This document shows, one piece after another, positions 1-64,000 of a stretch of 64,000 nucleotides of DNA (its first letter is position 1; each line of letters starts with the position of its first letter). The DNA is from Gammaproteobacteria bacterium. Its GTDB lineage: Bacteria > Pseudomonadota > Gammaproteobacteria > Steroidobacterales > Foliamicaceae. The notes under the pieces are model-generated. The model was not told where the DNA came from. It ran no database searches and saw only the letters and a program-made list of their open reading frames with translations. Made by a program: the position numbers and the translations under genes. The DNA lies in contig CBDATM010000001.1 in NCBI GenBank assembly GCA_965200225.1, positions 1,551,878 to 1,615,877 of the forward strand, given 5' to 3'.

Positions 1-425
1 TGGCGATGTCCAACCGTAACGCCATCGAGAAAGCCGTGCGGCCCCTGTACGACGAATTCCAGCGGCAACTGAACCGTCAGGAGAGCCTGGTGCAGCGGTT
101 CCAGTTCATTTCTCCGGCGATCATGATGCAGTTGGCGCTGAACGAGATATCCGGGACCAGCGCAGATCGCTACGAGCACTTTCTGAACCAGGCTTACGAT
201 TTCCGGGGAGAGTGGAACGAATTCTTCACGGTGAAGTTCCTTCAGCGCAGCCCGCTGACACCCTCGGACTACGATCAGTTTCCGGCTTTCGAGTACCGCG
301 AGGAGCCATTCGGCACGGTGCTGATGCGTCTGGTTCCGTCGTTGCTGGGAATACTGGTGTTGCTTGTTGGCGCGATTCTGATTCCGTTTCTTGGGCTGCG
401 GCGTTATCAGGTTGCGACGTCGTAA
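1..425 (+). CDS. ABC-2 type permease / DUF3526 family membrane protein, 3' part (5' end lies upstream of window)
   Basis: Open frame from window edge to TAA 423-425; RFQFISPAIMMQLALNEISGTS...FLNQAYDFRGEW followed by a C-terminal TM helix resembles DUF3526 permease C-termini. Confidence 0.65.
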   Translation, partial: AMSNRNAIEKAVRPLYDEFQRQLNRQESLVQRFQFISPAIMMQLALNEISGTSADRYEHFLNQAYDFRGEWNEFFTVKFLQRSPLTPSDYDQFPAFEYREEPFGTVLMRLVPSLLGILVLLVGAILIPFLGLRRYQVATS

Positions 426-445
426 GCCGGCATATGCGTTCGCCG

Positions 446-608
446 GTGCGCTATCGCGTTGGTTCTTCCGCCCCTCGTCCCGCTCCCTCGCCTTTCGGGA
501 GACGCATGAATCCATCCATGGAGCTTGGTTCCGGCATCCTGCCTTCAACACTCCCGCAAGGCGAGGGGGCGCGGGACGAGGGGCGGAAGAACCAACGCGA
601 TAGCGCAC
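446..608. repeat. Long hairpin (REPIN/MITE-like) element, copy 1
   Basis: Arms 446-501 and 551-608 are reverse complements (outer 38 bp perfect); 49-nt loop 502-550 is 44/49 identical to the loop at 8329-8377. Confidence 0.9.
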
Positions 609-726
609 AAACCGGGGCATTTGGGGGCACCTGCCGAGTAGCCCGGAACTCGCCTTCAGGCAAGAGGCGGGCTATAGGCGCAATAGCAATAGCTTTCGCG
701 AGCGCCTCCGGGCTTCGAATGCCGGC

Positions 727-2004
727 TCAGAAGTTGTAGCGCAGGCTGATGGCCGCAAAGCTGTCGCGCCGGGTGTAGTAGTGGATGTCGCGCTCGTCGA
801 TTTCGAGCACCGCGGCTACCTCCGCATCCAGCGACCAGTGATCGGACAGGCGGCGCTCCAGCAGCAAGGCCATCGCGTTGGTGTTCCGCCCGCCCACATC
901 CATGATCAGGCTCAAGCTGACGCGGGTGTCTTGCACGTCATTGAGAGCCAACTGGGCAGCTACCGCAAGCTCATTCTCGAACACGCCGGGCGATCGCGCG
1001 GGCGTTGCGTAGTCTCCCCGATCGTCGTAGTGCCACTCGCTGATCAGCGTCAGATCGGCGGCGGAGTCGAACAACGAATACAGCGCATATTCCACGCCGG
1101 TGGAGAACGCCAGGTAGTTCTCTTCCACGCCCAGCAGATTGGCGGCGCCGGAACGTTGTATCGCCTCCGCCTTGAGCAGCCAGGGCCCGAGCGTGAACTG
1201 CATGTCCAGGCCGAACTGACGGATCTGTTCGTAGTACTGAAGGAACTTCAGTTTGCCGTCGCTCCCGAATTCAGGCACGCCGCGGGGCTCCCGGCTGGTG
1301 CCGTCGAACACGCTCAGCCCCAGATCCAGGGCGCCGAAGTTCTGACTGTAACGGGCGGCCAGATCCGTGTGCCATCGGCCGGCGCTGCTTTCGTACTGCA
1401 CATTGTCCTCTTCCAGCAGAAACGGCAGGCGCAGGCGGCCGTGGCGTCCGGGAAAAGTTCGCGGGCGGTGCCCCGGAAGGCCGAAAAGCTCCAGGATTCC
1501 CCAATCCCCGGAAAGCGTGAAATGGGCCATGAATTGTCCCAGCCTCTCGTCGCCGCCGGGGTGCTCCACAGCATCGACCTGGTTGATGATGTCAACCAGC
1601 CGCTGTGCCTCCAGAACCCCCCAGAAAACCCGATCGAAGCCCAGCCGCAGTTCCCAGCCATTGTCGCCCGCATCGCCGTACAACATCAGGTAGGCTTCGC
1701 GCAGATCGGCGTGCGTGCGCCGCGAATCCGCGGCGTCCAGGCGAAAGAACGGCTTGATGGTAATGCTTCTGCCCTGCGTGTCCTCGATATAGAACTCCGG
1801 TTCCAGAAAAAAACCGCTGGCATGATCGCGCTGGCTCGGGTGCAGGGCAGTGTCCGGATACCAGCGGCTTTCCAGGTTGATGGCGCCGGAAAATTCGGAG
1901 AAAGCGATTTCCGCTGCCGCCAGCGCCGGCAGCGCGAGCGTCCCTGCAAGCAGGACAGCGCCAATGGCCTTGCGCTTGAGGAGGAGGATAGGGGATCGGG
2001 GCAA
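727..2004 (-). CDS. Outer-membrane beta-barrel protein accompanying the RND/LolA-like export module
   Basis: ORF 727-2154, likely start TTG 2004; signal peptide KRKAIGAVLLAGTLALPALAAA; DLREAY, LRLGFDRVFWG motifs; C-terminal aromatic ISLRYNF typical of OM barrels. Confidence 0.7.
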   Translation of the reverse strand: MPRSPILLLKRKAIGAVLLAGTLALPALAAAEIAFSEFSGAINLESRWYPDTALHPSQRDHASGFFLEPEFYIEDTQGRSITIKPFFRLDAADSRRTHADLREAYLMLYGDAGDNGWELRLGFDRVFWGVLEAQRLVDIINQVDAVEHPGGDERLGQFMAHFTLSGDWGILELFGLPGHRPRTFPGRHGRLRLPFLLEEDNVQYESSAGRWHTDLAARYSQNFGALDLGLSVFDGTSREPRGVPEFGSDGKLKFLQYYEQIRQFGLDMQFTLGPWLLKAEAIQRSGAANLLGVEENYLAFSTGVEYALYSLFDSAADLTLISEWHYDDRGDYATPARSPGVFENELAVAAQLALNDVQDTRVSLSLIMDVGGRNTNAMALLLERRLSDHWSLDAEVAAVLEIDERDIHYYTRRDSFAAISLRYNF

Positions 2005-2324
2005 GCTGCCGGGGCAGGCGCGCCTTTTCGTACGCCTCTTAGCGCGCCACACGGAATGCATGGCGGATCCATACGGCGCGCTTTCGGCAAAACGCGGCGA
2101 CTTGCGGCATTCGTGTTCCAGGTATTCGTGTTCCATTGAGCTGCTCATGCGCACGCAAATTGTATCGCTCCTGCGTTTGCCATCTGGCGAGGGACTGCCT
2201 GACCATTGCGGAAATAAATGAAGGCGCTCCTTGCTTTTGGGCAGTATTCTTTAGAATCTGCTATTATCCTTCCAAAGCGCCAATCGCGGACCATGATGTT
2301 CCCGGTGGCTAGTTAACCGGTACG

Positions 2325-3530
2325 ATGAAGTCAGATATGCAACATCCCGACAAAGGACTGATTCTCGACCCGCCGACGGCGTTTGCGAACACTTACCCCA
2401 GAGCACGCGCCGTAGACGCTGCAGTCGCCGACAACTATATACGGCACACGCGGGTCGGCGACCCGGAACTGGACCGGGTAATGGAGGAGCTTGCTGATTT
2501 CCCGACGCGGGACCTGCACAGGTTCGTGCAAGCCGGTATAGAGCAAGAAGACAAGATCAAGCAAGCGCCGAAGGTCCTGCGTGATTTCTTCGACAATCTG
2601 GACGAACCGGACTGGCTCGACTACGACAAGTTCCTTCCCGGAATGCGCGCGCTCCATTCGAATACCGACGATACGATCGTCGCGTTCCTTTGCGGAGTGC
2701 TGGTGGAAGGTTTTACTACGCTCATCCGGAAGTCCTTCGTCGTTACCAGCCGGGTTTTGCTCGAGCCGACCCAACGACGCCAAAAGCAGAATATCCGTCA
2801 GTTGCTGGAAATATTCCTGCCTGACGGCTTGAAACGCTACGGCGACGGTTACAAGCTGTCCCTGAGAGTTCGTATCGTTCATTCCCGGATCAGGCAGCTT
2901 ATTGCGCATTCCGAGGATTGGGACGAGGAAGCCTGGGGCGTTCCGGTATCGGCGGCGCATCTCGGCTATGCCATTGCGGTGTTTTCCGTGGGACTCATGG
3001 AGTATTCGGTGCGCACGGGGGCGAAGTACTCTCAGGAAGAAAAAGACAGCGTCGTCGACGTTTGGCGCTACGCGGGCTATGTCATGGGGATTCCCGAGTC
3101 CATCCTCTATTCCACTCCGCAGGAAGCGGCGCACTTGCGAAAGATCGTCCTGCTCGCCGAGCCTCCCATGGACGAGGATTCGGTCACCATGGCGCACGGT
3201 TGGCTCGGGTCCGCCCCGGCGACGGGCGGTGTGAAAGAACCGAAGGAAGCGGAGGAACTGACCGCCCTGGTTTTCCAGATTTCCCGGGCATTGATGGGAA
3301 ACAAGCGGGCCAACGCGTTGAAATTTCCGCGGGATAATATGGCGATATTGGGAGGCAGTGGAATACTTTTTCTGTACCGCTTTAAGCAATACTTGAAGAA
3401 AAAGTTCATCGGAGTGCAGACCGTCAAGCTGGGCAATTTTTCTCAGTTCATTGCAGCTTCCGCATACGATGAGAGGTTGACCTACAAGTTGCCTGATCAT
3501 GTGAATCAGGGGAAGACGAGTTGGTGGTGA
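2325..3530 (+). CDS. Oxygenase MpaB / rubber oxygenase Lcp-like (DUF2236) family protein
   Basis: 401 aa; GDPELDRV N-terminal motif, PDWLD, VRIVHSRIR (heme-His motif), WGVPVS, WRYAGYVMGIPE. Confidence 0.8.
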   Translation: MKSDMQHPDKGLILDPPTAFANTYPRARAVDAAVADNYIRHTRVGDPELDRVMEELADFPTRDLHRFVQAGIEQEDKIKQAPKVLRDFFDNLDEPDWLDYDKFLPGMRALHSNTDDTIVAFLCGVLVEGFTTLIRKSFVVTSRVLLEPTQRRQKQNIRQLLEIFLPDGLKRYGDGYKLSLRVRIVHSRIRQLIAHSEDWDEEAWGVPVSAAHLGYAIAVFSVGLMEYSVRTGAKYSQEEKDSVVDVWRYAGYVMGIPESILYSTPQEAAHLRKIVLLAEPPMDEDSVTMAHGWLGSAPATGGVKEPKEAEELTALVFQISRALMGNKRANALKFPRDNMAILGGSGILFLYRFKQYLKKKFIGVQTVKLGNFSQFIAASAYDERLTYKLPDHVNQGKTSWW

Positions 3531-3609
3531 GTCGGGCAAGCTCACGCCGTTTCCCGCGGGTTGCCAGGGCGCCGAGGCTGTCGCCTTCGTCGTTGGCTGA
3601 ACAACCCGG

Positions 3610-5949
3610 GTGAGGATCCAATTGCGGCTCGATAACTACACGCATTTCCTGTTCCGCTTTCGCTGGCTGGCGGTAGCGCTTTCCCTGCTGGTCACGCTTG
3701 GCCTGGGAGCGGGGCTGGAGCGGATCACCGTCGAGAACAACTACCGAATCCTGTTCAACGAGGACGACCCGCGCCTGATCGCGCTCGACACGCTCGAAGA
3801 GTCATTCAGCAAGTCCAACGCCGTGCTGATCGCGGTTACGCCGGTTGACGGCACCGTGTTCACGCGCGACGGGCTCGCCGCTGTTCACGCCCTTACGGAG
3901 GCGGCGTGGACCACCCCGTACGCGAGCCGCGTCGACTCGCTCACGAACTACGATCACAGCGAGGCCGACGGCGACGACCTGATTGTGGGGCCGCTTGTCG
4001 AAGATCCGGCCACGCTGAGCGACGCCGATCTGGCGCGAATCGAGGACATCGCGCGCAACACGGTGGATCTGGTCGGCAACCTGGTGTCGCGCGATGGAAG
4101 CACGGCCGGGATCGTGGTCAACTTCGTCACGCCCGACGAGTCGGAACAGACGCTTGCCGAAATCACGGCCTACCTCAATTCGCTCCTTGACGAGGGGCGC
4201 GCCAGCTACCCGGGCACCGCCTATCGCATGACGGGCTACGTGGTGGTCAACCAGGCCATGGGCGAAGCCACGCAGCGCGACTCCGAGACGCTGGTGCCGT
4301 TGGTGTTTGTGGGCATCCTGGTTCTTACCGCGGTGTTTCTGCGTTCCGCATTCGCCACCATCGCGGTCATCTCGGTTGTTATCGTAACCGTGGCGTCCGC
4401 CATGGGGTTCGTGGGCTGGACCGGCATGGTGATGTCGCCCGCCAACCCGGGCATACCGATCATCATCATGGTGATCGCCATCGCCGATTCCATCCACATC
4501 GCCTCCAACGCCCTGTTGGCCATGCGTGACGGCATGGCCAGGAAGGAGGCGATTGTCCAGTCGATGCGCATCAACGCGTGGCCGGTATTCCTGACGTCGC
4601 TGACCACGGCCATCGGCTTTTTGAGCCTGAATGCATCGGATGCGCCGCCGTTTCAGGTCATGGGCAATGCCGTCGCCTTCGGTATCCTGTGCGCGTTTAC
4701 TTTCTCGCTGGTTCTGCTGCCGGCGCTGCTTTTCATCCTACCCGTCCGCGCCGCGCAGTCGCGCAAGCGCGGCTTCTTCGGCAAGCTTGTGGATTCCATC
4801 TTCGCGCGGCTCGGGATGGAGAGCGGCTTCTTCGACCGGCTTGCGGATTTCGTGCTCGCGCGGCGCCGTGCCATGCTGGTGTCCTTCGTGGCCCTCACGG
4901 TTGTGGTGGCTGCCGGCATTCCCCGTATCGAACTTGGCGACAACCTGACGCGATTCTTCGACGAGAGCTTCCAGATCCGGCTCGACTCGGACTTCATCGG
5001 CGAGAACCTGACCGGCATCGACAAGCTTGAATACTCCCTGGATTCCGGGAGCGAAGACGGCATAACCGATCCCGGATATCTGCGCAAGGTCGATGCCTTC
5101 GCCGAATGGCTGCGGCAGCAGCCCAACGTCAGCTATGTGCAGGCCTTGTCGGATGTCATGAAACGGCTCAACCGCAACATGCATGAGGACGACCCGGACT
5201 ATTATCGGCTGCCCGACAATCCGGAACTGGCGGCGCAATACCTGCTGCTTTACGAGTTGTCCCTGCCGTTCGGTCGGGACCTCAACGACCGCCTGGACGT
5301 GAGCAAGTCCGCCACGCGCCTGTCCGTGAACATCGAGAACGCGACCTCCCGGGACTTGCGCAATTTCGACAGCCGGACGCAGGCCTGGCTGAGCGAAAAT
5401 GCGCCGGAATTCACGCAGCAGGCCACCGGCTTGAGCGCCATCGTGGCGTACATGACGGAACAGAACATCGACAGCATGCTCGTTGGCACCCTCATTGCCA
5501 TGGTCCTCGTTTCGTTGATCCTGGTGTGGGCGCTGAAGAACATCCGCATCGGCATTCTGAGCCTGCTGCCGAACATCGTTCCGATACTCCTGACCTTCGG
5601 CCTGTGGGGCCATTTCGTCGGCCAGATCGGGCTCGTGTCCACCGTTGTGCTTTCCATCGTCTTCGGCATCGTCGTGGACGACACGATCCACTTCCTGAGC
5701 AAGTATCTGAGAGGCCGCGGCAATGGGCTCGCGCCTCCGGAGGCCGTGCGCTACGCTTTCCGCACGGTGGGCCACGCCCTGTTCACGACCACGACGGTGC
5801 TGGGAGTGGGCTTCATGGCCCTGTTCTTCTCGGGATTCGAGCTTACCTGGGTGCTTGGCGTGCTCGTAACCATCACGCTGTTTTGCGCATTGGCCACCGA
5901 TTTTCTGCTGCTCCCGGTTTTGCTGCTCGCCATTGATCGAAAGGGCTGA
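3610..5949 (+). CDS. MMPL/RND-family lipid exporter
   Basis: 779 aa, two repeats of TM + periplasmic loop + 5 TM; IAIADSIH, VFLTSLTTAIGF, GIVVDDTIHF motifs. Confidence 0.9.
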   Translation: MRIQLRLDNYTHFLFRFRWLAVALSLLVTLGLGAGLERITVENNYRILFNEDDPRLIALDTLEESFSKSNAVLIAVTPVDGTVFTRDGLAAVHALTEAAWTTPYASRVDSLTNYDHSEADGDDLIVGPLVEDPATLSDADLARIEDIARNTVDLVGNLVSRDGSTAGIVVNFVTPDESEQTLAEITAYLNSLLDEGRASYPGTAYRMTGYVVVNQAMGEATQRDSETLVPLVFVGILVLTAVFLRSAFATIAVISVVIVTVASAMGFVGWTGMVMSPANPGIPIIIMVIAIADSIHIASNALLAMRDGMARKEAIVQSMRINAWPVFLTSLTTAIGFLSLNASDAPPFQVMGNAVAFGILCAFTFSLVLLPALLFILPVRAAQSRKRGFFGKLVDSIFARLGMESGFFDRLADFVLARRRAMLVSFVALTVVVAAGIPRIELGDNLTRFFDESFQIRLDSDFIGENLTGIDKLEYSLDSGSEDGITDPGYLRKVDAFAEWLRQQPNVSYVQALSDVMKRLNRNMHEDDPDYYRLPDNPELAAQYLLLYELSLPFGRDLNDRLDVSKSATRLSVNIENATSRDLRNFDSRTQAWLSENAPEFTQQATGLSAIVAYMTEQNIDSMLVGTLIAMVLVSLILVWALKNIRIGILSLLPNIVPILLTFGLWGHFVGQIGLVSTVVLSIVFGIVVDDTIHFLSKYLRGRGNGLAPPEAVRYAFRTVGHALFTTTTVLGVGFMALFFSGFELTWVLGVLVTITLFCALATDFLLLPVLLLAIDRKG

Positions 5950-5991
5950 CACGGACCGATGAGCCGGGTGTAACCAGATTGGGAGAATGAC

Positions 5992-7362
5992 ATGAGCACG
6001 GGTACAGTTGTCATCGTTGGCGGCGGAACCTCCGGACTGAGCGCCGCCTATACGCTCAAGAAACACGGCATCCGGCCCATCGTGCTCGAAGCGAACGACC
6101 GGGTTGGCGGCCGGATGGGCGGAGACCGGGTGGATGGCTTTTGCCTGGACGAAGGCGCGGACTTCCTGACCCCGTCGCACGATGTCGCCCGCCGCTTTTG
6201 CGGCGAGTTGGGCCTGAATCTGATCCCGTGGCGACTGAATCTCGCCTGGTACAGAAAAGGCCGCTTCATCCTGACCCGGCCGATCCTTTCCCCTCTCGAT
6301 GTGCTGCGGAACATTCCGGCGTACTGGACTTTGGGCATGTTGTCGCCCGGAGGAATGTCCACCATGCGCAAGCTGGGCAAGATGGTCAAGCAAAATCCGG
6401 AGCATCTGAGTTTCGGCAGCACCTCGCGGGTCGCCGAGCTTGACGGGGACGACAGCATCCTCGATTACCTGGACCAGATCGGCGCGCCCAAAGACATGCG
6501 GGTCATGCTGGGTGGCTTCCTCGAGATGACGATGAGCGATCTCGACGAGATGGGCGCCGCCTATGCGATGACCTATTTCGCGCAGATCATCATGCGGGCG
6601 CCGGAGTTGGCCGTGCCGGAGAAAGGCCTCGGCGAAATGACCCACGCCCTGGCCGCGGCTTGCGATGCCGACATCCGCGTCTCGACGCCGGTGGAGCATG
6701 TGGCGATCGAGGACGGAGCCGTAAGCGGCGTCGTGGCGAATGGTGAGCGGATCGAAGCCGACGCGGTGATCTGCGCCACATCAGCCACCAAGGCGCTGGA
6801 CATCCTTCCCGGATTGCCCGATGAGGTGCGCGGCGCGCTTGGCCAGGTCCGTTATTCGCGCGGATGCCGCGTGGTTATCGGTCTGGACCACCCGCCGCTT
6901 CCCCCCGGGATACAGGGCGTCCTGTATCCCGAGGACGAGACGCCGCTGATCGTGGACCGGTCCATCACCTTGCCTGCCTGCGTGCCGCCGGGCAAGAGCA
7001 CGCTTGATCTGCTGGTCGGCCGCGAGCGCGCTGCGCAACTGTTTCCGCTGGACGACGACGAGATCAAACACCAGCTTCTGTCCGAGGCGCGCCCCATGGC
7101 GCCGCCCGGCTCGAACCTTCCGGGCGACGATGATGGATTGTTCACGCGCGTGTACCGTTGGCGGGAAGCCGTCTGCACCGGAGCGCCCGGCAGCCTGAAG
7201 GCGATCGCGGACATGCGCCGCGCGCGGCAGGAAAGCGGCAGTGTCGCCAACCTGTTCCTGGCCGGCGACTACACGCGCATGCCTTCCCTCAACGGCGCTC
7301 TGGCCAGTGGCGTCGATGCCGCCGACGAGGTTGCGGCCTTCCTCGCGTCTCGTTCTGCCTGA
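5992..7362 (+). CDS. FAD-dependent oxidoreductase, flavin amine oxidase / protoporphyrinogen oxidase-like family
   Basis: VVIVGGGTSGLSAA dinucleotide fold, LEANDRVGGR, C-terminal LFLAGDYT...LNGALASG. Confidence 0.85.
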   Translation: MSTGTVVIVGGGTSGLSAAYTLKKHGIRPIVLEANDRVGGRMGGDRVDGFCLDEGADFLTPSHDVARRFCGELGLNLIPWRLNLAWYRKGRFILTRPILSPLDVLRNIPAYWTLGMLSPGGMSTMRKLGKMVKQNPEHLSFGSTSRVAELDGDDSILDYLDQIGAPKDMRVMLGGFLEMTMSDLDEMGAAYAMTYFAQIIMRAPELAVPEKGLGEMTHALAAACDADIRVSTPVEHVAIEDGAVSGVVANGERIEADAVICATSATKALDILPGLPDEVRGALGQVRYSRGCRVVIGLDHPPLPPGIQGVLYPEDETPLIVDRSITLPACVPPGKSTLDLLVGRERAAQLFPLDDDEIKHQLLSEARPMAPPGSNLPGDDDGLFTRVYRWREAVCTGAPGSLKAIADMRRARQESGSVANLFLAGDYTRMPSLNGALASGVDAADEVAAFLASRSA

Positions 7363-7400
7363 CAGACCACAGGCGGGGTTTCCTCATAGGGTTAAGGACC

Positions 7401-8243
7401 ATGAAAGCTTCATTCATCACGCTGATTCTTCGCTCGAAACTCGCCGCCGCATGGCTGTTTCCGCTGCTGGCGCTGCCGACGCTGCTGGCGCCGCTGCATT
7501 CCGGCGTGGCGCAGGAGGATTCCGCAGCGCAGGCGGAAGGCTTGCGCATTGCCGAGGAAGCCTCGCAGCGCGGCAAGGGATTCGGGAATTTTTCTGCGAA
7601 AATCGTAATGACGCTTCGCCAGAAGGGCGGCAGGGAGAGCGTTCGGGCGATGCGGACCAAAGTGCTGGAGGTGGAAGGCGATGGCAATCGCAGCATCTTC
7701 GTGTTCGATCAGCCGCGCGATGTGAGGGGTACCGCGCTGCTGATCCATGCGCACCCCGATGACGCAAACGAGCAATGGCTGTTTCTCCCGGCGCTGTCGC
7801 GAGTCAAGCGAATCAGTTCATCGAACCGATCCGGGTCGTTCATGGCCAGCGAGTTCTCCTACGAGGACCTGGGGGAGCCGGAAGTCCCCAAGTACACCTA
7901 TCGATACCTGCGCGATGAACCTTGCGGCGAATTGTCCTGCACGGTGACGGAATGGATTCCGGTGGAGAGGGAATCGGGTTACACCCGCCAGGAGGTATGG
8001 CACGACAAGGACGAATACCGCATCATGAAGGTGCAGTACTACGATCGCAAGAAGTCGCATCTCAAGACGCTGGAAATGTCGGACTACCAGAAATATGCGG
8101 GCAGTTTCTGGCAGGCGGGCACCATGGACATGCAGAACCACCAGACGGGCAAGAGCACCACAATGCAGTGGTCCGAATTTGTCTACGGCGGGGATCTCAA
8201 CGAGAACGACTTTACGCAGACGGGGCTGCGAAGAGTGCGGTAG
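7401..8243 (+). CDS. Outer membrane lipoprotein-sorting protein (LolA-like)
   Basis: ATG 7401 after AAGGA; signal peptide; PRDVRGTALL, QWLFLPALSRVKRI, GSFMASEFSYEDL, YYDRK...HLKTL motifs. Confidence 0.85.
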   Translation: MKASFITLILRSKLAAAWLFPLLALPTLLAPLHSGVAQEDSAAQAEGLRIAEEASQRGKGFGNFSAKIVMTLRQKGGRESVRAMRTKVLEVEGDGNRSIFVFDQPRDVRGTALLIHAHPDDANEQWLFLPALSRVKRISSSNRSGSFMASEFSYEDLGEPEVPKYTYRYLRDEPCGELSCTVTEWIPVERESGYTRQEVWHDKDEYRIMKVQYYDRKKSHLKTLEMSDYQKYAGSFWQAGTMDMQNHQTGKSTTMQWSEFVYGGDLNENDFTQTGLRRVR

Positions 8244-8280
8244 ATACGGCGCGGCGACGATCCCTGCGGCGGGTGCTTCC

Positions 8281-8426
8281 GTGCGCTCGCATTGCTCCCT
8301 GCGCTCCTCGCCCCCCGCATTGCGGGAGACGCATGAATACATCCCTGTAGCTTGGTTTCGGCATCCTGCCTCCAACACTCCCGCAATGCGGGGGGGCGAG
8401 GAGCGCAGGGAGCAATGCGAGCGCAC
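8281..8426. repeat. Long hairpin (REPIN/MITE-like) element, copy 2
   Basis: Arms 8281-8328 and 8378-8426 are reverse complements apart from one extra G; loop 8329-8377 matches copy 1. Confidence 0.9.
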
Positions 8427-8533
8427 ACCGGCGCGGGGCGTCGGGGACAGAAGGGCGTTGGGGGTGGGAGAGGGCCGGGGGTGTGGGGGTTTGGGGAATG
8501 GTGGGCTTTGTGGCCGGACGGTGAATGGGCGAA

Positions 8534-9451
8534 TCAGAAGAGGCCGTGGCGGATGGCTAGCCAGAGTTTGCGGGCCTTGCTGACTGAAACTGGGGCGGCA
8601 AGTTTTTCCCAGCCGCGTTTCTCCAGGCGGTCGAAGGTTTCCCGGTAAACCTTCATCATGATTACGGCAGGCTGCATGAGCCGCCCGCGGATTCCCGAAA
8701 GCAGCGCGTCGGCCTCTCCATAGAATTCGTGCGCCATTTTGGCCATGTCCAGGCAGGATTGGGCGAAAGCCGGATGGGTAATGATGCGATCGAGAGATTT
8801 TTCTCCGATGCCGTTTTCCCGCAGAATGTCCAGGGGCACATAGAGACGCTGAATCTTGGCGTCTTCCGATACGTCTCGCAGGATGTTGGTAAGTTGCAGC
8901 GCGTTGCCGAGCGCCACGGCAATTCGGGGAGCGGGTTTCCGGGTCATTCCGAAGGCGTGAATCGACAGCATTCCCACAGCGCCGGCCACCTTTCTGCAAT
9001 AGCCCAGCAAGTCCCCCACGCTTTCCATGCGCACCGTAGGCGGCGCGTCGATTTCCATGCCGTCGATTACCGCCAGTAACTCCTCCTGCGGCAAATCGAA
9101 GCGATCCACCGACTCCAGCAGCGCTCGCGTAACCGGCCATTCCGGCTTGCCGTCGTAGAGCCGCCCGATTTCTTCCCGCCAGCCGTCAAGCGCTCGCAAT
9201 TTGGCGTCGGTTTCCCCGGGTTCGTCGGCGATGTCATCCACTTCGCGACAGAATGCGTAGATGGAATAAATTGCGTCGCGCCGTTCCTGCGAAAGGAGGC
9301 GCATGGCCCAGTAAAAGGAAGTGCCCGATTGCCGAACCACCTTGTACACATACTCCCGCGGGTCCACATCCAGATCCAGCGAAGCCGGATTGCTCCGGAC
9401 CTCGGCGACGGAATCCGGCAGTATCAGGTTGGTGGACTTTTCGCTTGTCAT
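8534..9451 (-). CDS. hpnD: Presqualene diphosphate synthase HpnD (squalene/phytoene synthase family)
   Basis: SGTSFYWAM, IYAFCREVDDIADE, YCRKVAGAVG, ALQLTNILRDVSEDA, RLYVP motifs; ATG 9451 directly after upstream stop at 9454. Confidence 0.8.
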   Translation of the reverse strand: MTSEKSTNLILPDSVAEVRSNPASLDLDVDPREYVYKVVRQSGTSFYWAMRLLSQERRDAIYSIYAFCREVDDIADEPGETDAKLRALDGWREEIGRLYDGKPEWPVTRALLESVDRFDLPQEELLAVIDGMEIDAPPTVRMESVGDLLGYCRKVAGAVGMLSIHAFGMTRKPAPRIAVALGNALQLTNILRDVSEDAKIQRLYVPLDILRENGIGEKSLDRIITHPAFAQSCLDMAKMAHEFYGEADALLSGIRGRLMQPAVIMMKVYRETFDRLEKRGWEKLAAPVSVSKARKLWLAIRHGLF

Positions 9452-9453
9452 CG

Positions 9454-10575
9454 TTACGCCGCCACGGGCCCAGGGAGGCTTCGGGTAAGCAGTCGGAACA
9501 GGATTTTCAGGGCCGTATTGGAGCGAGCCAGGGCGCTGGTGATGATTGCCACGGCCCACACATTGCGACGCGAAATCTTCACTTCCTGCCCGCTGGAGAA
9601 GGACGGCATGCGGTGGATGCGCCGCAGGGTCAGCACCGCAATGCCGAGCGGCCACAGGCAGGAACGGCGGATTCCGGTTTCGCGGCCGGGGATCATCGTG
9701 GTGTAGCGTAGCGCATTGCACAGATGATAGTGGGTGATGGCCACGATTCTGTGCAGCCCTTCCACGAATCCGGGCGCGGCTTGGCCCGGCGACAGGGAGC
9801 TCAGTTCGCAGCCGCTGGCGCCGAACACGTCCCGAGGCAGCCAGCAGGCGCCGCGGCGCTGATCTTCCCACATGTCCTTGAGGATATTGATCATCTGCAA
9901 GCCCTGGCCGAAGGAAACCGACAGCGCCACCAGTTCGTCGCGCTGCCTGCCCATCCTATTACAGTAATCGCAGAACAGCGTGGTGAGCGTCTCGCCCACG
10001 ATTCCGGCCACGTGATAGCAATACTGGTTCATCCGCCGCACATCGGCCAGCCCCTCGGCATTGGCGTTGCGCTGAAATTCCACCATGCCCTGCGACATGA
10101 TCGTTACGCAGCGCAGGATCGCATCCTGTTGCACGCGACTGAGGCGCCTCGTGATGCGTGCCACGCGCGGTGTGGCGGCAATCAGTTCCCGTTCGGCTTC
10201 GGTGGTTGCGGATGACAGCAGGGCGCCCAGCTCGCGGGCAAAGGATTCGGCGTCGCCTCGCCCGGCCACGATGCTGATGAAGCGCTCCGAGAATTCCTGT
10301 TTCCGTTCCACGGCGAGAGCCGGGTCGTCTTCGATGGTGTCGGCGATGCGACACACCAGGTAGGCGTTGCCTACGGCGTGATAGAGCGTGCCCGGCAACT
10401 GCGCGATGGTCAGCGCGAAGGTGCGGGCTACGCCTTCGAGGCGCTCCTGCTGCCAGGCAATGTCCTGCCGGGCCACTTCTTCCGCGAGGCGCGGATCAGA
10501 GGAATGTTTCGGATTCACGACAAGCAATCGGTTGAAATATGCGGGTTCCCCCTGATTGCCAGAATATTTTACCAC
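9454..10575 (-). CDS. Squalene synthase-like head-to-head prenyltransferase (SQS type); start uncertain (GTG 10575 or 10518)
   Basis: VARTFALTI, AYLVCRIADTIEDD, YCYHVAGIVGE, FGQGLQMINILKDMWED, GACWLP motifs. Confidence 0.85.
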   Translation of the reverse strand: MVKYSGNQGEPAYFNRLLVVNPKHSSDPRLAEEVARQDIAWQQERLEGVARTFALTIAQLPGTLYHAVGNAYLVCRIADTIEDDPALAVERKQEFSERFISIVAGRGDAESFARELGALLSSATTEAERELIAATPRVARITRRLSRVQQDAILRCVTIMSQGMVEFQRNANAEGLADVRRMNQYCYHVAGIVGETLTTLFCDYCNRMGRQRDELVALSVSFGQGLQMINILKDMWEDQRRGACWLPRDVFGASGCELSSLSPGQAAPGFVEGLHRIVAITHYHLCNALRYTTMIPGRETGIRRSCLWPLGIAVLTLRRIHRMPSFSSGQEVKISRRNVWAVAIITSALARSNTALKILFRLLTRSLPGPVAA

Positions 10576-10612
10576 GGCATGTTTTCTGCTCGGGTGTGAG
10601 GTGCCGGGCCTG

Positions 10613-10917
10613 TGTAGAGAGCACATAACTTGTCCGGTTTTAGAGCACATGAAGTGTCCGGTCGTATATCTTGCCGAAGTCTACACCCCGGCGTTCAACG
10701 CCGAGTTTCGCCGCACGCCCGCGGAGGACAAGAGCGCTTTCGTGCCGATGGCCAGCCGCGCCCTGAGCTCCTGGAGAGGGTGGCATGACGGCCTCGGCCC
10801 GCTCCCCGCTCCGGTCGCTACGCTTCCTTCACGGGGAGCGCGAACCCCTCTTGAGGGTAAACTCACAACCGGACACTTCATGTGCTCTAAAACCGGACAC
10901 TTCCATTTGTCTGCAAA
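10613..10917. mobile_element. Non-autonomous IS-derived element (ISNCY/IS1202-like transposase remnant between inverted repeats)
   Basis: Perfect 32-bp inverted repeat 10631-10662 / 10868-10899 with internal repeated AGAGCACAT/GTCCGGT units, left end starts TGT; interior encodes YLAEVYTPAFNAEFRRTPAEDKSAFVP, resembling ISNCY transposase sequence. Confidence 0.7.
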
Positions 10918-10964
10918 AGCAACAGTTCGGGCGACATCCGCCATGAATTCTCCTTGAAGCCAGC

Positions 10965-11694
10965 ATGAGCAATAACGCGAACGCACTGATTTCGCACTCG
11001 GTGTTCCACCCGGACTGGATTGCCGGGCAGGCGGCGCGACGCTACGCATTAAGCGGCAAGGTCAAGGGCTACCTCCTGTATCGAGGTATGAACGATGTGT
11101 ATCTCATCACGGACCGGGTTTGCGGAAATGCATCTGCTGGGCCTGGAGTACCTCGGCGATCAGCAGGTCTCGACCGAAGATATGGTGAATTTCATGGTCA
11201 ATGTTCCCCCATTGCTTGAATTTCTTCACGATCGGCCCGAGGACGCCGGCTATTACGAAAAGCTTGCCCCACGGCTGGTCGAGCGTCTGGAAGGGCTTGC
11301 CCGAGAGGCCGTCCCGCTTGGGCTGTGCCACCGGGACTTTCATCCGAGCAACGTTCACGTGGACGAGAACGGTCAGATCACGTTGCTGGATTTCGACGCC
11401 ACCGGGCACGACTTCCTGATGCAGGATGTGAAGAATTTCACCTGGGGCAACCTGTTCTATGATTTCCCGGCCGTGTACGGTGAGGCGTTCGAGCGAGGCT
11501 ATGCAACGGTGCGTCCGTTTACGGCTGCGGAGCTCGAGCATTCGGAATTGTTCCTGCTGGCCAAGGCCTTTCGGCTGGTCTCGGGCATGGCGCATGCTTC
11601 CATGGCCGTCGGGCGAGGAACGCTTCGGTTTCGCAGTCTGGACTGGTTGGGCAATTACATTCGGGCTCGCGCCCGTAACGTGGAAATCCTGTGA
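10965..11694 (+). pseudogene. Aminoglycoside phosphotransferase / homoserine kinase type II family pseudogene (internal deletion with frameshift)
   Basis: N-terminus (LLYRGMNDVYL) in frame 10965; C-terminus (CHRDFHPSNV, LLDFD) in another frame to 11694; total span too short for the family. Confidence 0.75.
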
Positions 11695-11714
11695 GTTTCG
11701 GGAGAAGTGGCGTG

Positions 11715-13142
11715 ATGAGCAATTTGGAATCGGAAAAGTGGGACGTGATCGTGGTTGGCGCTGGAACCACGGGACTGCCGGCGGCAACCACGGCAGCCGA
11801 ACGGGGCGGGCGGGTGCTGCTGGTCGAAGCGGCGGACAAGCTCGGCGGAACGCTGTTGGTGAGTTCCGGGCAGATGAGCGCGGCGGGCACGCGCCTGCAA
11901 GCGGAGAAAGGCATCGAGGACTCGCCACAGCGGCACCTGGAAGAGGCGATTCGCATCAGCCGGGGAACGATCGACCCGGTGCTCGCCAGACTGAGCATAT
12001 TCAACGCCGCCGAAGCCTTCGACTGGCTGATGGAGCGCGGTTTCGACATCCAGGACCAGTGCCCGTCGGTCGAAAGCGCGCATGAACGGTACGAAGTGCC
12101 TCGCTACTACTGGGGGAACGACTTCGGCCGGTCCGTTCTGGACGTGCTGGAGCCGGCGATGCGCGAGCAGGAGGCCCAGGGGCGAATCAAGGTCCTCACC
12201 GGCACGCGGGTGATCGGTTTGCTGCAGGGTCGCCAGGGCGTCGTGACCGGCGTTGAACTCGTCGATGGAGAGGGCAGGGAGGCATCGCTTGCCGGGAAAA
12301 ACGTCGTGCTGGCGAGCGGCGGATACGCGGCCAACCCCAGGATGTTCAGGCGCCTTTGCGGTCGCAGGCTGTATGTGAACGCCGCTTATGAATTCGCCCA
12401 GGGCGACGGTTACGATCTTGCGGTTGCGGTGGGCGGATATCTGCGCGGGCGCGAAAAATATCTCTCGAACTTCGGTTGGCTGCTTGAAGACGGCCCGTTC
12501 CCGAAAGCCGTCCTCGGCAGAGTCAATACCTATCCCGAATCGCGTCCGCCGTGGGAGATCTACGTGAATGCCCACGGGCAGCGCTTCGTGCGGGAAGACG
12601 AGCCGAGCGTTGATGCGCGCGAACACGCGCTGCTGGAACAGCCCGAGTTGCGCTACTGGATCATTTTCGACGATCGCATCTTTCGGGAAGCGCCGCCAAT
12701 GGTCTTTGAATGGTCTCGTGAACAGATGGCGGAGTCGTTCAACGCCCGCGAGGCTTTCCGCAAGGCCGACCGCCTGGAAGCGCTTGCTCAGGCCATCGGG
12801 GTGCCCGGTGACGCCCTCGCGAAGACGGTCGGGGAATTCAATGCCGGGGTCGCAGCGGGCAGCGACGGAATGGGTCGTTCCCACATGCCCGCGGCAATCG
12901 AAAAGCCGCCGTTCTACGCCATCCGCCAGCAGGGCGGTTCGATATCCTCCAGCGTGGGCGTTGCGGTCAACGACCGGCTGCAGGTCCTGCGGCCGGGCGG
13001 CGAGGCGATCCCGGGTCTCTACGCCGCGGGCGAGATCCTGGGTTCCGGGCAACTCCAGGGCAACGCCTTCGTTGGCGGGATGATGGTCATGCCGTCGATT
13101 GTGTTCGGACGTTTGCTGGGCCAGCGGCTGCTGGAATTCTGA
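11715..13142 (+). CDS. FAD-binding dehydrogenase (flavocytochrome c / fumarate reductase / TcuA-like family)
   Basis: DVIVVGAGTTGLPAA, LGGTLLVSSG, VVLASGGY, GDG, IPGLYAAGE, GRLLG motifs. Confidence 0.85.
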   Translation: MSNLESEKWDVIVVGAGTTGLPAATTAAERGGRVLLVEAADKLGGTLLVSSGQMSAAGTRLQAEKGIEDSPQRHLEEAIRISRGTIDPVLARLSIFNAAEAFDWLMERGFDIQDQCPSVESAHERYEVPRYYWGNDFGRSVLDVLEPAMREQEAQGRIKVLTGTRVIGLLQGRQGVVTGVELVDGEGREASLAGKNVVLASGGYAANPRMFRRLCGRRLYVNAAYEFAQGDGYDLAVAVGGYLRGREKYLSNFGWLLEDGPFPKAVLGRVNTYPESRPPWEIYVNAHGQRFVREDEPSVDAREHALLEQPELRYWIIFDDRIFREAPPMVFEWSREQMAESFNAREAFRKADRLEALAQAIGVPGDALAKTVGEFNAGVAAGSDGMGRSHMPAAIEKPPFYAIRQQGGSISSSVGVAVNDRLQVLRPGGEAIPGLYAAGEILGSGQLQGNAFVGGMMVMPSIVFGRLLGQRLLEF

Positions 13143-14197
13143 TGCGCCGGCGAACGGTCATCGGGGCCTTGATCGGAGGCGCGGTGGCCGGGAGCGGAAA
13201 GTGGCTGAGCGCAGCAACGGGAGAAGGAGAAATAGGGGAAGGAGCAATGAGGGAAGCAGCGATGACGGAGGGCGCAACGACGGAGGGAGCAATGGTGGAA
13301 GGAGAAGCAACATTGAATACCGGAAATGCCCGTTACGCGGGCGTAGGGGAGAAGTGGACGGGCACGCCGGCTCTGGCGGGCGGGAAGGGCTATGCGCAAT
13401 GTCGCCTGGGAGCGCTGCATTACCGGCACTTGCCTGCGCCAAACGAAGACGAACCCAAGCCAACCATCCTGTTACTGCATCAGACGCCGTTCGGGCTGGC
13501 GGAATGGGTGGACATACAGCCCATCCTCACAGGGATGGGCCATGACACCATCGCGCCGGACAACCCGGGCTACGGGATGTCGGACCCTCCGCCGGACTCC
13601 GTTACGATTGCTGATCTCGCCGAAAACCTCGTGGACCTTCTCGACCACCTGAAGATCAAGCGGGTAGCGGTAGCCGGTCATCACACTGGCGCCGCAATCG
13701 CAGCATCGTTTGCGGCGCGCCACCCCGAGCGCACCGCTTGCGCCGTGCTGCATGGCTGCCCGGTTTACGATGCGGCCGGCCGGGCTTCCCGGCTGGCGCA
13801 GGCCGCGCCGCAGGTCCTCCTGCGCGAGGACGGCTCGCATCTGTCGGACATTTTTTCGGCAATACACTCGCGCGCGCCGATGCCGCGCGGACTATCGACG
13901 GCCAACTGGGCGACGCTGGGCGCCTGGTGCGCCGGCTTTGACACGCCTACCTATCGTGCTGTTTTCGCCAACGACATGGCGGCGGATCTGGACAGGATTC
14001 TCGTACCCACTCGAATTCTCACGGACCGCGGCGACAGCCTTCACGAACAGGACAAGCAGGTAGCCTCCCGGCGCTCGGACTTCAGCCTGGAAGTATTTTC
14101 CGGCGGCGGTTCCTTTTCATTGATGCTTGATCCGCAGAAGTGGGCCGAACAGGTCTCCGAATTTGCCGAATCTGCCGAAGGCGCCGCTATTGCCTGA
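13142..14197 (+). CDS. Alpha/beta-fold hydrolase with GHHTG elbow and possible Tat signal
   Basis: TGATG coupling to upstream stop; MRRRTVIG N-terminus; LLLHQTP, APDNPGYGMSD, VAGHHTGA. Confidence 0.8.
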   Translation: MRRRTVIGALIGGAVAGSGKWLSAATGEGEIGEGAMREAAMTEGATTEGAMVEGEATLNTGNARYAGVGEKWTGTPALAGGKGYAQCRLGALHYRHLPAPNEDEPKPTILLLHQTPFGLAEWVDIQPILTGMGHDTIAPDNPGYGMSDPPPDSVTIADLAENLVDLLDHLKIKRVAVAGHHTGAAIAASFAARHPERTACAVLHGCPVYDAAGRASRLAQAAPQVLLREDGSHLSDIFSAIHSRAPMPRGLSTANWATLGAWCAGFDTPTYRAVFANDMAADLDRILVPTRILTDRGDSLHEQDKQVASRRSDFSLEVFSGGGSFSLMLDPQKWAEQVSEFAESAEGAAIA

Positions 14198-15005
14198 GGA
14201 AGCGCTCGATCTCTTCCACCACAAAGTCGCGCCGCAGACTGAGGACGCCGTGGGAAACGCCCGGTATGTCGATACGGCGCCCGGCCTTGAACAGGTGCGA
14301 AGTCTGCTGGGTCACGCCCCACAGGTCGTCCTCGGGATTGACGACAAGCACCGGTTGGCTCACTTCGGCCATGGCCCCCAGGAAGTCATAGCGATAGACG
14401 GCGATGTATCCCCAGGGTAGCCGTTTCCCCAGACGCAGGGCGTCGGCCATTCCGACATGCAGCTCCTCGGCCGGTATCGCAGGGTCCGCCAGTCGGCCGA
14501 TGAGCGACCAGAGTTTTTCAACATGCCGAAGCGTTCGGTCCGGCGGCGGAAAACGTTCGCTCAGCCGGTCGAGCCGCTGGGCGCGAATGTCCTCCGGATA
14601 CGCCGCCAAGCCGAACAACACGCAGCGCCGGACGCGCTGACTGTCCTGGCGCGCCATCTCCGTGGCGGTGATCGAGCCGGTGTGATAGCCCAACACGTCG
14701 AAAAGGCCGGGCGCAAGGATCCCACGGTTTGCAAGGTGCTCCATGAACTCGAACATCGCCTCGGCGTAGTCGCCAATTTCAGCCGGTTCGGGCGGCGGAT
14801 CGCTCATGCCGTAACCCGGCGTGTCGGGGGCCACGACCACCCTGTTCCTGGCCAGGTACGGCTGGATGGGTTCCCACTGACGACTGTTGCTCGGGGTTTG
14901 GTGCAGACAGAGCAGTGGCGGCTGAGAAGCCGCTTCGGCAGGAGTCACGATTCGATAGTGCATTTGGCCGTAACGGCCGGGTGCATAAGCTTTCACAGGA
15001 CGCAT
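14187..15005 (-). CDS. Alpha/beta-fold hydrolase with GYHTG elbow
   Basis: LLCLHQTP, APDTPGYGMSD, VLGYHTGS, PVLVVNPEDD, HG near C-terminus. Confidence 0.85.
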   Translation of the reverse strand: MRPVKAYAPGRYGQMHYRIVTPAEAASQPPLLCLHQTPSNSRQWEPIQPYLARNRVVVAPDTPGYGMSDPPPEPAEIGDYAEAMFEFMEHLANRGILAPGLFDVLGYHTGSITATEMARQDSQRVRRCVLFGLAAYPEDIRAQRLDRLSERFPPPDRTLRHVEKLWSLIGRLADPAIPAEELHVGMADALRLGKRLPWGYIAVYRYDFLGAMAEVSQPVLVVNPEDDLWGVTQQTSHLFKAGRRIDIPGVSHGVLSLRRDFVVEEIERFLRQ

Positions 15006-15078
15006 CAGCGGTATTCCCCATGCTCAAGGTAAGTAGGCAGATACTTTAGCCCGTAGATTTCCAGAGGGCGAGTTGTGA

Positions 15079-15093
15079 CCCCCCCCCCCCCCC
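15079..15093. repeat. Poly-C homopolymer (15 nt), intergenic
   Basis: C15 run read directly. Confidence 0.9.
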
Positions 15094-15108
15094 TCTCGCA
15101 GGGGCGGG

Positions 15109-16503
15109 TCAAGCGCCGGGAATGACGCGCCCGGGGTTGAGGATTCCTTTGGGGTCGACCGCCTGCTTGAGTCGCTGCATCAGAGCCAGCTCGTCCGGAC
15201 TGCGCGAATAATGCAGATAGCCGCGCTTGAGCACGCCGATTCCATGTTCGGCGGAAACCGACCCGCCATGGGCGCCCGTTAGCCGGTAGCCGATATCGAA
15301 GATCGTTTTCAGATCGCCCTGTCGGCGGGTGGACACGAACAGGTGCAGGTTGTTGTCGCCAATGTGTCCGAACACCAGGTTCAGGGCGTCGGGCAGCGCC
15401 GATTTCAGTTCTCGGTCGAAAGCGTCCAGAAAATCGGCCATTTCGGCAATGTCCATGCTCACGTCCAGGCTGGCGTAAGGCAGCAAGTCGGCGGCAATCT
15501 CGGCCACGCCGTCGCGAATCGCCCAGAACGCCTGCCGGTCCTTTTCCGACCGGGCGATCGCCGCATCCTGGATTGCGCCCGATTCCAGGGCGGCGCCGAG
15601 AACCTCCTCGAATCGATCCTCGTCGGCCTGCGCGTCCGCGCCTTCCGCCTCTACCAGGGCGTAGATCGGGAAGCGCTGATCGAAAGGCGAGCGCGGACCA
15701 CCCCCATGATCGATAACGCGGTCAAAGTAAGAGGCCCACATCACCTCGAAGGCGCTTACCGAACCCCCCAGTTCCGCCTGCAAGCGCCGCAGCAGGGCCA
15801 CGGTCTGGGCAAGGGAATGCCCCGCGCAAAGCGCCGTGGATGCGCTGGCCAGCCGGGGAAACAGTCGCAACACAGCGCGCGTGATTACGCCCAGGGTTCC
15901 CTCGGAGCCGATGAACAGTTGCTTGAGGTCGTAGCCCGCATTGTTCTTCAGCATTTTGTTCAGCGAAGAAACCACCGTGCCATCGGCAAGCACCGCCTCC
16001 AGGCCCAGCACCAGATTGCGCGTCATGCCGAACCGGATCACCTGATTGCCGCCGGCGTTGGTGGCTATGGCGCCCCCGATGTGGCAGGAACCGCGCGCGC
16101 CAAAATCCAGTGGCAGCAGAAAACCGGCTTCAGCCGCCGCCTCCTGAAGCACTTGCAACGGCGTTCCCGCGCGGGCGGTAATGGTCATGGCGGTGGCGTC
16201 CAGCTCCTCGATTCCCGAGAACCGCTCCAGCGACAAGGCGATTTCCCCCGGCCTGGGGGTGGCGCCACCGGCCAGCCCGGTCATTCCGCCCTGCACAACC
16301 ACCGCTTGCCCCAGTTCGTGGCAGGTCGCCAGGATTCGGGAAACCTCCGCCACCGACCCGGGACGCAGCACGGCCAGCGGCCTGCAAGCGTTCTCGGCGG
16401 TGAAATCCACGCTGTGCCGCTGGCCGATTTCGTCTCCCGCAAGCAGCGCGTGCCCCTGCTGCCGCAGCGCGCCGATGGCGTCTGTAGGCGTGGAACGGTT
16501 CAT
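15109..16503 (-). CDS. FAD-binding oxidoreductase, D-2-hydroxyacid dehydrogenase (GlcD/D2HGDH) family
   Basis: VVQGGMTGLAGGA, IGGAIATNAGG, KNNAGYDL, GSEGTLGVIT, FGHIGDNNLH, SAEHGIG, DPKGILNPG. Confidence 0.92.
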   Translation of the reverse strand: MNRSTPTDAIGALRQQGHALLAGDEIGQRHSVDFTAENACRPLAVLRPGSVAEVSRILATCHELGQAVVVQGGMTGLAGGATPRPGEIALSLERFSGIEELDATAMTITARAGTPLQVLQEAAAEAGFLLPLDFGARGSCHIGGAIATNAGGNQVIRFGMTRNLVLGLEAVLADGTVVSSLNKMLKNNAGYDLKQLFIGSEGTLGVITRAVLRLFPRLASASTALCAGHSLAQTVALLRRLQAELGGSVSAFEVMWASYFDRVIDHGGGPRSPFDQRFPIYALVEAEGADAQADEDRFEEVLGAALESGAIQDAAIARSEKDRQAFWAIRDGVAEIAADLLPYASLDVSMDIAEMADFLDAFDRELKSALPDALNLVFGHIGDNNLHLFVSTRRQGDLKTIFDIGYRLTGAHGGSVSAEHGIGVLKRGYLHYSRSPDELALMQRLKQAVDPKGILNPGRVIPGA

Positions 16504-16702
16504 TACATCAAGGGTGGCGCGGCAACAGAAAAAATCCTCACGCAGGGCGCAGGCGCATTATGACCCAAATACCGGAAAACGCAGATTGCGGCTCAGGCTC
16601 CACACAGCGCGAAAATCTCGGCCTGGAACGGCCCGCCAACAGCTTCTTGCTCGACTCGTCGCTGGGCGCAGAACCGGAGATCTGGTCCTGACCGGCGTAG
16701 CG

Positions 16703-17566
16703 CTACATGATCGACGGTTCTTCCACGCGCTCCTGCAAACAGCCCTTGAAGGCTTCGCGAGGTGGAAGATTCCAGTCCCAAAAGCGTGCAATCACCCTCT
16801 CGCCGGTCATGCCGTTGGTTGCGTCCGTGCACAGCCACACGGCCGGCGGCACGATGATGTCGCCGGGCAGCAGGCGTCCGTCCGCCCGCTCGCCGACAAC
16901 CCCAGGCACCATGGCCGGCGTGATCAACTCGGTATCCGACGGGCCGCCAGGCAACAGGATATTCACGTCAACGCCAGTGCCCTCAAGCTCGCCGGCCCAG
17001 CATCGGTGCGTAGTCTCCAGTGCCGCCTTGGAGGACCCGTAAACGGAATTTCCGGGCCGGACCATGTTGAGCAGGCTGGTGGAGATGGAAATCACCTTGC
17101 CGAAATTCTGCTTCAACATGTGCGGAATCGTCGCCTTGGTCATGTAGAAGACGCCGAACAGGTTGGTTTCCACAATGGCGCGGAATTGTTCTTCGGTGAC
17201 AGCATGGAACGGCGTGGGCGCGGATATTCTGTCGCCGAATTCGCCGTAGGACCGCCCGGCGTTGTTGATCAGGACATCGACTCGGCCAAAAGCGTCAATG
17301 GTTTCCTGCATGGCGCGCTCGCAGTCCGCCGTCCGGGTTACGTCGCCGGCTACGGCAATACAGCGGTCGGACCCGCCGATGCCGCGCGCTTCTTCAAGAA
17401 CCGGTGTCAGGGTATCGGGGTTGCGCCCGGTCAGCGTCACACGCGCGCCGGCGCGCAGCAATTCCTGCGCCATGAACCAGCCGAAGCCCCGACTGCTTCC
17501 GGTAACGATCACCACCCGATCCTTCAGCGACGGATGATGCAGCGCCTTCCTGTTCTCCATATTCAT
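16703..17566 (-). CDS. Short-chain dehydrogenase/reductase (SDR)
   Basis: VIVTGSSRGFG, VLINNAG, YGSSK catalytic motif; start among ATG 17560/17566/17578. Confidence 0.9.
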   Translation of the reverse strand: MNMENRKALHHPSLKDRVVIVTGSSRGFGWFMAQELLRAGARVTLTGRNPDTLTPVLEEARGIGGSDRCIAVAGDVTRTADCERAMQETIDAFGRVDVLINNAGRSYGEFGDRISAPTPFHAVTEEQFRAIVETNLFGVFYMTKATIPHMLKQNFGKVISISTSLLNMVRPGNSVYGSSKAALETTHRCWAGELEGTGVDVNILLPGGPSDTELITPAMVPGVVGERADGRLLPGDIIVPPAVWLCTDATNGMTGERVIARFWDWNLPPREAFKGCLQERVEEPSIM

Positions 17567-17664
17567 CCTGTTCCCCATATTCGTTAAGGATACCCCCAGC
17601 CCGTCTCTTGTCGGAGGGTGAGCGTCTTTCCCCTCCTCTCGCAGGGGATGCATCAACCCGTTGG

Positions 17665-17711
17665 TGTGAAGCCGCTGTGAACCCGCTGATGTGAACTCGC
17701 TGTGAATCCGT
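17665..17711. promoter_or_regulatory. Four 11-bp direct repeats (TGTGAAnnCG) between divergent genes, putative operator
   Basis: tgtgaagccgc, tgtgaacccgc, (tga), tgtgaactcgc, tgtgaatccgt. Confidence 0.5.
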
Positions 17712-17768
17712 TGGTGGCGTTGCACCCCCACTTCCATTATCTTCAAGTCCCCATTTCGCTTTCTCCAG

Positions 17769-18887
17769 GTGCCCACGATGCCAAGTAGCAGCGCTCCCGC
17801 ATCAACGGATTCGACCGTGCCGACGCCGGCTGAGTTGGCGTCCGCCGCGGAATCGCTTGCTCCGCTGGTTCGTGACAATGCCGTCCGCTCGGAGCAGTTG
17901 CGCGACCCTGTTCCGGAGGTCGTCAAGGCGCTGCGGGAGACCGGGCTGCACAAAATCTACCGGCCCCGCCGCTACGGGGGTTATGGTCTTGACTGGGGTC
18001 CGCATTTCACCGTCGGCGAGCGTCTCGCGCGGGAATGCGGATCAACCGGATGGCTGGTGTCGCTGGTCTTTTCGCATGTGCTGTTTGTGGGCCGGTTTCG
18101 GCCGGAAGCCCAGGACGAGTTCTTTGCCCAAGCCGGCGATGATGCCGTGCTGGCGACCGGCTCCGCCGGCGGAGGCGCCATTCGCCGCGAGGAGTCCGAC
18201 TGGCGGTTGACAGGCCGCTGGGCGTTCGTCAGCGGGGTGAACATCGCCAGCGGCGTGATGGTAGTCGCCCGGGAAGAACCCGAGGGACCCATCTCGCACT
18301 TCGCCTTGCTGCTTCCGGGCGAGTATCAGATCCTCGATACCTGGAATGTCGAAGGGCTGAGAGGTACCGGCAGCCACGACGTAGTGGCCGATCAGGTGCG
18401 GGTGCCGACACGGCGCGTGCTCACCATGGAAGAGTTCGCCAGCATGGAGCCGCCGGGCGCCGTGATTGCAGAAAGCTACGTGCATCGCGTACGCACCGCG
18501 CCGTATCAGAAAAGCTGGCTTGCGGGACCGCTGCTTGGCACGGCGCGGGGCGCGCTGGAGTCCTATTGCGAGCAAACTCGAGCGCGCACCGGACGACTCT
18601 TCGGCGAATCCATCGTTGCCCAAGCGCCGGTACAGGTCCGTGTCGGCGAAGCCTGCGCCAGGCTCGACGCGGCAGAGTTGCTGTTCGAGGAAGTGATCCG
18701 GGACCTTCACGCGGCGGGCGCGTCCGGCGAGGAGATCATTGGCGAGCGGCTGCTGCGCCTGCGGCGGCTGGTGACCTTCGGGTCGCGGCTGTGCGCGTCC
18801 ACGGCGGATTCCCTGGCGGCCATGATGGGCGTGACCGGGCAGAAGGCGTCCAATCCCGTACAACGGCTGTACCGCGATTGGGTGTAG
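17769..18887 (+). CDS. Flavin-dependent monooxygenase of the acyl-CoA dehydrogenase fold (HsaA/DszC-like), C-terminus truncated
   Basis: PRRYGGYG, CGSTGW, LTGRWAFVSG, DTWNVEGLRGTGSHDV; ends abruptly at QRLYRDWV where homologues continue. Confidence 0.8.
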   Translation: MPTMPSSSAPASTDSTVPTPAELASAAESLAPLVRDNAVRSEQLRDPVPEVVKALRETGLHKIYRPRRYGGYGLDWGPHFTVGERLARECGSTGWLVSLVFSHVLFVGRFRPEAQDEFFAQAGDDAVLATGSAGGGAIRREESDWRLTGRWAFVSGVNIASGVMVVAREEPEGPISHFALLLPGEYQILDTWNVEGLRGTGSHDVVADQVRVPTRRVLTMEEFASMEPPGAVIAESYVHRVRTAPYQKSWLAGPLLGTARGALESYCEQTRARTGRLFGESIVAQAPVQVRVGEACARLDAAELLFEEVIRDLHAAGASGEEIIGERLLRLRRLVTFGSRLCASTADSLAAMMGVTGQKASNPVQRLYRDWV

Positions 18888-19475
18888 AGACCATCGATCT
18901 GTTGCAGATCCATCTATATGACGATCAAACGCCGGTGGAAGAAACCATGGAAGCACTCGGCCGGCTGGTGCTGGACGGCAAGGTGCGCCACCTGGGAGCA
19001 TGCAATCTTCGCGCCTGGCAACTGGCCAAGATGAATTTCGCCGCTCGGGCCAACGGCTGGCCCGAGTTCGAGGCGGTGCAGGTTCACTACAATCTGCTCT
19101 ATCGCGAAGAAGAACGTGATCTCCTCCCGTTCTGCGCAGATCAGAACATCGCCGTATTGCCCTGGAGCCCGCTCGCGCGCGGCCGCCTTGCCCGTCCGCG
19201 CGCTCCCGCATCGACGGTCCGTGGAAAGACCGACGATGTCGCCGATCAGATGTACGGCGCGCCAAGCGACAAGGTGCTCGACGTTCTGGCTCAGGTATCG
19301 GAAGAGCACGGGATCAAACCCGCCCTAGCGGCCCTGGCCCTGGTTATGGACCCGGCCATCCGTAACCACCCCGGTCATTGGCGCCACCCGCCTCGCACAC
19401 GTTGAAGAGGCATTGGCGGCCGCGGACACGATCCTCCCCAGGGAGGTTTTGACCCGCCCTCAGGACAGAGACGGG
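18875..19475 (+). pseudogene. Aldo/keto reductase remnant (N-terminal part deleted; frameshift near 19355)
   Basis: RLGVETIDLLQIH, GKVRHLGACN, QVHYNLLYR, PWSPLARG, then VIGATRLAHVEEAL in a different frame. Confidence 0.8.
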
Positions 19476-20243
19476 CTACGGGCGCACAGGAATGTCGTGG
19501 GCAGCCAGAAAATCCTTCAGGCGCGGGATTGCGATTTCGCCGGAGTGAAACACGCTCGCGGCCAGCGCTCCATCCACGCGCGCCTGCTGGAACACATCGG
19601 CAAAGTGCTGGAGAGCGCCGGCGCCGCCCGAGGCGATCAGCGGTACGTGGCAGCGCTCGCGCACGGCGCACAACTGCTCGATGTCATAGCCCTGGCGCAC
19701 CCCGTCCATGTTCATGCAGTTCAGCACGATTTCTCCGGCGCCCCGGTCCTGTACCTCGCCGACCCAGTCCAGCGTGCTGCGCCCCGCGCCGCGGCTGAGC
19801 GACGGGTCGCCGGTGAGTTCGTGCACCTGCCATTCGCCGCCGCTGCCGCTGCTGTCGATTCCCACCACCACGCATTGGGAGCCGAAGCGCAGCGCCAGTT
19901 TCCCGATCAGGTCCGGGTTGGCGAGCGCCGGACTGTTGACGGAAATCTTGTCGGCCCCGTTCATCAGCACCTTCTCGGCGGAGGCCACGTCGCGAATTCC
20001 GCCCGCCACGCAGAACGGGATGTCGAGAACTTCGGCCACCCGCAGGATCCAGCTACGGTCCACCGAGCGGCCGTGCGGGCTTGCGGTGATGTCGTAGAAC
20101 ACGACTTCATCGGCGTGCTCCTCCCGGTAGCGGCGCGCCAGGTCCATGATTTCGCCCATGATGCGGTGCTCGCGAAAGCGCACGCCCTTTACCACCTGGC
20201 CGTCGCGCACGTCCAGGCAGGGAATTATTCGCCGCGCCAGCAC
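19476..20243 (-). CDS. hisF: Imidazole glycerol phosphate synthase cyclase subunit
   Basis: [54 protein letters not shown]. Confidence 0.97.
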
Positions 20244-20965
20244 TTTTCCGCCTCCTCGGCAGTGATGCGGCCGTCCAGAAGCGCTTTGCCCGATACTGCT
20301 GCCGCCACTCCCGTGTTCGCCAGCGCCTTGAGATCGAGCGCCCGCGACACCCCGCCGGAGGCGATGAAGGACGCCTTGGGCGAGTGGCGAACGCAGCGCG
20401 CATACAGAGCCGTATTGGGCCCGCTCAGCATGCCGTCGCGCCCGATGTCGGTGCACAAAAACCAGGTCACGCCCTGTTCCTGCAGGCGGTCCAGCAGTTC
20501 CCACAAGGAAAGGCCGCTGCCCTGGGTCCAGCCGCGGGTCAACACCTCGGGCTCGGGGCCGGGGCCGTTGCGCACGTCCAGCGCCGCCACCAGTCGGCCG
20601 GCGCCGTGTTCTTTCACCCAACGCTGCGCTCGTTGCGGGTCTTCGGCCAGCGCGCTGCCGGCCACGGCCCGGCTGACGCCGCTTGCAAAAACCGATCGCA
20701 GGGTTTCATCGTCGCGAATGCCGCCGCCTACCTGCACCGACAGCGATGTTTCTTGCGCCACGCGGGCGATGGCTGCGGCGTTCTCGCGCCGGCCGGAACG
20801 GGCGCCGTCCAGGTCCACGATGTGCAGGCTGCGCGCCCCCAGGCTGGCCCATTTCTGCGCCAGTTCCAGGGGCGTCGCCGAATAGAAGGTGGCGTCGTCG
20901 AAACGGCCGCGGCGCAGGCGCACAACCTGGCCGGCCATCAGGTCTATGGAGGGAATGAGTTCCAC
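20225..20965 (-). CDS. hisA: ProFAR isomerase
   Basis: [47 protein letters not shown]; overlaps hisF start. Confidence 0.95.
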
Positions 20966-21066
20966 GTCAGGAGTCCGCGCCACCGTGCGAGGCTTCCACG
21001 CAACCCTCGCCCGGATACGCTGCGCCCGCTCTGATGCGACAACAGGAGAGAGTCACGGCATTCGCT

Positions 21067-21663
21067 TCAGGCGGCCAGGAAATTTCGGAGCAGGCGCCGG
21101 CCGTGGCGCCCGGAACGTTCAGGGTGGAATTGCACGCCGAAGAAATTGCCTTTGTTCACTACCGAGGCAAAGCTCGCGCCATGTTCGGTTTCCCCCAGGC
21201 AGTCGGCGCTGGTGGGCGCCGCGTAGCTGTGCACGAAGTAGAACCAGGCGCCGTCGGGGATGCCGTCCAGCAATCTGGATTCGCCGCGCTGGACGACCTG
21301 GTTCCAGCCCATGTGCGGAATGCTGTGCTCCGGCGAGGATTTCAGCAGATCGACGCGGCCCGGAATCACCCCCAGGCAGGGCGTATCGTCTTCGCTGGAC
21401 AGGTCGTAGAGCAACTGCATGCCCAGGCAGATGCCGAGAACGGGCTGTTCCAGTCGCGGGATCAGTTTTTCAAGGCCCGCTTCGCGCAGCTTCTGCATGC
21501 CCGCGCCGGCGGCGCCCACTCCCGGCAGAAAGACCCGTTCGGCGCTCTCGATTTCGGCGGTCTTGCGCGTGAATCGGGCCTCAACGCCGAGGCGTTGCAG
21601 GGCGAAGCGCAACGAAGCAATGTTGGCCCCGCCGCAGTCCACGAGGGCCACGCGGGTGGTCAC
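21067..21663 (-). CDS. hisH: Imidazole glycerol phosphate synthase glutaminase subunit
   Basis: LPGVG, LGICLGMQ, IPHMGWN, FYFVHSY, VQFHPERS. Confidence 0.97.
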   Translation of the reverse strand: MTTRVALVDCGGANIASLRFALQRLGVEARFTRKTAEIESAERVFLPGVGAAGAGMQKLREAGLEKLIPRLEQPVLGICLGMQLLYDLSSEDDTPCLGVIPGRVDLLKSSPEHSIPHMGWNQVVQRGESRLLDGIPDGAWFYFVHSYAAPTSADCLGETEHGASFASVVNKGNFFGVQFHPERSGRHGRRLLRNFLAA

Positions 21664-22730
21664 AGCTCGCCCTTGGTGCTGGGGATGTCGCCGCCTCCCT
21701 CCCGCGCAATGGCCAGGCGCAGGGCGCGTCCAACGCCCTTGAAGCAGGACTCGATCATATGGTGGCTGTTCTCCCCGCGGGTCCGAATGTGCAGGGTGGC
21801 GCCGCTGGCTTCGGCCAGCGAGCGGAAAAAGTGCTCCACGAGTTCGGTGGGCAGACCGCCCACGTATTCGCGCGCGAATTGGCCCTTGAACTTGAGCCAG
21901 GGGCGCCCGGACAGGTCCAGCAGAACCTTGGCGTCCGCCTCGTCCATGGGCAACTGAAACGCGAATCGGCTTATGCCGCGCCGATCTCCCAGAGCTTCCT
22001 TCAGCGCCGCGCCCAGGGCCAGCGCGCAGTCTTCCACCGTGTGGTGCTCGTCCACCTGAAGGTCGCCCCGGCAGCGCAGTTTGAGCGCGAATCCGCCGTG
22101 CTTGGCAAGCTGCTCCAGCATATGGTCGAAAAAACCGATGCCAGTGGCCACTTCTGCCGACGCCGGGGCGTCCAGGTCCACTTCCACCCGGATGTCGGTC
22201 TCGCGAGTCGCCCGGCGCGCGCGCCCAACGCGGGGCGCATCCACGATTTCGCGCACCACCTGTTTCCAACTCTCCGAATTGGCAGCATCAACACGGAACC
22301 CGCGCACGCCCAGGTTTTCGGCGAACTCGAGATCGGTGTCGCGGTCGCCGATCATCACGCTGGCGGCGCGGTCCACGGGACGTTTCCGCATGAATTCGTT
22401 TACCAGGCCGGTTCGGGGCTTGCGGCAATTGCAGCCGTCCCCGGAGCGGTGCGGACAAACGAATACTTCGGAGAACTCGATTCCCTGCGAGGCCAGCACC
22501 TGCAACAGGAACTCATGCGGGATCCGATAGTCCTCCATCGGGAAGGTCTCGCTGCCCAGGCCGTCCTGGTTGCTCACGATCACCAGTTCAAACCCCGCCT
22601 CCAGCAGTCGCCGCAGCGCCGGCACCACGCCTTGCGCCAGTTTGAGCTTCGCAAGGCTGTCGATCTGATAGTCGGGCGGTTCCTCGATCAGGGTTCCGTC
22701 GCGGTCCAGGAAGGCAATGCGCGCGCTCAT
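21660..22730 (-). CDS. hisB: Bifunctional histidinol-phosphatase / imidazoleglycerol-phosphate dehydratase (HisNB)
   Basis: FLDRDGTL HAD motif, CNCRKP, TGIGFFDHML, DEHHTVED, NSHHMIES. Confidence 0.97.
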   Translation of the reverse strand: MSARIAFLDRDGTLIEEPPDYQIDSLAKLKLAQGVVPALRRLLEAGFELVIVSNQDGLGSETFPMEDYRIPHEFLLQVLASQGIEFSEVFVCPHRSGDGCNCRKPRTGLVNEFMRKRPVDRAASVMIGDRDTDLEFAENLGVRGFRVDAANSESWKQVVREIVDAPRVGRARRATRETDIRVEVDLDAPASAEVATGIGFFDHMLEQLAKHGGFALKLRCRGDLQVDEHHTVEDCALALGAALKEALGDRRGISRFAFQLPMDEADAKVLLDLSGRPWLKFKGQFAREYVGGLPTELVEHFFRSLAEASGATLHIRTRGENSHHMIESCFKGVGRALRLAIAREGGGDIPSTKGEL

Positions 22731-23788
22731 GCCGCCGCCTTGAAGACCGCCAGCAGGCCATCGTTCTGTTCCGGCGTGCCCAGGGTGATGCGCACGCAGG
22801 ACTCAAGGCCCGGTTCATCGGGGATTCGGCGCAGCAGGTAGCCGCCGTCCCTGGCTGCGGCGGCAAAGCCGTCGGCGTCGGCGACTTTCGCCAGAATGAA
22901 GTTGGTTTGGCTGGGATACACGGCCGCGACCTGGGGAAGCTCCGCCAGCCGCGCGCCGAAGCGCTCGCGCTCCTCGATGATCCGGGCAATGCGCCCCTGC
23001 ATCCCGGCCAGATTTTCCGGTTTCAGCGCTTCCAGCACAGCGTGTTCGCACAGGGCGGAAAAACTGTAGGGCGACTGCACGCGGCGCATCAGCTCGATGA
23101 TTTCCGCGCAGGCAATGATTGCGCCGCAGCGCACGCCGGCCAGACCCAGCGCCTTGGAGACGGTGCGCAGCACAACCACATGCGGGTGCTCCGTGATCCA
23201 GTCGGCCCCCGGGTTCTGTCCGGCGAACTCGGCGTAGGCGGCATCAAGCACCACCACGGTTCTTTCCCGGGCGTATTCCACCAGTTCCAGGAGGTCGCGC
23301 GGATCCATCAGGTTGCCCGTGGGGTTGTTCGGGGAACAAAGGATCAGGAGCTTGACCTCATCGGACCAGGCCGCCTTGATGGCCGGCACGTCGAGCGAGA
23401 AGCCGTCTTCCGCGCGCAAGGGAACCTCGAGGACCCGGGCGCCTTGCAAGCGGCCGTACCAGCGAAACATCTCGAACGCGGGGGGGCAGAACAGCGCGCT
23501 GTCCACATTCGCCTCGCAAAAGGCCCGGTACAGGCAGTCGATGCCCTCGCTGCTTCCGCGGGTCACCGACACTTCCTCCGGCCGCACGCCATAGTGTTCG
23601 GCCATGCGCTCGGTAAGCGCAGCGGGATACAGCAGCGGGTACCAGTTGAGATTGCCCGGCGCGGGGTCGTAATCCGGCGCCCAGGGCAACTCGTTGGCGT
23701 GCAGCCGAGCCAGACTCGGCGTTGTGGGCGCCTGGTAGGCCCGGCCCTTCTGCACGGCCTCCCGTGCCAGCGATGTGATCCAGCTCAT
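22727..23788 (-). CDS. hisC: Histidinol-phosphate aminotransferase
   Basis: LHANE, TRGSSEGID, CSPNNPTG, RTVSKALGLAGVRCG. Confidence 0.95.
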   Translation of the reverse strand: MSWITSLAREAVQKGRAYQAPTTPSLARLHANELPWAPDYDPAPGNLNWYPLLYPAALTERMAEHYGVRPEEVSVTRGSSEGIDCLYRAFCEANVDSALFCPPAFEMFRWYGRLQGARVLEVPLRAEDGFSLDVPAIKAAWSDEVKLLILCSPNNPTGNLMDPRDLLELVEYARERTVVVLDAAYAEFAGQNPGADWITEHPHVVVLRTVSKALGLAGVRCGAIIACAEIIELMRRVQSPYSFSALCEHAVLEALKPENLAGMQGRIARIIEERERFGARLAELPQVAAVYPSQTNFILAKVADADGFAAAARDGGYLLRRIPDEPGLESCVRITLGTPEQNDGLLAVFKAAA

Positions 23789-25131
23789 TGCGCGCCTCCG
23801 ATCAAGGTCGCGGATTCTGTCGGCATCTTCGGGGCGCATCGGGCCTCGGCCGCGCGCGCATGCGCTTCCAGGCCCTCGAGACGCGCCAGCGTAGCGATCG
23901 CCCCGGCGATGTTCCCCAGCCCCTCCTGCGTAAGCTCCTGGACGCTGATGCGCTTGTGGAAGTCGGCAAGCGACAGGCCGCTGGCCCATCGGGCGCTGCC
24001 GTAGGTGGGCAGTACGTGGTTGGCGCCATTGCAGTAGTCGCCGCTGGATTCCGGCGACCACGGGCCCAGAAAGACCGCCCCCGCATGGGAAATGTCCGCC
24101 AGCAGCGCCCTCGGTTCGGCAACGTGCAACAACAGGTGTTCAGGCGCGTAACGGTTCGCGATCTCAACGGCGGTGTTGAGTGAATCCACGATCAAAAGCG
24201 CGCCGGATGACAGGGATTTCTCCAGCACACGGCGCCGCGGCAGACTGCGCAACTGTTTGGCGATCTGGTCCTGAACCTCTTCGGCCAAACGTGGTTGGAG
24301 GCACAGGAGCAGCACGTGCGCGTCTTCTCCGTGCTCGGCCTGGCTGAGCAGGTCCAGGGCAACGAACAGCGGGTCGGCACTCTCATCGGCGATCACCATC
24401 GCTTCGGTCGGTCCCGCCGGCAGGTCCTGCGCCGGTCCTCCGGGCTCCATGGCGGCCTGCTGCTTGGCGGCCGCAACCCAGCGGCTTCCGGGTCCGAACA
24501 GCTTGTCCACGCGCGGGACGCTTTCCGTGCCGTAGGTCATGGCGGCGATCGCCTGGGCACCGCCGAGCTTGAACACATGGTGCACTTCGCAGTGCCGGGC
24601 CACGTACAGAACTGCGGGGTTGGTGCCGCCGTCGCGGTCCGGAGGCGTGCAGAGGATGCGCAGCGGGCAACCGGCAAGCTGCGCCGGCGCCGCCAGCATC
24701 AACGCCGTGGAGGGTAGGGGAGCGCCTCCGGCGGGCACGTAGAGCCCCACCGCCTGCAACGGCAGGTGTTTCTGCTCGCAGACGATGCCCGGCGCGGGCT
24801 GCACGCGAATGTCCTGGGGCTGTTGCGCCACGTGGCAGGCGCGAATGTTGTCCAGCGCCGTATGTATGGCCGCGCGCTGCTCGGGCGTCAAGCATTTCTC
24901 AGCCGCTTCCATTTCCTCGGCGCCGACCTTGATCGAGTCCAGATTCACGCCGTCCAGCTCGGCCTCCAGGCGCAATAGCGCGCGATCGCCGCCCTGGCGC
25001 ACATCCTGCATGATTTCGCGCACCCGCGACTCCAGGCGCGGATCGGCCGGGGCGGCCGGGCGCGCCAGAACCGCTTCGCGCTGCGTATCGGCGAGCCTGT
25101 CCCAATGCAGCAGTGGAGGGGCGGGCTTCAT
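23785..25131 (-). CDS. hisD: Histidinol dehydrogenase
   Basis: VGLYVPAG, GGAQAIAA, KLFGPGS, PAGPTE, QAEH, APEHL, GDYCNGANHVLPT. Confidence 0.97.
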   Translation of the reverse strand: MKPAPPLLHWDRLADTQREAVLARPAAPADPRLESRVREIMQDVRQGGDRALLRLEAELDGVNLDSIKVGAEEMEAAEKCLTPEQRAAIHTALDNIRACHVAQQPQDIRVQPAPGIVCEQKHLPLQAVGLYVPAGGAPLPSTALMLAAPAQLAGCPLRILCTPPDRDGGTNPAVLYVARHCEVHHVFKLGGAQAIAAMTYGTESVPRVDKLFGPGSRWVAAAKQQAAMEPGGPAQDLPAGPTEAMVIADESADPLFVALDLLSQAEHGEDAHVLLLCLQPRLAEEVQDQIAKQLRSLPRRRVLEKSLSSGALLIVDSLNTAVEIANRYAPEHLLLHVAEPRALLADISHAGAVFLGPWSPESSGDYCNGANHVLPTYGSARWASGLSLADFHKRISVQELTQEGLGNIAGAIATLARLEGLEAHARAAEARCAPKMPTESATLIGGAQ

Positions 25132-26066
25132 TCGAGCATCTTCTCCACCGGCAGCACCAGCACCGAACTGGCGCCCGCATCCTTGAGGGCCTCCAGAGTC
25201 TCCCAGAAGATGCTCTCCCGGCACACGGCATGGACTGCAACGCGGTCTTCGCTTCCTTCCAGCGCCATGATGGTGGGCGACTCGGAGCCGGGCAGCAGGT
25301 CGGCAATGGTGGGCAGCGCCCGGCGCGGGGCGTGCAGCATGATGTACTTGGTCTCCCGCGCCTGCATCACGCCGTCAATCCGGCGCTTTAGCAGGTTTAC
25401 TACCTGGCGCCGGGCCGCGGGCAGCTCGGCCGGGCAGGCCAGCAGAGTGGCCTGACTCTCAAGGACGGTCTCGCCTTCGTCGAGCTGGTTGGCCGCCAGC
25501 GTTTTCCCGCTGGAAACCAGATCGCAGATCGCCTCCGCCCGTCCAAGGCGCGGCGCCAATTCCACCGCGCCGGAAAACGGCACGACCTCGGCTTCGACAC
25601 CCGCCTGGGCAAGGAACCTTCGGGTGAGCCGCGGGTAGCTGCTGGCCACGCGCAGCCCGCTCAAGTCCTCCACGCAGGTGGCCGATCCCTCCCTCGGGTA
25701 GGCCATCGCCAGGCGGCAGCCTCCGTAATCCAGGCTGCGGACCGGCTGCGGCGCGCTGTCGTCCGATTCCAGTCCCAGGCGCTGCTCTTCGGCCACATTC
25801 AGACCCACGATTCCCAGATCGCATGCGCCTTCGCGCACCAGACCGGGGATTTCATCGTCGCGCACCAGCAGCACGTCCACCGGCATGTTCTCGGCAACCG
25901 CCAGCAGCTGATCGGTCCCGCGCGTCAGCCGCAGGCCGCAGCGCTTCAGCAGCGCCAGCGAGTGATCGGTAAGGCGCCCGGACTTCTGCACCGCGATCTG
26001 CACTCGCTCGCTCCGCTTCCACTGCACGGCGTTCGTTTGCGCGGCGTTCGTCTGTGCAGCGTTCAT
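25128..26066 (-). CDS. hisG: ATP phosphoribosyltransferase (long form)
   Basis: IAVQKSGRL, VRDDEIP, DLGIVGLN, GAVELAP, ICDLVSSGKTL, C-terminal regulatory domain. Confidence 0.97.
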   Translation of the reverse strand: MNAAQTNAAQTNAVQWKRSERVQIAVQKSGRLTDHSLALLKRCGLRLTRGTDQLLAVAENMPVDVLLVRDDEIPGLVREGACDLGIVGLNVAEEQRLGLESDDSAPQPVRSLDYGGCRLAMAYPREGSATCVEDLSGLRVASSYPRLTRRFLAQAGVEAEVVPFSGAVELAPRLGRAEAICDLVSSGKTLAANQLDEGETVLESQATLLACPAELPAARRQVVNLLKRRIDGVMQARETKYIMLHAPRRALPTIADLLPGSESPTIMALEGSEDRVAVHAVCRESIFWETLEALKDAGASSVLVLPVEKMLE

Positions 26067-27133
26067 CCACTATTCCGGTCGAGCCGCGCGATGACCGCCT
26101 CGGTGAATTGTTCGGTAGAAGCGGCTGGCCCGTCGCCGGCGATGTCGGCGGTGCGTATGCCTTCGGCGACGGTCGCCGCCACGGCGGCCTCGACCGCGCG
26201 CGCGGCCTGCGGCGCCTTGAGACTCAAATCCAGCATCATCGCCACCGAAAGGATCATGCCGCAGGGATTGGCCAGACCCTTGCCGGCGATGTCCGGCGCG
26301 GTGCCGTGGATCGGTTCGTAGAGCCCCTTGCCGCCGTCGCCGATCGACGCCGAAGGCGCCATGCCCAGCGAGCCCGCGAGCACCGAAGCCTCGTCGGTAA
26401 GGATGTCGCCGAACATGTTCTCGGTGACCAGCACGTCGAAACCGGCCGCGTGCGTGAGCAGGCGCATGGCTGCGGCGTCCACCAGCAGGTGCTCCAGTTC
26501 CAGGTCCGGGAACTCATCGGCGATCAGCCTTGACGTTACCGAGCGCCACAGGCGCGACGTGGCCAGCACATTGGCCTTGTCGATCGAACACAACCGGCCG
26601 CTGCGTTGCCGCGCCAGATTCGCGGCGTAGCGCACCACGCGCTCCACTTCCTCGCGGCTGTAGGCGCACAAGTCGCTGGCCGCGTCATTGCCCTCCTGCT
26701 TGTCGCCGAAGTAGATGCCGCCGGTGAGCTCGCGGACCACGATCAGGTCCACTCCGGCCAGACTGTCCGTGCGCAAGGGCGAAGCCTCGCATGCGCCCGC
26801 CAGCGGCCGTATCGGCCGAAGATTGGCATATACGCCGAGAAGAGCGCGCAGATCCAACAGGCCCTGTTCCGGCCGCAGCGCGGGGTCCGGGGGCGGTGGT
26901 CCCGGCAATCCCACGGCGCCCAGCAGCACGGCGTCGGAATCCATGCAGAGGTCGCGCGTGGACGGTGGCAGCGGAGCGCCCAGCGCTGCCAGGGCGGCAC
27001 CGCCGAAGGGCGCCTCCTCGATTCTCAGGTCAAGCGCGTGGCGGGCCGCTGCGGACCGCAGTGCCGCCAGGCCCGCGCGCATCACCTCCGGCCCGATTCC
27101 GTCGCCGGGCAAAACGGCAATGAGGGACGTCAA
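26063..27133 (-). CDS. leuB: 3-isopropylmalate dehydrogenase
   Basis: LPGDGIGPEV, VRELTGGIYFG, DKANVL, ENMFGDILTDE, YEPIHGTAPDIAG. Confidence 0.97.
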   Translation of the reverse strand: MTSLIAVLPGDGIGPEVMRAGLAALRSAAARHALDLRIEEAPFGGAALAALGAPLPPSTRDLCMDSDAVLLGAVGLPGPPPPDPALRPEQGLLDLRALLGVYANLRPIRPLAGACEASPLRTDSLAGVDLIVVRELTGGIYFGDKQEGNDAASDLCAYSREEVERVVRYAANLARQRSGRLCSIDKANVLATSRLWRSVTSRLIADEFPDLELEHLLVDAAAMRLLTHAAGFDVLVTENMFGDILTDEASVLAGSLGMAPSASIGDGGKGLYEPIHGTAPDIAGKGLANPCGMILSVAMMLDLSLKAPQAARAVEAAVAATVAEGIRTADIAGDGPAASTEQFTEAVIARLDRNSG

Positions 27134-27136
27134 TTG

Positions 27137-27712
27137 CTATGCCCTCCGCTGTTCCCACTTGCGAATCCGTTCCTCCTGCTGGAGCAGGTATCCGAGCTGA
27201 TCGATCCCGTTCATCAGGCAATAGCGCGCGAAGCGTTCGATTTCGAAGGACGCGGGCGGGCCTTCCGGCAACTCCACCCAGGCCTGTTCGAGGTCGATCA
27301 CCACCTCGGCGCCGGGATTTTCCATAAGCCAGCGGTGCGGTTGCGGATCGAGAACCACCGGAACGAAGCCGTTTTTCAGCGAGTTGCTGCGGAAGATGTC
27401 GGCGATGCTGGTGCTGATAACGGCGCGCAGCCCGCTGTCCAGCAGCGCCCAGGGCGCGTGCTCGCGCGACGAGCCGCAGCCGAAGTTGTCGCCCGCCACC
27501 AGTATGCTGCGGCCCTGGTTTTCCTTGCGGTTGAGCACGAAGTCGGGGTTGAGCGTCCCGTCCTTGGCGTAGCGCCAGTCATGAAAGGCGGCGTTGCCCA
27601 GACCTTCGCGTCCGGTGGTGGTGAGAAAGCGCGCGGGAATGATCTGGTCCGTATCGATATTGTCAATGTTCAGCACCATGGTGCGCGAAGCGATGCGAGT
27701 GATCTTCTTCAT
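27137..27712 (-). CDS. leuD: 3-isopropylmalate dehydratase small subunit
   Basis: NIDTDQIIPARFL, NFGCGSSREHAPWAL, ADIFRSN. Confidence 0.97.
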   Translation of the reverse strand: MKKITRIASRTMVLNIDNIDTDQIIPARFLTTTGREGLGNAAFHDWRYAKDGTLNPDFVLNRKENQGRSILVAGDNFGCGSSREHAPWALLDSGLRAVISTSIADIFRSNSLKNGFVPVVLDPQPHRWLMENPGAEVVIDLEQAWVELPEGPPASFEIERFARYCLMNGIDQLGYLLQQEERIRKWEQRRA

Positions 27713-27726
27713 GGCCGCCTCCGCAA

Positions 27727-29133
27727 TCACGCGCTTAGCAGTTCGCGCGGGTCCGCTACCTCGCCGCGTATTGCCGAGGCCGCCGCGGTAAGGGGGCTGG
27801 CCAGAACCGTACGCGCTCCGGGACCCTGGCGGCCCTCGAAGTTCCGGTTGCTGGTGCTCACGCAGAGGCTGCCCGCCGAAACCAGGTCGCCGTTCATCCC
27901 CAGGCACATGGAGCAACCCGACTCGCGCCACTCCGCGCCGGCGGCCAGGAACACTTCGTGCAGGCCTTCAGCTTCGGCTTCGCGTTTGGTCTGCTGCGAG
28001 CCGGGCACGACCAGCATGCGGACGTTTTCGGCCACGCGCCGGCCGCGCATCATGTCGGCCGCCACGCGCAGGTCGCTGATGCGGGAATTGGTGCAGCTTC
28101 CCAGGAAAACAATGTCCACGCTGCGGCCCTCAAGCGGTTTGCCCGGTTCCACGCCCATGTAGGCAAGAGCCTTGTCCACTGCCGGATTGCCGCTGCCGGG
28201 CACCGGCTCGTCGATTTGCGCCGACATGCCGGGGTTGGTTCCATAGGTGACCATGGGACGCAGACCGCTGGCGTCGAGATCCACCTCAACGTCGAATTCC
28301 GCATCGCCGCGATCCTCCAGGTCCCTCCAGCCTTGCAGGGCCGAGTCCCAGTCGGCGCCCCGGGGCGCCATCGGACGCCCGTGCAGCCACTCGTAGGTGG
28401 TGTCATCCGGGGCGATCATGCCGGCCCGCGCGCCTGCTTCGATGCTCATGTTGCACACGGTCATGCGCTGCTCCATGGTGAGCCCGCGAATGGTTTCTCC
28501 GCGGTACTGGAGCACCCGGCCGGTGCCGCCGCCCACGCCGGCCTTGCGGATGATCGCCAGCACCAGGTCCTTGGCGGTGACGCCCGGTCCCAGCCGTCCA
28601 CTCACGTTGACCGCCATGGCGCCCGGGCGGCGCTGCAGCAGGCATTGCGTGGCCAGAACATGGCCCACTTCGGTGGTCCCTATGCCGAAGGCCAGCGCGC
28701 CAAAGGCGCCATGGGTGCTGGTGTGACTGTCGCCGCAGACCACGGTGTGGCCGGGCCAGGTGGCGCCCAGTTCAGGCCCCACTACATGCACGATGCCGCG
28801 TTCGGGGCTGCCCAAACCGCGCAACTCCACGTCGAATTCGCGGCAGTTTTCGATCATGGCGCGCACCTGGCCCGCCGCCGCCGGAAGCGCCACTTTCTCC
28901 AGTTGTTCCAGCGTGTCGGCCGGCTCGGTGGGCGTCGAGTGGTCCATCGTCGCCAGAGTGCGGTCCAGCCGCCGCACCGGCAAACCGCGCGCGCGCAGCA
29001 CGTCGAAGGCCTGCGGCGTGGTGACCTCGTGAATGAGGTGCAGGTCGATGTACAGGACCGCCGGGGTGTCCGGAGTTTCCGGCACCACCTCGTGGGCGTC
29101 CCAGACCTTGGCGAGTAGCGTTTGCTGCGGCAT
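27727..29133 (-). CDS. leuC: 3-isopropylmalate dehydratase large subunit
   Basis: [51 protein letters not shown]. Confidence 0.98.
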
Positions 29134-29139
29134 GTGGAA

Positions 29140-30078
29140 TCAGCCCTCCTTTTCGAGGCCCCGGACCGGTTCCAGCCAGCCTCGGGTATCTTCCGTACGG
29201 CCCTCGAACAGCCCGAAGAAAGCGTCCTGCAGAGCCCGGGTCAATTCCCCCGGTTTGCCGTTGCCGATCGTCAGGCGGTCAAGGCTGCGAATCGGCGTAA
29301 TCTCTGCCGCCGTTCCCGCCAGGAACACTTCGTCGGCGATATACAGCACCTCCCTGGGCAGGGCTTCCTGTATCACGCTGACCCCCAGCCGTCCGGCCAG
29401 CTTGATCACGGTGTCGCGGGTTATGCCCGGCAGTATGGAGGCGGAATAGGGCGGCGTGTAGAGCTTTCCGGCCACCGCCACGAACAGGTTCTCGCCGGCG
29501 CCTTCACTGACCAGGCCGTCGTGGGTCATCGCCAATCCTTCCACGTAGCCGTTCTGCTGCGCCTCCAGCGTCACCAGCACGCTGGACAGGTAATTGCCGC
29601 CCGCCTTGGCCAGCGTGGGGATGGTGTTGGGCGCCACGCGTTGCCAGGACGTGCAGCACACATCCACGCCTTCGTCGGTCCCGCCCAGGTACGAGCCCCA
29701 TTGCCAAGCCGCCACGGCAACATGCACCGGCACATTCGCCGACGGCAGGATTCTCAGGTCGCCGAAGCCGCGAAAGGCGATCGGACGAATGTATGCGCCT
29801 TCGAACAGCCGGTTTTTCGCGATCACCTGGTGGCAGGCGTCGTTGACTTCATCCGGGGTGAACGGAATTTCAAGCCGGTAGATCTTCGCCGAGTTGTACA
29901 TGCGCCGGGTGTGTGCGCGCAGGCGAAAGATGGCAGGGCCCAGGTGGCTGGCGTAGCAGCGCACTCCCTCGAACACCGAGGTGCCGTAGTGCAGGGCGTG
30001 GCTCATGACGTGCGTCTGGGCTTGCAGGTACGGCTTCAATTCGCCGTCATGCCAGATCCATTCGGGGTGTTCGCTCAT
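29140..30078 (-). CDS. ilvE: Branched-chain amino acid aminotransferase
   Basis: HALHYGTSVFEGVR, AKAGGNY, EGAGEN, ILPGITR, EVFLAGTAAEITP. Confidence 0.97.
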   Translation of the reverse strand: MSEHPEWIWHDGELKPYLQAQTHVMSHALHYGTSVFEGVRCYASHLGPAIFRLRAHTRRMYNSAKIYRLEIPFTPDEVNDACHQVIAKNRLFEGAYIRPIAFRGFGDLRILPSANVPVHVAVAAWQWGSYLGGTDEGVDVCCTSWQRVAPNTIPTLAKAGGNYLSSVLVTLEAQQNGYVEGLAMTHDGLVSEGAGENLFVAVAGKLYTPPYSASILPGITRDTVIKLAGRLGVSVIQEALPREVLYIADEVFLAGTAAEITPIRSLDRLTIGNGKPGELTRALQDAFFGLFEGRTEDTRGWLEPVRGLEKEG

Positions 30079-30135
30079 GGCGTGGGGTCTCGTGTGCGGG
30101 AAGGCATAGCCGTTGGGGCAGCAAGAGTAAGGATT

Positions 30136-31719
30136 TTACGGCCCAAGCCGCCTGCGCGCACCCGCTGCGGCTGCTTCGCCCGATTCGACGCGTTCCTGCG
30201 CCCGCAAGGCGCGGTTGAGCACTTCCAGCAGAGCTTGCGCGCCAGCTTCCACGATGTCGGTGCTCACGGCGCGCCCGCGGTAGGAGAATTCTCCCCAGCG
30301 GGCGGTTACGGTGGCCTCGCCCTGGGCGTCCTCGCCGGTAGTCACGCTGCGCACCTCGAAATACGTCAGGTCGACGCTCATTTCGGTGGCACGCTCCAGC
30401 GCCTTGAAGGTGGCGTCTATGGGTCCGTCGCCCACCGCCGCTTCGTCGCGCTGCTCCCCGCTTTGGTGTTCGAGGCGCACGGCGGCCACCGCCAGCGTGC
30501 TGCCGCCGGTGTTGATGCGCAGTTCGCGCAGCCGCCACGGTCCTTCCGTGGCGCCCTCCTTGTGCACGATCAGGGCCTCGATGTCGGCATCGAACAGTTC
30601 CTTCTTGCGGTCGGCCAGCTTCTTGAACGCGATAAACGCCCGGTTCAACTGGTCCTCGCTGAGCTCGAAGCCCAACTGGCGGGTCCGGTCGCGGAAAGCA
30701 TGGCGCCCCGAGTGCTTGCCCAAAACCAGGTTGCTGCGGTGCATGCCCACCGCTTCGGGGCGCATGATCTCGTAAGTCTCGGCGTGCTTGAGCATGCCGT
30801 GCTGATGAATGCCGGCCTCGTGCGCGAAGGCGTTCTTGCCCACGATGGCCTTATTGCGCGGCATGTGCATGCCGGTTACGCTGGAAACCATCCGGCTGGC
30901 GGGATACAAGCCCGTGGTTTCGATGCCGGTATCCACTCCGAAATGATCGGCGCGCACCTTCAGCGCCATCACCACCTCTTCCAGAGAGCAGTTCCCGGCG
31001 CGTTCGCCGATGCCGTTGATGGTGCACTCGATCTGCCGCGCGCCTCCGGCCACGGCGGCCAGGCTGTTGGCTACCGACAGGCCCAGGTCATCGTGGCAAT
31101 GCGCGCTCAAGACCACATCCTCGATGCCGGGCACGGTGGCGCGCAGATGTTCGAAAAGGGCCTGGAACTGCGTCGGCATCGCGTAGCCCACGGTGTCCGG
31201 GATGTTCACCGTGGTAGCTCCGGCCTCGACCACCGCGGTCACGATTTCGGAGAGAAACTCCGGCTCGGTGCGCGAGGCGTCCTCGGGCGAAAACTCCACG
31301 TCGTCGCAGGCTTCCCTGGCCATGCGCACCGCGTCCACCGCCCGCCGCACGATTTCGTCGCGCGCCATTTCCAGCTTGAACTTGCGGTGGATCTCGCTGG
31401 TCGCCACGAACACATGGATGCGCTTGCGCGCTGCCGGCTCCAGGGCTCTGGCTGACTTCTCGATGTCGCCCTCGTGGCAGCGGGCCAGCGAGCAGATGGT
31501 GGCGCCGCGGATGGCGCGGGCGATTTCGCGCACGGATTCGAAATCGCCTGGCGAGGCCGCAGCGAAGCCGGCCTCGATGATGTCCACGCGCATATCCCGG
31601 AGCGCTCGCGCAACCTTGAGCTTCTCGCGCAGCGTCATGCTGCAGCCTGGCGCTTGTTCGCCGTCGCGCAAGGTGGTGTCGAATATGCGTACGCGATCCT
31701 GGGTGGCTTGCTGCTTCAT
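30136..31719 (-). CDS. leuA: 2-isopropylmalate synthase
   Basis: FDTTLRDGEQ, PDTVG, HCHDDLG, GERAGN, AHEAGIHQHG, LGKHSG, GDGPIDA. Confidence 0.98.
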   Translation of the reverse strand: MKQQATQDRVRIFDTTLRDGEQAPGCSMTLREKLKVARALRDMRVDIIEAGFAAASPGDFESVREIARAIRGATICSLARCHEGDIEKSARALEPAARKRIHVFVATSEIHRKFKLEMARDEIVRRAVDAVRMAREACDDVEFSPEDASRTEPEFLSEIVTAVVEAGATTVNIPDTVGYAMPTQFQALFEHLRATVPGIEDVVLSAHCHDDLGLSVANSLAAVAGGARQIECTINGIGERAGNCSLEEVVMALKVRADHFGVDTGIETTGLYPASRMVSSVTGMHMPRNKAIVGKNAFAHEAGIHQHGMLKHAETYEIMRPEAVGMHRSNLVLGKHSGRHAFRDRTRQLGFELSEDQLNRAFIAFKKLADRKKELFDADIEALIVHKEGATEGPWRLRELRINTGGSTLAVAAVRLEHQSGEQRDEAAVGDGPIDATFKALERATEMSVDLTYFEVRSVTTGEDAQGEATVTARWGEFSYRGRAVSTDIVEAGAQALLEVLNRALRAQERVESGEAAAAGARRRLGP

Positions 31720-31750
31720 TTTTCGGTTCTCATAAGGTGGTCATCCGCCC

Positions 31751-31792
31751 AAAATGAAAAACCCCGCGTCCGATGGCCGGTAAGCGGGGTTT
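31751..31792 (-). terminator. Rho-independent attenuator terminator upstream of leuA
   Basis: Minus strand AAACCCCGC-16 nt-GCGGGGTTT followed by TTCATTTT. Confidence 0.85.
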
Positions 31793-31820
31793 CAGATGAG
31801 GCTTTTTTTGTTGCTCAGGC

Positions 31821-31925
31821 CTATTCCTTACCCCGCGTTCGGTGCTCCGCAAGCAGCGCGAGCGCAGCCACGCGCAGCCCGCCGCCGACGGTGATAAGGC
31901 TCAGGATTGACCGGCCTGTGTCCAT
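31821..31925 (-). CDS. Ile/Leu/Val-rich leader peptide (34 aa) of the leu-ilvE operon
   Basis: MDTGRSILSLITVGGGLRVAALALLAEHRTRGKE; its 3' end (GCGGGGT, GGTAAG) can pair with the terminator 5' arm (ACCCCGC, CTTACC). Confidence 0.75.
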   Translation of the reverse strand: MDTGRSILSLITVGGGLRVAALALLAEHRTRGKE

Positions 31926-31933
31926 GCCGCGCG

Positions 31934-31961
31934 ATTATCCGCCTTGCCCGCGCAATGTCAA
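31934..31961 (-). promoter_or_regulatory. Sigma70 promoter of the leader-leu operon
   Basis: TTGACA (31961-31956), 16-bp spacer, GATAAT (31939-31934). Confidence 0.65.
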
Positions 31962-32183
31962 GAGTGTGACCGCAACTGTGACCGCAGCAGAGAGTGGCCA
32001 GAACCGCCCATCGGGCCGCAAGTCCTCCGACCTTGTCTCCGGTGTTTCGGTCTGCATATTGTCCTGCGGCCGGAATCCGGCTCTGCTCCAAGCTGTGCTA
32101 ATATCCACGTCCTCACATCAGCCGATCTGTTGAATCCGCTCGGTGATCGTATTCCTGACTTCTGGTACAAGGGGAGCATTTGC

Positions 32184-32948
32184 ATGAAGCCAATTTTTAG
32201 GGGGTTGTTTTGTGCCGGCGGCTTGCTTGCCGCAGCCGCTTTGGCGAGCGCAACCACACTGGAGGAGATTGAAGCCATTCAGGCGGAGCGCGAGGAAGCC
32301 GGCCGCCAGTCACAGAGCCGGATCGACGATATCGTAAAGGAGTCGGACTCGCTGGAATACGAATACAAGCGTGTGCTCAAGGAGCTGGAGGGTCTGAAGG
32401 TATTCAACACCCTGATGGAAAGGCAGATCGACCGTCAGGAAGCGGACATCGGCCTGCTCAATCAGGCGATTGATGAAGTAGAGGCTTCCCGCCGCCAGAT
32501 GATGCCGCTGATGGTGCGCATGATCGAAGCGCTGGACCTGTTCGTGGAGGCGGATGCTCCCTTCCTGCTCGACGAGCGGCGCGCCAGAGTGGGTGGGCTC
32601 TATGAGTTGATGGAGCGCGAGGATGTCAGCGTGGCCGAGAAGTTCCGCAAGGTGCTTGAGGCCTACCAGATCGAGAACGACTACGGCCGCACCATTGAGG
32701 CCTACAAGGACTCCGTGGACCATGAAGGCGGGACGCTGGAAGTGGACGTGCTGCGCATCGGCCGGGTAGCGCTGGTGTACCAGACCGCCGACCTCAGCGC
32801 CACGCGCAGATGGGACCGCGAGGCCGGGATGTGGGTCGACCTGGAAGGCAGTTACCGCAACCAGGTGCGCATGGGGTTGCGTGTAGCCAGGAAGCAGGTC
32901 GCTCCGGACCTGCTACTGCTTCCCGTTTCTGCGCCGGAGGCTGGATAG
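32184..32948 (+). CDS. DUF3450 family protein (TtpB-like, TonB2/3 system)
   Basis: Signal peptide; coiled coil; PFLLDERRARV, EKFRKVLEAYQIENDYG, LRIGRVAL; first gene of TonB cluster. Confidence 0.85.
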   Translation: MKPIFRGLFCAGGLLAAAALASATTLEEIEAIQAEREEAGRQSQSRIDDIVKESDSLEYEYKRVLKELEGLKVFNTLMERQIDRQEADIGLLNQAIDEVEASRRQMMPLMVRMIEALDLFVEADAPFLLDERRARVGGLYELMEREDVSVAEKFRKVLEAYQIENDYGRTIEAYKDSVDHEGGTLEVDVLRIGRVALVYQTADLSATRRWDREAGMWVDLEGSYRNQVRMGLRVARKQVAPDLLLLPVSAPEAG

Positions 32949-34328
32949 ATGAACGTAAGCAGAACCATTGCCGGAGCCGTGATCGGCCTGGCCCTTGCCA
33001 TTTCCGCGCAGGCCCAGGAGGATGCCTTGTCGCTGGATGAATTGCTGGATTTGGTCCGGCAGGGCGCCGTGCGCGACAATGAGGAAATGCGCACCCGCGA
33101 GGCAGCGTTTCGCGAGGCCCGCGGACAGCAGCAGCGGCTGCTGGATCAGGCGAATGCAGAGAAGGCGTCCGAAGAGCGGCGCAGCCAGAGCCTTGAGAAT
33201 TCCTACGGTGAGAACGAGCGGCGCATTGCGGCGCTCAAGCAGACCCGGGACGAACGCCTTGGTGTGCTGAAGGAACTTTTCGGCGTGACCCAGCAGGTGG
33301 CGGGTGATGCTCGCTCCAAGTTCGAGTCCTCGGTTACCAACGTGCAATATCCGGACCGTTCGCAGTTTCTCACCGAACTGGTCGAGAAACTCGGCTCTGG
33401 TATCGAACTTCCCTCCATCGACGAAATGGAGCGCCTGTGGTGGGAGCTTCAGCGGGAGATGACCGAGTCGGCGAAAGTGGTCAAGTTCAACACCGATGTC
33501 ATTTCCCTGGGCGGCGAGCGCGAACCGACCGAAGTCGTGAGGGTGGGGCTGTTCAATATTGTTTCCGACGGCAAGTATCTGACCTATCGTCAGGAGACTG
33601 GCAATGTCACCGAACTGGGCCGTCAGCCTGAGCAGGGCCGCTTCACCAGCAGCGCCGCAGACATTGTGGGCGCCGCGCCAGGCGACGTTGTGCGCTTTGG
33701 TCTGGACCCCACGCTGGGTGGCGTGCTGAACTCGCTGGTAGGACGTCCCAACCTTGTGGAACGTATTCAGCAGGGCGCCCTGGTGGGCTACCTCATCATC
33801 GCGCTGGGCATCATCGGGTTGCTGATCTCGCTGGAGCGCCTGGTAACGCTGACACTCGCCAGCCGCAAGGTAACGGCGCAACTGAAAAGCGATACGCCCT
33901 CGGACGACAATGCCCTGGGGCGGGTCCTGCGGGTCTATCACGAGAACAGAACCCTGGATACCGAGACGCTGGAACTCAAACTCGGCGAGGCGATTTTCAA
34001 GGAAACGCCGAAGCTGAATCGGGCCCTGCTTTTTATCCAGATCATCTCCGTGGTGGCGCCGCTTATGGGACTGTTGGGCACCGTTACCGGCATGATCAAG
34101 ACCTTTCAGGCGATCACGCTTTATGGCACCGGTGACCCCAAGCTGATGGCTGGCGGTATTTCGCAGGCGCTGGTGACGACGGTTCTCGGCCTGAGCGTGG
34201 CCATTCCCATGGTGCTGCTGCATACGGTGGTGAGCGGCCGCAGCCGCAGGATCGTGCAGATTCTGCAGGAGCAAAGTACCGGGATCGTGGCGGAGCACGC
34301 CGAGACGCAGCAAAAGGCCGCTGCCTGA
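32949..34328 (+). CDS. Large MotA/TolQ/ExbB family protein (TtpC-like)
   Basis: Long periplasmic N-terminus followed by APLMGLLGTVTGMI, MAGGISQALVTT. Confidence 0.9.
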   Translation: MNVSRTIAGAVIGLALAISAQAQEDALSLDELLDLVRQGAVRDNEEMRTREAAFREARGQQQRLLDQANAEKASEERRSQSLENSYGENERRIAALKQTRDERLGVLKELFGVTQQVAGDARSKFESSVTNVQYPDRSQFLTELVEKLGSGIELPSIDEMERLWWELQREMTESAKVVKFNTDVISLGGEREPTEVVRVGLFNIVSDGKYLTYRQETGNVTELGRQPEQGRFTSSAADIVGAAPGDVVRFGLDPTLGGVLNSLVGRPNLVERIQQGALVGYLIIALGIIGLLISLERLVTLTLASRKVTAQLKSDTPSDDNALGRVLRVYHENRTLDTETLELKLGEAIFKETPKLNRALLFIQIISVVAPLMGLLGTVTGMIKTFQAITLYGTGDPKLMAGGISQALVTTVLGLSVAIPMVLLHTVVSGRSRRIVQILQEQSTGIVAEHAETQQKAAA

Positions 34329-34374
34329 CCTTTGCGGAGCGCTGGAGGAATTGCCTCAAGACCTGCGTTGACCC

Positions 34375-34905
34375 ATGTTTACCTGGTTCTACGATGCCTT
34401 CGAGGCCATCCGCGATTTCGTGGAGTTGGGCGGGGATGTGCTGTTCCTGATCGCCTTGACCATCTTCCTGATGTGGATGCTGGTATTTGAACGCCTGGCT
34501 TTTTTCCGCATCGAACTCGGCAAGCGCCGAACGGCGATTCAGGATGCCTGGGACGAGCGGCCGGAGCGGCAGTCCTGGGAAGCGCACCAGATTCGCGAGC
34601 GGATGATCTCCGATTACGACATGGCCGTGCGGCGCTCGCTGCCGTTGGTGCAGACCCTTGTGGCGCTTTGCCCGCTGCTGGGCCTGCTGGGCACCGTGAC
34701 CGGGATGATCGAGGTGTTCGACGTGATGGCGGTCGAAGGCAGTGGAAACCCGCGCTCCATGGCTTCCGGCGTGTCCAAGGCCACCATTCCCACGATGGCG
34801 GGGATGGTGGGCGCGCTTTCGGGAGTGTTCTGGACCACCTACCTCAACCGCCGTGCGGCGCGCGAGGTTGAGGGCCTGGAAGAACACTTGACCATGGACC
34901 ACTGA
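34375..34905 (+). CDS. exbB: MotA/TolQ/ExbB proton channel protein
   Basis: CPLLGLLGTVTGMIEVF, MASGVSKATIPT. Confidence 0.9.
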   Translation: MFTWFYDAFEAIRDFVELGGDVLFLIALTIFLMWMLVFERLAFFRIELGKRRTAIQDAWDERPERQSWEAHQIRERMISDYDMAVRRSLPLVQTLVALCPLLGLLGTVTGMIEVFDVMAVEGSGNPRSMASGVSKATIPTMAGMVGALSGVFWTTYLNRRAAREVEGLEEHLTMDH

Positions 34906-34946
34906 CAGGGCGCCCGGACGCAATCGATTACTCGGAGACAGTATTT

Positions 34947-35357
34947 ATGCGCAAGTCCATTATTCAAGCCGCAGGCGAAGAAGACAAAAGCGAGATCAAC
35001 CTTACGCCCATGCTGGATGTGGTGTTCATCATGCTGATCTTCTTTATCGTGACTGCGTCCTTCGTGAAGGAAGCCGGTATCGACGTGAACCGGCCGGATG
35101 CCCCAACTGCAGTGCGTCAGGAGAAGGCGAACATCCTCGTGGCCATCAGCGCCGCCAATGAGATCTGGATCGACCGGCGCCGGGTGGACCCAAGGGCCGT
35201 TCGGGCCAACATCGAGCGTCTGCACGCGGAGAACCCGGAAGGCTCGGTTATTATTCAGGCGGACAAGCGTGCCTTCACGGAAACGCTTGTGGGCGTTATG
35301 GACTCGGCCCGTCAGGCTGGCGTCTTCAACGTGTCGATCGCGGCGAGTGAAGACTGA
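34947..35357 (+). CDS. exbD: Biopolymer transporter ExbD
   Basis: EINLTPMLDVVFIMLIFFIVT, IIQAD. Confidence 0.95.
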   Translation: MRKSIIQAAGEEDKSEINLTPMLDVVFIMLIFFIVTASFVKEAGIDVNRPDAPTAVRQEKANILVAISAANEIWIDRRRVDPRAVRANIERLHAENPEGSVIIQADKRAFTETLVGVMDSARQAGVFNVSIAASED

Positions 35358-35452
35358 CCGGCAAGTGAAGGCGGCGGCCGCCCGGGTAAAGGGTTCGGAC
35401 TGTGCGGGCGGATGGGCCGCCGCTTGGCAAACTAGGCGTGGAGAACGATGAA

Positions 35453-36085
35453 ATGGCAGACCAGAAGACAGTTAAACGGCGCGTAGGGCGCTATTTCCTG
35501 GCGCTGGCCGTCGGCAGTTTCGCGGCCTTGTCTCTTCTCTGGGTAATGCAGTTTCTGATCGCGACCGGTAAGGCGGCGATTACAGAGGCTGTGGATGCCC
35601 GGTTCGTGGACTTTGTGCGGGTCAAGCGCGAGGAAACGCTGGAGCGCAAGGAGGAGAAGCCGGAAAGACCGCCGGAGCCGGATGAGGCGCCGCCGGACAT
35701 TCCGCAGCAGGACATGGATTCTTCGGACTACGATTCGGTGACGGCCGTAGCGCCGGTGGGCCCCGGGGCCGATGTGAACCTGGACAGTGAGTTGGGTGAT
35801 TTCAGCCTGGCCGAAGGTGACTACCTGCCGATCGTGAAGGTGGCGCCCATGTATCCGCGGCGAGCGCAGTCGCGGGGCCTTGAGGGCTATTGTGACCTTG
35901 AATTTACCGTCACGCCACTGGGCACGACCAGCAACGTAAGCGTGATCTTCTGCAGCAGTTCACTATTCGAGCGGGCCTCGGTGCAGGCCTTGCTCAAATT
36001 CAAGTACAAACCCCGAGTGGTGAACGGGACTGCTATCGCGGTGCCCGGACTGCGTCACAGGATTACTTTCCAGATTGAAGACTAA
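35453..36085 (+). CDS. tonB: Energy transducer TonB
   Basis: N-terminal TM, Pro-rich linker, PMYPRRAQSRGLEG, KFKYKP. Confidence 0.9.
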   Translation: MADQKTVKRRVGRYFLALAVGSFAALSLLWVMQFLIATGKAAITEAVDARFVDFVRVKREETLERKEEKPERPPEPDEAPPDIPQQDMDSSDYDSVTAVAPVGPGADVNLDSELGDFSLAEGDYLPIVKVAPMYPRRAQSRGLEGYCDLEFTVTPLGTTSNVSVIFCSSSLFERASVQALLKFKYKPRVVNGTAIAVPGLRHRITFQIED

Positions 36086-37418
36086 AGTTGTGAATGCCAG
36101 GTTCGGCCTTGTTGTTGTCCCCGTTGTTGCGGCACTTTTCTGTCTGATTCTCGTTGCGCCGACGCAATCCGGCTGGGCGCAGGAGGAGGGACAGGAGGAG
36201 CAGAAGACGCGTCGCACGGAGGCATTGAGCGAGAGGGTCCACCGGAGGCTTTCAGAGGCGCAGGAAGCGTTGGAGGCCGATGATCATGCAAGAGCGGAGA
36301 CCTTGTTGCGCGAGATTACGGAACTGCGCAATCTCACGCCTTACGAGCAGGCCCAGACCAACAACTTCTATGGCTTCGTTTACATCGACAAGGAAGACTA
36401 TCCGGGAGCAATCGAGGCTTTCAAGCAGGTAATTCAGATCGGGGGGCCGGACGTGATAGGCCCCGGTTTGTACCACCAGACCATTCGTACGCTCGCACAG
36501 TTGTATATGCAGGTGGAGAATTTCAGTGAGGCTATCGTATATGCCCGTCAGTGGCTCGATTCCCAGGAAAATCCGCCGCCCCGCGACTATGTGCTTGTGG
36601 CCATGGCTCATTTTCAGTTGGAGCAATGGCGTGAAGCGCTGGAGTACGTGTCCCTGGCGATTGAAAAAGCCCAGGCCACCGGTGTGGAAGTCGACGAAAA
36701 CTGGTGGCGCTACATGGTCGCAGCACACTGGGAACTGGAAGAGTTTCCCGAGGCCCTGGATATCACCCGGATTCTGTTGACCCAATGGCCCAAGAAACAG
36801 TACTGGATGCAGCTTCAGGGGCTCTACTCCATACTCGAAGACGAGGGCAAACAGTTGGCGGCGTACTGGTGCCTGCACGATCAGAACCTTCTGAGCAGGA
36901 GTTCCGAATTGGTAGGCATGGCCCAGTTGTTTATGCTGGCGGAGGTTCCCTACAAGGCCGCAGTAGTTCTTCAGGAGGGGATCGACAACGGTTCGATTGA
37001 GGAGACCCCCCAGAATTACCGCCTGTTGGCGCAGGCGTGGCAGTTGGCCCAGGAGGACAGGAAGGCCGTGGGGCCGCTGCGAAAGGCCGCAGAGAGTGAA
37101 GAAAGCGATGAGGACAGGAGCCAGCTTTACGTGCGCCTGGCCGAAAGCTACAACGCCCTGAGCGAATACGGAGAGTGTGCTTCGGCAGCCCGCCAGGCCC
37201 TTCGCGAGGGTGAGCCGAAAAGCGAGGGAAGAACCTACATGCTGCTGGGTCAATGCCTTTTCGAGCAGGAAAAGTACGACGAGGCGGGCGATGCCTTTGC
37301 CCGCGCGGCTCGCGACAGCGACACGCGCAGAGCCGCTACCCGCTGGCAGAATTACATTGAAAGGGAAGTAGCGCGACTTCGGGACCTGGATGCGCGCTTG
37401 GCGCGCTACGGGAGCTAG
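36075..37418 (+). CDS. Tetratricopeptide repeat protein (TtpD-like)
   Basis: Signal peptide, repeated helical TPR-like units, last gene of TonB cluster. Confidence 0.8.
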   Translation: MKTKVVNARFGLVVVPVVAALFCLILVAPTQSGWAQEEGQEEQKTRRTEALSERVHRRLSEAQEALEADDHARAETLLREITELRNLTPYEQAQTNNFYGFVYIDKEDYPGAIEAFKQVIQIGGPDVIGPGLYHQTIRTLAQLYMQVENFSEAIVYARQWLDSQENPPPRDYVLVAMAHFQLEQWREALEYVSLAIEKAQATGVEVDENWWRYMVAAHWELEEFPEALDITRILLTQWPKKQYWMQLQGLYSILEDEGKQLAAYWCLHDQNLLSRSSELVGMAQLFMLAEVPYKAAVVLQEGIDNGSIEETPQNYRLLAQAWQLAQEDRKAVGPLRKAAESEESDEDRSQLYVRLAESYNALSEYGECASAARQALREGEPKSEGRTYMLLGQCLFEQEKYDEAGDAFARAARDSDTRRAATRWQNYIEREVARLRDLDARLARYGS

Positions 37419-37452
37419 CCGTTCCCGCCTCATACGAACAGGTTAGCTTCGC

Positions 37453-37773
37453 GTGCCAACGGTTCATTTCATGGATTGCCACGGGAATCCTCGTGACCTT
37501 GAGGTTCCCGTCGGCTGCACGCTCATGGAGGTAGCGCTGGAGAACGATGTAGAGGGGATTGTGGCCGAATGCGGCGGATGCTGCGCCTGCGCCACCTGCC
37601 ACAGCTATATCGACCCGGAATGGGTGGATCGCCTGCCGCCCATCAACGACATGGAAGACGCCATGCTGGATTGTGCCCTGGACCGCAAGCCAAACAGCCG
37701 CCTGAGTTGTCAGATCCAGATGACGGCCGAGCTGGCTGGCCTCAAGCTGCAAGCTGCCGACAACGAGGCCTGA
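37453..37773 (+). CDS. 2Fe-2S ferredoxin (putidaredoxin/adrenodoxin type)
   Basis: AECGGCCACATCH, SRLSCQI. Confidence 0.93.
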   Translation: MPTVHFMDCHGNPRDLEVPVGCTLMEVALENDVEGIVAECGGCCACATCHSYIDPEWVDRLPPINDMEDAMLDCALDRKPNSRLSCQIQMTAELAGLKLQAADNEA

Positions 37774-37805
37774 GCAGCACTATTTCCTGGCCCCTCTTTT
37801 CGGGG

Positions 37806-38174
37806 CTACAGTTTGCCTTCCTCGAACTCCCGGTGCACTTCCACCACCGGAGGCATGGCGGCTACCGGGGTCTTTTCTTCCTTCTCGTTCTGGACCACGC
37901 GCATCACCCGTTCGATGTAGCGCCGGCGCGTTGCTTCTCTTTCCACTTCCGCCTGCTTGTCGGGCAGGAAGTTGTCGATATCCTCGCGCTTGAGCACGCC
38001 GCCTTTCTCGATCAGCCGCTCGACGCTGTCGAGGCGGTCCCGCAGCACGGACACTTCACCGATCAGGGTCATGAGCATGCCCAGAAGCCGATCCGTGGCC
38101 GGATCCGAAAAGTAACGGGGGCGCTTTCCCTTGGCGGTACGGCGCAGACGGGGTGCTTCGCCGTCTGCGCTCAC
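37806..38174 (-). CDS. Conserved hypothetical protein coupled to the methyltransferase
   Basis: 122 aa; RPRYFSDPATDRLLGMLMTLIGEVSVLRDRLD; start overlaps upstream stop. Confidence 0.65.
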   Translation of the reverse strand: MSADGEAPRLRRTAKGKRPRYFSDPATDRLLGMLMTLIGEVSVLRDRLDSVERLIEKGGVLKREDIDNFLPDKQAEVEREATRRRYIERVMRVVQNEKEEKTPVAAMPPVVEVHREFEEGKL

Positions 38175-39301
38175 GCCCGGATCCCTGCCAGCGACTTGAA
38201 GCTCATTTCATCCCGGGAGTAGTTGCGCTGCGACACGTCCAGGTTGGACTTCAATAGTTCCAGGCCTACTTCTTCGGTCGTCCAGCCGCCCTTCAGAGCT
38301 TCCGCGACCAGGTCGATGTCGGTCATGCAACGTGCGAAGGACTCGTTATTGTTGTAACTCTCCCAATCGTGCATGAACTGGTCGAAGATGGTGTCGCCGC
38401 GCGGAATATCGAAGTGCAGCATCCGCCCTCCGCTGCTCAGCAGGCGGCGCGTTTCGGCGAATATCCGCGGCAGGGCCTTCTTGGAAGTCTCGTGCAACAT
38501 GATGTGGGAGACGACCAGGTCGAAGCTGCCGTCCTCATAGTCGGTGGCTTCGGCGTTCTGCTGGCTGAAGTGCACCCCAACGCCAAGCGACTCCGCCCGC
38601 GTATGGGCGTACCGCAGCATCGGCGCACCAACGTCGATCGCATGAATCTCCGCTTGGGGAAACGCTCGGCCCCAGGGCAGGGTGCTGTTGCCGGAGCCGC
38701 AGCCCATGTCCAGGATCTTGCGGGGCTTGAAATCCGGCCAGAGGCCACGCATGCCGTTGCACAGCATGTGACCCAGGAAGTCCCCTTCCGGCCCCCAGGC
38801 TCCGGCCATGTACATCTGCAGGCCGGTCTCGTACAGCGCGCCGGCGGTAATGTCGTCGGGCGCCTGGTCGGTGTGGTAGCCGCCCGGCTGGATATGAATG
38901 TCGTGCACGGTGTGGTAGCGCGGAATCTCCAGGTTGGGGTTGAGCTGCAAGCTTCCGCCGGCGTCTCCGTTTGTGGACCGAAAGCGCTCGATCATGTCCG
39001 GTAGCTGCCGCTCGACCGTATCTACCGTAGCGTCCCACATCATCTCCTGGCTACGGCGGGTCAGCGCGCTCCAGAACTGGTAATACGGCTCCGCCATCAT
39101 CTTCTTGCGGATCTCGTCGCGGTGTTGAGGTGGACGCCCGGTTTCCTTTTCGATGGCCGGCTTGATCTTCTCCTCGTACAGGGAGAAATTGCCCGGCATG
39201 ATGGTGCCGGACAGGTGGGCCCGGAAAGCGCGCACGAAGTCCATTCGGGAAGCTTCGTCGTGGTTGGCGTCGGGCGTCAGGGCATGGACGTTACGAAACA
39301 T
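38171..39301 (-). CDS. Class I SAM-dependent methyltransferase with long N-terminal extension
   Basis: ILDMGCGSG motif I, AIDVGAPML, FDLVVSHIMLHE, LSSGG. Confidence 0.9.
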   Translation of the reverse strand: MFRNVHALTPDANHDEASRMDFVRAFRAHLSGTIMPGNFSLYEEKIKPAIEKETGRPPQHRDEIRKKMMAEPYYQFWSALTRRSQEMMWDATVDTVERQLPDMIERFRSTNGDAGGSLQLNPNLEIPRYHTVHDIHIQPGGYHTDQAPDDITAGALYETGLQMYMAGAWGPEGDFLGHMLCNGMRGLWPDFKPRKILDMGCGSGNSTLPWGRAFPQAEIHAIDVGAPMLRYAHTRAESLGVGVHFSQQNAEATDYEDGSFDLVVSHIMLHETSKKALPRIFAETRRLLSSGGRMLHFDIPRGDTIFDQFMHDWESYNNNESFARCMTDIDLVAEALKGGWTTEEVGLELLKSNLDVSQRNYSRDEMSFKSLAGIRA

Positions 39302-39416
39302 CGGTCTTGCCTCCTGTGATGGCTAGTGTCGTGGCCGGCTCATGTTGCCGCTGTCCGCGCGCAGCAGACAGCTCGAATGGAGAATAGCACGGCTTTGCGG
39401 GTCGTCTATGCGGGCG

Positions 39417-40280
39417 TTACGCAGGCGCGATCAGTTCTACCCATTCGCCCACAGGGCCGCGCCACATGGCGGCATTCCGGCCGTGGTACGGGGCGCCGGT
39501 TTGCCCTGTCAGCACGTCTTCGCCGAGAGCGTCGGAAACAAAGCTCACCATGCTGATGGAAGGCGGCAGCCGTCCTTCCAGCACGGGGCGCGGCGTGGCG
39601 GTTTCCGGCATTTCGTCCAGCTCGATCAGATTGCTGCCGGACAGCCGCATTGTGGAGAGCATGAACCGATGGCTGGACGGCAGGCCGTACACCTGTCCCA
39701 TCACCGTGATCTTGACCGGGCGCGGATCGCTGGCGGACAGTCCGAATCGCTTGCCCCAGCCTTCGCTGAGCATTTCCACGCTGGGACCGCCCAGAATTAC
39801 GATAAAGGTGCGATCCACGAAATCCACCGCTTCGGGCACATCAAATTCCGTGCGGCGCTTGAACATGGTGAGATACAGGAACTCCTTGGCCGGCCCCTGC
39901 ACCTGCATGGCCCGGATCGCGTCGCTGAAAGACAGATCGGCGGGTGGTCCCAGGATGTGAAAGGGCGTGCCCATCAACTGTTTTTCCAGCGCGTCGGTGT
40001 CCTGCACCATTACTTCCGCGGCGTTCCAGCCCCAGCACAGATAGGCTTCGTAGCCTGGCGTGGCAGGCTGCTCCACGAACCGGAAATGAAAACCCTCCGT
40101 GGTCTCCGGGGCCATCATCAGGCATTGCGCGCCCTCCACTGCCTCGGCGCCCCAGAATGCCGCCAGTTCGCCTGAAATCCGCCCGCCGGCCGTGGCCCGG
40201 TAGCCCAGATGCTGATAGGCGTCTTCCATGGCGCCCAGGTCGGGCGCGGCTATGGTGACGCAGTTGATGGGGCCGATCAC
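39417..40280 (-). CDS. VOC/glyoxalase-fold protein (two-domain)
   Basis: CVTIAAPDL, GWNAAEVMVQD, GPAKEFLYLT, GPVGEWVELI. Confidence 0.6.
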   Translation of the reverse strand: MIGPINCVTIAAPDLGAMEDAYQHLGYRATAGGRISGELAAFWGAEAVEGAQCLMMAPETTEGFHFRFVEQPATPGYEAYLCWGWNAAEVMVQDTDALEKQLMGTPFHILGPPADLSFSDAIRAMQVQGPAKEFLYLTMFKRRTEFDVPEAVDFVDRTFIVILGGPSVEMLSEGWGKRFGLSASDPRPVKITVMGQVYGLPSSHRFMLSTMRLSGSNLIELDEMPETATPRPVLEGRLPPSISMVSFVSDALGEDVLTGQTGAPYHGRNAAMWRGPVGEWVELIAPA

Positions 40281-40900
40281 AGGCCTGCCAGGTACGAACG
40301 TGCCTGCTCCATACTGATAACCTCGCCAAATTTTTTGCTGATGTCAAAGAGATTGGCTTCGTGCGGGCCTTCGTCGCGATCGCCGGTAGCTTCCCGCACC
40401 ACGATCGGAATGTAGCCGTATTGCAACGCATCCACCGCCGAAGTCCGCACGCAGCCGCTGGTGCTCAGGCCGCAGATCAGCAGCGTGTCCACGCCCAGCG
40501 ATGCCAGCGTGGCGGCCAGATGGGTGCCGAAGAAGGCGCTGGGATACTTTTTGGTGATGACGACCTCGCCCTCGGCGGGCTCCAGGCCGTCCCCGAAGGC
40601 ACAGTACTTCGATCCCCGGACGAAATTCGCCAGCGCCGGAACCTTGCGGTAGAACACGCCCCCTTCCACGCCCGCGGGATCGTATTCCACGCAGGTGTGA
40701 AAGATGGGAATGCCGGCCTTGCGGCACTCTCCCAACAGTTTCACTGCCTGCTCCAGCTCCGCCTCCACGCCCGCGTATAGCGAGCACTCGGGGTCCAGAT
40801 AGGCGCGCACGAAGTCGATGATCAGCAGCGCCGGGCGCGCCCCCGGCTCGATGGAGCCGCCGAACCCCGCCTTGCTGTAATCCTGGTCCAGTTCCGCCAT
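40277..40900 (-). CDS. Isochorismatase-family cysteine hydrolase (N-carbamoylsarcosine amidase / maleamate amidase-like)
   Basis: PALLIIDF, TKKYPSAFFGT, GLSTSGCVRTSAVDA. Confidence 0.9.
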   Translation of the reverse strand: MAELDQDYSKAGFGGSIEPGARPALLIIDFVRAYLDPECSLYAGVEAELEQAVKLLGECRKAGIPIFHTCVEYDPAGVEGGVFYRKVPALANFVRGSKYCAFGDGLEPAEGEVVITKKYPSAFFGTHLAATLASLGVDTLLICGLSTSGCVRTSAVDALQYGYIPIVVREATGDRDEGPHEANLFDISKKFGEVISMEQARSYLAGL

Positions 40901-40916
40901 AACGGTAGCTCCGCGG

Positions 40917-42119
40917 CTAGATGATCCCTCGCTGTTTGAGTCCCGCAAGCCTGTCGCCGCTCAAGTCCAGCAGGCCGCGGTAGATTTCGTCGTTGTGTTG
41001 TCCGATTTCCGGTGCCGAGGCATGGATTTCCCCGGGGGTAAGCGACAGCTTCGGCGCCACGTTCTGCATCTTCAGTTCGCCGAACTTCGGATGCATCACC
41101 GATACGATGGCCTCGCGAGCCTTGAAGTGCGCGTCTTCGAGCATTTCCGGGGCCCGGTAGATCTTGCCCGAGGGCACGCCACTCTCGTCCATCAGCGCTT
41201 CCAGCTCCGCGGCATCCTTGGTTGCGGTCCATTCCGCGATGAGATCGTCGAGTTCCTGCTGGGTCTCGCCGCGCGCGGCATGGCTGCTGTAACGGGGATC
41301 GTCGGCCAGTTCCGGCCGTCCCATGGCTGCGCTCAAGCGCCGGAACACGCTGTCCTGGTTGGCTGCGATCAGAATGTAGGTCCCGTCTCGCGTGGGATAG
41401 ATGTTCGAGGGTGCCACCCTGGGCAGGATGGAGCCGGTGCGCTCGCGAACATACCCCGCCTGCTGGTATTCGGTGATCAGCGACTCCATCATGTTGAGCA
41501 CCGCCTCGTAGATCGCCGAGTCCACGATCTGCCCTTCGCCGGTGCGCTCCCGGTGATGCAGGGCGGACAGCGCGCCGATGCAGGCGAAGGTGGCCGCAAG
41601 CTGGTCGCCTATGCTGATGCCTACGCGGCTGGGCGGGGTGGAGGGATCGCCAGCCACGTAGCGCAGTCCGCCCATCGCTTCGCCGATAGCGCCATAGCCG
41701 GCGCGGCTGGAGTAGGGGCCGGTCTGGCCGTAGCCCGATACGCGGATCAGGATCAGCGACGGATTGATTTCGCGCAGTTCCTCCCAGGAGAGGTTCCAGC
41801 GCTCCAGCGTTCCCGGACGGAAATTCTCCAGCAGAAAGTCGGCCTTGGCGACCAGCTCCTTGAGGATGTCCTGGCCTTCTTTTTCACGCAAATTCAACGT
41901 GATCGCTTTCTTGTTGCGGGCAATTACAGGCCACCACAGCGACATGCCGTGAGCCTTTTCCTGCCCCCAGTCCCGCATCGGGTCCGGTCGGTCCGGCGCT
42001 TCGACCTTGATCACTTCGGCGCCGAAATCCGCCATCAGTTGTCCGCAAAACGGGCCCGCCAGAAGCGCGCCGAGTTCAATCAGTCTCAGATCGGCCAGCG
42101 GGCCGGTCCTTTCCGCCAT
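40917..42119 (-). CDS. Class III CoA-transferase (CaiB/BaiF)
   Basis: LAGPFCGQLMADFGAEVIKVE, ARNKK, ENFRPGTLERW, SGYGQTGP. Confidence 0.95.
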   Translation of the reverse strand: MAERTGPLADLRLIELGALLAGPFCGQLMADFGAEVIKVEAPDRPDPMRDWGQEKAHGMSLWWPVIARNKKAITLNLREKEGQDILKELVAKADFLLENFRPGTLERWNLSWEELREINPSLILIRVSGYGQTGPYSSRAGYGAIGEAMGGLRYVAGDPSTPPSRVGISIGDQLAATFACIGALSALHHRERTGEGQIVDSAIYEAVLNMMESLITEYQQAGYVRERTGSILPRVAPSNIYPTRDGTYILIAANQDSVFRRLSAAMGRPELADDPRYSSHAARGETQQELDDLIAEWTATKDAAELEALMDESGVPSGKIYRAPEMLEDAHFKAREAIVSVMHPKFGELKMQNVAPKLSLTPGEIHASAPEIGQHNDEIYRGLLDLSGDRLAGLKQRGII

Positions 42120-42204
42120 GTCTTGTATCTCCTCTGTTGCGCGATTTACGCGAAATGCCCGCCGCCGCTCCCCTGAGCAGGCCTGGCCATTATGAAGTTT
42201 CCGC

Positions 42205-42215
42205 ATACATTGTAT
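42205..42215. promoter_or_regulatory. Palindrome ATACA-N-TGTAT in divergent promoter, possible GntR-type operator
   Basis: ATACATTGTAT next to TAGAAT between divergent CoA-transferase and HMG-CoA lyase genes. Confidence 0.35.
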
Positions 42216-42251
42216 AGAATACGTGCCCTTGACAAGAGGGGCCGGAACTTG

Positions 42252-43178
42252 ATGACTACCAGCGCACGTCGCGTTTCCATTGTGGAAGTGGGCCCGAGGG
42301 ACGGCCTGCAAGCTGAAAAGGTATTGCCTACCGAGGTGAAGCTGGAGTTCATTCACCGCGCCGTTAATGCGGGGATCCGCAAGGTGGAAGCGGTGAGCTT
42401 CGTTCACCCCAGGCGGGTGCCCCAAATGGCCGACGCCGAGGCGGTGGTTCAGGGTCTGCCCCAGGGGGATGACCTGATATTTATCGGGCTGGTTCTGAAC
42501 CAGCGTGGATACGAGCGCGCCCGCGATTGCGGCATCGACGAAGTGGGCATGGTGGTGGTGTCCAGCGATACCTACAACCGGCGCAACCAGGGCGTGTCCA
42601 GCCTTGAATCCATCGAAGCCTGGCTGAAGATCGCAAAGCAGGCCAAACGGGACGGCGTGCGCGCCAACTGCATGGTGTCATCGGCCTTCGGCTGCCCGTT
42701 CGAGGGCGAGGTGCCGCCGGAGCGGGTCGTGGAATACGCCGAGCGCGTTGCCGAGGGAGATCCGGTGGAACTGGGGATCGCCGATTCCATCGGCGTTGCC
42801 GTCCCCGCGCAGATCACCGACGTTCTGGGGCGGATTTCGGAGCGCTTGCCCGGCCTGCCGATTCGGGTGCACCTGCACAATACCCGCAACACCGGCCTGG
42901 CCAACGCGCAGGCCGCGCTGGATGCCGGCGTCGCCTCCATCGACGCCAGCATCGGCGGCATCGGCGGCTGCCCCTTCGCTCCGCTGGCCGCCGGCAATAT
43001 TCCTACCGACGACCTGCTGTATCTGCTCTCGCGTTCCGGCGTGGAGACCGGGGTGTCGTTGAAGAAAGTTATCGAGACCAGTGGCTGGCTGCGCGAGCAG
43101 TTGGACCACGGCGATTTGCCTGCGATGCTGCCACGCGCGGGAATTTTTCCGGACGTGGCAGTGGGTGCGCAGGCTTGA
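42252..43178 (+). CDS. Hydroxymethylglutaryl-CoA lyase family protein
   Basis: IVEVGPRDGLQ, SFVHPRRVPQMAD, AFGCPFEG, HLHNTRNTG, GGCPFAP.AAGN. Confidence 0.93.
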   Translation: MTTSARRVSIVEVGPRDGLQAEKVLPTEVKLEFIHRAVNAGIRKVEAVSFVHPRRVPQMADAEAVVQGLPQGDDLIFIGLVLNQRGYERARDCGIDEVGMVVVSSDTYNRRNQGVSSLESIEAWLKIAKQAKRDGVRANCMVSSAFGCPFEGEVPPERVVEYAERVAEGDPVELGIADSIGVAVPAQITDVLGRISERLPGLPIRVHLHNTRNTGLANAQAALDAGVASIDASIGGIGGCPFAPLAAGNIPTDDLLYLLSRSGVETGVSLKKVIETSGWLREQLDHGDLPAMLPRAGIFPDVAVGAQA

Positions 43179-43214
43179 CCGGCCTGAACTGAAAATACAT
43201 ACGGGAGAAAGAGC

Positions 43215-45272
43215 ATGAGCTTTCGCTTGGGCGTAGATGTGGGCGGTACCTTTACCGACCTGCTCCTGGTTAACGAGCAGTCGGGGGAGATGTACACCGC
43301 AAAGGTCCCCAGTACGCCGGAGGACTCGTCGATCGGCGTTTCCAACGGCATCGACAGGGTGTGCGGCGACGCTGGCGTCGATCCCGGCGACATTACCCAT
43401 GTCATGCACGGGACCACGGTGGCCACCAACACCATCCTCACGGGAACCGGCGCCAAGGTGGGGCTGGTTACCACCAAGGGTTACCGGCAGGTATTGCAGA
43501 TCGCCCGTTCCTTCGTGCCCGGCGGCCTGGGCGGATGGGTGATCTACAACAAGAGCTTGCCGATTGCGCCGCTGGCGCTCACGGTCGAGGCGGACGAGCG
43601 CGTGGGCGCCGACGGCTCGGTGGTGCACGAACTGAACGAGGAAGCGCTGGAAGGCGAGCTTCGCAAGCTGGCCGGCCGAGGCGTGGAGGCGCTTACCGTG
43701 TCGCTGATCAACTCCTTCGCCAACCCGGCTCACGAGCAGCAGGTTCGCGCGGTGTCCGAACGCGTTCTTCCCGGCGTGCCGGTATCGCTGTCTTCGGAGG
43801 TCGTTCCCGAGATGCAGGAGTACGAGCGCACCATCACCACGGTCGCCAATTCCTATGTGCGTCCGAAGGTGGCGACCTATGTTCGCAATCTGGAGAAGCA
43901 ACTCAACGACACCATGAGCGGCGTGCAACTGCACGTGCTGCGCTCCGACGGCGGTCTGGCTTCGGCCGACGCCGCCGAGGCCTATCCGGTCAACCTGCTG
44001 ATGAGCGGCCCCGCCGGCGGCGTTTCCGGCGCCATCTGGATTGCCTCGCAGGCGGAGCACAACAATCTGCTGACCTTCGACATGGGCGGCACGTCCACGG
44101 ACGTTGCGCTGGTGCAGGAGGGTCAGGCCCAACTCAGGCGCGAGACCACCGTTGGAGACGTGACCGTGCGCGCTTCGTCGGTTGACGTGCGCACCGTGGG
44201 CGCGGGCGGCGGCTCCATCGCCCACGTGCCGGAACTCACCGGCGCGCTGCGTGTCGGTCCGCAGAGCGCCGGCGCCGATCCAGGGCCGGCAGCTTACGGC
44301 AAGGGCGGCGAAGACCCCACCGTTACCGACGCCAACGTGGTGCTCGGCTACTTGCCTGCCGAGGTGCGCCTGGGCGGCGACATGAAGCTCGACAAGGCCA
44401 AGTCCGAGGCCGCGGTGCAAACCATTGCCGACGCCCTGGGGCTGTCCCTGATGGAGGCAGCTTCCGGCATCGTCAGCCTGGTCAACGAGAACATGTATGG
44501 CGCCTTGCGTCTGGTATCGGTGGAACAGGGTCACGACCCGCGCGACTTCGCGCTGATCGCTTTCGGCGGCGCCGGCCCGTTGCATGCGAATGCGCTGGGC
44601 AGGCTGATGAGTTCCTGGCCGGTCATCATTCCTCCCGGGCCGGGCGTGCTGTGCGCCTACGGCGACGCCACCACGCGGGTGAGGAACGAGGCTTCGCGCA
44701 CTTTCATCAAGCGTTTCGGCCGCACCAGGGCCGAAGAGGCCGCCGATATCTTCGCCGACCTGGCGGAGCAGGCTTCGCAAGCGCTGGACGAAGAGGGGAT
44801 TCCGCGCAGCGATCAGACCTTGAGCTACCAGGCGGACATTCGCTATCACGGCCAGGGTCTGCTGCTGACGGTAGATTTCGAGCTGGACGACTTGAGAGAG
44901 CAGGGCCTGGACGCTATCGGAGCGAAATTCGATCAGATGCACGAGCAGTTGTTCACCTTCGCATTGCCGGAAGACAAGGAGCTGGTCAACCTGCGGGCCG
45001 TGTCGGAGGGCAAGCCCACCGTGGTGCGCGCCTTGCGGGTCGAACAAGGCGATGCCAGCCCTGCGGCCGCGGAAATGGTCTCGCATCAGATCTACGTTGA
45101 TGGCGGCATGCAGGAAGCGATGCTGTATGACCGCTCCAAACTCAAGGCCGGCAACATGATAACCGGCCCCGCAATCGTTCTGGAGATGGACTCCACCACG
45201 CTGATTCTTCCTGCTCACAAGGGGCGGGTTGACGAATACGGCAACATCCTGATCACGCCCTCGGATTCCTGA
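43215..45272 (+). CDS. Hydantoinase/oxoprolinase subunit A
   Basis: GVDVGGTFTD, HGTTVATN, EYERT, SGPAGG, DMGGTSTD, GAGGGSIA, PTVTDAN. Confidence 0.95.
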   Translation: MSFRLGVDVGGTFTDLLLVNEQSGEMYTAKVPSTPEDSSIGVSNGIDRVCGDAGVDPGDITHVMHGTTVATNTILTGTGAKVGLVTTKGYRQVLQIARSFVPGGLGGWVIYNKSLPIAPLALTVEADERVGADGSVVHELNEEALEGELRKLAGRGVEALTVSLINSFANPAHEQQVRAVSERVLPGVPVSLSSEVVPEMQEYERTITTVANSYVRPKVATYVRNLEKQLNDTMSGVQLHVLRSDGGLASADAAEAYPVNLLMSGPAGGVSGAIWIASQAEHNNLLTFDMGGTSTDVALVQEGQAQLRRETTVGDVTVRASSVDVRTVGAGGGSIAHVPELTGALRVGPQSAGADPGPAAYGKGGEDPTVTDANVVLGYLPAEVRLGGDMKLDKAKSEAAVQTIADALGLSLMEAASGIVSLVNENMYGALRLVSVEQGHDPRDFALIAFGGAGPLHANALGRLMSSWPVIIPPGPGVLCAYGDATTRVRNEASRTFIKRFGRTRAEEAADIFADLAEQASQALDEEGIPRSDQTLSYQADIRYHGQGLLLTVDFELDDLREQGLDAIGAKFDQMHEQLFTFALPEDKELVNLRAVSEGKPTVVRALRVEQGDASPAAAEMVSHQIYVDGGMQEAMLYDRSKLKAGNMITGPAIVLEMDSTTLILPAHKGRVDEYGNILITPSDS

Positions 45273-45286
45273 AGGGGAGTTACACA

Positions 45287-47167
45287 ATGTCTGCACAAAT
45301 CATAGAAAGCCGTCCGCGCCCCTTCGAGCGCGTGGATCTGGACCCCATTACGCTGGACATCATCGAGAATGCGATGCTCAACGCCCGTTGGGAGATGGAC
45401 GCGGTGCTGTTCCGCACCGCCATGTCGCCCGGCATCCGCGAGCAGCATGACGAGTTTCCCATGATCGCCAACCTCGAAGGCAAGATGGTCGTGGGGCAGT
45501 TCGGCAGTTTCATTCACGGCTTCAAGGAGGCCTACGACGGGACCATCGAAGAGGGCGACATGTTCCTCACTACCGATCCCTATGCCTGCAACGGGGCCGT
45601 AAGCCACGCCAACGACTGGCTGCTGCTGCGGCCCATCTTCAAGGACGGGCGTCTGATCGCCTACGCCTCGATGTTCGGCCACATGACCGACATCGGCGGC
45701 AAGGTGCCCGGGAGCCTGCCCACCGACGCACGCCAGATCTTCGAGGAAGGCATTCGCGTGCCGCCGGTGAAGATTTACAAGGACGACGCGCTGCAGGAGG
45801 ACGTGCTGCGGCTGATTCTGCACAACTGCCGCCTTCCGCACTGGAACCGAAGCGACTTCAACGCCATCGTGGCCGCTATCCGCACCGCGGAGAAGCGTGT
45901 GATCGAGATGGCGGAACGCTTCGGCGACGATGTCTATTACTCCGCGCTGGAGGAACTGCTGGACCGCAACAAGCGCGCCATGGGCAAGCTCATTCACATG
46001 ACCGTGCCGGAAACGAAGCAGTATTTCGAGGACTTCATCTGCGACGACGGCCTGGGCATGGGGCCGTACAAGATCAAGTGTGCGATGTGGCGCGAGGGCG
46101 ACAAGGTGATCTTCGATTTCGAGGGCACCGACCCGCAGTCCATCGGCTCGGTGAACTTCTACCTCAACGAGGAGATGTTCAAGATGTTCGCCGGCGTGTA
46201 CATGATCATGGTGTTCGATCCGCAGATCATGTTCAACGACGGCTTCTACGATTTGATGGAAGTGCGCATTCCCGAGGGCACGCTTCTCAAGCCACGGTTT
46301 CCGGCGGCGCTATCCTGCCGCACCCACGCCCTGGGACGCATCTTCGACATATTGGGAGGCCTGCTGGGGCAGGGCAACCCGGATTTCCTGTGCGCGGCCG
46401 GCTTCTCCGACAGCCCGCACTTCATGTACTCCGGCTACCGGCGCGCCGACGGCGAGTGGTATCAGCTCTACCAGATCGGTTTCGGCGGCATTCCCGGCAA
46501 GCCTTTCGGCGACGGACCCGATGGCCATTCGCTGTGGCCGAGCTTTACCAACGTGCCCAACGAGTTTCTGGAGAGCTACTTCCCGCTGCGGATCGACGTG
46601 TACGAGACGCTTGCCGACAGCGGCGGTCCCGGCTTGCATCGCGGCGGCAACGCGCTGCGCGTGGGCTACCGCTTCCTGGAGCCGGGCGAAATTTCGATCC
46701 ACGACGACCGTTGGCTCACCTATCCCTGGGGCGTGAACGGCGGACTGCCCGGACAGCGCAGCCGCAAGATTCTGCATCGGGCCGACGGCAGCGAGGAATT
46801 GCTGCAGTCGAAGTGCGACCGCATCAAGGTGGAACCGGGCGATCTGCTTTACTTCGACACCTGGGGCGGCGGTGGCTGGGGCGACCCGCTCAAGCGCCCG
46901 GCCGAGCAGGTGGGCTTCGACGTGGCTGCCGGGCTGGTTTCCGTTGATGGCGCCACGCGCTATGGCGTGGTGTGCAACGAAGATGGCGAGGTGGACGATA
47001 GCGGCACCGAGAAGCTGCGCAGCGAGATGGCTGCGGAGCGCGGCGATACGTCGCTGTTCGATTTCGGCGGCACGCCCGAAGAGCTCAAGGCCCGCTGCGA
47101 ACAGGAGACCGGACTTCCGGCGCCCAAGGCCCCCGAATTCCAGAACTGGTTCCGCTCCGCCGCCTGA
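45287..47167 (+). CDS. Hydantoinase B/oxoprolinase subunit
   Basis: SPGIREQHD, SHANDW, GHMTDIGG, IFEEG, NVPNE..E..FP, GGGGWGDP. Confidence 0.95.
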   Translation: MSAQIIESRPRPFERVDLDPITLDIIENAMLNARWEMDAVLFRTAMSPGIREQHDEFPMIANLEGKMVVGQFGSFIHGFKEAYDGTIEEGDMFLTTDPYACNGAVSHANDWLLLRPIFKDGRLIAYASMFGHMTDIGGKVPGSLPTDARQIFEEGIRVPPVKIYKDDALQEDVLRLILHNCRLPHWNRSDFNAIVAAIRTAEKRVIEMAERFGDDVYYSALEELLDRNKRAMGKLIHMTVPETKQYFEDFICDDGLGMGPYKIKCAMWREGDKVIFDFEGTDPQSIGSVNFYLNEEMFKMFAGVYMIMVFDPQIMFNDGFYDLMEVRIPEGTLLKPRFPAALSCRTHALGRIFDILGGLLGQGNPDFLCAAGFSDSPHFMYSGYRRADGEWYQLYQIGFGGIPGKPFGDGPDGHSLWPSFTNVPNEFLESYFPLRIDVYETLADSGGPGLHRGGNALRVGYRFLEPGEISIHDDRWLTYPWGVNGGLPGQRSRKILHRADGSEELLQSKCDRIKVEPGDLLYFDTWGGGGWGDPLKRPAEQVGFDVAAGLVSVDGATRYGVVCNEDGEVDDSGTEKLRSEMAAERGDTSLFDFGGTPEELKARCEQETGLPAPKAPEFQNWFRSAA

Positions 47168-47283
47168 CGCCTCCTGAAAGTGGCCGCGATCAGTGCATCG
47201 GCCAGCCGCAGTCCGTCGTGTCAGCCGGCATGGCGGCGTGGTTTGCGTGCACCGTCGCCCGGCGTCCACCGTGGCCCGGATTA

Positions 47284-47595
47284 CTACAAAGCAAGGGCGA
47301 AGCGTATGGCCCTGGATAGCTGACGGATTTTGTCCGCGGAAAGACTGCCGATTGGCGCCCCAAGCCTGCTACGCGGCACGGTCTGCAAATGGTCGCAATT
47401 CACTGCACACTCTCGCGGTGGTCCGTCGTCCCTGGAGAGCGCCACTTCGCTGGGGATGTTCCGGATCCTGGTCGTTAGAGGAGCAACGGTCACTTCTCCC
47501 AGGTGAGGAATGATCGAATCCCGGGTGAGAATGACGACCGGCCTGCGCTTGTCGGGATGAGAGAAGCGGTACCAACGGATTTCTCCACGACGCAT
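47284..47595 (-). CDS. Type II toxin, PemK/MazF family
   Basis: RRGEIRW...DKRRPVVIL, VTVAPLTT, VNCDHLQTV; TGATG overlap with antitoxin stop. Confidence 0.9.
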   Translation of the reverse strand: MRRGEIRWYRFSHPDKRRPVVILTRDSIIPHLGEVTVAPLTTRIRNIPSEVALSRDDGPPRECAVNCDHLQTVPRSRLGAPIGSLSADKIRQLSRAIRFALAL

Positions 47596-47843
47596 CAATC
47601 GCTTCTCCAGGCTTGATCTCCCCAGGCCCAGTCTTCTTCCGCAAAATCAAGCTCGCGGATTTCCGTAGGAATACGGCGGTAACCGTCGCGGTGACGCTCC
47701 TCCAGCGCCTTGTCTCCGAGGCGTTGCAACGCAGCCCGTAATGCGTCCCTTGTAAACCCGGAGCGGGTCTTGCCGAGGCTTCGGGCGCATGCATCCACCC
47801 GTTCCGCCAACTCGGAATCCATGGTAATTTGTATGATTTTCAT
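47595..47843 (-). CDS. Ribbon-helix-helix (CopG-like) antitoxin
   Basis: MKIIQITMDSELAERVD...RSGFTRDAL; directly upstream of the toxin. Confidence 0.8.
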   Translation of the reverse strand: MKIIQITMDSELAERVDACARSLGKTRSGFTRDALRAALQRLGDKALEERHRDGYRRIPTEIRELDFAEEDWAWGDQAWRSD

Positions 47844-48078
47844 CTCTATTTCTATCAAGGTATCCTCATTGATTGCTGTAATGATAAGTCATCAATCCGT
47901 AGTCAGGACGCGTGACTGCTGATTCAATTCGATCGTTGTGTCATCCCTGTATTTTTGGCGAGGAAGGTTTAACCCCGTCGCATCCTTTCCGTATGCGGAG
48001 GTGGCGGTGCCTGCGATGCCTGCGACGCGCGTGTTTGGGGAAGTATGATGGCGCCTGGAGTTCGCCGAGGGGTAAGCG

Positions 48079-48594
48079 ATGAACGAGCGGCACAACGAGC
48101 CCTGGTGGGCGGTGGTCGGGCCGGGGGAGGGCGAGTCACTTTGGCAGCCGCTGCCTTCGAGGGGTTACGTGGACCTCAAGCTAACGCCGGAGAATACGCC
48201 CTATGACGGCTTTACTTCGGGCACGCAACTGCTGCCTCCGGGCTGTCATATCCGCGAGCATGGCCATCGGCGCAACCACGAACTGATTTTCGTCCACAAG
48301 GGCAGCGGTCGGGTCGAGATCGAGGGAAACGAATACCCGATTACTGAAGGATCGACCGTGTTGTTCGGCCGGTATGCGCGACATATCGTCGAGAACACCG
48401 GCGACACCGACATGGAGTTGTTCTGGGTGTTCCTGCCGCCCGGTCTGGAGCACTGGTTCCGTGGCATCGGCCGCAAGCGCCGACCGGGCGAGCCGATGCC
48501 CGAAGCGTTCCCGCGTCCCGAAGGCGTCGAGGAACTCATGGAAATGATGCAGTTCGTCCCTCCTGCCAAGCCCCCTGTTGACTCGGAGAAATAA
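48079..48594 (+). CDS. Cupin domain protein
   Basis: REHGHRRNHELIFVHKGSG motif 1, LFGRYARHIVEN motif 2. Confidence 0.85.
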   Translation: MNERHNEPWWAVVGPGEGESLWQPLPSRGYVDLKLTPENTPYDGFTSGTQLLPPGCHIREHGHRRNHELIFVHKGSGRVEIEGNEYPITEGSTVLFGRYARHIVENTGDTDMELFWVFLPPGLEHWFRGIGRKRRPGEPMPEAFPRPEGVEELMEMMQFVPPAKPPVDSEK

Positions 48595-49550
48595 TGAGCA
48601 TGTCAATCTCAGGCGCATGTCCCGCCCGGTTCGCACGCCCCGCCCGGTTCACACGCCCCGCACGTTTCGTATGTCTCGCCGCGATCGCCAGCGTTGTTGC
48701 GCTTGCCGCTTGTTCGGGCGATTCGCCGCCGGGCGATGCGGCTGGGTCCGACCTGGACAAGGCCGCCGCCAAGGACGCGATATGGGCGAAAGAGCAGGCG
48801 GTCTACGCCGCGCGCAGTCGGGCCGACCCGCAGTTTTATATCGACAACGCTTCTGATCAATACGTGGGCTGGTCGCCGAATTGGGATGCTCCTGCGGGCT
48901 TGGGTCTGTTGCGAGCGGGCGTTTCCCGGGTGCAGGGACAGGCGCAGGGGAAGGTGCATGAAGAGCTGTCCCTGCAATTCGAGGATATTGCCGTTTCCGG
49001 CAACGCGGCCGTGATCTACTACAGCACTCACCGAACGCGACTGCCCACAGGGGAGGAGGTGGATCAACGGCTCCACATCGCCCATACCTGGGTAAAGGAA
49101 GCGGGCGAGTGGAAATTGCTGGGCGCGCTGGGCCGAGTAGCTTCGCCGGGATACGGTCCGGAAAAGGCCAAAGACGAGATATGGGCGAAGGAGCAAGCCA
49201 TCTATGCGGCTCGCGGCGAGGGTGATCTTCAGTACTACGTGGATAACGCCTCGGAGCACTATATGGGTTGGCCGCCTGGCTGGCCAAAGCCGTCTGGAAT
49301 CGATCAGTTACGTGCCGGCGTGGAGCAGATGCGTGGCCTGGACCAGGAGGAACTTGCCATGGAATTCGGCGACATCACGTTCTCCGGAAACACGGCGGTG
49401 ATTTACTACAGCACCCACCGGACCCGAATGCCCACCGGCGAAGAGGTGGATCAACGGTTCCACATCGCTCATGTCTGGGCGCGGGAAGCAAGCGGGTGGA
49501 AACTTGTGGGAGCGCTCGGTCGAATGGCGACGCCTCCTGAGGATGCTTGA
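48594..49550 (+). CDS. Lipoprotein with two tandem NTF2-like (DUF4440/SnoaL) domains
   Basis: VALAAC lipobox; two ~125-aa repeats each with IWAKEQA, AVIYYSTHRTR.PTGEEVDQR, WKL.GALGR. Confidence 0.8.
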   Translation: MSMSISGACPARFARPARFTRPARFVCLAAIASVVALAACSGDSPPGDAAGSDLDKAAAKDAIWAKEQAVYAARSRADPQFYIDNASDQYVGWSPNWDAPAGLGLLRAGVSRVQGQAQGKVHEELSLQFEDIAVSGNAAVIYYSTHRTRLPTGEEVDQRLHIAHTWVKEAGEWKLLGALGRVASPGYGPEKAKDEIWAKEQAIYAARGEGDLQYYVDNASEHYMGWPPGWPKPSGIDQLRAGVEQMRGLDQEELAMEFGDITFSGNTAVIYYSTHRTRMPTGEEVDQRFHIAHVWAREASGWKLVGALGRMATPPEDA

Positions 49551-49730
49551 AGCCTTGTAGCCGGTCGCTTCCTTTTCGAAGGCCGCGACCTTGACCATGC
49601 CGGCAGCATTGACAGTGTCCAGCGTGTCGCTGGCCCGGTGATCGTCAAGATAGGCGCCGGTGAGGACCTGCGGCGATTGCCGAGTCTGTCGCAATCTATG
49701 CGGCCACGATGCGCTCGACCTTGATCTCCT

Positions 49731-49991
49731 TCATGCCGCCGCCTGACGGCGCCGTTCCTGGGCGAGGTCATAGCTACCCTGCATTCGCACCCAATGATCG
49801 GCGGTTCCCCAGCCAATGCGTTCCAGCGCCAACGCCATTGCCGCAGAAACACCCGCGCGTCCATTCAATAATCGCGATAACGTGATTCGCGAAACACCCA
49901 GCCGGGTCGCGCACTCGCTTACGGTCCAGCCTTCCGCCTCCAGGTTTTCGCGGGCAATCTCGCCTGAGTGGGCCGGGTCGTGCATACGCAT
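49731..49991 (-). CDS. higA: HigA-family antitoxin (XRE HTH)
   Basis: MHDPAHSGEI, LGVSRITLSRLLNG, VSAAMALAL, WVRMQGSYDL. Confidence 0.88.
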   Translation of the reverse strand: MRMHDPAHSGEIARENLEAEGWTVSECATRLGVSRITLSRLLNGRAGVSAAMALALERIGWGTADHWVRMQGSYDLAQERRRQAAA

Positions 49992-50010
49992 GTTGCTTCC
50001 TTATCGTTAG

Positions 50011-50082
50011 TTAGTGGTAGTCGATCAAGTCGATGTCCACCGCCTCGCCGTTCTCAAAGCGGAAGACGATGCGCCAATTCCG
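50011..50082 (-). pseudogene. HigB (RelE-like) toxin C-terminal remnant
   Basis: Minus strand encodes RNWRIVFRFENGEAVDIDLIDYH* directly upstream of higA; in-frame TAG at 50083-50085, no start codon. Confidence 0.8.
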
Positions 50083-50141
50083 CTAGGACCGGTAGGGTAG
50101 GTTATAGTGTCTTCAATGTACCGACAAAGGCACGCTGCATA

Positions 50142-50519
50142 ATGATAATGACCGAGACCCCTTCAGTCCCCTCGCCCGTGTCCTCGTCCAATGAACGAAC
50201 GTGGTCTATCCTCGTGCACATTTCAGCACTTGCCGGGATAGTCTTCGCGTTTGGCAACGTGATTGGACCAATGGTACTCTGGATCATCAAGAATCCCGAG
50301 TCCGAACTCGTCGATCGCCACGGCAAGGCGGCGCTCAACTTCCAGCTAAGTTCGATCATCTACATGATCGGGGCAGGACTTCTCTCGATCGTCGTTATCG
50401 GTCTCCCGCTGCTCATCGGCTACGCGATCTTCTGGCTCATCATGGTGATCCTGGCGACCATTCGCGCGGCGGACGAGCAGGATCCGAACTACCTGCTGAG
50501 CATTCCGTTCGTGAAGTAG
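50142..50519 (+). CDS. DUF4870 family membrane protein
   Basis: ERTWSILVHIS, IGPMVLWI, HGKAALNFQ, three TM segments. Confidence 0.85.
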   Translation: MIMTETPSVPSPVSSSNERTWSILVHISALAGIVFAFGNVIGPMVLWIIKNPESELVDRHGKAALNFQLSSIIYMIGAGLLSIVVIGLPLLIGYAIFWLIMVILATIRAADEQDPNYLLSIPFVK

Positions 50520-50641
50520 GGAGGGCGCGCGCTGGCGCGGCCAGGACGAGGAAGCGCTGCTACTGTTGGGTGCCGTCACGCTGGAAATACTCAGCCTCGG
50601 CATCTCGCTGTCCTTCGTAGCCGTAGCCTGCCCACGGTTTT

Positions 50642-51187
50642 TTACCAGATTCGCGCGCGCCGGAAGTCGGTGAGCTTGCCGGTCTCGCTGATCGCGAGGC
50701 CGATCCCGCGGGTTGGCTCGATCGTGTTCAGGACATGCGCGAAGCCGAAGTACCAGAGCAGCCACTCGTCCTTGTGTCGCAGGATATCGCCGCTGCCGAT
50801 GTGGGTGGAATCGAACGCCTCGGGATCGTCGCTCCAATCCATGATGGCGCCGCCGGCCAGGTGACCCTTGTGTCGTTCCTGGATGATGCCGTCTTCGGAC
50901 TTGGCGAGCGCAATCCGGCCGGTGCCGAACGCCGGGGCCACACCCTCGGGATAGTTGTTGTCGCGGGCGTAGTACCACATCCACCAGCACTGGTCGTCGT
51001 CATTCCAGCGCACCGTCGCTCCCCCGTTCCTGGCTTCGTCGCACCAGCCCTCCGGACCCTTGCCGAGGATCAGGCCGGGCTGCGAGGTTCCGGTCGCTTG
51101 TGCCCAGACGCCGGACCAGCGGCCTGGGAGGACCACGCCTGCCGCGAGGACGCCTTGTATCAGTTGCCTGCGCATCTTTTGGTGCAT
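50642..51187 (-). pseudogene. Tat-exported five-bladed beta-propeller glycosidase-like protein, internally deleted
   Basis: MRRQLI signal; WWMWYYA, IALAKSEDG, AFDSTHIG, WLLWYFG, GIGLAISE blade motifs, but only 181 aa. Confidence 0.55.
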
Positions 51188-51455
51188 AGCCTCACCCCGT
51201 TTACGTTCGATGAAAATCCACAAATGGAATCTACCATCAGGCGTCCCGTTCGCGAAGGTCGGCCGACAGCGATGCCGCGGGCGCGGATGGAGGATCGTCG
51301 GCGCGGGGCGTTCCGGCTGTTTGGGTAGTGCTGTTTCGGCGGCTGGTGGGGTGGCGCGTTTCGCCGGTCGTTCCAGTTCGTCCCCGGGCCCGGGCAGTCG
51401 CTGTTTGCGGACGGTTTTCGGCAGCACGCGACGGCATAAGAAAAGGGCCATGAAT

Positions 51456-51522
51456 GCACGTGGAAGAGCACGTGGAAGAGCACTAAAAGAGCGCTAAAAG
51501 GGCGCTAAAATAGCACATAATA
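51456..51522. repeat. Degenerate tandem array of 10-12 bp units upstream of the HNH gene
   Basis: gcacgtggaaga x2, gcactaaaaga, gcgctaaaagg, gcgctaaaata, gcacataata. Confidence 0.8.
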
Positions 51523-51524
51523 GC

Positions 51525-51553
51525 TTGATTCTATTGGTGATTCATGCTATAGT
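51525..51553 (+). promoter_or_regulatory. Sigma70 promoter with extended -10 upstream of DUF222-HNH
   Basis: TTGATT, 17-bp spacer, TGcTATAGT. Confidence 0.6.
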
Positions 51554-51588
51554 TCGAACTCTGTCAAGGGACTGAAAGGAGCCCCGAT

Positions 51589-53407
51589 ATGGACCTTCAT
51601 TGCACCGCTTCCAACGCCTCCGTTTGCGATGCCCAGCGTCCGGCGCCTGGGCCGGATTCGGGCGAGTTTTCTTCAACTGTAGCTGTCGCTGAGGAGCCTT
51701 CTTCACTCCCAGTCGCTCTTCCCTCACCTCCCGTCGAACTTCCTTCACCGCTCGTCGAAATTCCCTCACCGGCCACAGAGCGGCAGGCCAGCCCGGGCAG
51801 CGAGGAGTGGATGGCCGAGCGAACTCGCGAACAGACCGAGCTCGACAAGCTGGAAGCGCGGATCACCGAACTATGGGGGCACATCAACGCCGCCACGGCG
51901 CAATTCCTGGCGCTGCTGGCGGAATTCGACCGCAAGGAAGGATGGGCTCAGCATGGCGTGGCCAGTTGTGCGCACTGGCTGAACTGGCAATGCGGCATCA
52001 GCTCGGGGGCGGTCCGGGAAAAGGTGCGAACGGCGCGGGCCTTGGAATCGCTGCCCAAGATCAGGGAAGCCTTCAGCGAAGGGCGTCTGTCGTATTCCAA
52101 GGTGCGGGCGGTGACACGGGTAGCGACGGTCGATACGGAAGATGCGCTGTTGAACATTGCCTTGCACGGCACGGCTGCGCATGTGGAGCGTACGGTTCGG
52201 GGTTTTCGCCGGGTGCAGCGGGAGTTGGAGCGCAACGAGGCCCAGGAGGCGCATGAGCGGCGCTATCTGGACTGCCGTCGGGAAGCGGATGGCAGCGTGA
52301 ACTTGGAGGCTTGCTTGCCGGCTGAGTTGGGGGAGATGTTGCTCAAGGCGCTGGATGCGGCGCAGGCGGAACTGGATGAACAGGACCAACAGGACGAACG
52401 AGACGGACGGGGAAAACGTGACGAGCGCGATGAACGCGATGAACGAGGCGAATGCTATGGGGACGTGGAGCACGCCGGGACTTCCGCCGGGGCCTGCGCG
52501 GCGGATGCGGATTCGAATGCGGAGACTGCCGACGTTTCCGCGGAAACGTACGGGAAGCAATCGGCCCGCCCGCAACGCTGTGGCACGGGGGCGGCAAGCG
52601 TTTCCGCGGAAACGCCTTCGGTCAGCGTGAGCCAGAGGCGCGCGGATGCGCTGGGGCATATCCTTGAGCGGTTCCTGGCCGGGAAGTGCTCGGGGTTCGG
52701 CTAACGGCGCTCACGAGGTGGTGGTGCATATCGCCCATGATGCGTTGTGCGATGTGCCCGAGAGCAGCGGAGCGTCATTCGAGCACAGCGGTTGCGTCGC
52801 GGTGGAGACGGCCCGGCGTTTGAGTTGCGATGGGGCCTTGGTCGGCGTGGTCAAGGGCGCCAAGGGCGAGCCGCTGGCGGTGGGTCGGCGCACTCGGGCC
52901 GTGCCTCCGGCGATCCGGCGTGCCTTGCGCGTTCGCGACGGCGGCTGCCGCTTTCCGGGATGCGACCGTTCCCGCTATGTGCATGCGCATCACATTCGCC
53001 ATTGGGCCGATGGGGGAGAGACGGCCTTGGGCAACCTGGTGACCTTGTGTTCGTTTCATCATCGGCAGGTGCATGAAGGGGGTTATGGAGTTCGCGTGCG
53101 TGGGGGAGAGATCGAGTTCCTGCGCCCGGACGGGCGGGTTCTGCCGGCGGCTGGGACGGCGCTTGGGGCGTTTCCTCGGAAACGTCTTTGCCGAAGCAAG
53201 AGCGGGGGCGAGAGCCGAGGCGAGAGCCGAGGCGAGAGCGGGGGCGAGGTCAGGATTCCCTCCCCTGGCGGAGAGGCGCTGGCGGCAAACAACGCGGTGC
53301 GCGGGCTGCGCATTGATGCGGGCACGGCTCGCTGCGGGTGGGGCGGGGAGCGTATGGACTACAACATCGCTATCGACGGTTTGTGTTGGGAGGCGGGGTA
53401 CCGATGA
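51589..53407 (+). pseudogene. DUF222 / HNH endonuclease domain protein split by a frameshift near 52690
   Basis: ORF1 has SCAHWLNWQCG, LSYSKVRAVTRV, QRRADAL; ORF2 continues VVVHI, ARRLSCD, RDGGCRFPGC, HAHHIRHWADGGET..NLVTLCSFHH. Confidence 0.85.
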
Positions 53408-53618
53408 ACTGCTGGCAACAGGTGATCTCTTCTGAAATCGCATAACATTCCGGTTCTGCGGTTTGGCGTTGGTAGCAGCGTTCTGGGGAAGCTTTGACTT
53501 TCAGCGTTGCGTTGCGTTGCGGTGCTTGGCCTCCAGCGGTGCAGTGCTGGGTTCGTGCGTTGTTTGGGGGCACGCTTTGGGTGGCGGGACATAAATAAGG
53601 GGGGCTGGAAGATTCGAT

Positions 53619-55508
53619 ATGTCGTATGACGGTGTTCGCAAGCGGTGGTTGGGCGATCCCGAGGCTTTCTGGGCCGAGGCGGCCGGGGGCATTGACTGGA
53701 CGGAGCCCTTCGCTCAGGTTCTGGACAACAAGGCGCCTGCGGGCCGATGGTTCACCGGCGGGGTCCTGAATACCTGCTACAACGCTTTGGATCGGCATGT
53801 CGATTCCGGGGCGGGGGACCGCGCCGCGCTGATTTACGACAGCGCGATGACCGGCGTGCTTTGCCGTTATACCTATGGGGAGCTCCGCTACCATGTGGCG
53901 CAACTGGCGGGCGCCATGCAGGCCGCGGGGCTTGAGCGCGGCGACCGGGCGCTGATCTACATGCCGATGATCCCGGAAGCGGTCATGGCCATGCTGGCTT
54001 GCGCGCGCCTCGGCGTGATCCATTCGGTGGTCTTCGGCGGTTTTGCCGCGCGCGAGCTGGCCGCCCGAATTTCCCAGGCCCGGCCGAAACTGATACTGAC
54101 CGCCAGTTGCGGCCTGGAGCCCAACCGCGTAGTGGCCTACAAACCGCTTCTGGATGATGCGCTGGCCCAGACCGACCATTCTCCTGAACTCGTTATTCTG
54201 TTTCAAAGGAATGAGTTACGTGCACAACTTAAATCAGAAAGTGAACTGGATTGGCAAGATTTTACGCACAATGCGCCACTCGCGGGATGCGTGCCGGTTG
54301 AGGCCACCGATCCACTCTATATCCTCTACACCTCCGGCACCACCGGGCAGCCGAAGGGTATCGTGCGCGACAATGGCGGGCACGCCGTAGCGCTTCACTG
54401 GTCGATGAAGGCGCTGTACGGGATTTCAGCGGGCGACGTGTTCTGGGCGGCGTCGGACATCGGCTGGGTGGTAGGGCATTCCTACATCGTTTACGGGCCG
54501 CTGCTGGCTGGCGCCACGTCGATTCTTTACGAAGGCAAACCGGTGGGAACGCCCGATGCCGCAGCGTTCTGGCGCGTCATCAGCCGACATGGAGTCAACG
54601 CGCTTTTTACCGCGCCAACCGCGATACGCGCCATCAAGCGCGAAGACCCGGCGCTGGACTACGCGGCGCGATACGACCTCACATCAATGCGGGCGCTGTT
54701 CCTCGCCGGCGAGCGTTGCGACCCGGACACGCTCGAATGGTCCGGCAAGGTCCTGGGGGTGCCGGTGATTGACCACTGGTGGCAGACCGAGACCGGTTGG
54801 GCGGTGGCGGGGAATCTGTTGGGCGAGGGATTGTTCGGGGTGAAGCCCGGTTCCGCCGGCAAGGCGCTTCCCGGCTGGGATGTGCGCGTAGTGGACGAGA
54901 CGGGCGGCGAAGTGTCCGCGGGCGATACGGGATCCATCGTGTGCCGCTTGCCGCTGCCGCCCGGCGCGCTGTCTACGCTATGGCAGGCGGACGACCGCTT
55001 CCGGGAAACCTATCTGAGCCAATACAAGGGCTTCTACACCACCGGAGACGCCGGCTATATGGACGACGAGGGCTACATCTACGTCATGACCCGAACCGAC
55101 GACGTGATCAATGTTGCCGGTCACCGGCTTTCCACTGGCGCGCTGGAGGAGGTTCTGGCAATGCATCCCGATGTGGCCGAATGCGCGGTCACCGGCATTG
55201 CGGACGACCTCAAGGGTCAGGCGCCGCTGGGGTTCCTGTGCCTGAAGTCCGGCGTTGAACGCGACGAGGATGCCGTGGTGCGGGAATGCGTGGCCCTGGT
55301 TCGAGAGCATGTCGGCCCGGTCGCCGCATTCCGCAAGGCCGTCGTCGTGGAGCGATTGCCGAAGACGCGCTCGGGGAAGGTCCTTCGCAGCGTGCTCGCG
55401 AAAATAGCGGACGGCGTGGAGTATGCCTTCCCGGCCACCATAGACGATCCCGCCATCCTCAAGGAGGTGGAGTCGAAACTGCTCAGCGCGGGCATTCGAG
55501 CGGCGTGA
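53619..55508 (+). CDS. prpE: Propionyl-CoA synthetase (acyl-CoA synthetase family)
   Basis: YILYTSGTTGQPKG, IDHWWQTETG, YTTGDAG, RTDDVINVAGHRLSTG, LPKTRSGK. Confidence 0.85.
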   Translation: MSYDGVRKRWLGDPEAFWAEAAGGIDWTEPFAQVLDNKAPAGRWFTGGVLNTCYNALDRHVDSGAGDRAALIYDSAMTGVLCRYTYGELRYHVAQLAGAMQAAGLERGDRALIYMPMIPEAVMAMLACARLGVIHSVVFGGFAARELAARISQARPKLILTASCGLEPNRVVAYKPLLDDALAQTDHSPELVILFQRNELRAQLKSESELDWQDFTHNAPLAGCVPVEATDPLYILYTSGTTGQPKGIVRDNGGHAVALHWSMKALYGISAGDVFWAASDIGWVVGHSYIVYGPLLAGATSILYEGKPVGTPDAAAFWRVISRHGVNALFTAPTAIRAIKREDPALDYAARYDLTSMRALFLAGERCDPDTLEWSGKVLGVPVIDHWWQTETGWAVAGNLLGEGLFGVKPGSAGKALPGWDVRVVDETGGEVSAGDTGSIVCRLPLPPGALSTLWQADDRFRETYLSQYKGFYTTGDAGYMDDEGYIYVMTRTDDVINVAGHRLSTGALEEVLAMHPDVAECAVTGIADDLKGQAPLGFLCLKSGVERDEDAVVRECVALVREHVGPVAAFRKAVVVERLPKTRSGKVLRSVLAKIADGVEYAFPATIDDPAILKEVESKLLSAGIRAA

Positions 55509-55544
55509 ACCAGCCCTCGTTCCTGGCGACGACATAGGCGGAGT

Positions 55545-56897
55545 GTGCAGCGGAGTGCCCGGCCGGTGAATTCACGCACGGGGAAGTTGTCCGGCGAAGC
55601 GTACGGCTGGTACGTCGTCTTCGTTCTTTGCGTTTGCGGAGTTGTGGCCTTTATCGACCGGCAGGTCATCAATCTGCTGGTTCAGGACATCAAGGCCGAC
55701 CTGCTGGTGAGCGATACCCAGATGAGCCTGCTGCAGGGCTTTGCGTTTGCCTTCTTCTATGCGTTGGTAGCGATCCCTCTGGGCCGCATCGCCGATAGCG
55801 TCAACCGGCGCTGGCTGATCACCGCAGGCATCTGCGCCTGGACCGCCGCGGCTGTCTGCTGCGGTCTGGCCGAAACCTATGCACAGTTGTTCGTGGCGCG
55901 GATGTTCGTGGGCGTGGGCGAAGCGGTGCTCACGCCGGCGGGTTTCTCGCTGTTGGCGGACCTTTTCAAACCGGGGCGCCTGGCCCGTCCCATCAGCGTG
56001 TTCACGGCCTCCAGTTTCTTCGGCTCGGGAATCGCCTTGGTGGTGGGCGGCGCCATCGTCAATTCGGTTCAGTCCGCAGGCGGCATCGCGCTTCCGTTCC
56101 TGGGCGCTCTGGAGGTGTGGCAAGCCGTGTTCATCCTCGGAGCGCTGCCTGGCATCCCGGCTGCCATATGGTTTTTCCTGTCGGTGAAGGAGCCCGAGCG
56201 GCGGGCGGCGGCCCATCGCGAGAGCGCAGAGCAGTACCGCCAGGGGTTCCTGCAAGCCCTGCGCTACATTTGGCGCAACGGGCGGCTGTTCACGGCGGTG
56301 TTCGGGGGCATATCCCTGCTCGCTGCCGCGCAATTCGCGCTGGGGGCCTGGATTCCAGCTTTCTTCGAACGCGTGCATGGCTGGTCCGCCGGTGACATCG
56401 GCTACGCGCAGGGGATGTTGTTCCTGGTGTTCGCCACGCTGGGCGTGGTTGGCGCCGGATGGCTGGCGGATGGATTGCAGGAGCGCGGCTGCCGGGACGC
56501 GAACCTGAGGATTGCTACCTTTGCCGGACTACTGGCCTTGCCGGGCGCTGTGGGCCTTGCTCTGGCGCCCTCCGGCGCGCTGGCCGTTGCGTTTCTGGCG
56601 CCTGTAAACCTGTTCGGCGCAGCCCCCTTTGGCGCGGCCGTGGCGGTGATTCCGATGGTCTCGCCGCCGCAGTTCAGGGCCCAGCTTGTGGCGCTGTATC
56701 TGTTGGCCGCCAACCTGCTGGGTCAGGCTGGCGGCCCCTGGGTGGTGGCGCGGCTCACCGACGGGCTGTTCGGAAATGATGCGGCCGTAGGGTGGTCGCT
56801 GATGATCGCGGTGCCTTCGCTGCTGCTCGCCGGGAGCCTGCTGACCTGGACGGGGTGGCGGCCCCTTCGAGCGGAGTTCGAGTCAGGTCAGGACTGA
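55545..56897 (+). CDS. MFS transporter (spinster-like)
   Basis: FIDRQVINLL, GRIADSVNRR, ARMFVGVGEA, 12 TM pattern; start could be GTG 55566. Confidence 0.9.
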   Translation: MQRSARPVNSRTGKLSGEAYGWYVVFVLCVCGVVAFIDRQVINLLVQDIKADLLVSDTQMSLLQGFAFAFFYALVAIPLGRIADSVNRRWLITAGICAWTAAAVCCGLAETYAQLFVARMFVGVGEAVLTPAGFSLLADLFKPGRLARPISVFTASSFFGSGIALVVGGAIVNSVQSAGGIALPFLGALEVWQAVFILGALPGIPAAIWFFLSVKEPERRAAAHRESAEQYRQGFLQALRYIWRNGRLFTAVFGGISLLAAAQFALGAWIPAFFERVHGWSAGDIGYAQGMLFLVFATLGVVGAGWLADGLQERGCRDANLRIATFAGLLALPGAVGLALAPSGALAVAFLAPVNLFGAAPFGAAVAVIPMVSPPQFRAQLVALYLLAANLLGQAGGPWVVARLTDGLFGNDAAVGWSLMIAVPSLLLAGSLLTWTGWRPLRAEFESGQD

Positions 56898-56915
56898 GGA
56901 AATCAGACAGCGCCT

Positions 56916-57797
56916 TCAGCGGGCTGGAAACGCGCTGATCTCGTCGAGCAAGCGGGCAAGCTCACGGTTGTACTCTTCCGCCACGGTGACCGGGCAGAAG
57001 TGTCCTCCTTCCGGCAGTTGCACCCGCACGGCGCCGGGAATCCGTTCGGCGAGTTCCCGGGACATCTCCGGGGGGGTTACGTTGTCGTCCCGCGCGGAAA
57101 TGACGCCCGTGGGGACTCCAATTGCCTGGATTTCTTCGCGCAGATCGTGGCGCATGACGGCATTCAGGCGTCCCAGTTCGACTTCCGTTCCCGGGAAAAC
57201 GTCCAGCCTCTGACGCAGAACTGCCTCCATTCCGGGATACGAACCTTCAAGGGCCCAGGCCGGCGTCACCAGCAGGCTGCCGGAAAACAGGTAACTCTCA
57301 GGGCCGGACTCGAGCAGAATTTTGCGGCGAATTCGGAACAGGTCGGTAAACAATGGAGTGGGGCCTGCCCAACTTGCGCTCAGCACGAGGGAGCGCACGC
57401 GCTCGGGCGAGCGCAGGGCGAGGTGCTGCCCGATAGCGCCGCCGGTGGAGTGGCCGACGATGTGGGCCGCGTCCATGTTCAGGGCATCTATCAGCGCCAG
57501 GGCGTCATCGGCCATCTCTCGCACGCTGCTGTGCATCGGCGCTGCCGGACTGCGTCCCACGCCGCGATGATCGTAGGTTACAACGTGGTAGCGCGGGCAA
57601 AAATACTCGATCTGCTTGCGCCAGAACGTCCCGGAGCCGCCCAGGCCGGGAACCAGGAGCATGGCCTCGCGGCGGCGGTTGTTGCCGGTGCCGTCCCCGT
57701 CGTCCCCGCCGCCGCCGCCGCCGCCGTGTTGCTCGGCGTACAGCCTGGCGCCGTCAACGGGGATTAGCGCCGTGACCGGCGGTTTATGCTGCTGCAT
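56916..57797 (-). CDS. Alpha/beta hydrolase, RutD / enol-lactonase-like
   Basis: LVPGLGG, YDHRGVGRS, VGHSTGG nucleophile elbow, DD acid, GGHF. Confidence 0.85.
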   Translation of the reverse strand: MQQHKPPVTALIPVDGARLYAEQHGGGGGGGDDGDGTGNNRRREAMLLVPGLGGSGTFWRKQIEYFCPRYHVVTYDHRGVGRSPAAPMHSSVREMADDALALIDALNMDAAHIVGHSTGGAIGQHLALRSPERVRSLVLSASWAGPTPLFTDLFRIRRKILLESGPESYLFSGSLLVTPAWALEGSYPGMEAVLRQRLDVFPGTEVELGRLNAVMRHDLREEIQAIGVPTGVISARDDNVTPPEMSRELAERIPGAVRVQLPEGGHFCPVTVAEEYNRELARLLDEISAFPAR

Positions 57798-57852
57798 CAG
57801 ATCGGGGTGCCTGCTGCATCAGAGCCGGTGCCTGCTGCATCAGAGCGGGCGC
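57789..57852. repeat. Three ~21-22 bp tandem units spanning the hydrolase start codon
   Basis: ctgctgcatcag at 57789, 57811, 57832. Confidence 0.85.
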
Positions 57853-57873
57853 AGCGTTTCGCGGGACAGCGCG

Positions 57874-59355
57874 CTAGGACCAGGATAGCGTAACCGCCTT
57901 GGTCTTGGTGTACAGATCGAGCGCTGCCTCGCCGAACTCGCGGCCCCAACCGGACTGCTTGTTGCCGCCGAAGGGCATGGTGGGGTCCATGGCCGCATGG
58001 CAATTCACGCCCACCTGGCCGGCGTCGATCAGCCGGGTCATGCGCATTGCGGTCTCAAGATCGCGGGTCCAGACACTGCCGGAGAGTCCGTAGCTTGTGT
58101 CGTTGCCGCGGGCCGCCAGAGATTCGAAGTCCTCATCGTCGGAAAAGGTCTGCATGGAAATGACCGGGCCGAAGACTTCCTCGCGCACGATCTGCATATC
58201 GGGCTCGCATTCGGCGAAAAGCGTCGGCTCGATAAACCAGCCCTCGCGGTCGAGGCGCTTTCCGCCGGTTAGCTTGCGTGCGCCTTCTGTCTGGGCGCGG
58301 GCAATCATTCCTTCGACCCGACCGCATTGACGTTCCGAAATCAAGGGGCCGATCATGTTGTTCGGGTCCGAGCCGGGGCCGACCGGCATGTTGCGGGCAA
58401 ACTCCGCGACCCCAGCCCCCAGTTCCTCTGCGATCTTCTCGTGCACAAACAGGCGGCTGCCGCACACGCAATTCTGGCCGGAAAGGAGAAAACCGGCCAT
58501 GGCAACGCCGGGAACAGTGCTGGCGAGATCGGCGTCCGGGAAAACGAATACCGGGGACTTGCCGCCCAGTTCCAGCGACACCTTCTTCAGGTTGCCCGCC
58601 GCAGCCTTCACGATAATCCGCCCAACCTCGGTGGACCCGGTAAAGGCAACCTTGTCCACGTCGTCATGCGCGGACAGCGCGGCGCCAGCCTCTTCGCCCA
58701 GGCCGTTGACCACATTGAATACGCCGTCGGGGAAGCCCGCCTCATGGGCCAGCTCGGCCATCATCAAAGCGGCGGTGGGAGCGTCTTCCGCAGGCTTCAG
58801 CACCAGCGTGCAGCCGGATGCCAGCACCGGGGCGATTTTGAGCATTTCCATGCCGAAGGGATAGTTCCAGGGCGTAATCGCGCCCACCACGCCGATCGGT
58901 TCCCGCAGCGTGTAGGCAAGCAGGTCCTTGGGCGATTTACCCAAGGCCGAAGAGGGCAGGGTCCGACCGGTGATCTTGTTGGTCCAGCCGGCGTAGTAGC
59001 GAAGAAACAAGGACGCGAACGGCGCGGCGCCTTCCGCGATCATGCGCGGCAAGCCGCCGTCGAGAGTCGCGATTTCGGTCATCGGTTCCGCGTTGCGCTC
59101 CAACAACTTCGCGAACTTGAGAAGGAGTTGCGCGCGCTCATCCGGCGCTACCGCAGCCCAAGCCGGAAGCGCCGCGCGGGCGGCCGCAACCGCGGCGTCG
59201 ATTTCGTCTGCTCCTCCCAGATGCAACTGCGAAATCGCATTGCCGCTTGCGGGGTCCAGAACATCCCGCAAGCGCCCGCTGGCCACTCGCGCGCCGTTGA
59301 TGAAATGCGGTTGCGGCTTGCCCAGCCGCTCCGCCGTTTGTTGTGAGATATCCAT
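57874..59355 (-). CDS. NAD-dependent aldehyde dehydrogenase (phenylacetaldehyde dehydrogenase-like)
   Basis: ITPWNYP, LKPAE, FTGSTEVG, LELGGKSP, GQNCVCGS, EEVFGP, FGGNKQSGWGRE. Confidence 0.95.
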   Translation of the reverse strand: MDISQQTAERLGKPQPHFINGARVASGRLRDVLDPASGNAISQLHLGGADEIDAAVAAARAALPAWAAVAPDERAQLLLKFAKLLERNAEPMTEIATLDGGLPRMIAEGAAPFASLFLRYYAGWTNKITGRTLPSSALGKSPKDLLAYTLREPIGVVGAITPWNYPFGMEMLKIAPVLASGCTLVLKPAEDAPTAALMMAELAHEAGFPDGVFNVVNGLGEEAGAALSAHDDVDKVAFTGSTEVGRIIVKAAAGNLKKVSLELGGKSPVFVFPDADLASTVPGVAMAGFLLSGQNCVCGSRLFVHEKIAEELGAGVAEFARNMPVGPGSDPNNMIGPLISERQCGRVEGMIARAQTEGARKLTGGKRLDREGWFIEPTLFAECEPDMQIVREEVFGPVISMQTFSDDEDFESLAARGNDTSYGLSGSVWTRDLETAMRMTRLIDAGQVGVNCHAAMDPTMPFGGNKQSGWGREFGEAALDLYTKTKAVTLSWS

Positions 59356-59368
59356 GGCGGCTCCTCCC

Positions 59369-59407
59369 CCGGCAGTATGGAATTGGGTCCGGCAGTATGG
59401 AATTGGG
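59369..59407. repeat. 19-bp perfect direct repeat upstream of the aldehyde dehydrogenase
   Basis: ccggcagtatggaattggg at 59369-59387 and 59389-59407. Confidence 0.9.
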
Positions 59408-59491
59408 ATTGTATGAAGCGCGCCGCCAGTGGTAAAGGCGAGTGCTTCGCCAGTGGGGAGCTTCGGCAACGGGCACTTCGGCGTGAGGGGT

Positions 59492-59521
59492 TTTACACGA
59501 GACAGGCGATCTGGGTATAGT
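59492..59521 (+). promoter_or_regulatory. Possible sigma70 promoter of the metalloprotease lipoprotein
   Basis: TTTACA, 18-bp spacer, TATAGT. Confidence 0.45.
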
Positions 59522-59559
59522 GTTCGTTCCTGCGGGAAAAATCTGGAATCCAGCGAAAC

Positions 59560-61755
59560 ATGACCGTTCTCAATGGCGTGCAAGGTCCGTTTGCGCAAGG
59601 CCGCATCCGATGGCCCGGCATTCTGGCTGCCCTTGTTCTGGCCGCCCTGCTGCTGGCGGGCTGCGGAGGCGGGGGCGGCAGCGGAGGCGGTGCGCCGGAC
59701 CCTCAGCTAAGTGTTTCTCCCGCTTCGATTTCTCTGGAGCAGACCTTGGGCAGCGATCCGGCTTCGGCGAGTTTCAGCGTTCGCAATTCGGGGGGAGGAA
59801 CCCTGTCGTTTCAGGCAACCGCGAGCGGGGATGCCCTGACGCTGTCTCAATCGAGTGGCCGCGCGACGGCCGGGGCCTCGGTGAGCGTCAGCGTGGAATC
59901 CGCGTGCGAGTCGCCCGGCGATTTTTCTGGCTCGATTGAGGTGAGTGGGGCAGGCAGCAGCGCGCAGGTTTCCGTAAGCGTGGAGTGCGTCCGCCCGCCC
60001 GTGAGCGTTGAAATTGCCGAGTCTCCGGCATCCTCCGAAGGCTGGCCCGGCCAGGATGCGGAAGGCAGTTTGCGCTGGAGCATCTCTTCGCCATGGTCCG
60101 GCCAACCCGCCCTTTCCTGGTCGATTAGCACCGACCGCGATGACGTGACGCTGCAGCCCGCCGAAGGCAGCGCCCGCCTGGACGAGGCCGTGGAGATTGC
60201 CCTTATGGTGAGTTGCCCGGATCAATCGCTCTTCGACGCGGGACTCACTCTCGCCGTGGATGAGCAGGAAACCGAGACCACCTGGCCGGTGCGCTGTCGG
60301 GCCGGCGATGCGCGCTTTCTCTTGCTGGAATTGCACCAGGGACCCATGCAGTGGCGCCAGGATTTCGTGAACGATGAAACCATCACGGCCGTTCCCGCAG
60401 TCGAAGGGCGGCGCACCGCGGCGGTGGCCCGCGTTGGCCATGACTCGCCAACGGTTCCAGGGCTTTCGGCAACCATCCGCAATGCCAGCGGCGAGGCGCT
60501 TGAGGAATCTCCCGTCGTGCTGCTCACGGACACCTCCAATCCCCGTGACGGAGAATGGGAAACGGAATACGTTTTTGATGCGGAAAGCCACTATCAGTCT
60601 GGGAACCGCGTGGATTTCGTCATTGATCCGGACGGCACACTGGACGAAACCAACGAAGACAACAACTCGCGCCAAGTTCACTTTGACGATGGCGAGCCGC
60701 TGCCGAACTTCCGCATCACTTTCGTTCCGATTCACGTCGATTATGGAAATCCGTCCGAGATCGACACGGAAGATTACATGGACAGAATCAACGATTATCT
60801 TCCCGTCGCCCAGTACGAGGCCGAAGTAGGGCGCCCGCTTGAATTTCTGGATCGAGCCTGGGATGCTCACGAGGCCAATGTGGCGCTCACACGCCGCTGG
60901 AACGCGGAGGCCGACCCGGACGAGTTCTACCACGGCCTGTTTCGATATCCCTACGACGGCAGCACCTGCGGCTACGCCTGGTATTACACCCCCGTTGCCG
61001 TGAGCGCTTCCTGGGACGGTGGATGCAACGAGGATATTCAGGCGCACGAGCTGGGGCACAACTTTTCCCTGCGCCATGCCCCGGGGGATTGCGGCGAAGC
61101 CAATGTGGATACGAACTATCCCTATCCTGGCGCGGGAATGGGACCGCATCGCGGCTGGCTGTTCAGCGAGGGCAAGTTCGTGAATCAGGAAGACGGCTAC
61201 CGCGACGTCATGTCCTATTGCCAGCCGACATTCGTCTCCGACTACAACTACAAAATACTGGTTGCGTACCTCCGCTCGGAAGTGTCCATCTGGCCGAACG
61301 ACAGGGCCGCACAGGGACCAATCGCGTCCAGCGGCGGTGGCCGCCCCGGCCCGGTAGCGCAATCCGGCCCCGGCGGGGGTGAGCAATCCGCCGGCCCTGG
61401 CGCGGCAGAGCAATCCCGGCCCAGTCTGGCGCTGACTGGCGCCGTGGACGAATATGGAGCATGGTCGCTGCTGCACATTGACGCCAGTCCGAAGCCACCC
61501 CGTCAACCGCCCCGTCAGCCGCCAGCGGGCACCGGCTTCGTCCTCATCCTGCAAGACAGCGCCGGAAAGGAGATCTACCGTCAGCCTCTTATGGTGGCAG
61601 CCGCCTCGCACGGGAGCGGCAAGATCTGGGCGGCGCGCATTCCCTGGCCGAAGCAGGCGCCCAAGCTCCTGGTGATCCTCAACGACGAGGGCGCCGCGCT
61701 GCTGGTCGAGCAAATTCAGCTACCCAACCCTGACGCGAAATCATCCGTACCCTGA
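59560..61755 (+). CDS. Lipoprotein with Ig-like (BACON/CARDB-like) modules and a metzincin zinc-metallopeptidase domain (M66-like)
   Basis: LLLAGC lipobox; beta-rich modules; IDPDGTLDETNEDNN; HELGHNFSLRH; DVMSYC Met-turn. Confidence 0.8.
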   Translation: MTVLNGVQGPFAQGRIRWPGILAALVLAALLLAGCGGGGGSGGGAPDPQLSVSPASISLEQTLGSDPASASFSVRNSGGGTLSFQATASGDALTLSQSSGRATAGASVSVSVESACESPGDFSGSIEVSGAGSSAQVSVSVECVRPPVSVEIAESPASSEGWPGQDAEGSLRWSISSPWSGQPALSWSISTDRDDVTLQPAEGSARLDEAVEIALMVSCPDQSLFDAGLTLAVDEQETETTWPVRCRAGDARFLLLELHQGPMQWRQDFVNDETITAVPAVEGRRTAAVARVGHDSPTVPGLSATIRNASGEALEESPVVLLTDTSNPRDGEWETEYVFDAESHYQSGNRVDFVIDPDGTLDETNEDNNSRQVHFDDGEPLPNFRITFVPIHVDYGNPSEIDTEDYMDRINDYLPVAQYEAEVGRPLEFLDRAWDAHEANVALTRRWNAEADPDEFYHGLFRYPYDGSTCGYAWYYTPVAVSASWDGGCNEDIQAHELGHNFSLRHAPGDCGEANVDTNYPYPGAGMGPHRGWLFSEGKFVNQEDGYRDVMSYCQPTFVSDYNYKILVAYLRSEVSIWPNDRAAQGPIASSGGGRPGPVAQSGPGGGEQSAGPGAAEQSRPSLALTGAVDEYGAWSLLHIDASPKPPRQPPRQPPAGTGFVLILQDSAGKEIYRQPLMVAAASHGSGKIWAARIPWPKQAPKLLVILNDEGAALLVEQIQLPNPDAKSSVP

Positions 61756-61808
61756 CCTTCGCCGGGTTACTCTCCTCCTTCGCCGGGCTACACGCCTCCT
61801 TCGCCGGG
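61756..61808. repeat. Three 21-bp-period units spanning the Rid-MarR stop codon
   Basis: ccttcgccggg at 61756, 61777, 61798. Confidence 0.85.
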
Positions 61809-62717
61809 TAGAGCCTCGTTCAGCCGCTGCCGCAACTTGCGTAACAGGCGGATGAGTTCCAGCAGTTCCGCCTTGTTCAGCGTGCCGAAGACTTCGTGGG
61901 TCCAGATTGCGTGATCCGGTGCCAGCCGGGCGAACAGTTCGGCGCCCGTCCGGGTCAGGTGCACATCGCTGATGCGCCGGTCCCCGGGGTGCTCCTGGCG
62001 CTGGATCAAGCGATCCTCCTCCATCCGGTCCAGCAAGCGGGTGATGTTGCCCTGCGATCCCAGCAGCATTTGCGAAAGTCCCGAGATGGTGGCATGGCGC
62101 CCGGGGCAGCGCTCCAGATTGGCCAGCACATCGAAACGGGTGATTGAGGTCTTGTGCTTTATGAGCATGGCGCCGCCGATCCTGCGCTCGATGCTCTTGC
62201 TGGCCTTCAGCAACTGAAGCCAGGCGATCAGTTCGTTCCTGGCGAACAGGGCGTCCCTTTTTTCCGGTTTTGCGGACGGAGTACTAGCCGCCGGCGGCTG
62301 CGCCGGCCTGTTTGCGGGTTCCGGAACCAGGGCGGTTGTTTCGATTTCCACCTTGGCCCGGTCTTCGATCAGGGCCGCGACCTGCACCATGGCCATGGCG
62401 GGGAAGTGGCGGCCCATGACTTCCCGGTAGACCTTGCCGAGTTCCGGGAGCCGGGTGAGGTAATCCTGCTTGTCGGTCACATACCAGGTCATGCGCGCAA
62501 TGTGCTCCGGTCCCGCTCCGCCCTCGGCGAGTACCGCCAGCGTGTTGGACAGGGCCTGACGCACCTGGTCGACAAAGTCATCGCTGGCGAACTGTTCGTT
62601 TTCGTCCCAGCCCACCAGCCCTCCGGTAACCAGCAGGCGACCTTGCCCGAGCACGCCGTTGGAATAGCCTTTGGGCTGTGGCCAGCCCGGGGGTTGCAAA
62701 ACTCGCATGTTCATCAC
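61788..62717 (-). CDS. Rid (YjgF/YER057c/UK114) domain fused to a MarR regulator
   Basis: LQPPGWPQPKGYSNG...VQVAALIEDRAKVEIE, Pro/Ala linker, then RFDVLANL...SQGNITRLLDRM...DRRISDVHLT. Confidence 0.85.
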   Translation of the reverse strand: MMNMRVLQPPGWPQPKGYSNGVLGQGRLLVTGGLVGWDENEQFASDDFVDQVRQALSNTLAVLAEGGAGPEHIARMTWYVTDKQDYLTRLPELGKVYREVMGRHFPAMAMVQVAALIEDRAKVEIETTALVPEPANRPAQPPAASTPSAKPEKRDALFARNELIAWLQLLKASKSIERRIGGAMLIKHKTSITRFDVLANLERCPGRHATISGLSQMLLGSQGNITRLLDRMEEDRLIQRQEHPGDRRISDVHLTRTGAELFARLAPDHAIWTHEVFGTLNKAELLELIRLLRKLRQRLNEALPGEGGV

Positions 62718-62732
62718 TCTCAGGCGGGCGGA

Positions 62733-64000
62733 TCAGGGCTGCTCGGCGGCAGGATCGGTTGGCTCGTGGGACGGGGGTTTGGCGGTGCGTTGCAGTTCCA
62801 GTTGCTTGTCTCTCGCATCCTGTTGCAGGCGCAGGGCCTGATCGCGTCCCGACAGATATTGCTTGGGCCAGGGCATGTTCTCCACGCCGTACCAGGCAGC
62901 GGCCTGATGAGTGAAGTAGGGGTTCCACAGATGCGGCCGGGCCAGCGCCACCAGATCGGCGCGGCGGCAGGCGATGATGGTGTTGATTTGCGCAGCCTCG
63001 GTGATGTTGCCCACCGCCATGGTGGCGATCCGGGTGGTGTTGCGGACCGCGGCGGCGAACGGCGTCTGGAACATGCGGCCGTATACCGGCTGCTGGTCGT
63101 GCACCGTCTGCCCCGCGGACACATCAATGAGGTCGCAGCCGTTTTCGGCGAAGGCTTGCGCCAGGGCCAGAACATCGGCTTCGGACATTCCGCCGTCCTT
63201 CCAGTCGGTTGCGGAGACCCGCACCGACATGGGTTTCTCCTCCGGCCAGGCCGCCCGCATCGCCCGGAACACAGCAAGGGGGTAGCGCATCCGGTTTTCG
63301 ATGCTGCCGCCATAGCGGTCGCGGCGCGTATTGGTGAGCGGCGACAGGAAGCTGGCCAGCAGATAGCCGTGAGCGCAGTGCAGTTCCAGCATGTCGAAAC
63401 CGGCGTTGTGGCTGCGCCGGGTGGCGGCCACGAAGGAGTCCAGCACTTCCTGCATCTGCGCGGAGCTCATCTCGTCGGGCGTTTGCGAGACGCCATCGAT
63501 GTAGGGAATGGGCGACGCCGACATCAGCGGCCAATTGTCCCGGGGACGCGGAATGTCCATTTCCTCCCAGCCCAGCTGCGTGGACCCTTTGCGTCCGGCG
63601 TGCCCCAGCTGCATGCAGATTTTCGTGTCGCTGGTCTCATGCACGAAATCCACGATGCGCTTCCAGGCGGCTTCCTGCTCGTCATTCCAAAACCCCGTGC
63701 AGCCGGTGGTTATGCGCGCTTCGGCGGAGGGGCAGGTCATTTCGGTGTACATCAGCCCTGCGCCGCCTGCAGCCCGAGATCCGTAATGCACGAAATGCCA
63801 GTCGTTGGGTGTGCCATCCACGGCCGAATACTGGGCCATGGGCGAAACCACCACCCGGTTGGCCAGGGTCATGCCGCGCAGCCTGAAGGGCGTGAACATG
63901 GGCGTTGGCCGTGATTCGCGACAGTCGAATCCGGTGGTCTCGAAGAGCGTCTGGTAGAAGTCCGACTCCACGGCCTGGAGGAATTTCTCGTCCCGCAGAC
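62733..64000 (-). CDS. Bifunctional salicylyl-CoA 5-hydroxylase / 2-aminobenzoyl-CoA monooxygenase-reductase, C-terminal OYE domain (5' part beyond window)
   Basis: PMFTPFRLR, NRVVVSPMAQYSA, QLGHAGRKGST, LELHCAHGYLL, VYGRMFQTPF, ADLVALARPHL; frame open to window edge (LRDEKFLQAVE). Confidence 0.85.
   Translation of the reverse strand, partial: LRDEKFLQAVESDFYQTLFETTGFDCRESRPTPMFTPFRLRGMTLANRVVVSPMAQYSAVDGTPNDWHFVHYGSRAAGGAGLMYTEMTCPSAEARITTGCTGFWNDEQEAAWKRIVDFVHETSDTKICMQLGHAGRKGSTQLGWEEMDIPRPRDNWPLMSASPIPYIDGVSQTPDEMSSAQMQEVLDSFVAATRRSHNAGFDMLELHCAHGYLLASFLSPLTNTRRDRYGGSIENRMRYPLAVFRAMRAAWPEEKPMSVRVSATDWKDGGMSEADVLALAQAFAENGCDLIDVSAGQTVHDQQPVYGRMFQTPFAAAVRNTTRIATMAVGNITEAAQINTIIACRRADLVALARPHLWNPYFTHQAAAWYGVENMPWPKQYLSGRDQALRLQQDARDKQLELQRTAKPPSHEPTDPAAEQP

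Follow-up and report, generated by a model that had tools for sequence, protein, structure and literature searches.

A dispersed family of small mobile palindromes with drifting arms and a conserved structured tip

The window analysed here, a 64-kb stretch of DNA, contains two long hairpins with nearly identical loops and differing arms, which raises the question of what kind of element keeps its arms self-complementary while their sequence changes. A preliminary description had reported near-perfect inverted repeats at 446-608 and 8281-8426, and both the coordinates and the pairing were borne out. These are the two longest inverted repeats of the window. Folded as single-stranded DNA, copy 1 reached -80.1 kcal/mol and copy 2 -76.4 kcal/mol (z = -16 for both), and none of 200 dinucleotide shuffles was as good. 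Anchored alignment of the arms gave 54 Watson-Crick pairs, one T:G pair, one mismatch (T:C) and a 2-nt bulge for copy 1; in copy 2 there were 48 Watson-Crick pairs and a single bulged base. The parts of the two copies are as follows.

426..445, + strand: outer left flank of copy 1, GCCGGCATATGCGTTCGCCG, apparently common to the L005 copy (from sequence comparison)
446..608, + strand: copy 1, whole hairpin element, 163 nt; inverted repeat I1/I9
446..501, + strand: copy 1 left arm (P1 5' strand), pyrimidine-rich, terminating in conserved GGGAG
502..550, + strand: copy 1 core, three-way junction, 49 nt (from alignment pair counts and family-wide tables)
502-510, + strand: copy 1 J1, ACGCATGAA
511-522, + strand: copy 1 hairpin 1, TCCA-TCCA-TGGA
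523-526, + strand: copy 1 J2, GCTT
527-549, + strand: copy 1 hairpin 2 (P3), with the tip GGCA-TCC-TGCC at 533-543
551..608, + strand: copy 1 right arm (P1 3' strand), purine-rich
8281..8426, + strand: copy 2, whole hairpin element, 146 nt; inverted repeat I2/I11
8281..8328, + strand: copy 2 left arm
8329..8377, + strand: copy 2 core, 49 nt (from the sequence and alignment pair counts)
8329-8337, + strand: copy 2 J1
8338-8349, + strand: copy 2 hairpin 1, TACA-TCCC-TGTA
8350-8353, + strand: copy 2 GCTT
8354-8376, + strand: copy 2 hairpin 2 (P3), with the tip GGCA-TCC-TGCC at 8360-8370
8378..8426, + strand: copy 2 right arm

Read directly, the two cores differed at 5 of 49 positions, in agreement with the 44/49 identity reported earlier. 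The two mini-hairpins were also seen as described, one (GGCA-TCC-TGCC) the same in both copies and the other changed on both sides from C:G to A:T (TCCA-TCCA-TGGA versus TACA-TCCC-TGTA). The statement that the arms have only their ends in common was too strong, as the arms of the window copies could be aligned at 40 of 56 positions. Copy 1, copy 2 and the L005 copy form one arm lineage. In the L005 copy, the flank forms an outer inverted repeat, ggctatgcgttcgccgg ... cggcgaacgcatagcc; the right-hand partner of the copy 1 flank at 426..445 appears to be absent, judging from the comparison with L005.

As noted previously, both copies have the same orientation (+) and each lies between convergent genes. 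Copy 1 is flanked by a DUF3526 gene (3-425, +) and an unannotated gene of 475 aa (727-2154, -), and copy 2, located inside a hopanoid cluster, by a LolA-like gene (7359-8243, +) and hpnD (8534-9451, -). A degenerate 61-nt core pattern matched these two sites of the window only and matched none of 100 shuffles. A covariance model, R1, scored copy 1 at 96.8 bits and copy 2 at 98.5 bits, and a covariance-model scan of the whole window without filters found no third copy in the 64 kb.

A dispersed family with a covarying three-way junction

Species-representative (GTDB) genomes were scanned with a pattern that left both mini-hairpins free. Twelve true copies were detected, all of them in 'Gammaproteobacteria bacterium' MAGs with sponge-type sample names and in one Candidatus Foliamicus genome. 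A metagenome scan yielded 79 loci, and model R1, applied to the genome and metagenome copies, gave 106 matches, in support of the proposal of a dispersed family. The largest metagenomic subfamily comprises Ga0210101 and related contigs; the best named protein relatives of its host are from Desulfuromusa or Desulfuromonadales (72-75% identity), and the family is probably present in a Desulfuromonadales-like organism. Another member, L040, lies on a contig of 41% GC. When PLSDB was queried with the consensus core, the sole match was a diverged member on the Halomonas sp. PA16-9 chromid, where 10 BLAST places were found in 1.83 Mb; a blastn search of PLSDB with element 1 gave no match, and no family member was found in viral contigs. 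Copies were often close together: L007 has four in a span of 500 nt, and L015, L003, L006, L012 and the window each have two at distances of 0.1-8 kb. The nearest HpnD homologue was only 60% identical, which limits the tracing of the two window copies.

At the gathering threshold, Rfam 15, with its CsrB/Rsm and TwoAYGGAY models, gave no family anywhere in the window, and a search at E <= 10 with element 1 and two other cores returned only sub-threshold miRNA-precursor hairpin models or noise. A literature search for core sequence strings found none, and one for 'Foliamicus' found no papers. The outcomes that the preliminary description had named as counting against its proposal did not appear, since there were many copies, covariation was present and an Rfam match was absent. 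The hairpins are members of a widespread, previously undescribed family of small mobile palindromes.

The core has a fixed order. J1 (ACGCAUGAA) is followed by hairpin 1 (CCAUCCNUGG; consensus NCCA-UCCN-UGGN), GCUU, hairpin 2 (loop AUCC) and AC, and together these form a three-way junction atop P1. Hairpin 2 (P3) consists of a closing pair, a conserved A.A or G.A mismatch, 7-8 bp and the loop AUCC(N); in the sponge subfamily, a pyrimidine internal loop interrupts the 7-8 bp. One or two bases (AC) separate hairpin 2 from the returning strand of P1. The core alone was thermodynamically ordinary (z = -0.2 to -3); its structure is supported instead by covariation, which was seen in all helices. 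In an alignment of 15 copies, 97.8% of cells were paired, compared with 35-56% when partners were slid, and double-sided changes were found in 14 pairs, which none of 500 shuffles reached. The long stem and covarying folded core proposed earlier were therefore upheld. Across the family, pair 1 of hairpin 1 is C:G, U:A or G:C, the closing pair of hairpin 2 beside the purine mismatch is G:C, A:U or C:G, and the inner pairs of hairpin 2 alternate among U:A, C:G and G:C. This conserved three-way-junction module, carried by a MITE/REP-like mobile palindrome, is new: it is undescribed and absent from Rfam.

The core was nearly unchanged in hosts of 41-70% GC. Length variants were also found, namely a short core of 40 nt (L003b, L006b, L015b), a core of 71 nt in which the tip of hairpin 2 is extended (L087, L042, L024) and a 97-nt core (L007b). 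L010 and L026 are syntenic at 87% identity and carry copies with homologous arms in the same intergenic region. Their cores were identical at 48 of 50 positions and their arms at 23 of 35, and BLAST aligned the flanking genes alone and gave no alignment of the intergenic flanks, indicating that the core is constrained in place. Hairpins 1 and 2 are near-duplicates (CCAUCCNUGG), a resemblance that suggests a dimeric reader.

Other readings of the core were considered. An SD-like GGAG followed by ATG AAY CCA TCC gives it a coding appearance; this was rejected because the frame is not kept across core lengths of 49, 50-52, 40, 71 and 97 nt, an in-frame TAG interrupts window copy 2 and L007a, and the residues past CTT are unconserved. 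The flank GCTTCGATYCC looked tRNA-like, and ARAGORN found no tRNA. We know of no ribozyme core, including the hammerhead (CUGANGA/GAAA), that it resembles.

Mobility and arm-to-arm copying

Differences in copy presence between syntenic genomes show that the copies are, or were formerly, mobile. The genome of Ca. Foliamicus sp. (L014) is syntenic with window positions 35447-42769 at about 81% nucleotide identity, which makes the window organism a relative within the order Foliamicales; the L014 copy sits between two tandem genes, and the orthologous intergenic region of the window (39302-39416) has none. L006 and L060 share synteny at 85% identity and differ in copy presence at three sites; at one of them, a copy in L060 separates two genes whose spacing in L006 is only 16 nt. 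For the window copies themselves, mobility is inferred from these relatives.

The termini differ between lineages. In the Ga0210101 lineage, the element is about 185 nt long and has the terminal inverted repeats TCTGGTTATCC...GATAACCAGA, and at least six copies (L035, L075, L054, L067, L018 and L030) are flanked by AT-rich target-site duplications of 8 bp. By these features it would be a classical MITE, and they point to a cut-and-paste (DDE-type) rather than an HUH enzyme. A second lineage has other termini (CTGATTAGG...CCTAATCAG) around the same core, and six copies of one sponge sub-lineage share the flank G.CGCTTCGATYCC, which is asymmetric and lies on the 5' side. Arm termini include GTGCGC (window), GCCYTT, CGCTGG and others. 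Neither target-site duplications nor termini conserved across sub-lineages were found in the window copies and the other sponge-lineage copies.

No enzyme could be assigned to the family from its surroundings. A Pfam scan of 52 window ORFs, with 61788-62717 and 62733-63998 left out, detected no Y1 or other transposase, and about 630 kb of related loci contained no transposase recurrent near copies; the RAYT/Y1 transposase that the preliminary description had suggested looking for was not found in these sequences. Among the 79 metagenome loci there was no parent autonomous insertion sequence with matching ends, and the Ga0210101 terminal repeat had no match in PLSDB. No neighbouring protein recurred, and only housekeeping gene clusters were found near copies.

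The arms drift while their pairing is kept. Clean arms were available for 35 copies; of their 1061 arm pairs, 1040 (98%) were Watson-Crick, 5 were G:T and 7 were A:C. Related copies differed at 374 left-arm positions (126 transitions, 136 transversions and 112 indel columns), and 314 of these differences had a counterpart at the corresponding position in the aligned right arm. L008 and L015, for example, have cores identical at 49 of 50 positions and arms that differ at 7 of 31 positions, all seven mirrored. Overall, the arms diverge at about the rate of neutral DNA. Mirrored indels and transversions, together with the scarcity of wobble intermediates, indicate that one arm is copied from the other at the DNA level and that the pairs are not restored stepwise as in RNA-style compensation. 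The core is also inverted in two cases. L010 and L026 carry their cores on opposite strands, and L074 differs from about 28 sister copies in that its inner segment is flipped with respect to the asymmetric outer arms; the breakpoints lie in a perfect 11-bp inverted repeat. The earlier suggestion that the arms stay paired through selection for a long stem is not supported by these observations, which include mirrored transversions and indels, few G:T pairs and core inversions.

Template switching between the arms of an inverted repeat homogenises the arms and inverts the spacer (PMC8604942), and it creates and maintains perfect hairpins (PMC8794818). Both signatures of this quasipalindrome mutagenesis (PMC8604942, PMC8794818), arm homogenisation and spacer inversion, were matched here, and the inversions in L010/L026 and L074 support such a mechanism. 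As judged from sequence comparisons, template switching is well supported as the probable cause of the arm pairing. It is a mutational process and not an element family, and it accounts for the stem, not for the conservation of the core. For L010 and L026, two independent insertions into one intergenic region are in principle also conceivable, given that some non-orthologous copies have arms at least as similar to each other.

Related arms occurred at non-orthologous loci (L012a/L014; L008/L015/L010; window copy 1/L005), indicating that the arms are inherited when the element is copied; for the same reason, the idea that the arms are built from the target site was rejected. Insertion into pre-existing palindromes was likewise rejected, as the window contains no 'empty' long palindromes.

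Taken together, we think it fairly probable that these are non-autonomous, intergenic foldback or MITE-like palindromes in which arm copying keeps the stem and purifying selection keeps the tip. In this model, the sequence of the P1 stem would be essentially unconstrained; most lineages have stems of about 30 bp (30 +/- 3 bp), and the window stems of 48 and 56 bp are outliers. During replication, one arm would repeatedly template the other, by template switching or intramolecular recombination, restoring perfect self-complementarity and occasionally inverting the core by the same process. Purifying selection would act in place on the tip of about 50 nt, which would be recognised in its folded, single-stranded form and would probably serve as the recognition module of a trans-acting protein; that its reader is a protein is our inference. 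Selection on the core in place and random orientation are, side by side, hard to square with a purely selfish element.

Readers of the tip and comparison with known systems

The copies are intergenic and lie 20-80 nt past the 3' end of a gene, in either orientation. Relative to flanking genes, called in the related loci by a heuristic, GC3-based method, 20 copies were co-oriented with tandem genes, 18 were anti-oriented to tandem genes, 9 lay between convergent and 6 between divergent genes. Relative to GC skew, the counts were 41 against 31, with no bias. Because orientation is random in both respects, a strand-specific cis-acting RNA role and lagging-strand-targeted single-strand transposition are both weakened, and the 3'-UTR RNA function proposed in the preliminary description is disfavoured.

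An unlikely but specific alternative is that the core is a portable two-site RNA module for CsrA/RsmA on the strand complementary to ACGCATGAA. A single CsrA dimer would bridge the A(N)GGA loops of both mini-hairpins, the scattered copies would work as CsrA sponges or as cis sites, with the long stem as a stabiliser or RNase III substrate. The SELEX consensus of CsrA is RUACARGGAUGU, and the CsrB repeat is CAGGAUG. The loops of the complementary strand match the CsrA/RsmA consensus as CA(N)GGAUG: hairpin 1 reads CC-A(G/U/C)GGAU-GG and hairpin 2 reads GCC-A(N)GGAU-GGC (GGC-AGGAU-GCC in the window), with GGA invariant and the preceding N as the variable position. In the sponge subfamily, the internal loop of hairpin 2 adds two further GGA (UUGGAGGCAGGGAUGCCGGAACC). 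The loop centres are about 22 nt apart, within the 10-60 nt spacing used for two-hairpin A(N)GGA sites. The authors of Rfam/RMfam described CsrA sites as paired GGA hairpins, and the two-hairpin TwoAYGGAY motif has been predicted to be a CsrA-binding sRNA (PMC4333381, PMC4383904).

However, several observations do not fit a CsrA site. The copies are about as often co-oriented as anti-oriented to their neighbours (20 versus 18), and one orthologous pair has opposite orientations. In hairpin 1, the wobble pairs speak for the ACGCAUGAA strand instead (7 G:T versus 1 A:C). CsrA binding leaves the invariant junctions ACGCAUGAA and GCUU unaccounted for, the hairpin 2 loop is replaced in the 71-nt and 97-nt core variants, and the Rfam TwoAYGGAY model gave no match. 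A tblastn search found no csrA within the window or the fetched related loci. An extended version, in which the tip is a CsrA/RsmA GGA-hairpin module riding on a self-maintaining palindrome, appears quite unlikely; here inversion would toggle the transcript between GGA and UCC, and the element would seed and move control points or sponges of the Csr system between genomes and between phyla.

We consider it very unlikely that the elements are of the REP/REPIN type, moved in single-stranded form by a Y1 HUH transposase, RAYT or another, for which the core hairpins are dimer binding sites. Their intergenic location shortly past gene 3' ends and their form as long hairpins are as expected of such elements, a dimeric enzyme that binds hairpins could make use of two almost identical ones in direct orientation, and one strand of hairpin 1 allows G:T pairs. 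In addition, GTAG...CTAC forms the ends of L017, and CTAC, TCAC or TTAC directly follows the right arm in several group-A copies. However, L017 is the only copy that starts with GTAG, and the GTAG/CGTC head is not conserved across copies. The arms, which are the conserved part of REPs, are the variable part here; Y1_Tnp and other transposases were absent from the 52 scanned window ORFs, and none was recurrent near copies. The terminal inverted repeats and 8-bp target duplications of the one lineage are not HUH signatures, and the apparent copy number is low. The copies were also unbiased with respect to GC skew, whereas transposons that move as single strands prefer the lagging-strand template. 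The REP/REPIN-RAYT link drawn in the preliminary description was therefore not sustained.

A host cis-acting RNA at gene 3' ends (a terminator, insulator or 3'-exonuclease block with the core as a mere structured loop) is equally improbable: the elements are very stable hairpins just past stop codons, often between convergent genes, and one copy (L027) is followed by TTTTTT, but L027 is the only such copy, the window copies are followed by AAACCGGGG and ACCGGCGCG with no T-run on either strand, such a function needs no invariant asymmetric 50-nt tip conserved across phyla, and the copies are present or absent between close relatives and occur inside operon spacers (L060 versus L006).

The tip is an undescribed structured motif of about 50 nt carried by sponge symbionts and Halomonas, and probably also by Desulfuromonadales-like bacteria; its occurrence across these hosts implies that something conserved reads it. 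If the tip binds CsrA, mobile DNA would be tied to post-transcriptional control; if it is the handle of a mobilising enzyme, it would represent a new mode of recognition. Halomonas provides a culturable host for the family. The arms offer a natural case of arm-to-arm copying, in which bacterial hairpins of 30-56 bp stay perfect while their sequence drifts. For RNA-motif discovery, this means that the perfect long-stem covariation seen here is not evidence for selection at the RNA level.

Among known systems, MITEs and foldback elements (Correia/NEMIS, ERIC, Nezha) are similar in being short, non-coding, multi-copy, intergenic and inverted repeats as whole units. They share presence/absence polymorphism between relatives with the present family and, in the Ga0210101 lineage, terminal repeats and 8-bp duplications. 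In contrast, MITEs have conserved, enzyme-recognised terminal repeats around a free middle, whereas here the middle is conserved and the termini vary by lineage or copy; the parent insertion sequence expected of a MITE was not found for this family. REP/REPIN elements with RAYT (TnpA-REP) are also extragenic palindromes near gene 3' ends, with long hairpins and proposed single-strand recognition. They carry a GTAG/CGTC head on an imperfect palindrome of 20-40 nt, and no conserved head is present here. A RAYT gene in a genome with REPs typically has REPs on its flanks. REP arms are conserved within a genome and enclose a short unconserved spacer, whereas arms differ around near-identical cores in COS2_bin_9 (L008/L012/L013) and in the window copies, and REPINs have no counterpart to the conserved structured loop.

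On the complementary strand, the core resembles the TwoAYGGAY motif (RF01731) and Csr/Rsm sponge RNAs in having two A(N)GGA(U) hairpins closed by an outer stem, and both the motif and the family have a purine-purine mismatch in one stem. The TwoAYGGAY covariance model gave no match even at E <= 10, however, and the junction sequences differ; unlike TwoAYGGAY, the present motif sits in a mobile palindrome of random orientation. Integron attC sites are likewise imperfect palindromes that act as folded single strands and in which structure outweighs stem sequence. Their integrase and cassette context is absent here, where the neighbours are housekeeping genes, and attC sites combine conserved R/L boxes at the stem base with a variable tip, whereas the family described here has the opposite layout.

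Family members in divergent hosts

A member of the hairpin family was found at positions 3142-3243 of locus L040, on a contig of 41% GC, and an identical member was present in locus L055. The arms of the L040 member were AT-rich, yet its junction and loop sequences were unchanged, which shows that the core sequence has been kept despite strong compositional drift. A diverged member (L095) was detected at 400.8 kb on the chromid of Halomonas sp. PA16-9 (NZ_CP040452.1), where the first core junction, J1, was CGCTGTAAA, replacing ACGCATGAA, and the long stem P1 carried a symmetric 3-nt internal loop. BLAST placed this diverged member at 10 places across the replicon. Halomonas sp. PA16-9 is a culturable host, suited to experiments.

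Local clustering and flanking sequences

Elements are clustered or nested locally at positions 2327-2830 of locus L007, where 500 nt of sequence holds four copies of the family, with both orientations represented; among them are a variant with a 97-nt core and a partial duplicate in tandem. In L001 (5428-5476), a complete copy is adjoined by a solo left arm whose end reads GGAG-ACGC, and the left flanks of L012, L014, L006, and L056 gave the same observation. Six copies, belonging to one sub-lineage, had a common asymmetric 5' flank, G.CGCTTCGATYCC, similar both to the start of the core itself (GACGC-ATGAAT-CC) and to the second junction, J2, of the short-core variant (CTCGATTCC). The intergenic region at 39302-39416 of the window is 115 nt long, whereas its ortholog in the Ca. 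Foliamicus locus L014 (3332-3618) is 287 nt long and contains one element copy and an additional GC-rich hairpin upstream.

Other features of the window

Copy 2 of the element is flanked by the LolA-like gene and hpnD of the following cluster:

3610-10650, hopanoid or squalene cluster: MMPL/HpnN-like transporter, HpnE-like amine oxidoreductase, LolA-like protein, hpnD, and hpnC

Directly upstream of hpnC, a unit of approximately 280 bp (10618-10899) carries 35-nt inverted repeats (TGTCCGGTTTTAGAGCACATGAAGTGTCCGGT...) at both ends, and the TGTCCGGTTTTAGAGCACATGAAGTGTCCGGT motif is also repeated in tandem internally. It has the appearance of an unrelated MITE or of what remains of an insertion sequence.

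Two further genes probably form a type II toxin-antitoxin pair (47284-47858):

47284-47598, - strand, MazF/PemK-type toxin gene
47595-47858, small 87-aa ORF preceding the toxin gene

A 25-nt palindrome at 52524-52623 was rejected as a family member, having scored just 20 bits with the covariance model of the family. It lies within a locus (51589-53407) in which DUF222 and HNH endonuclease domains are encoded in two overlapping ORFs. This arrangement suggests that a gene like those of 13E12-type repeats has been frameshifted or split.
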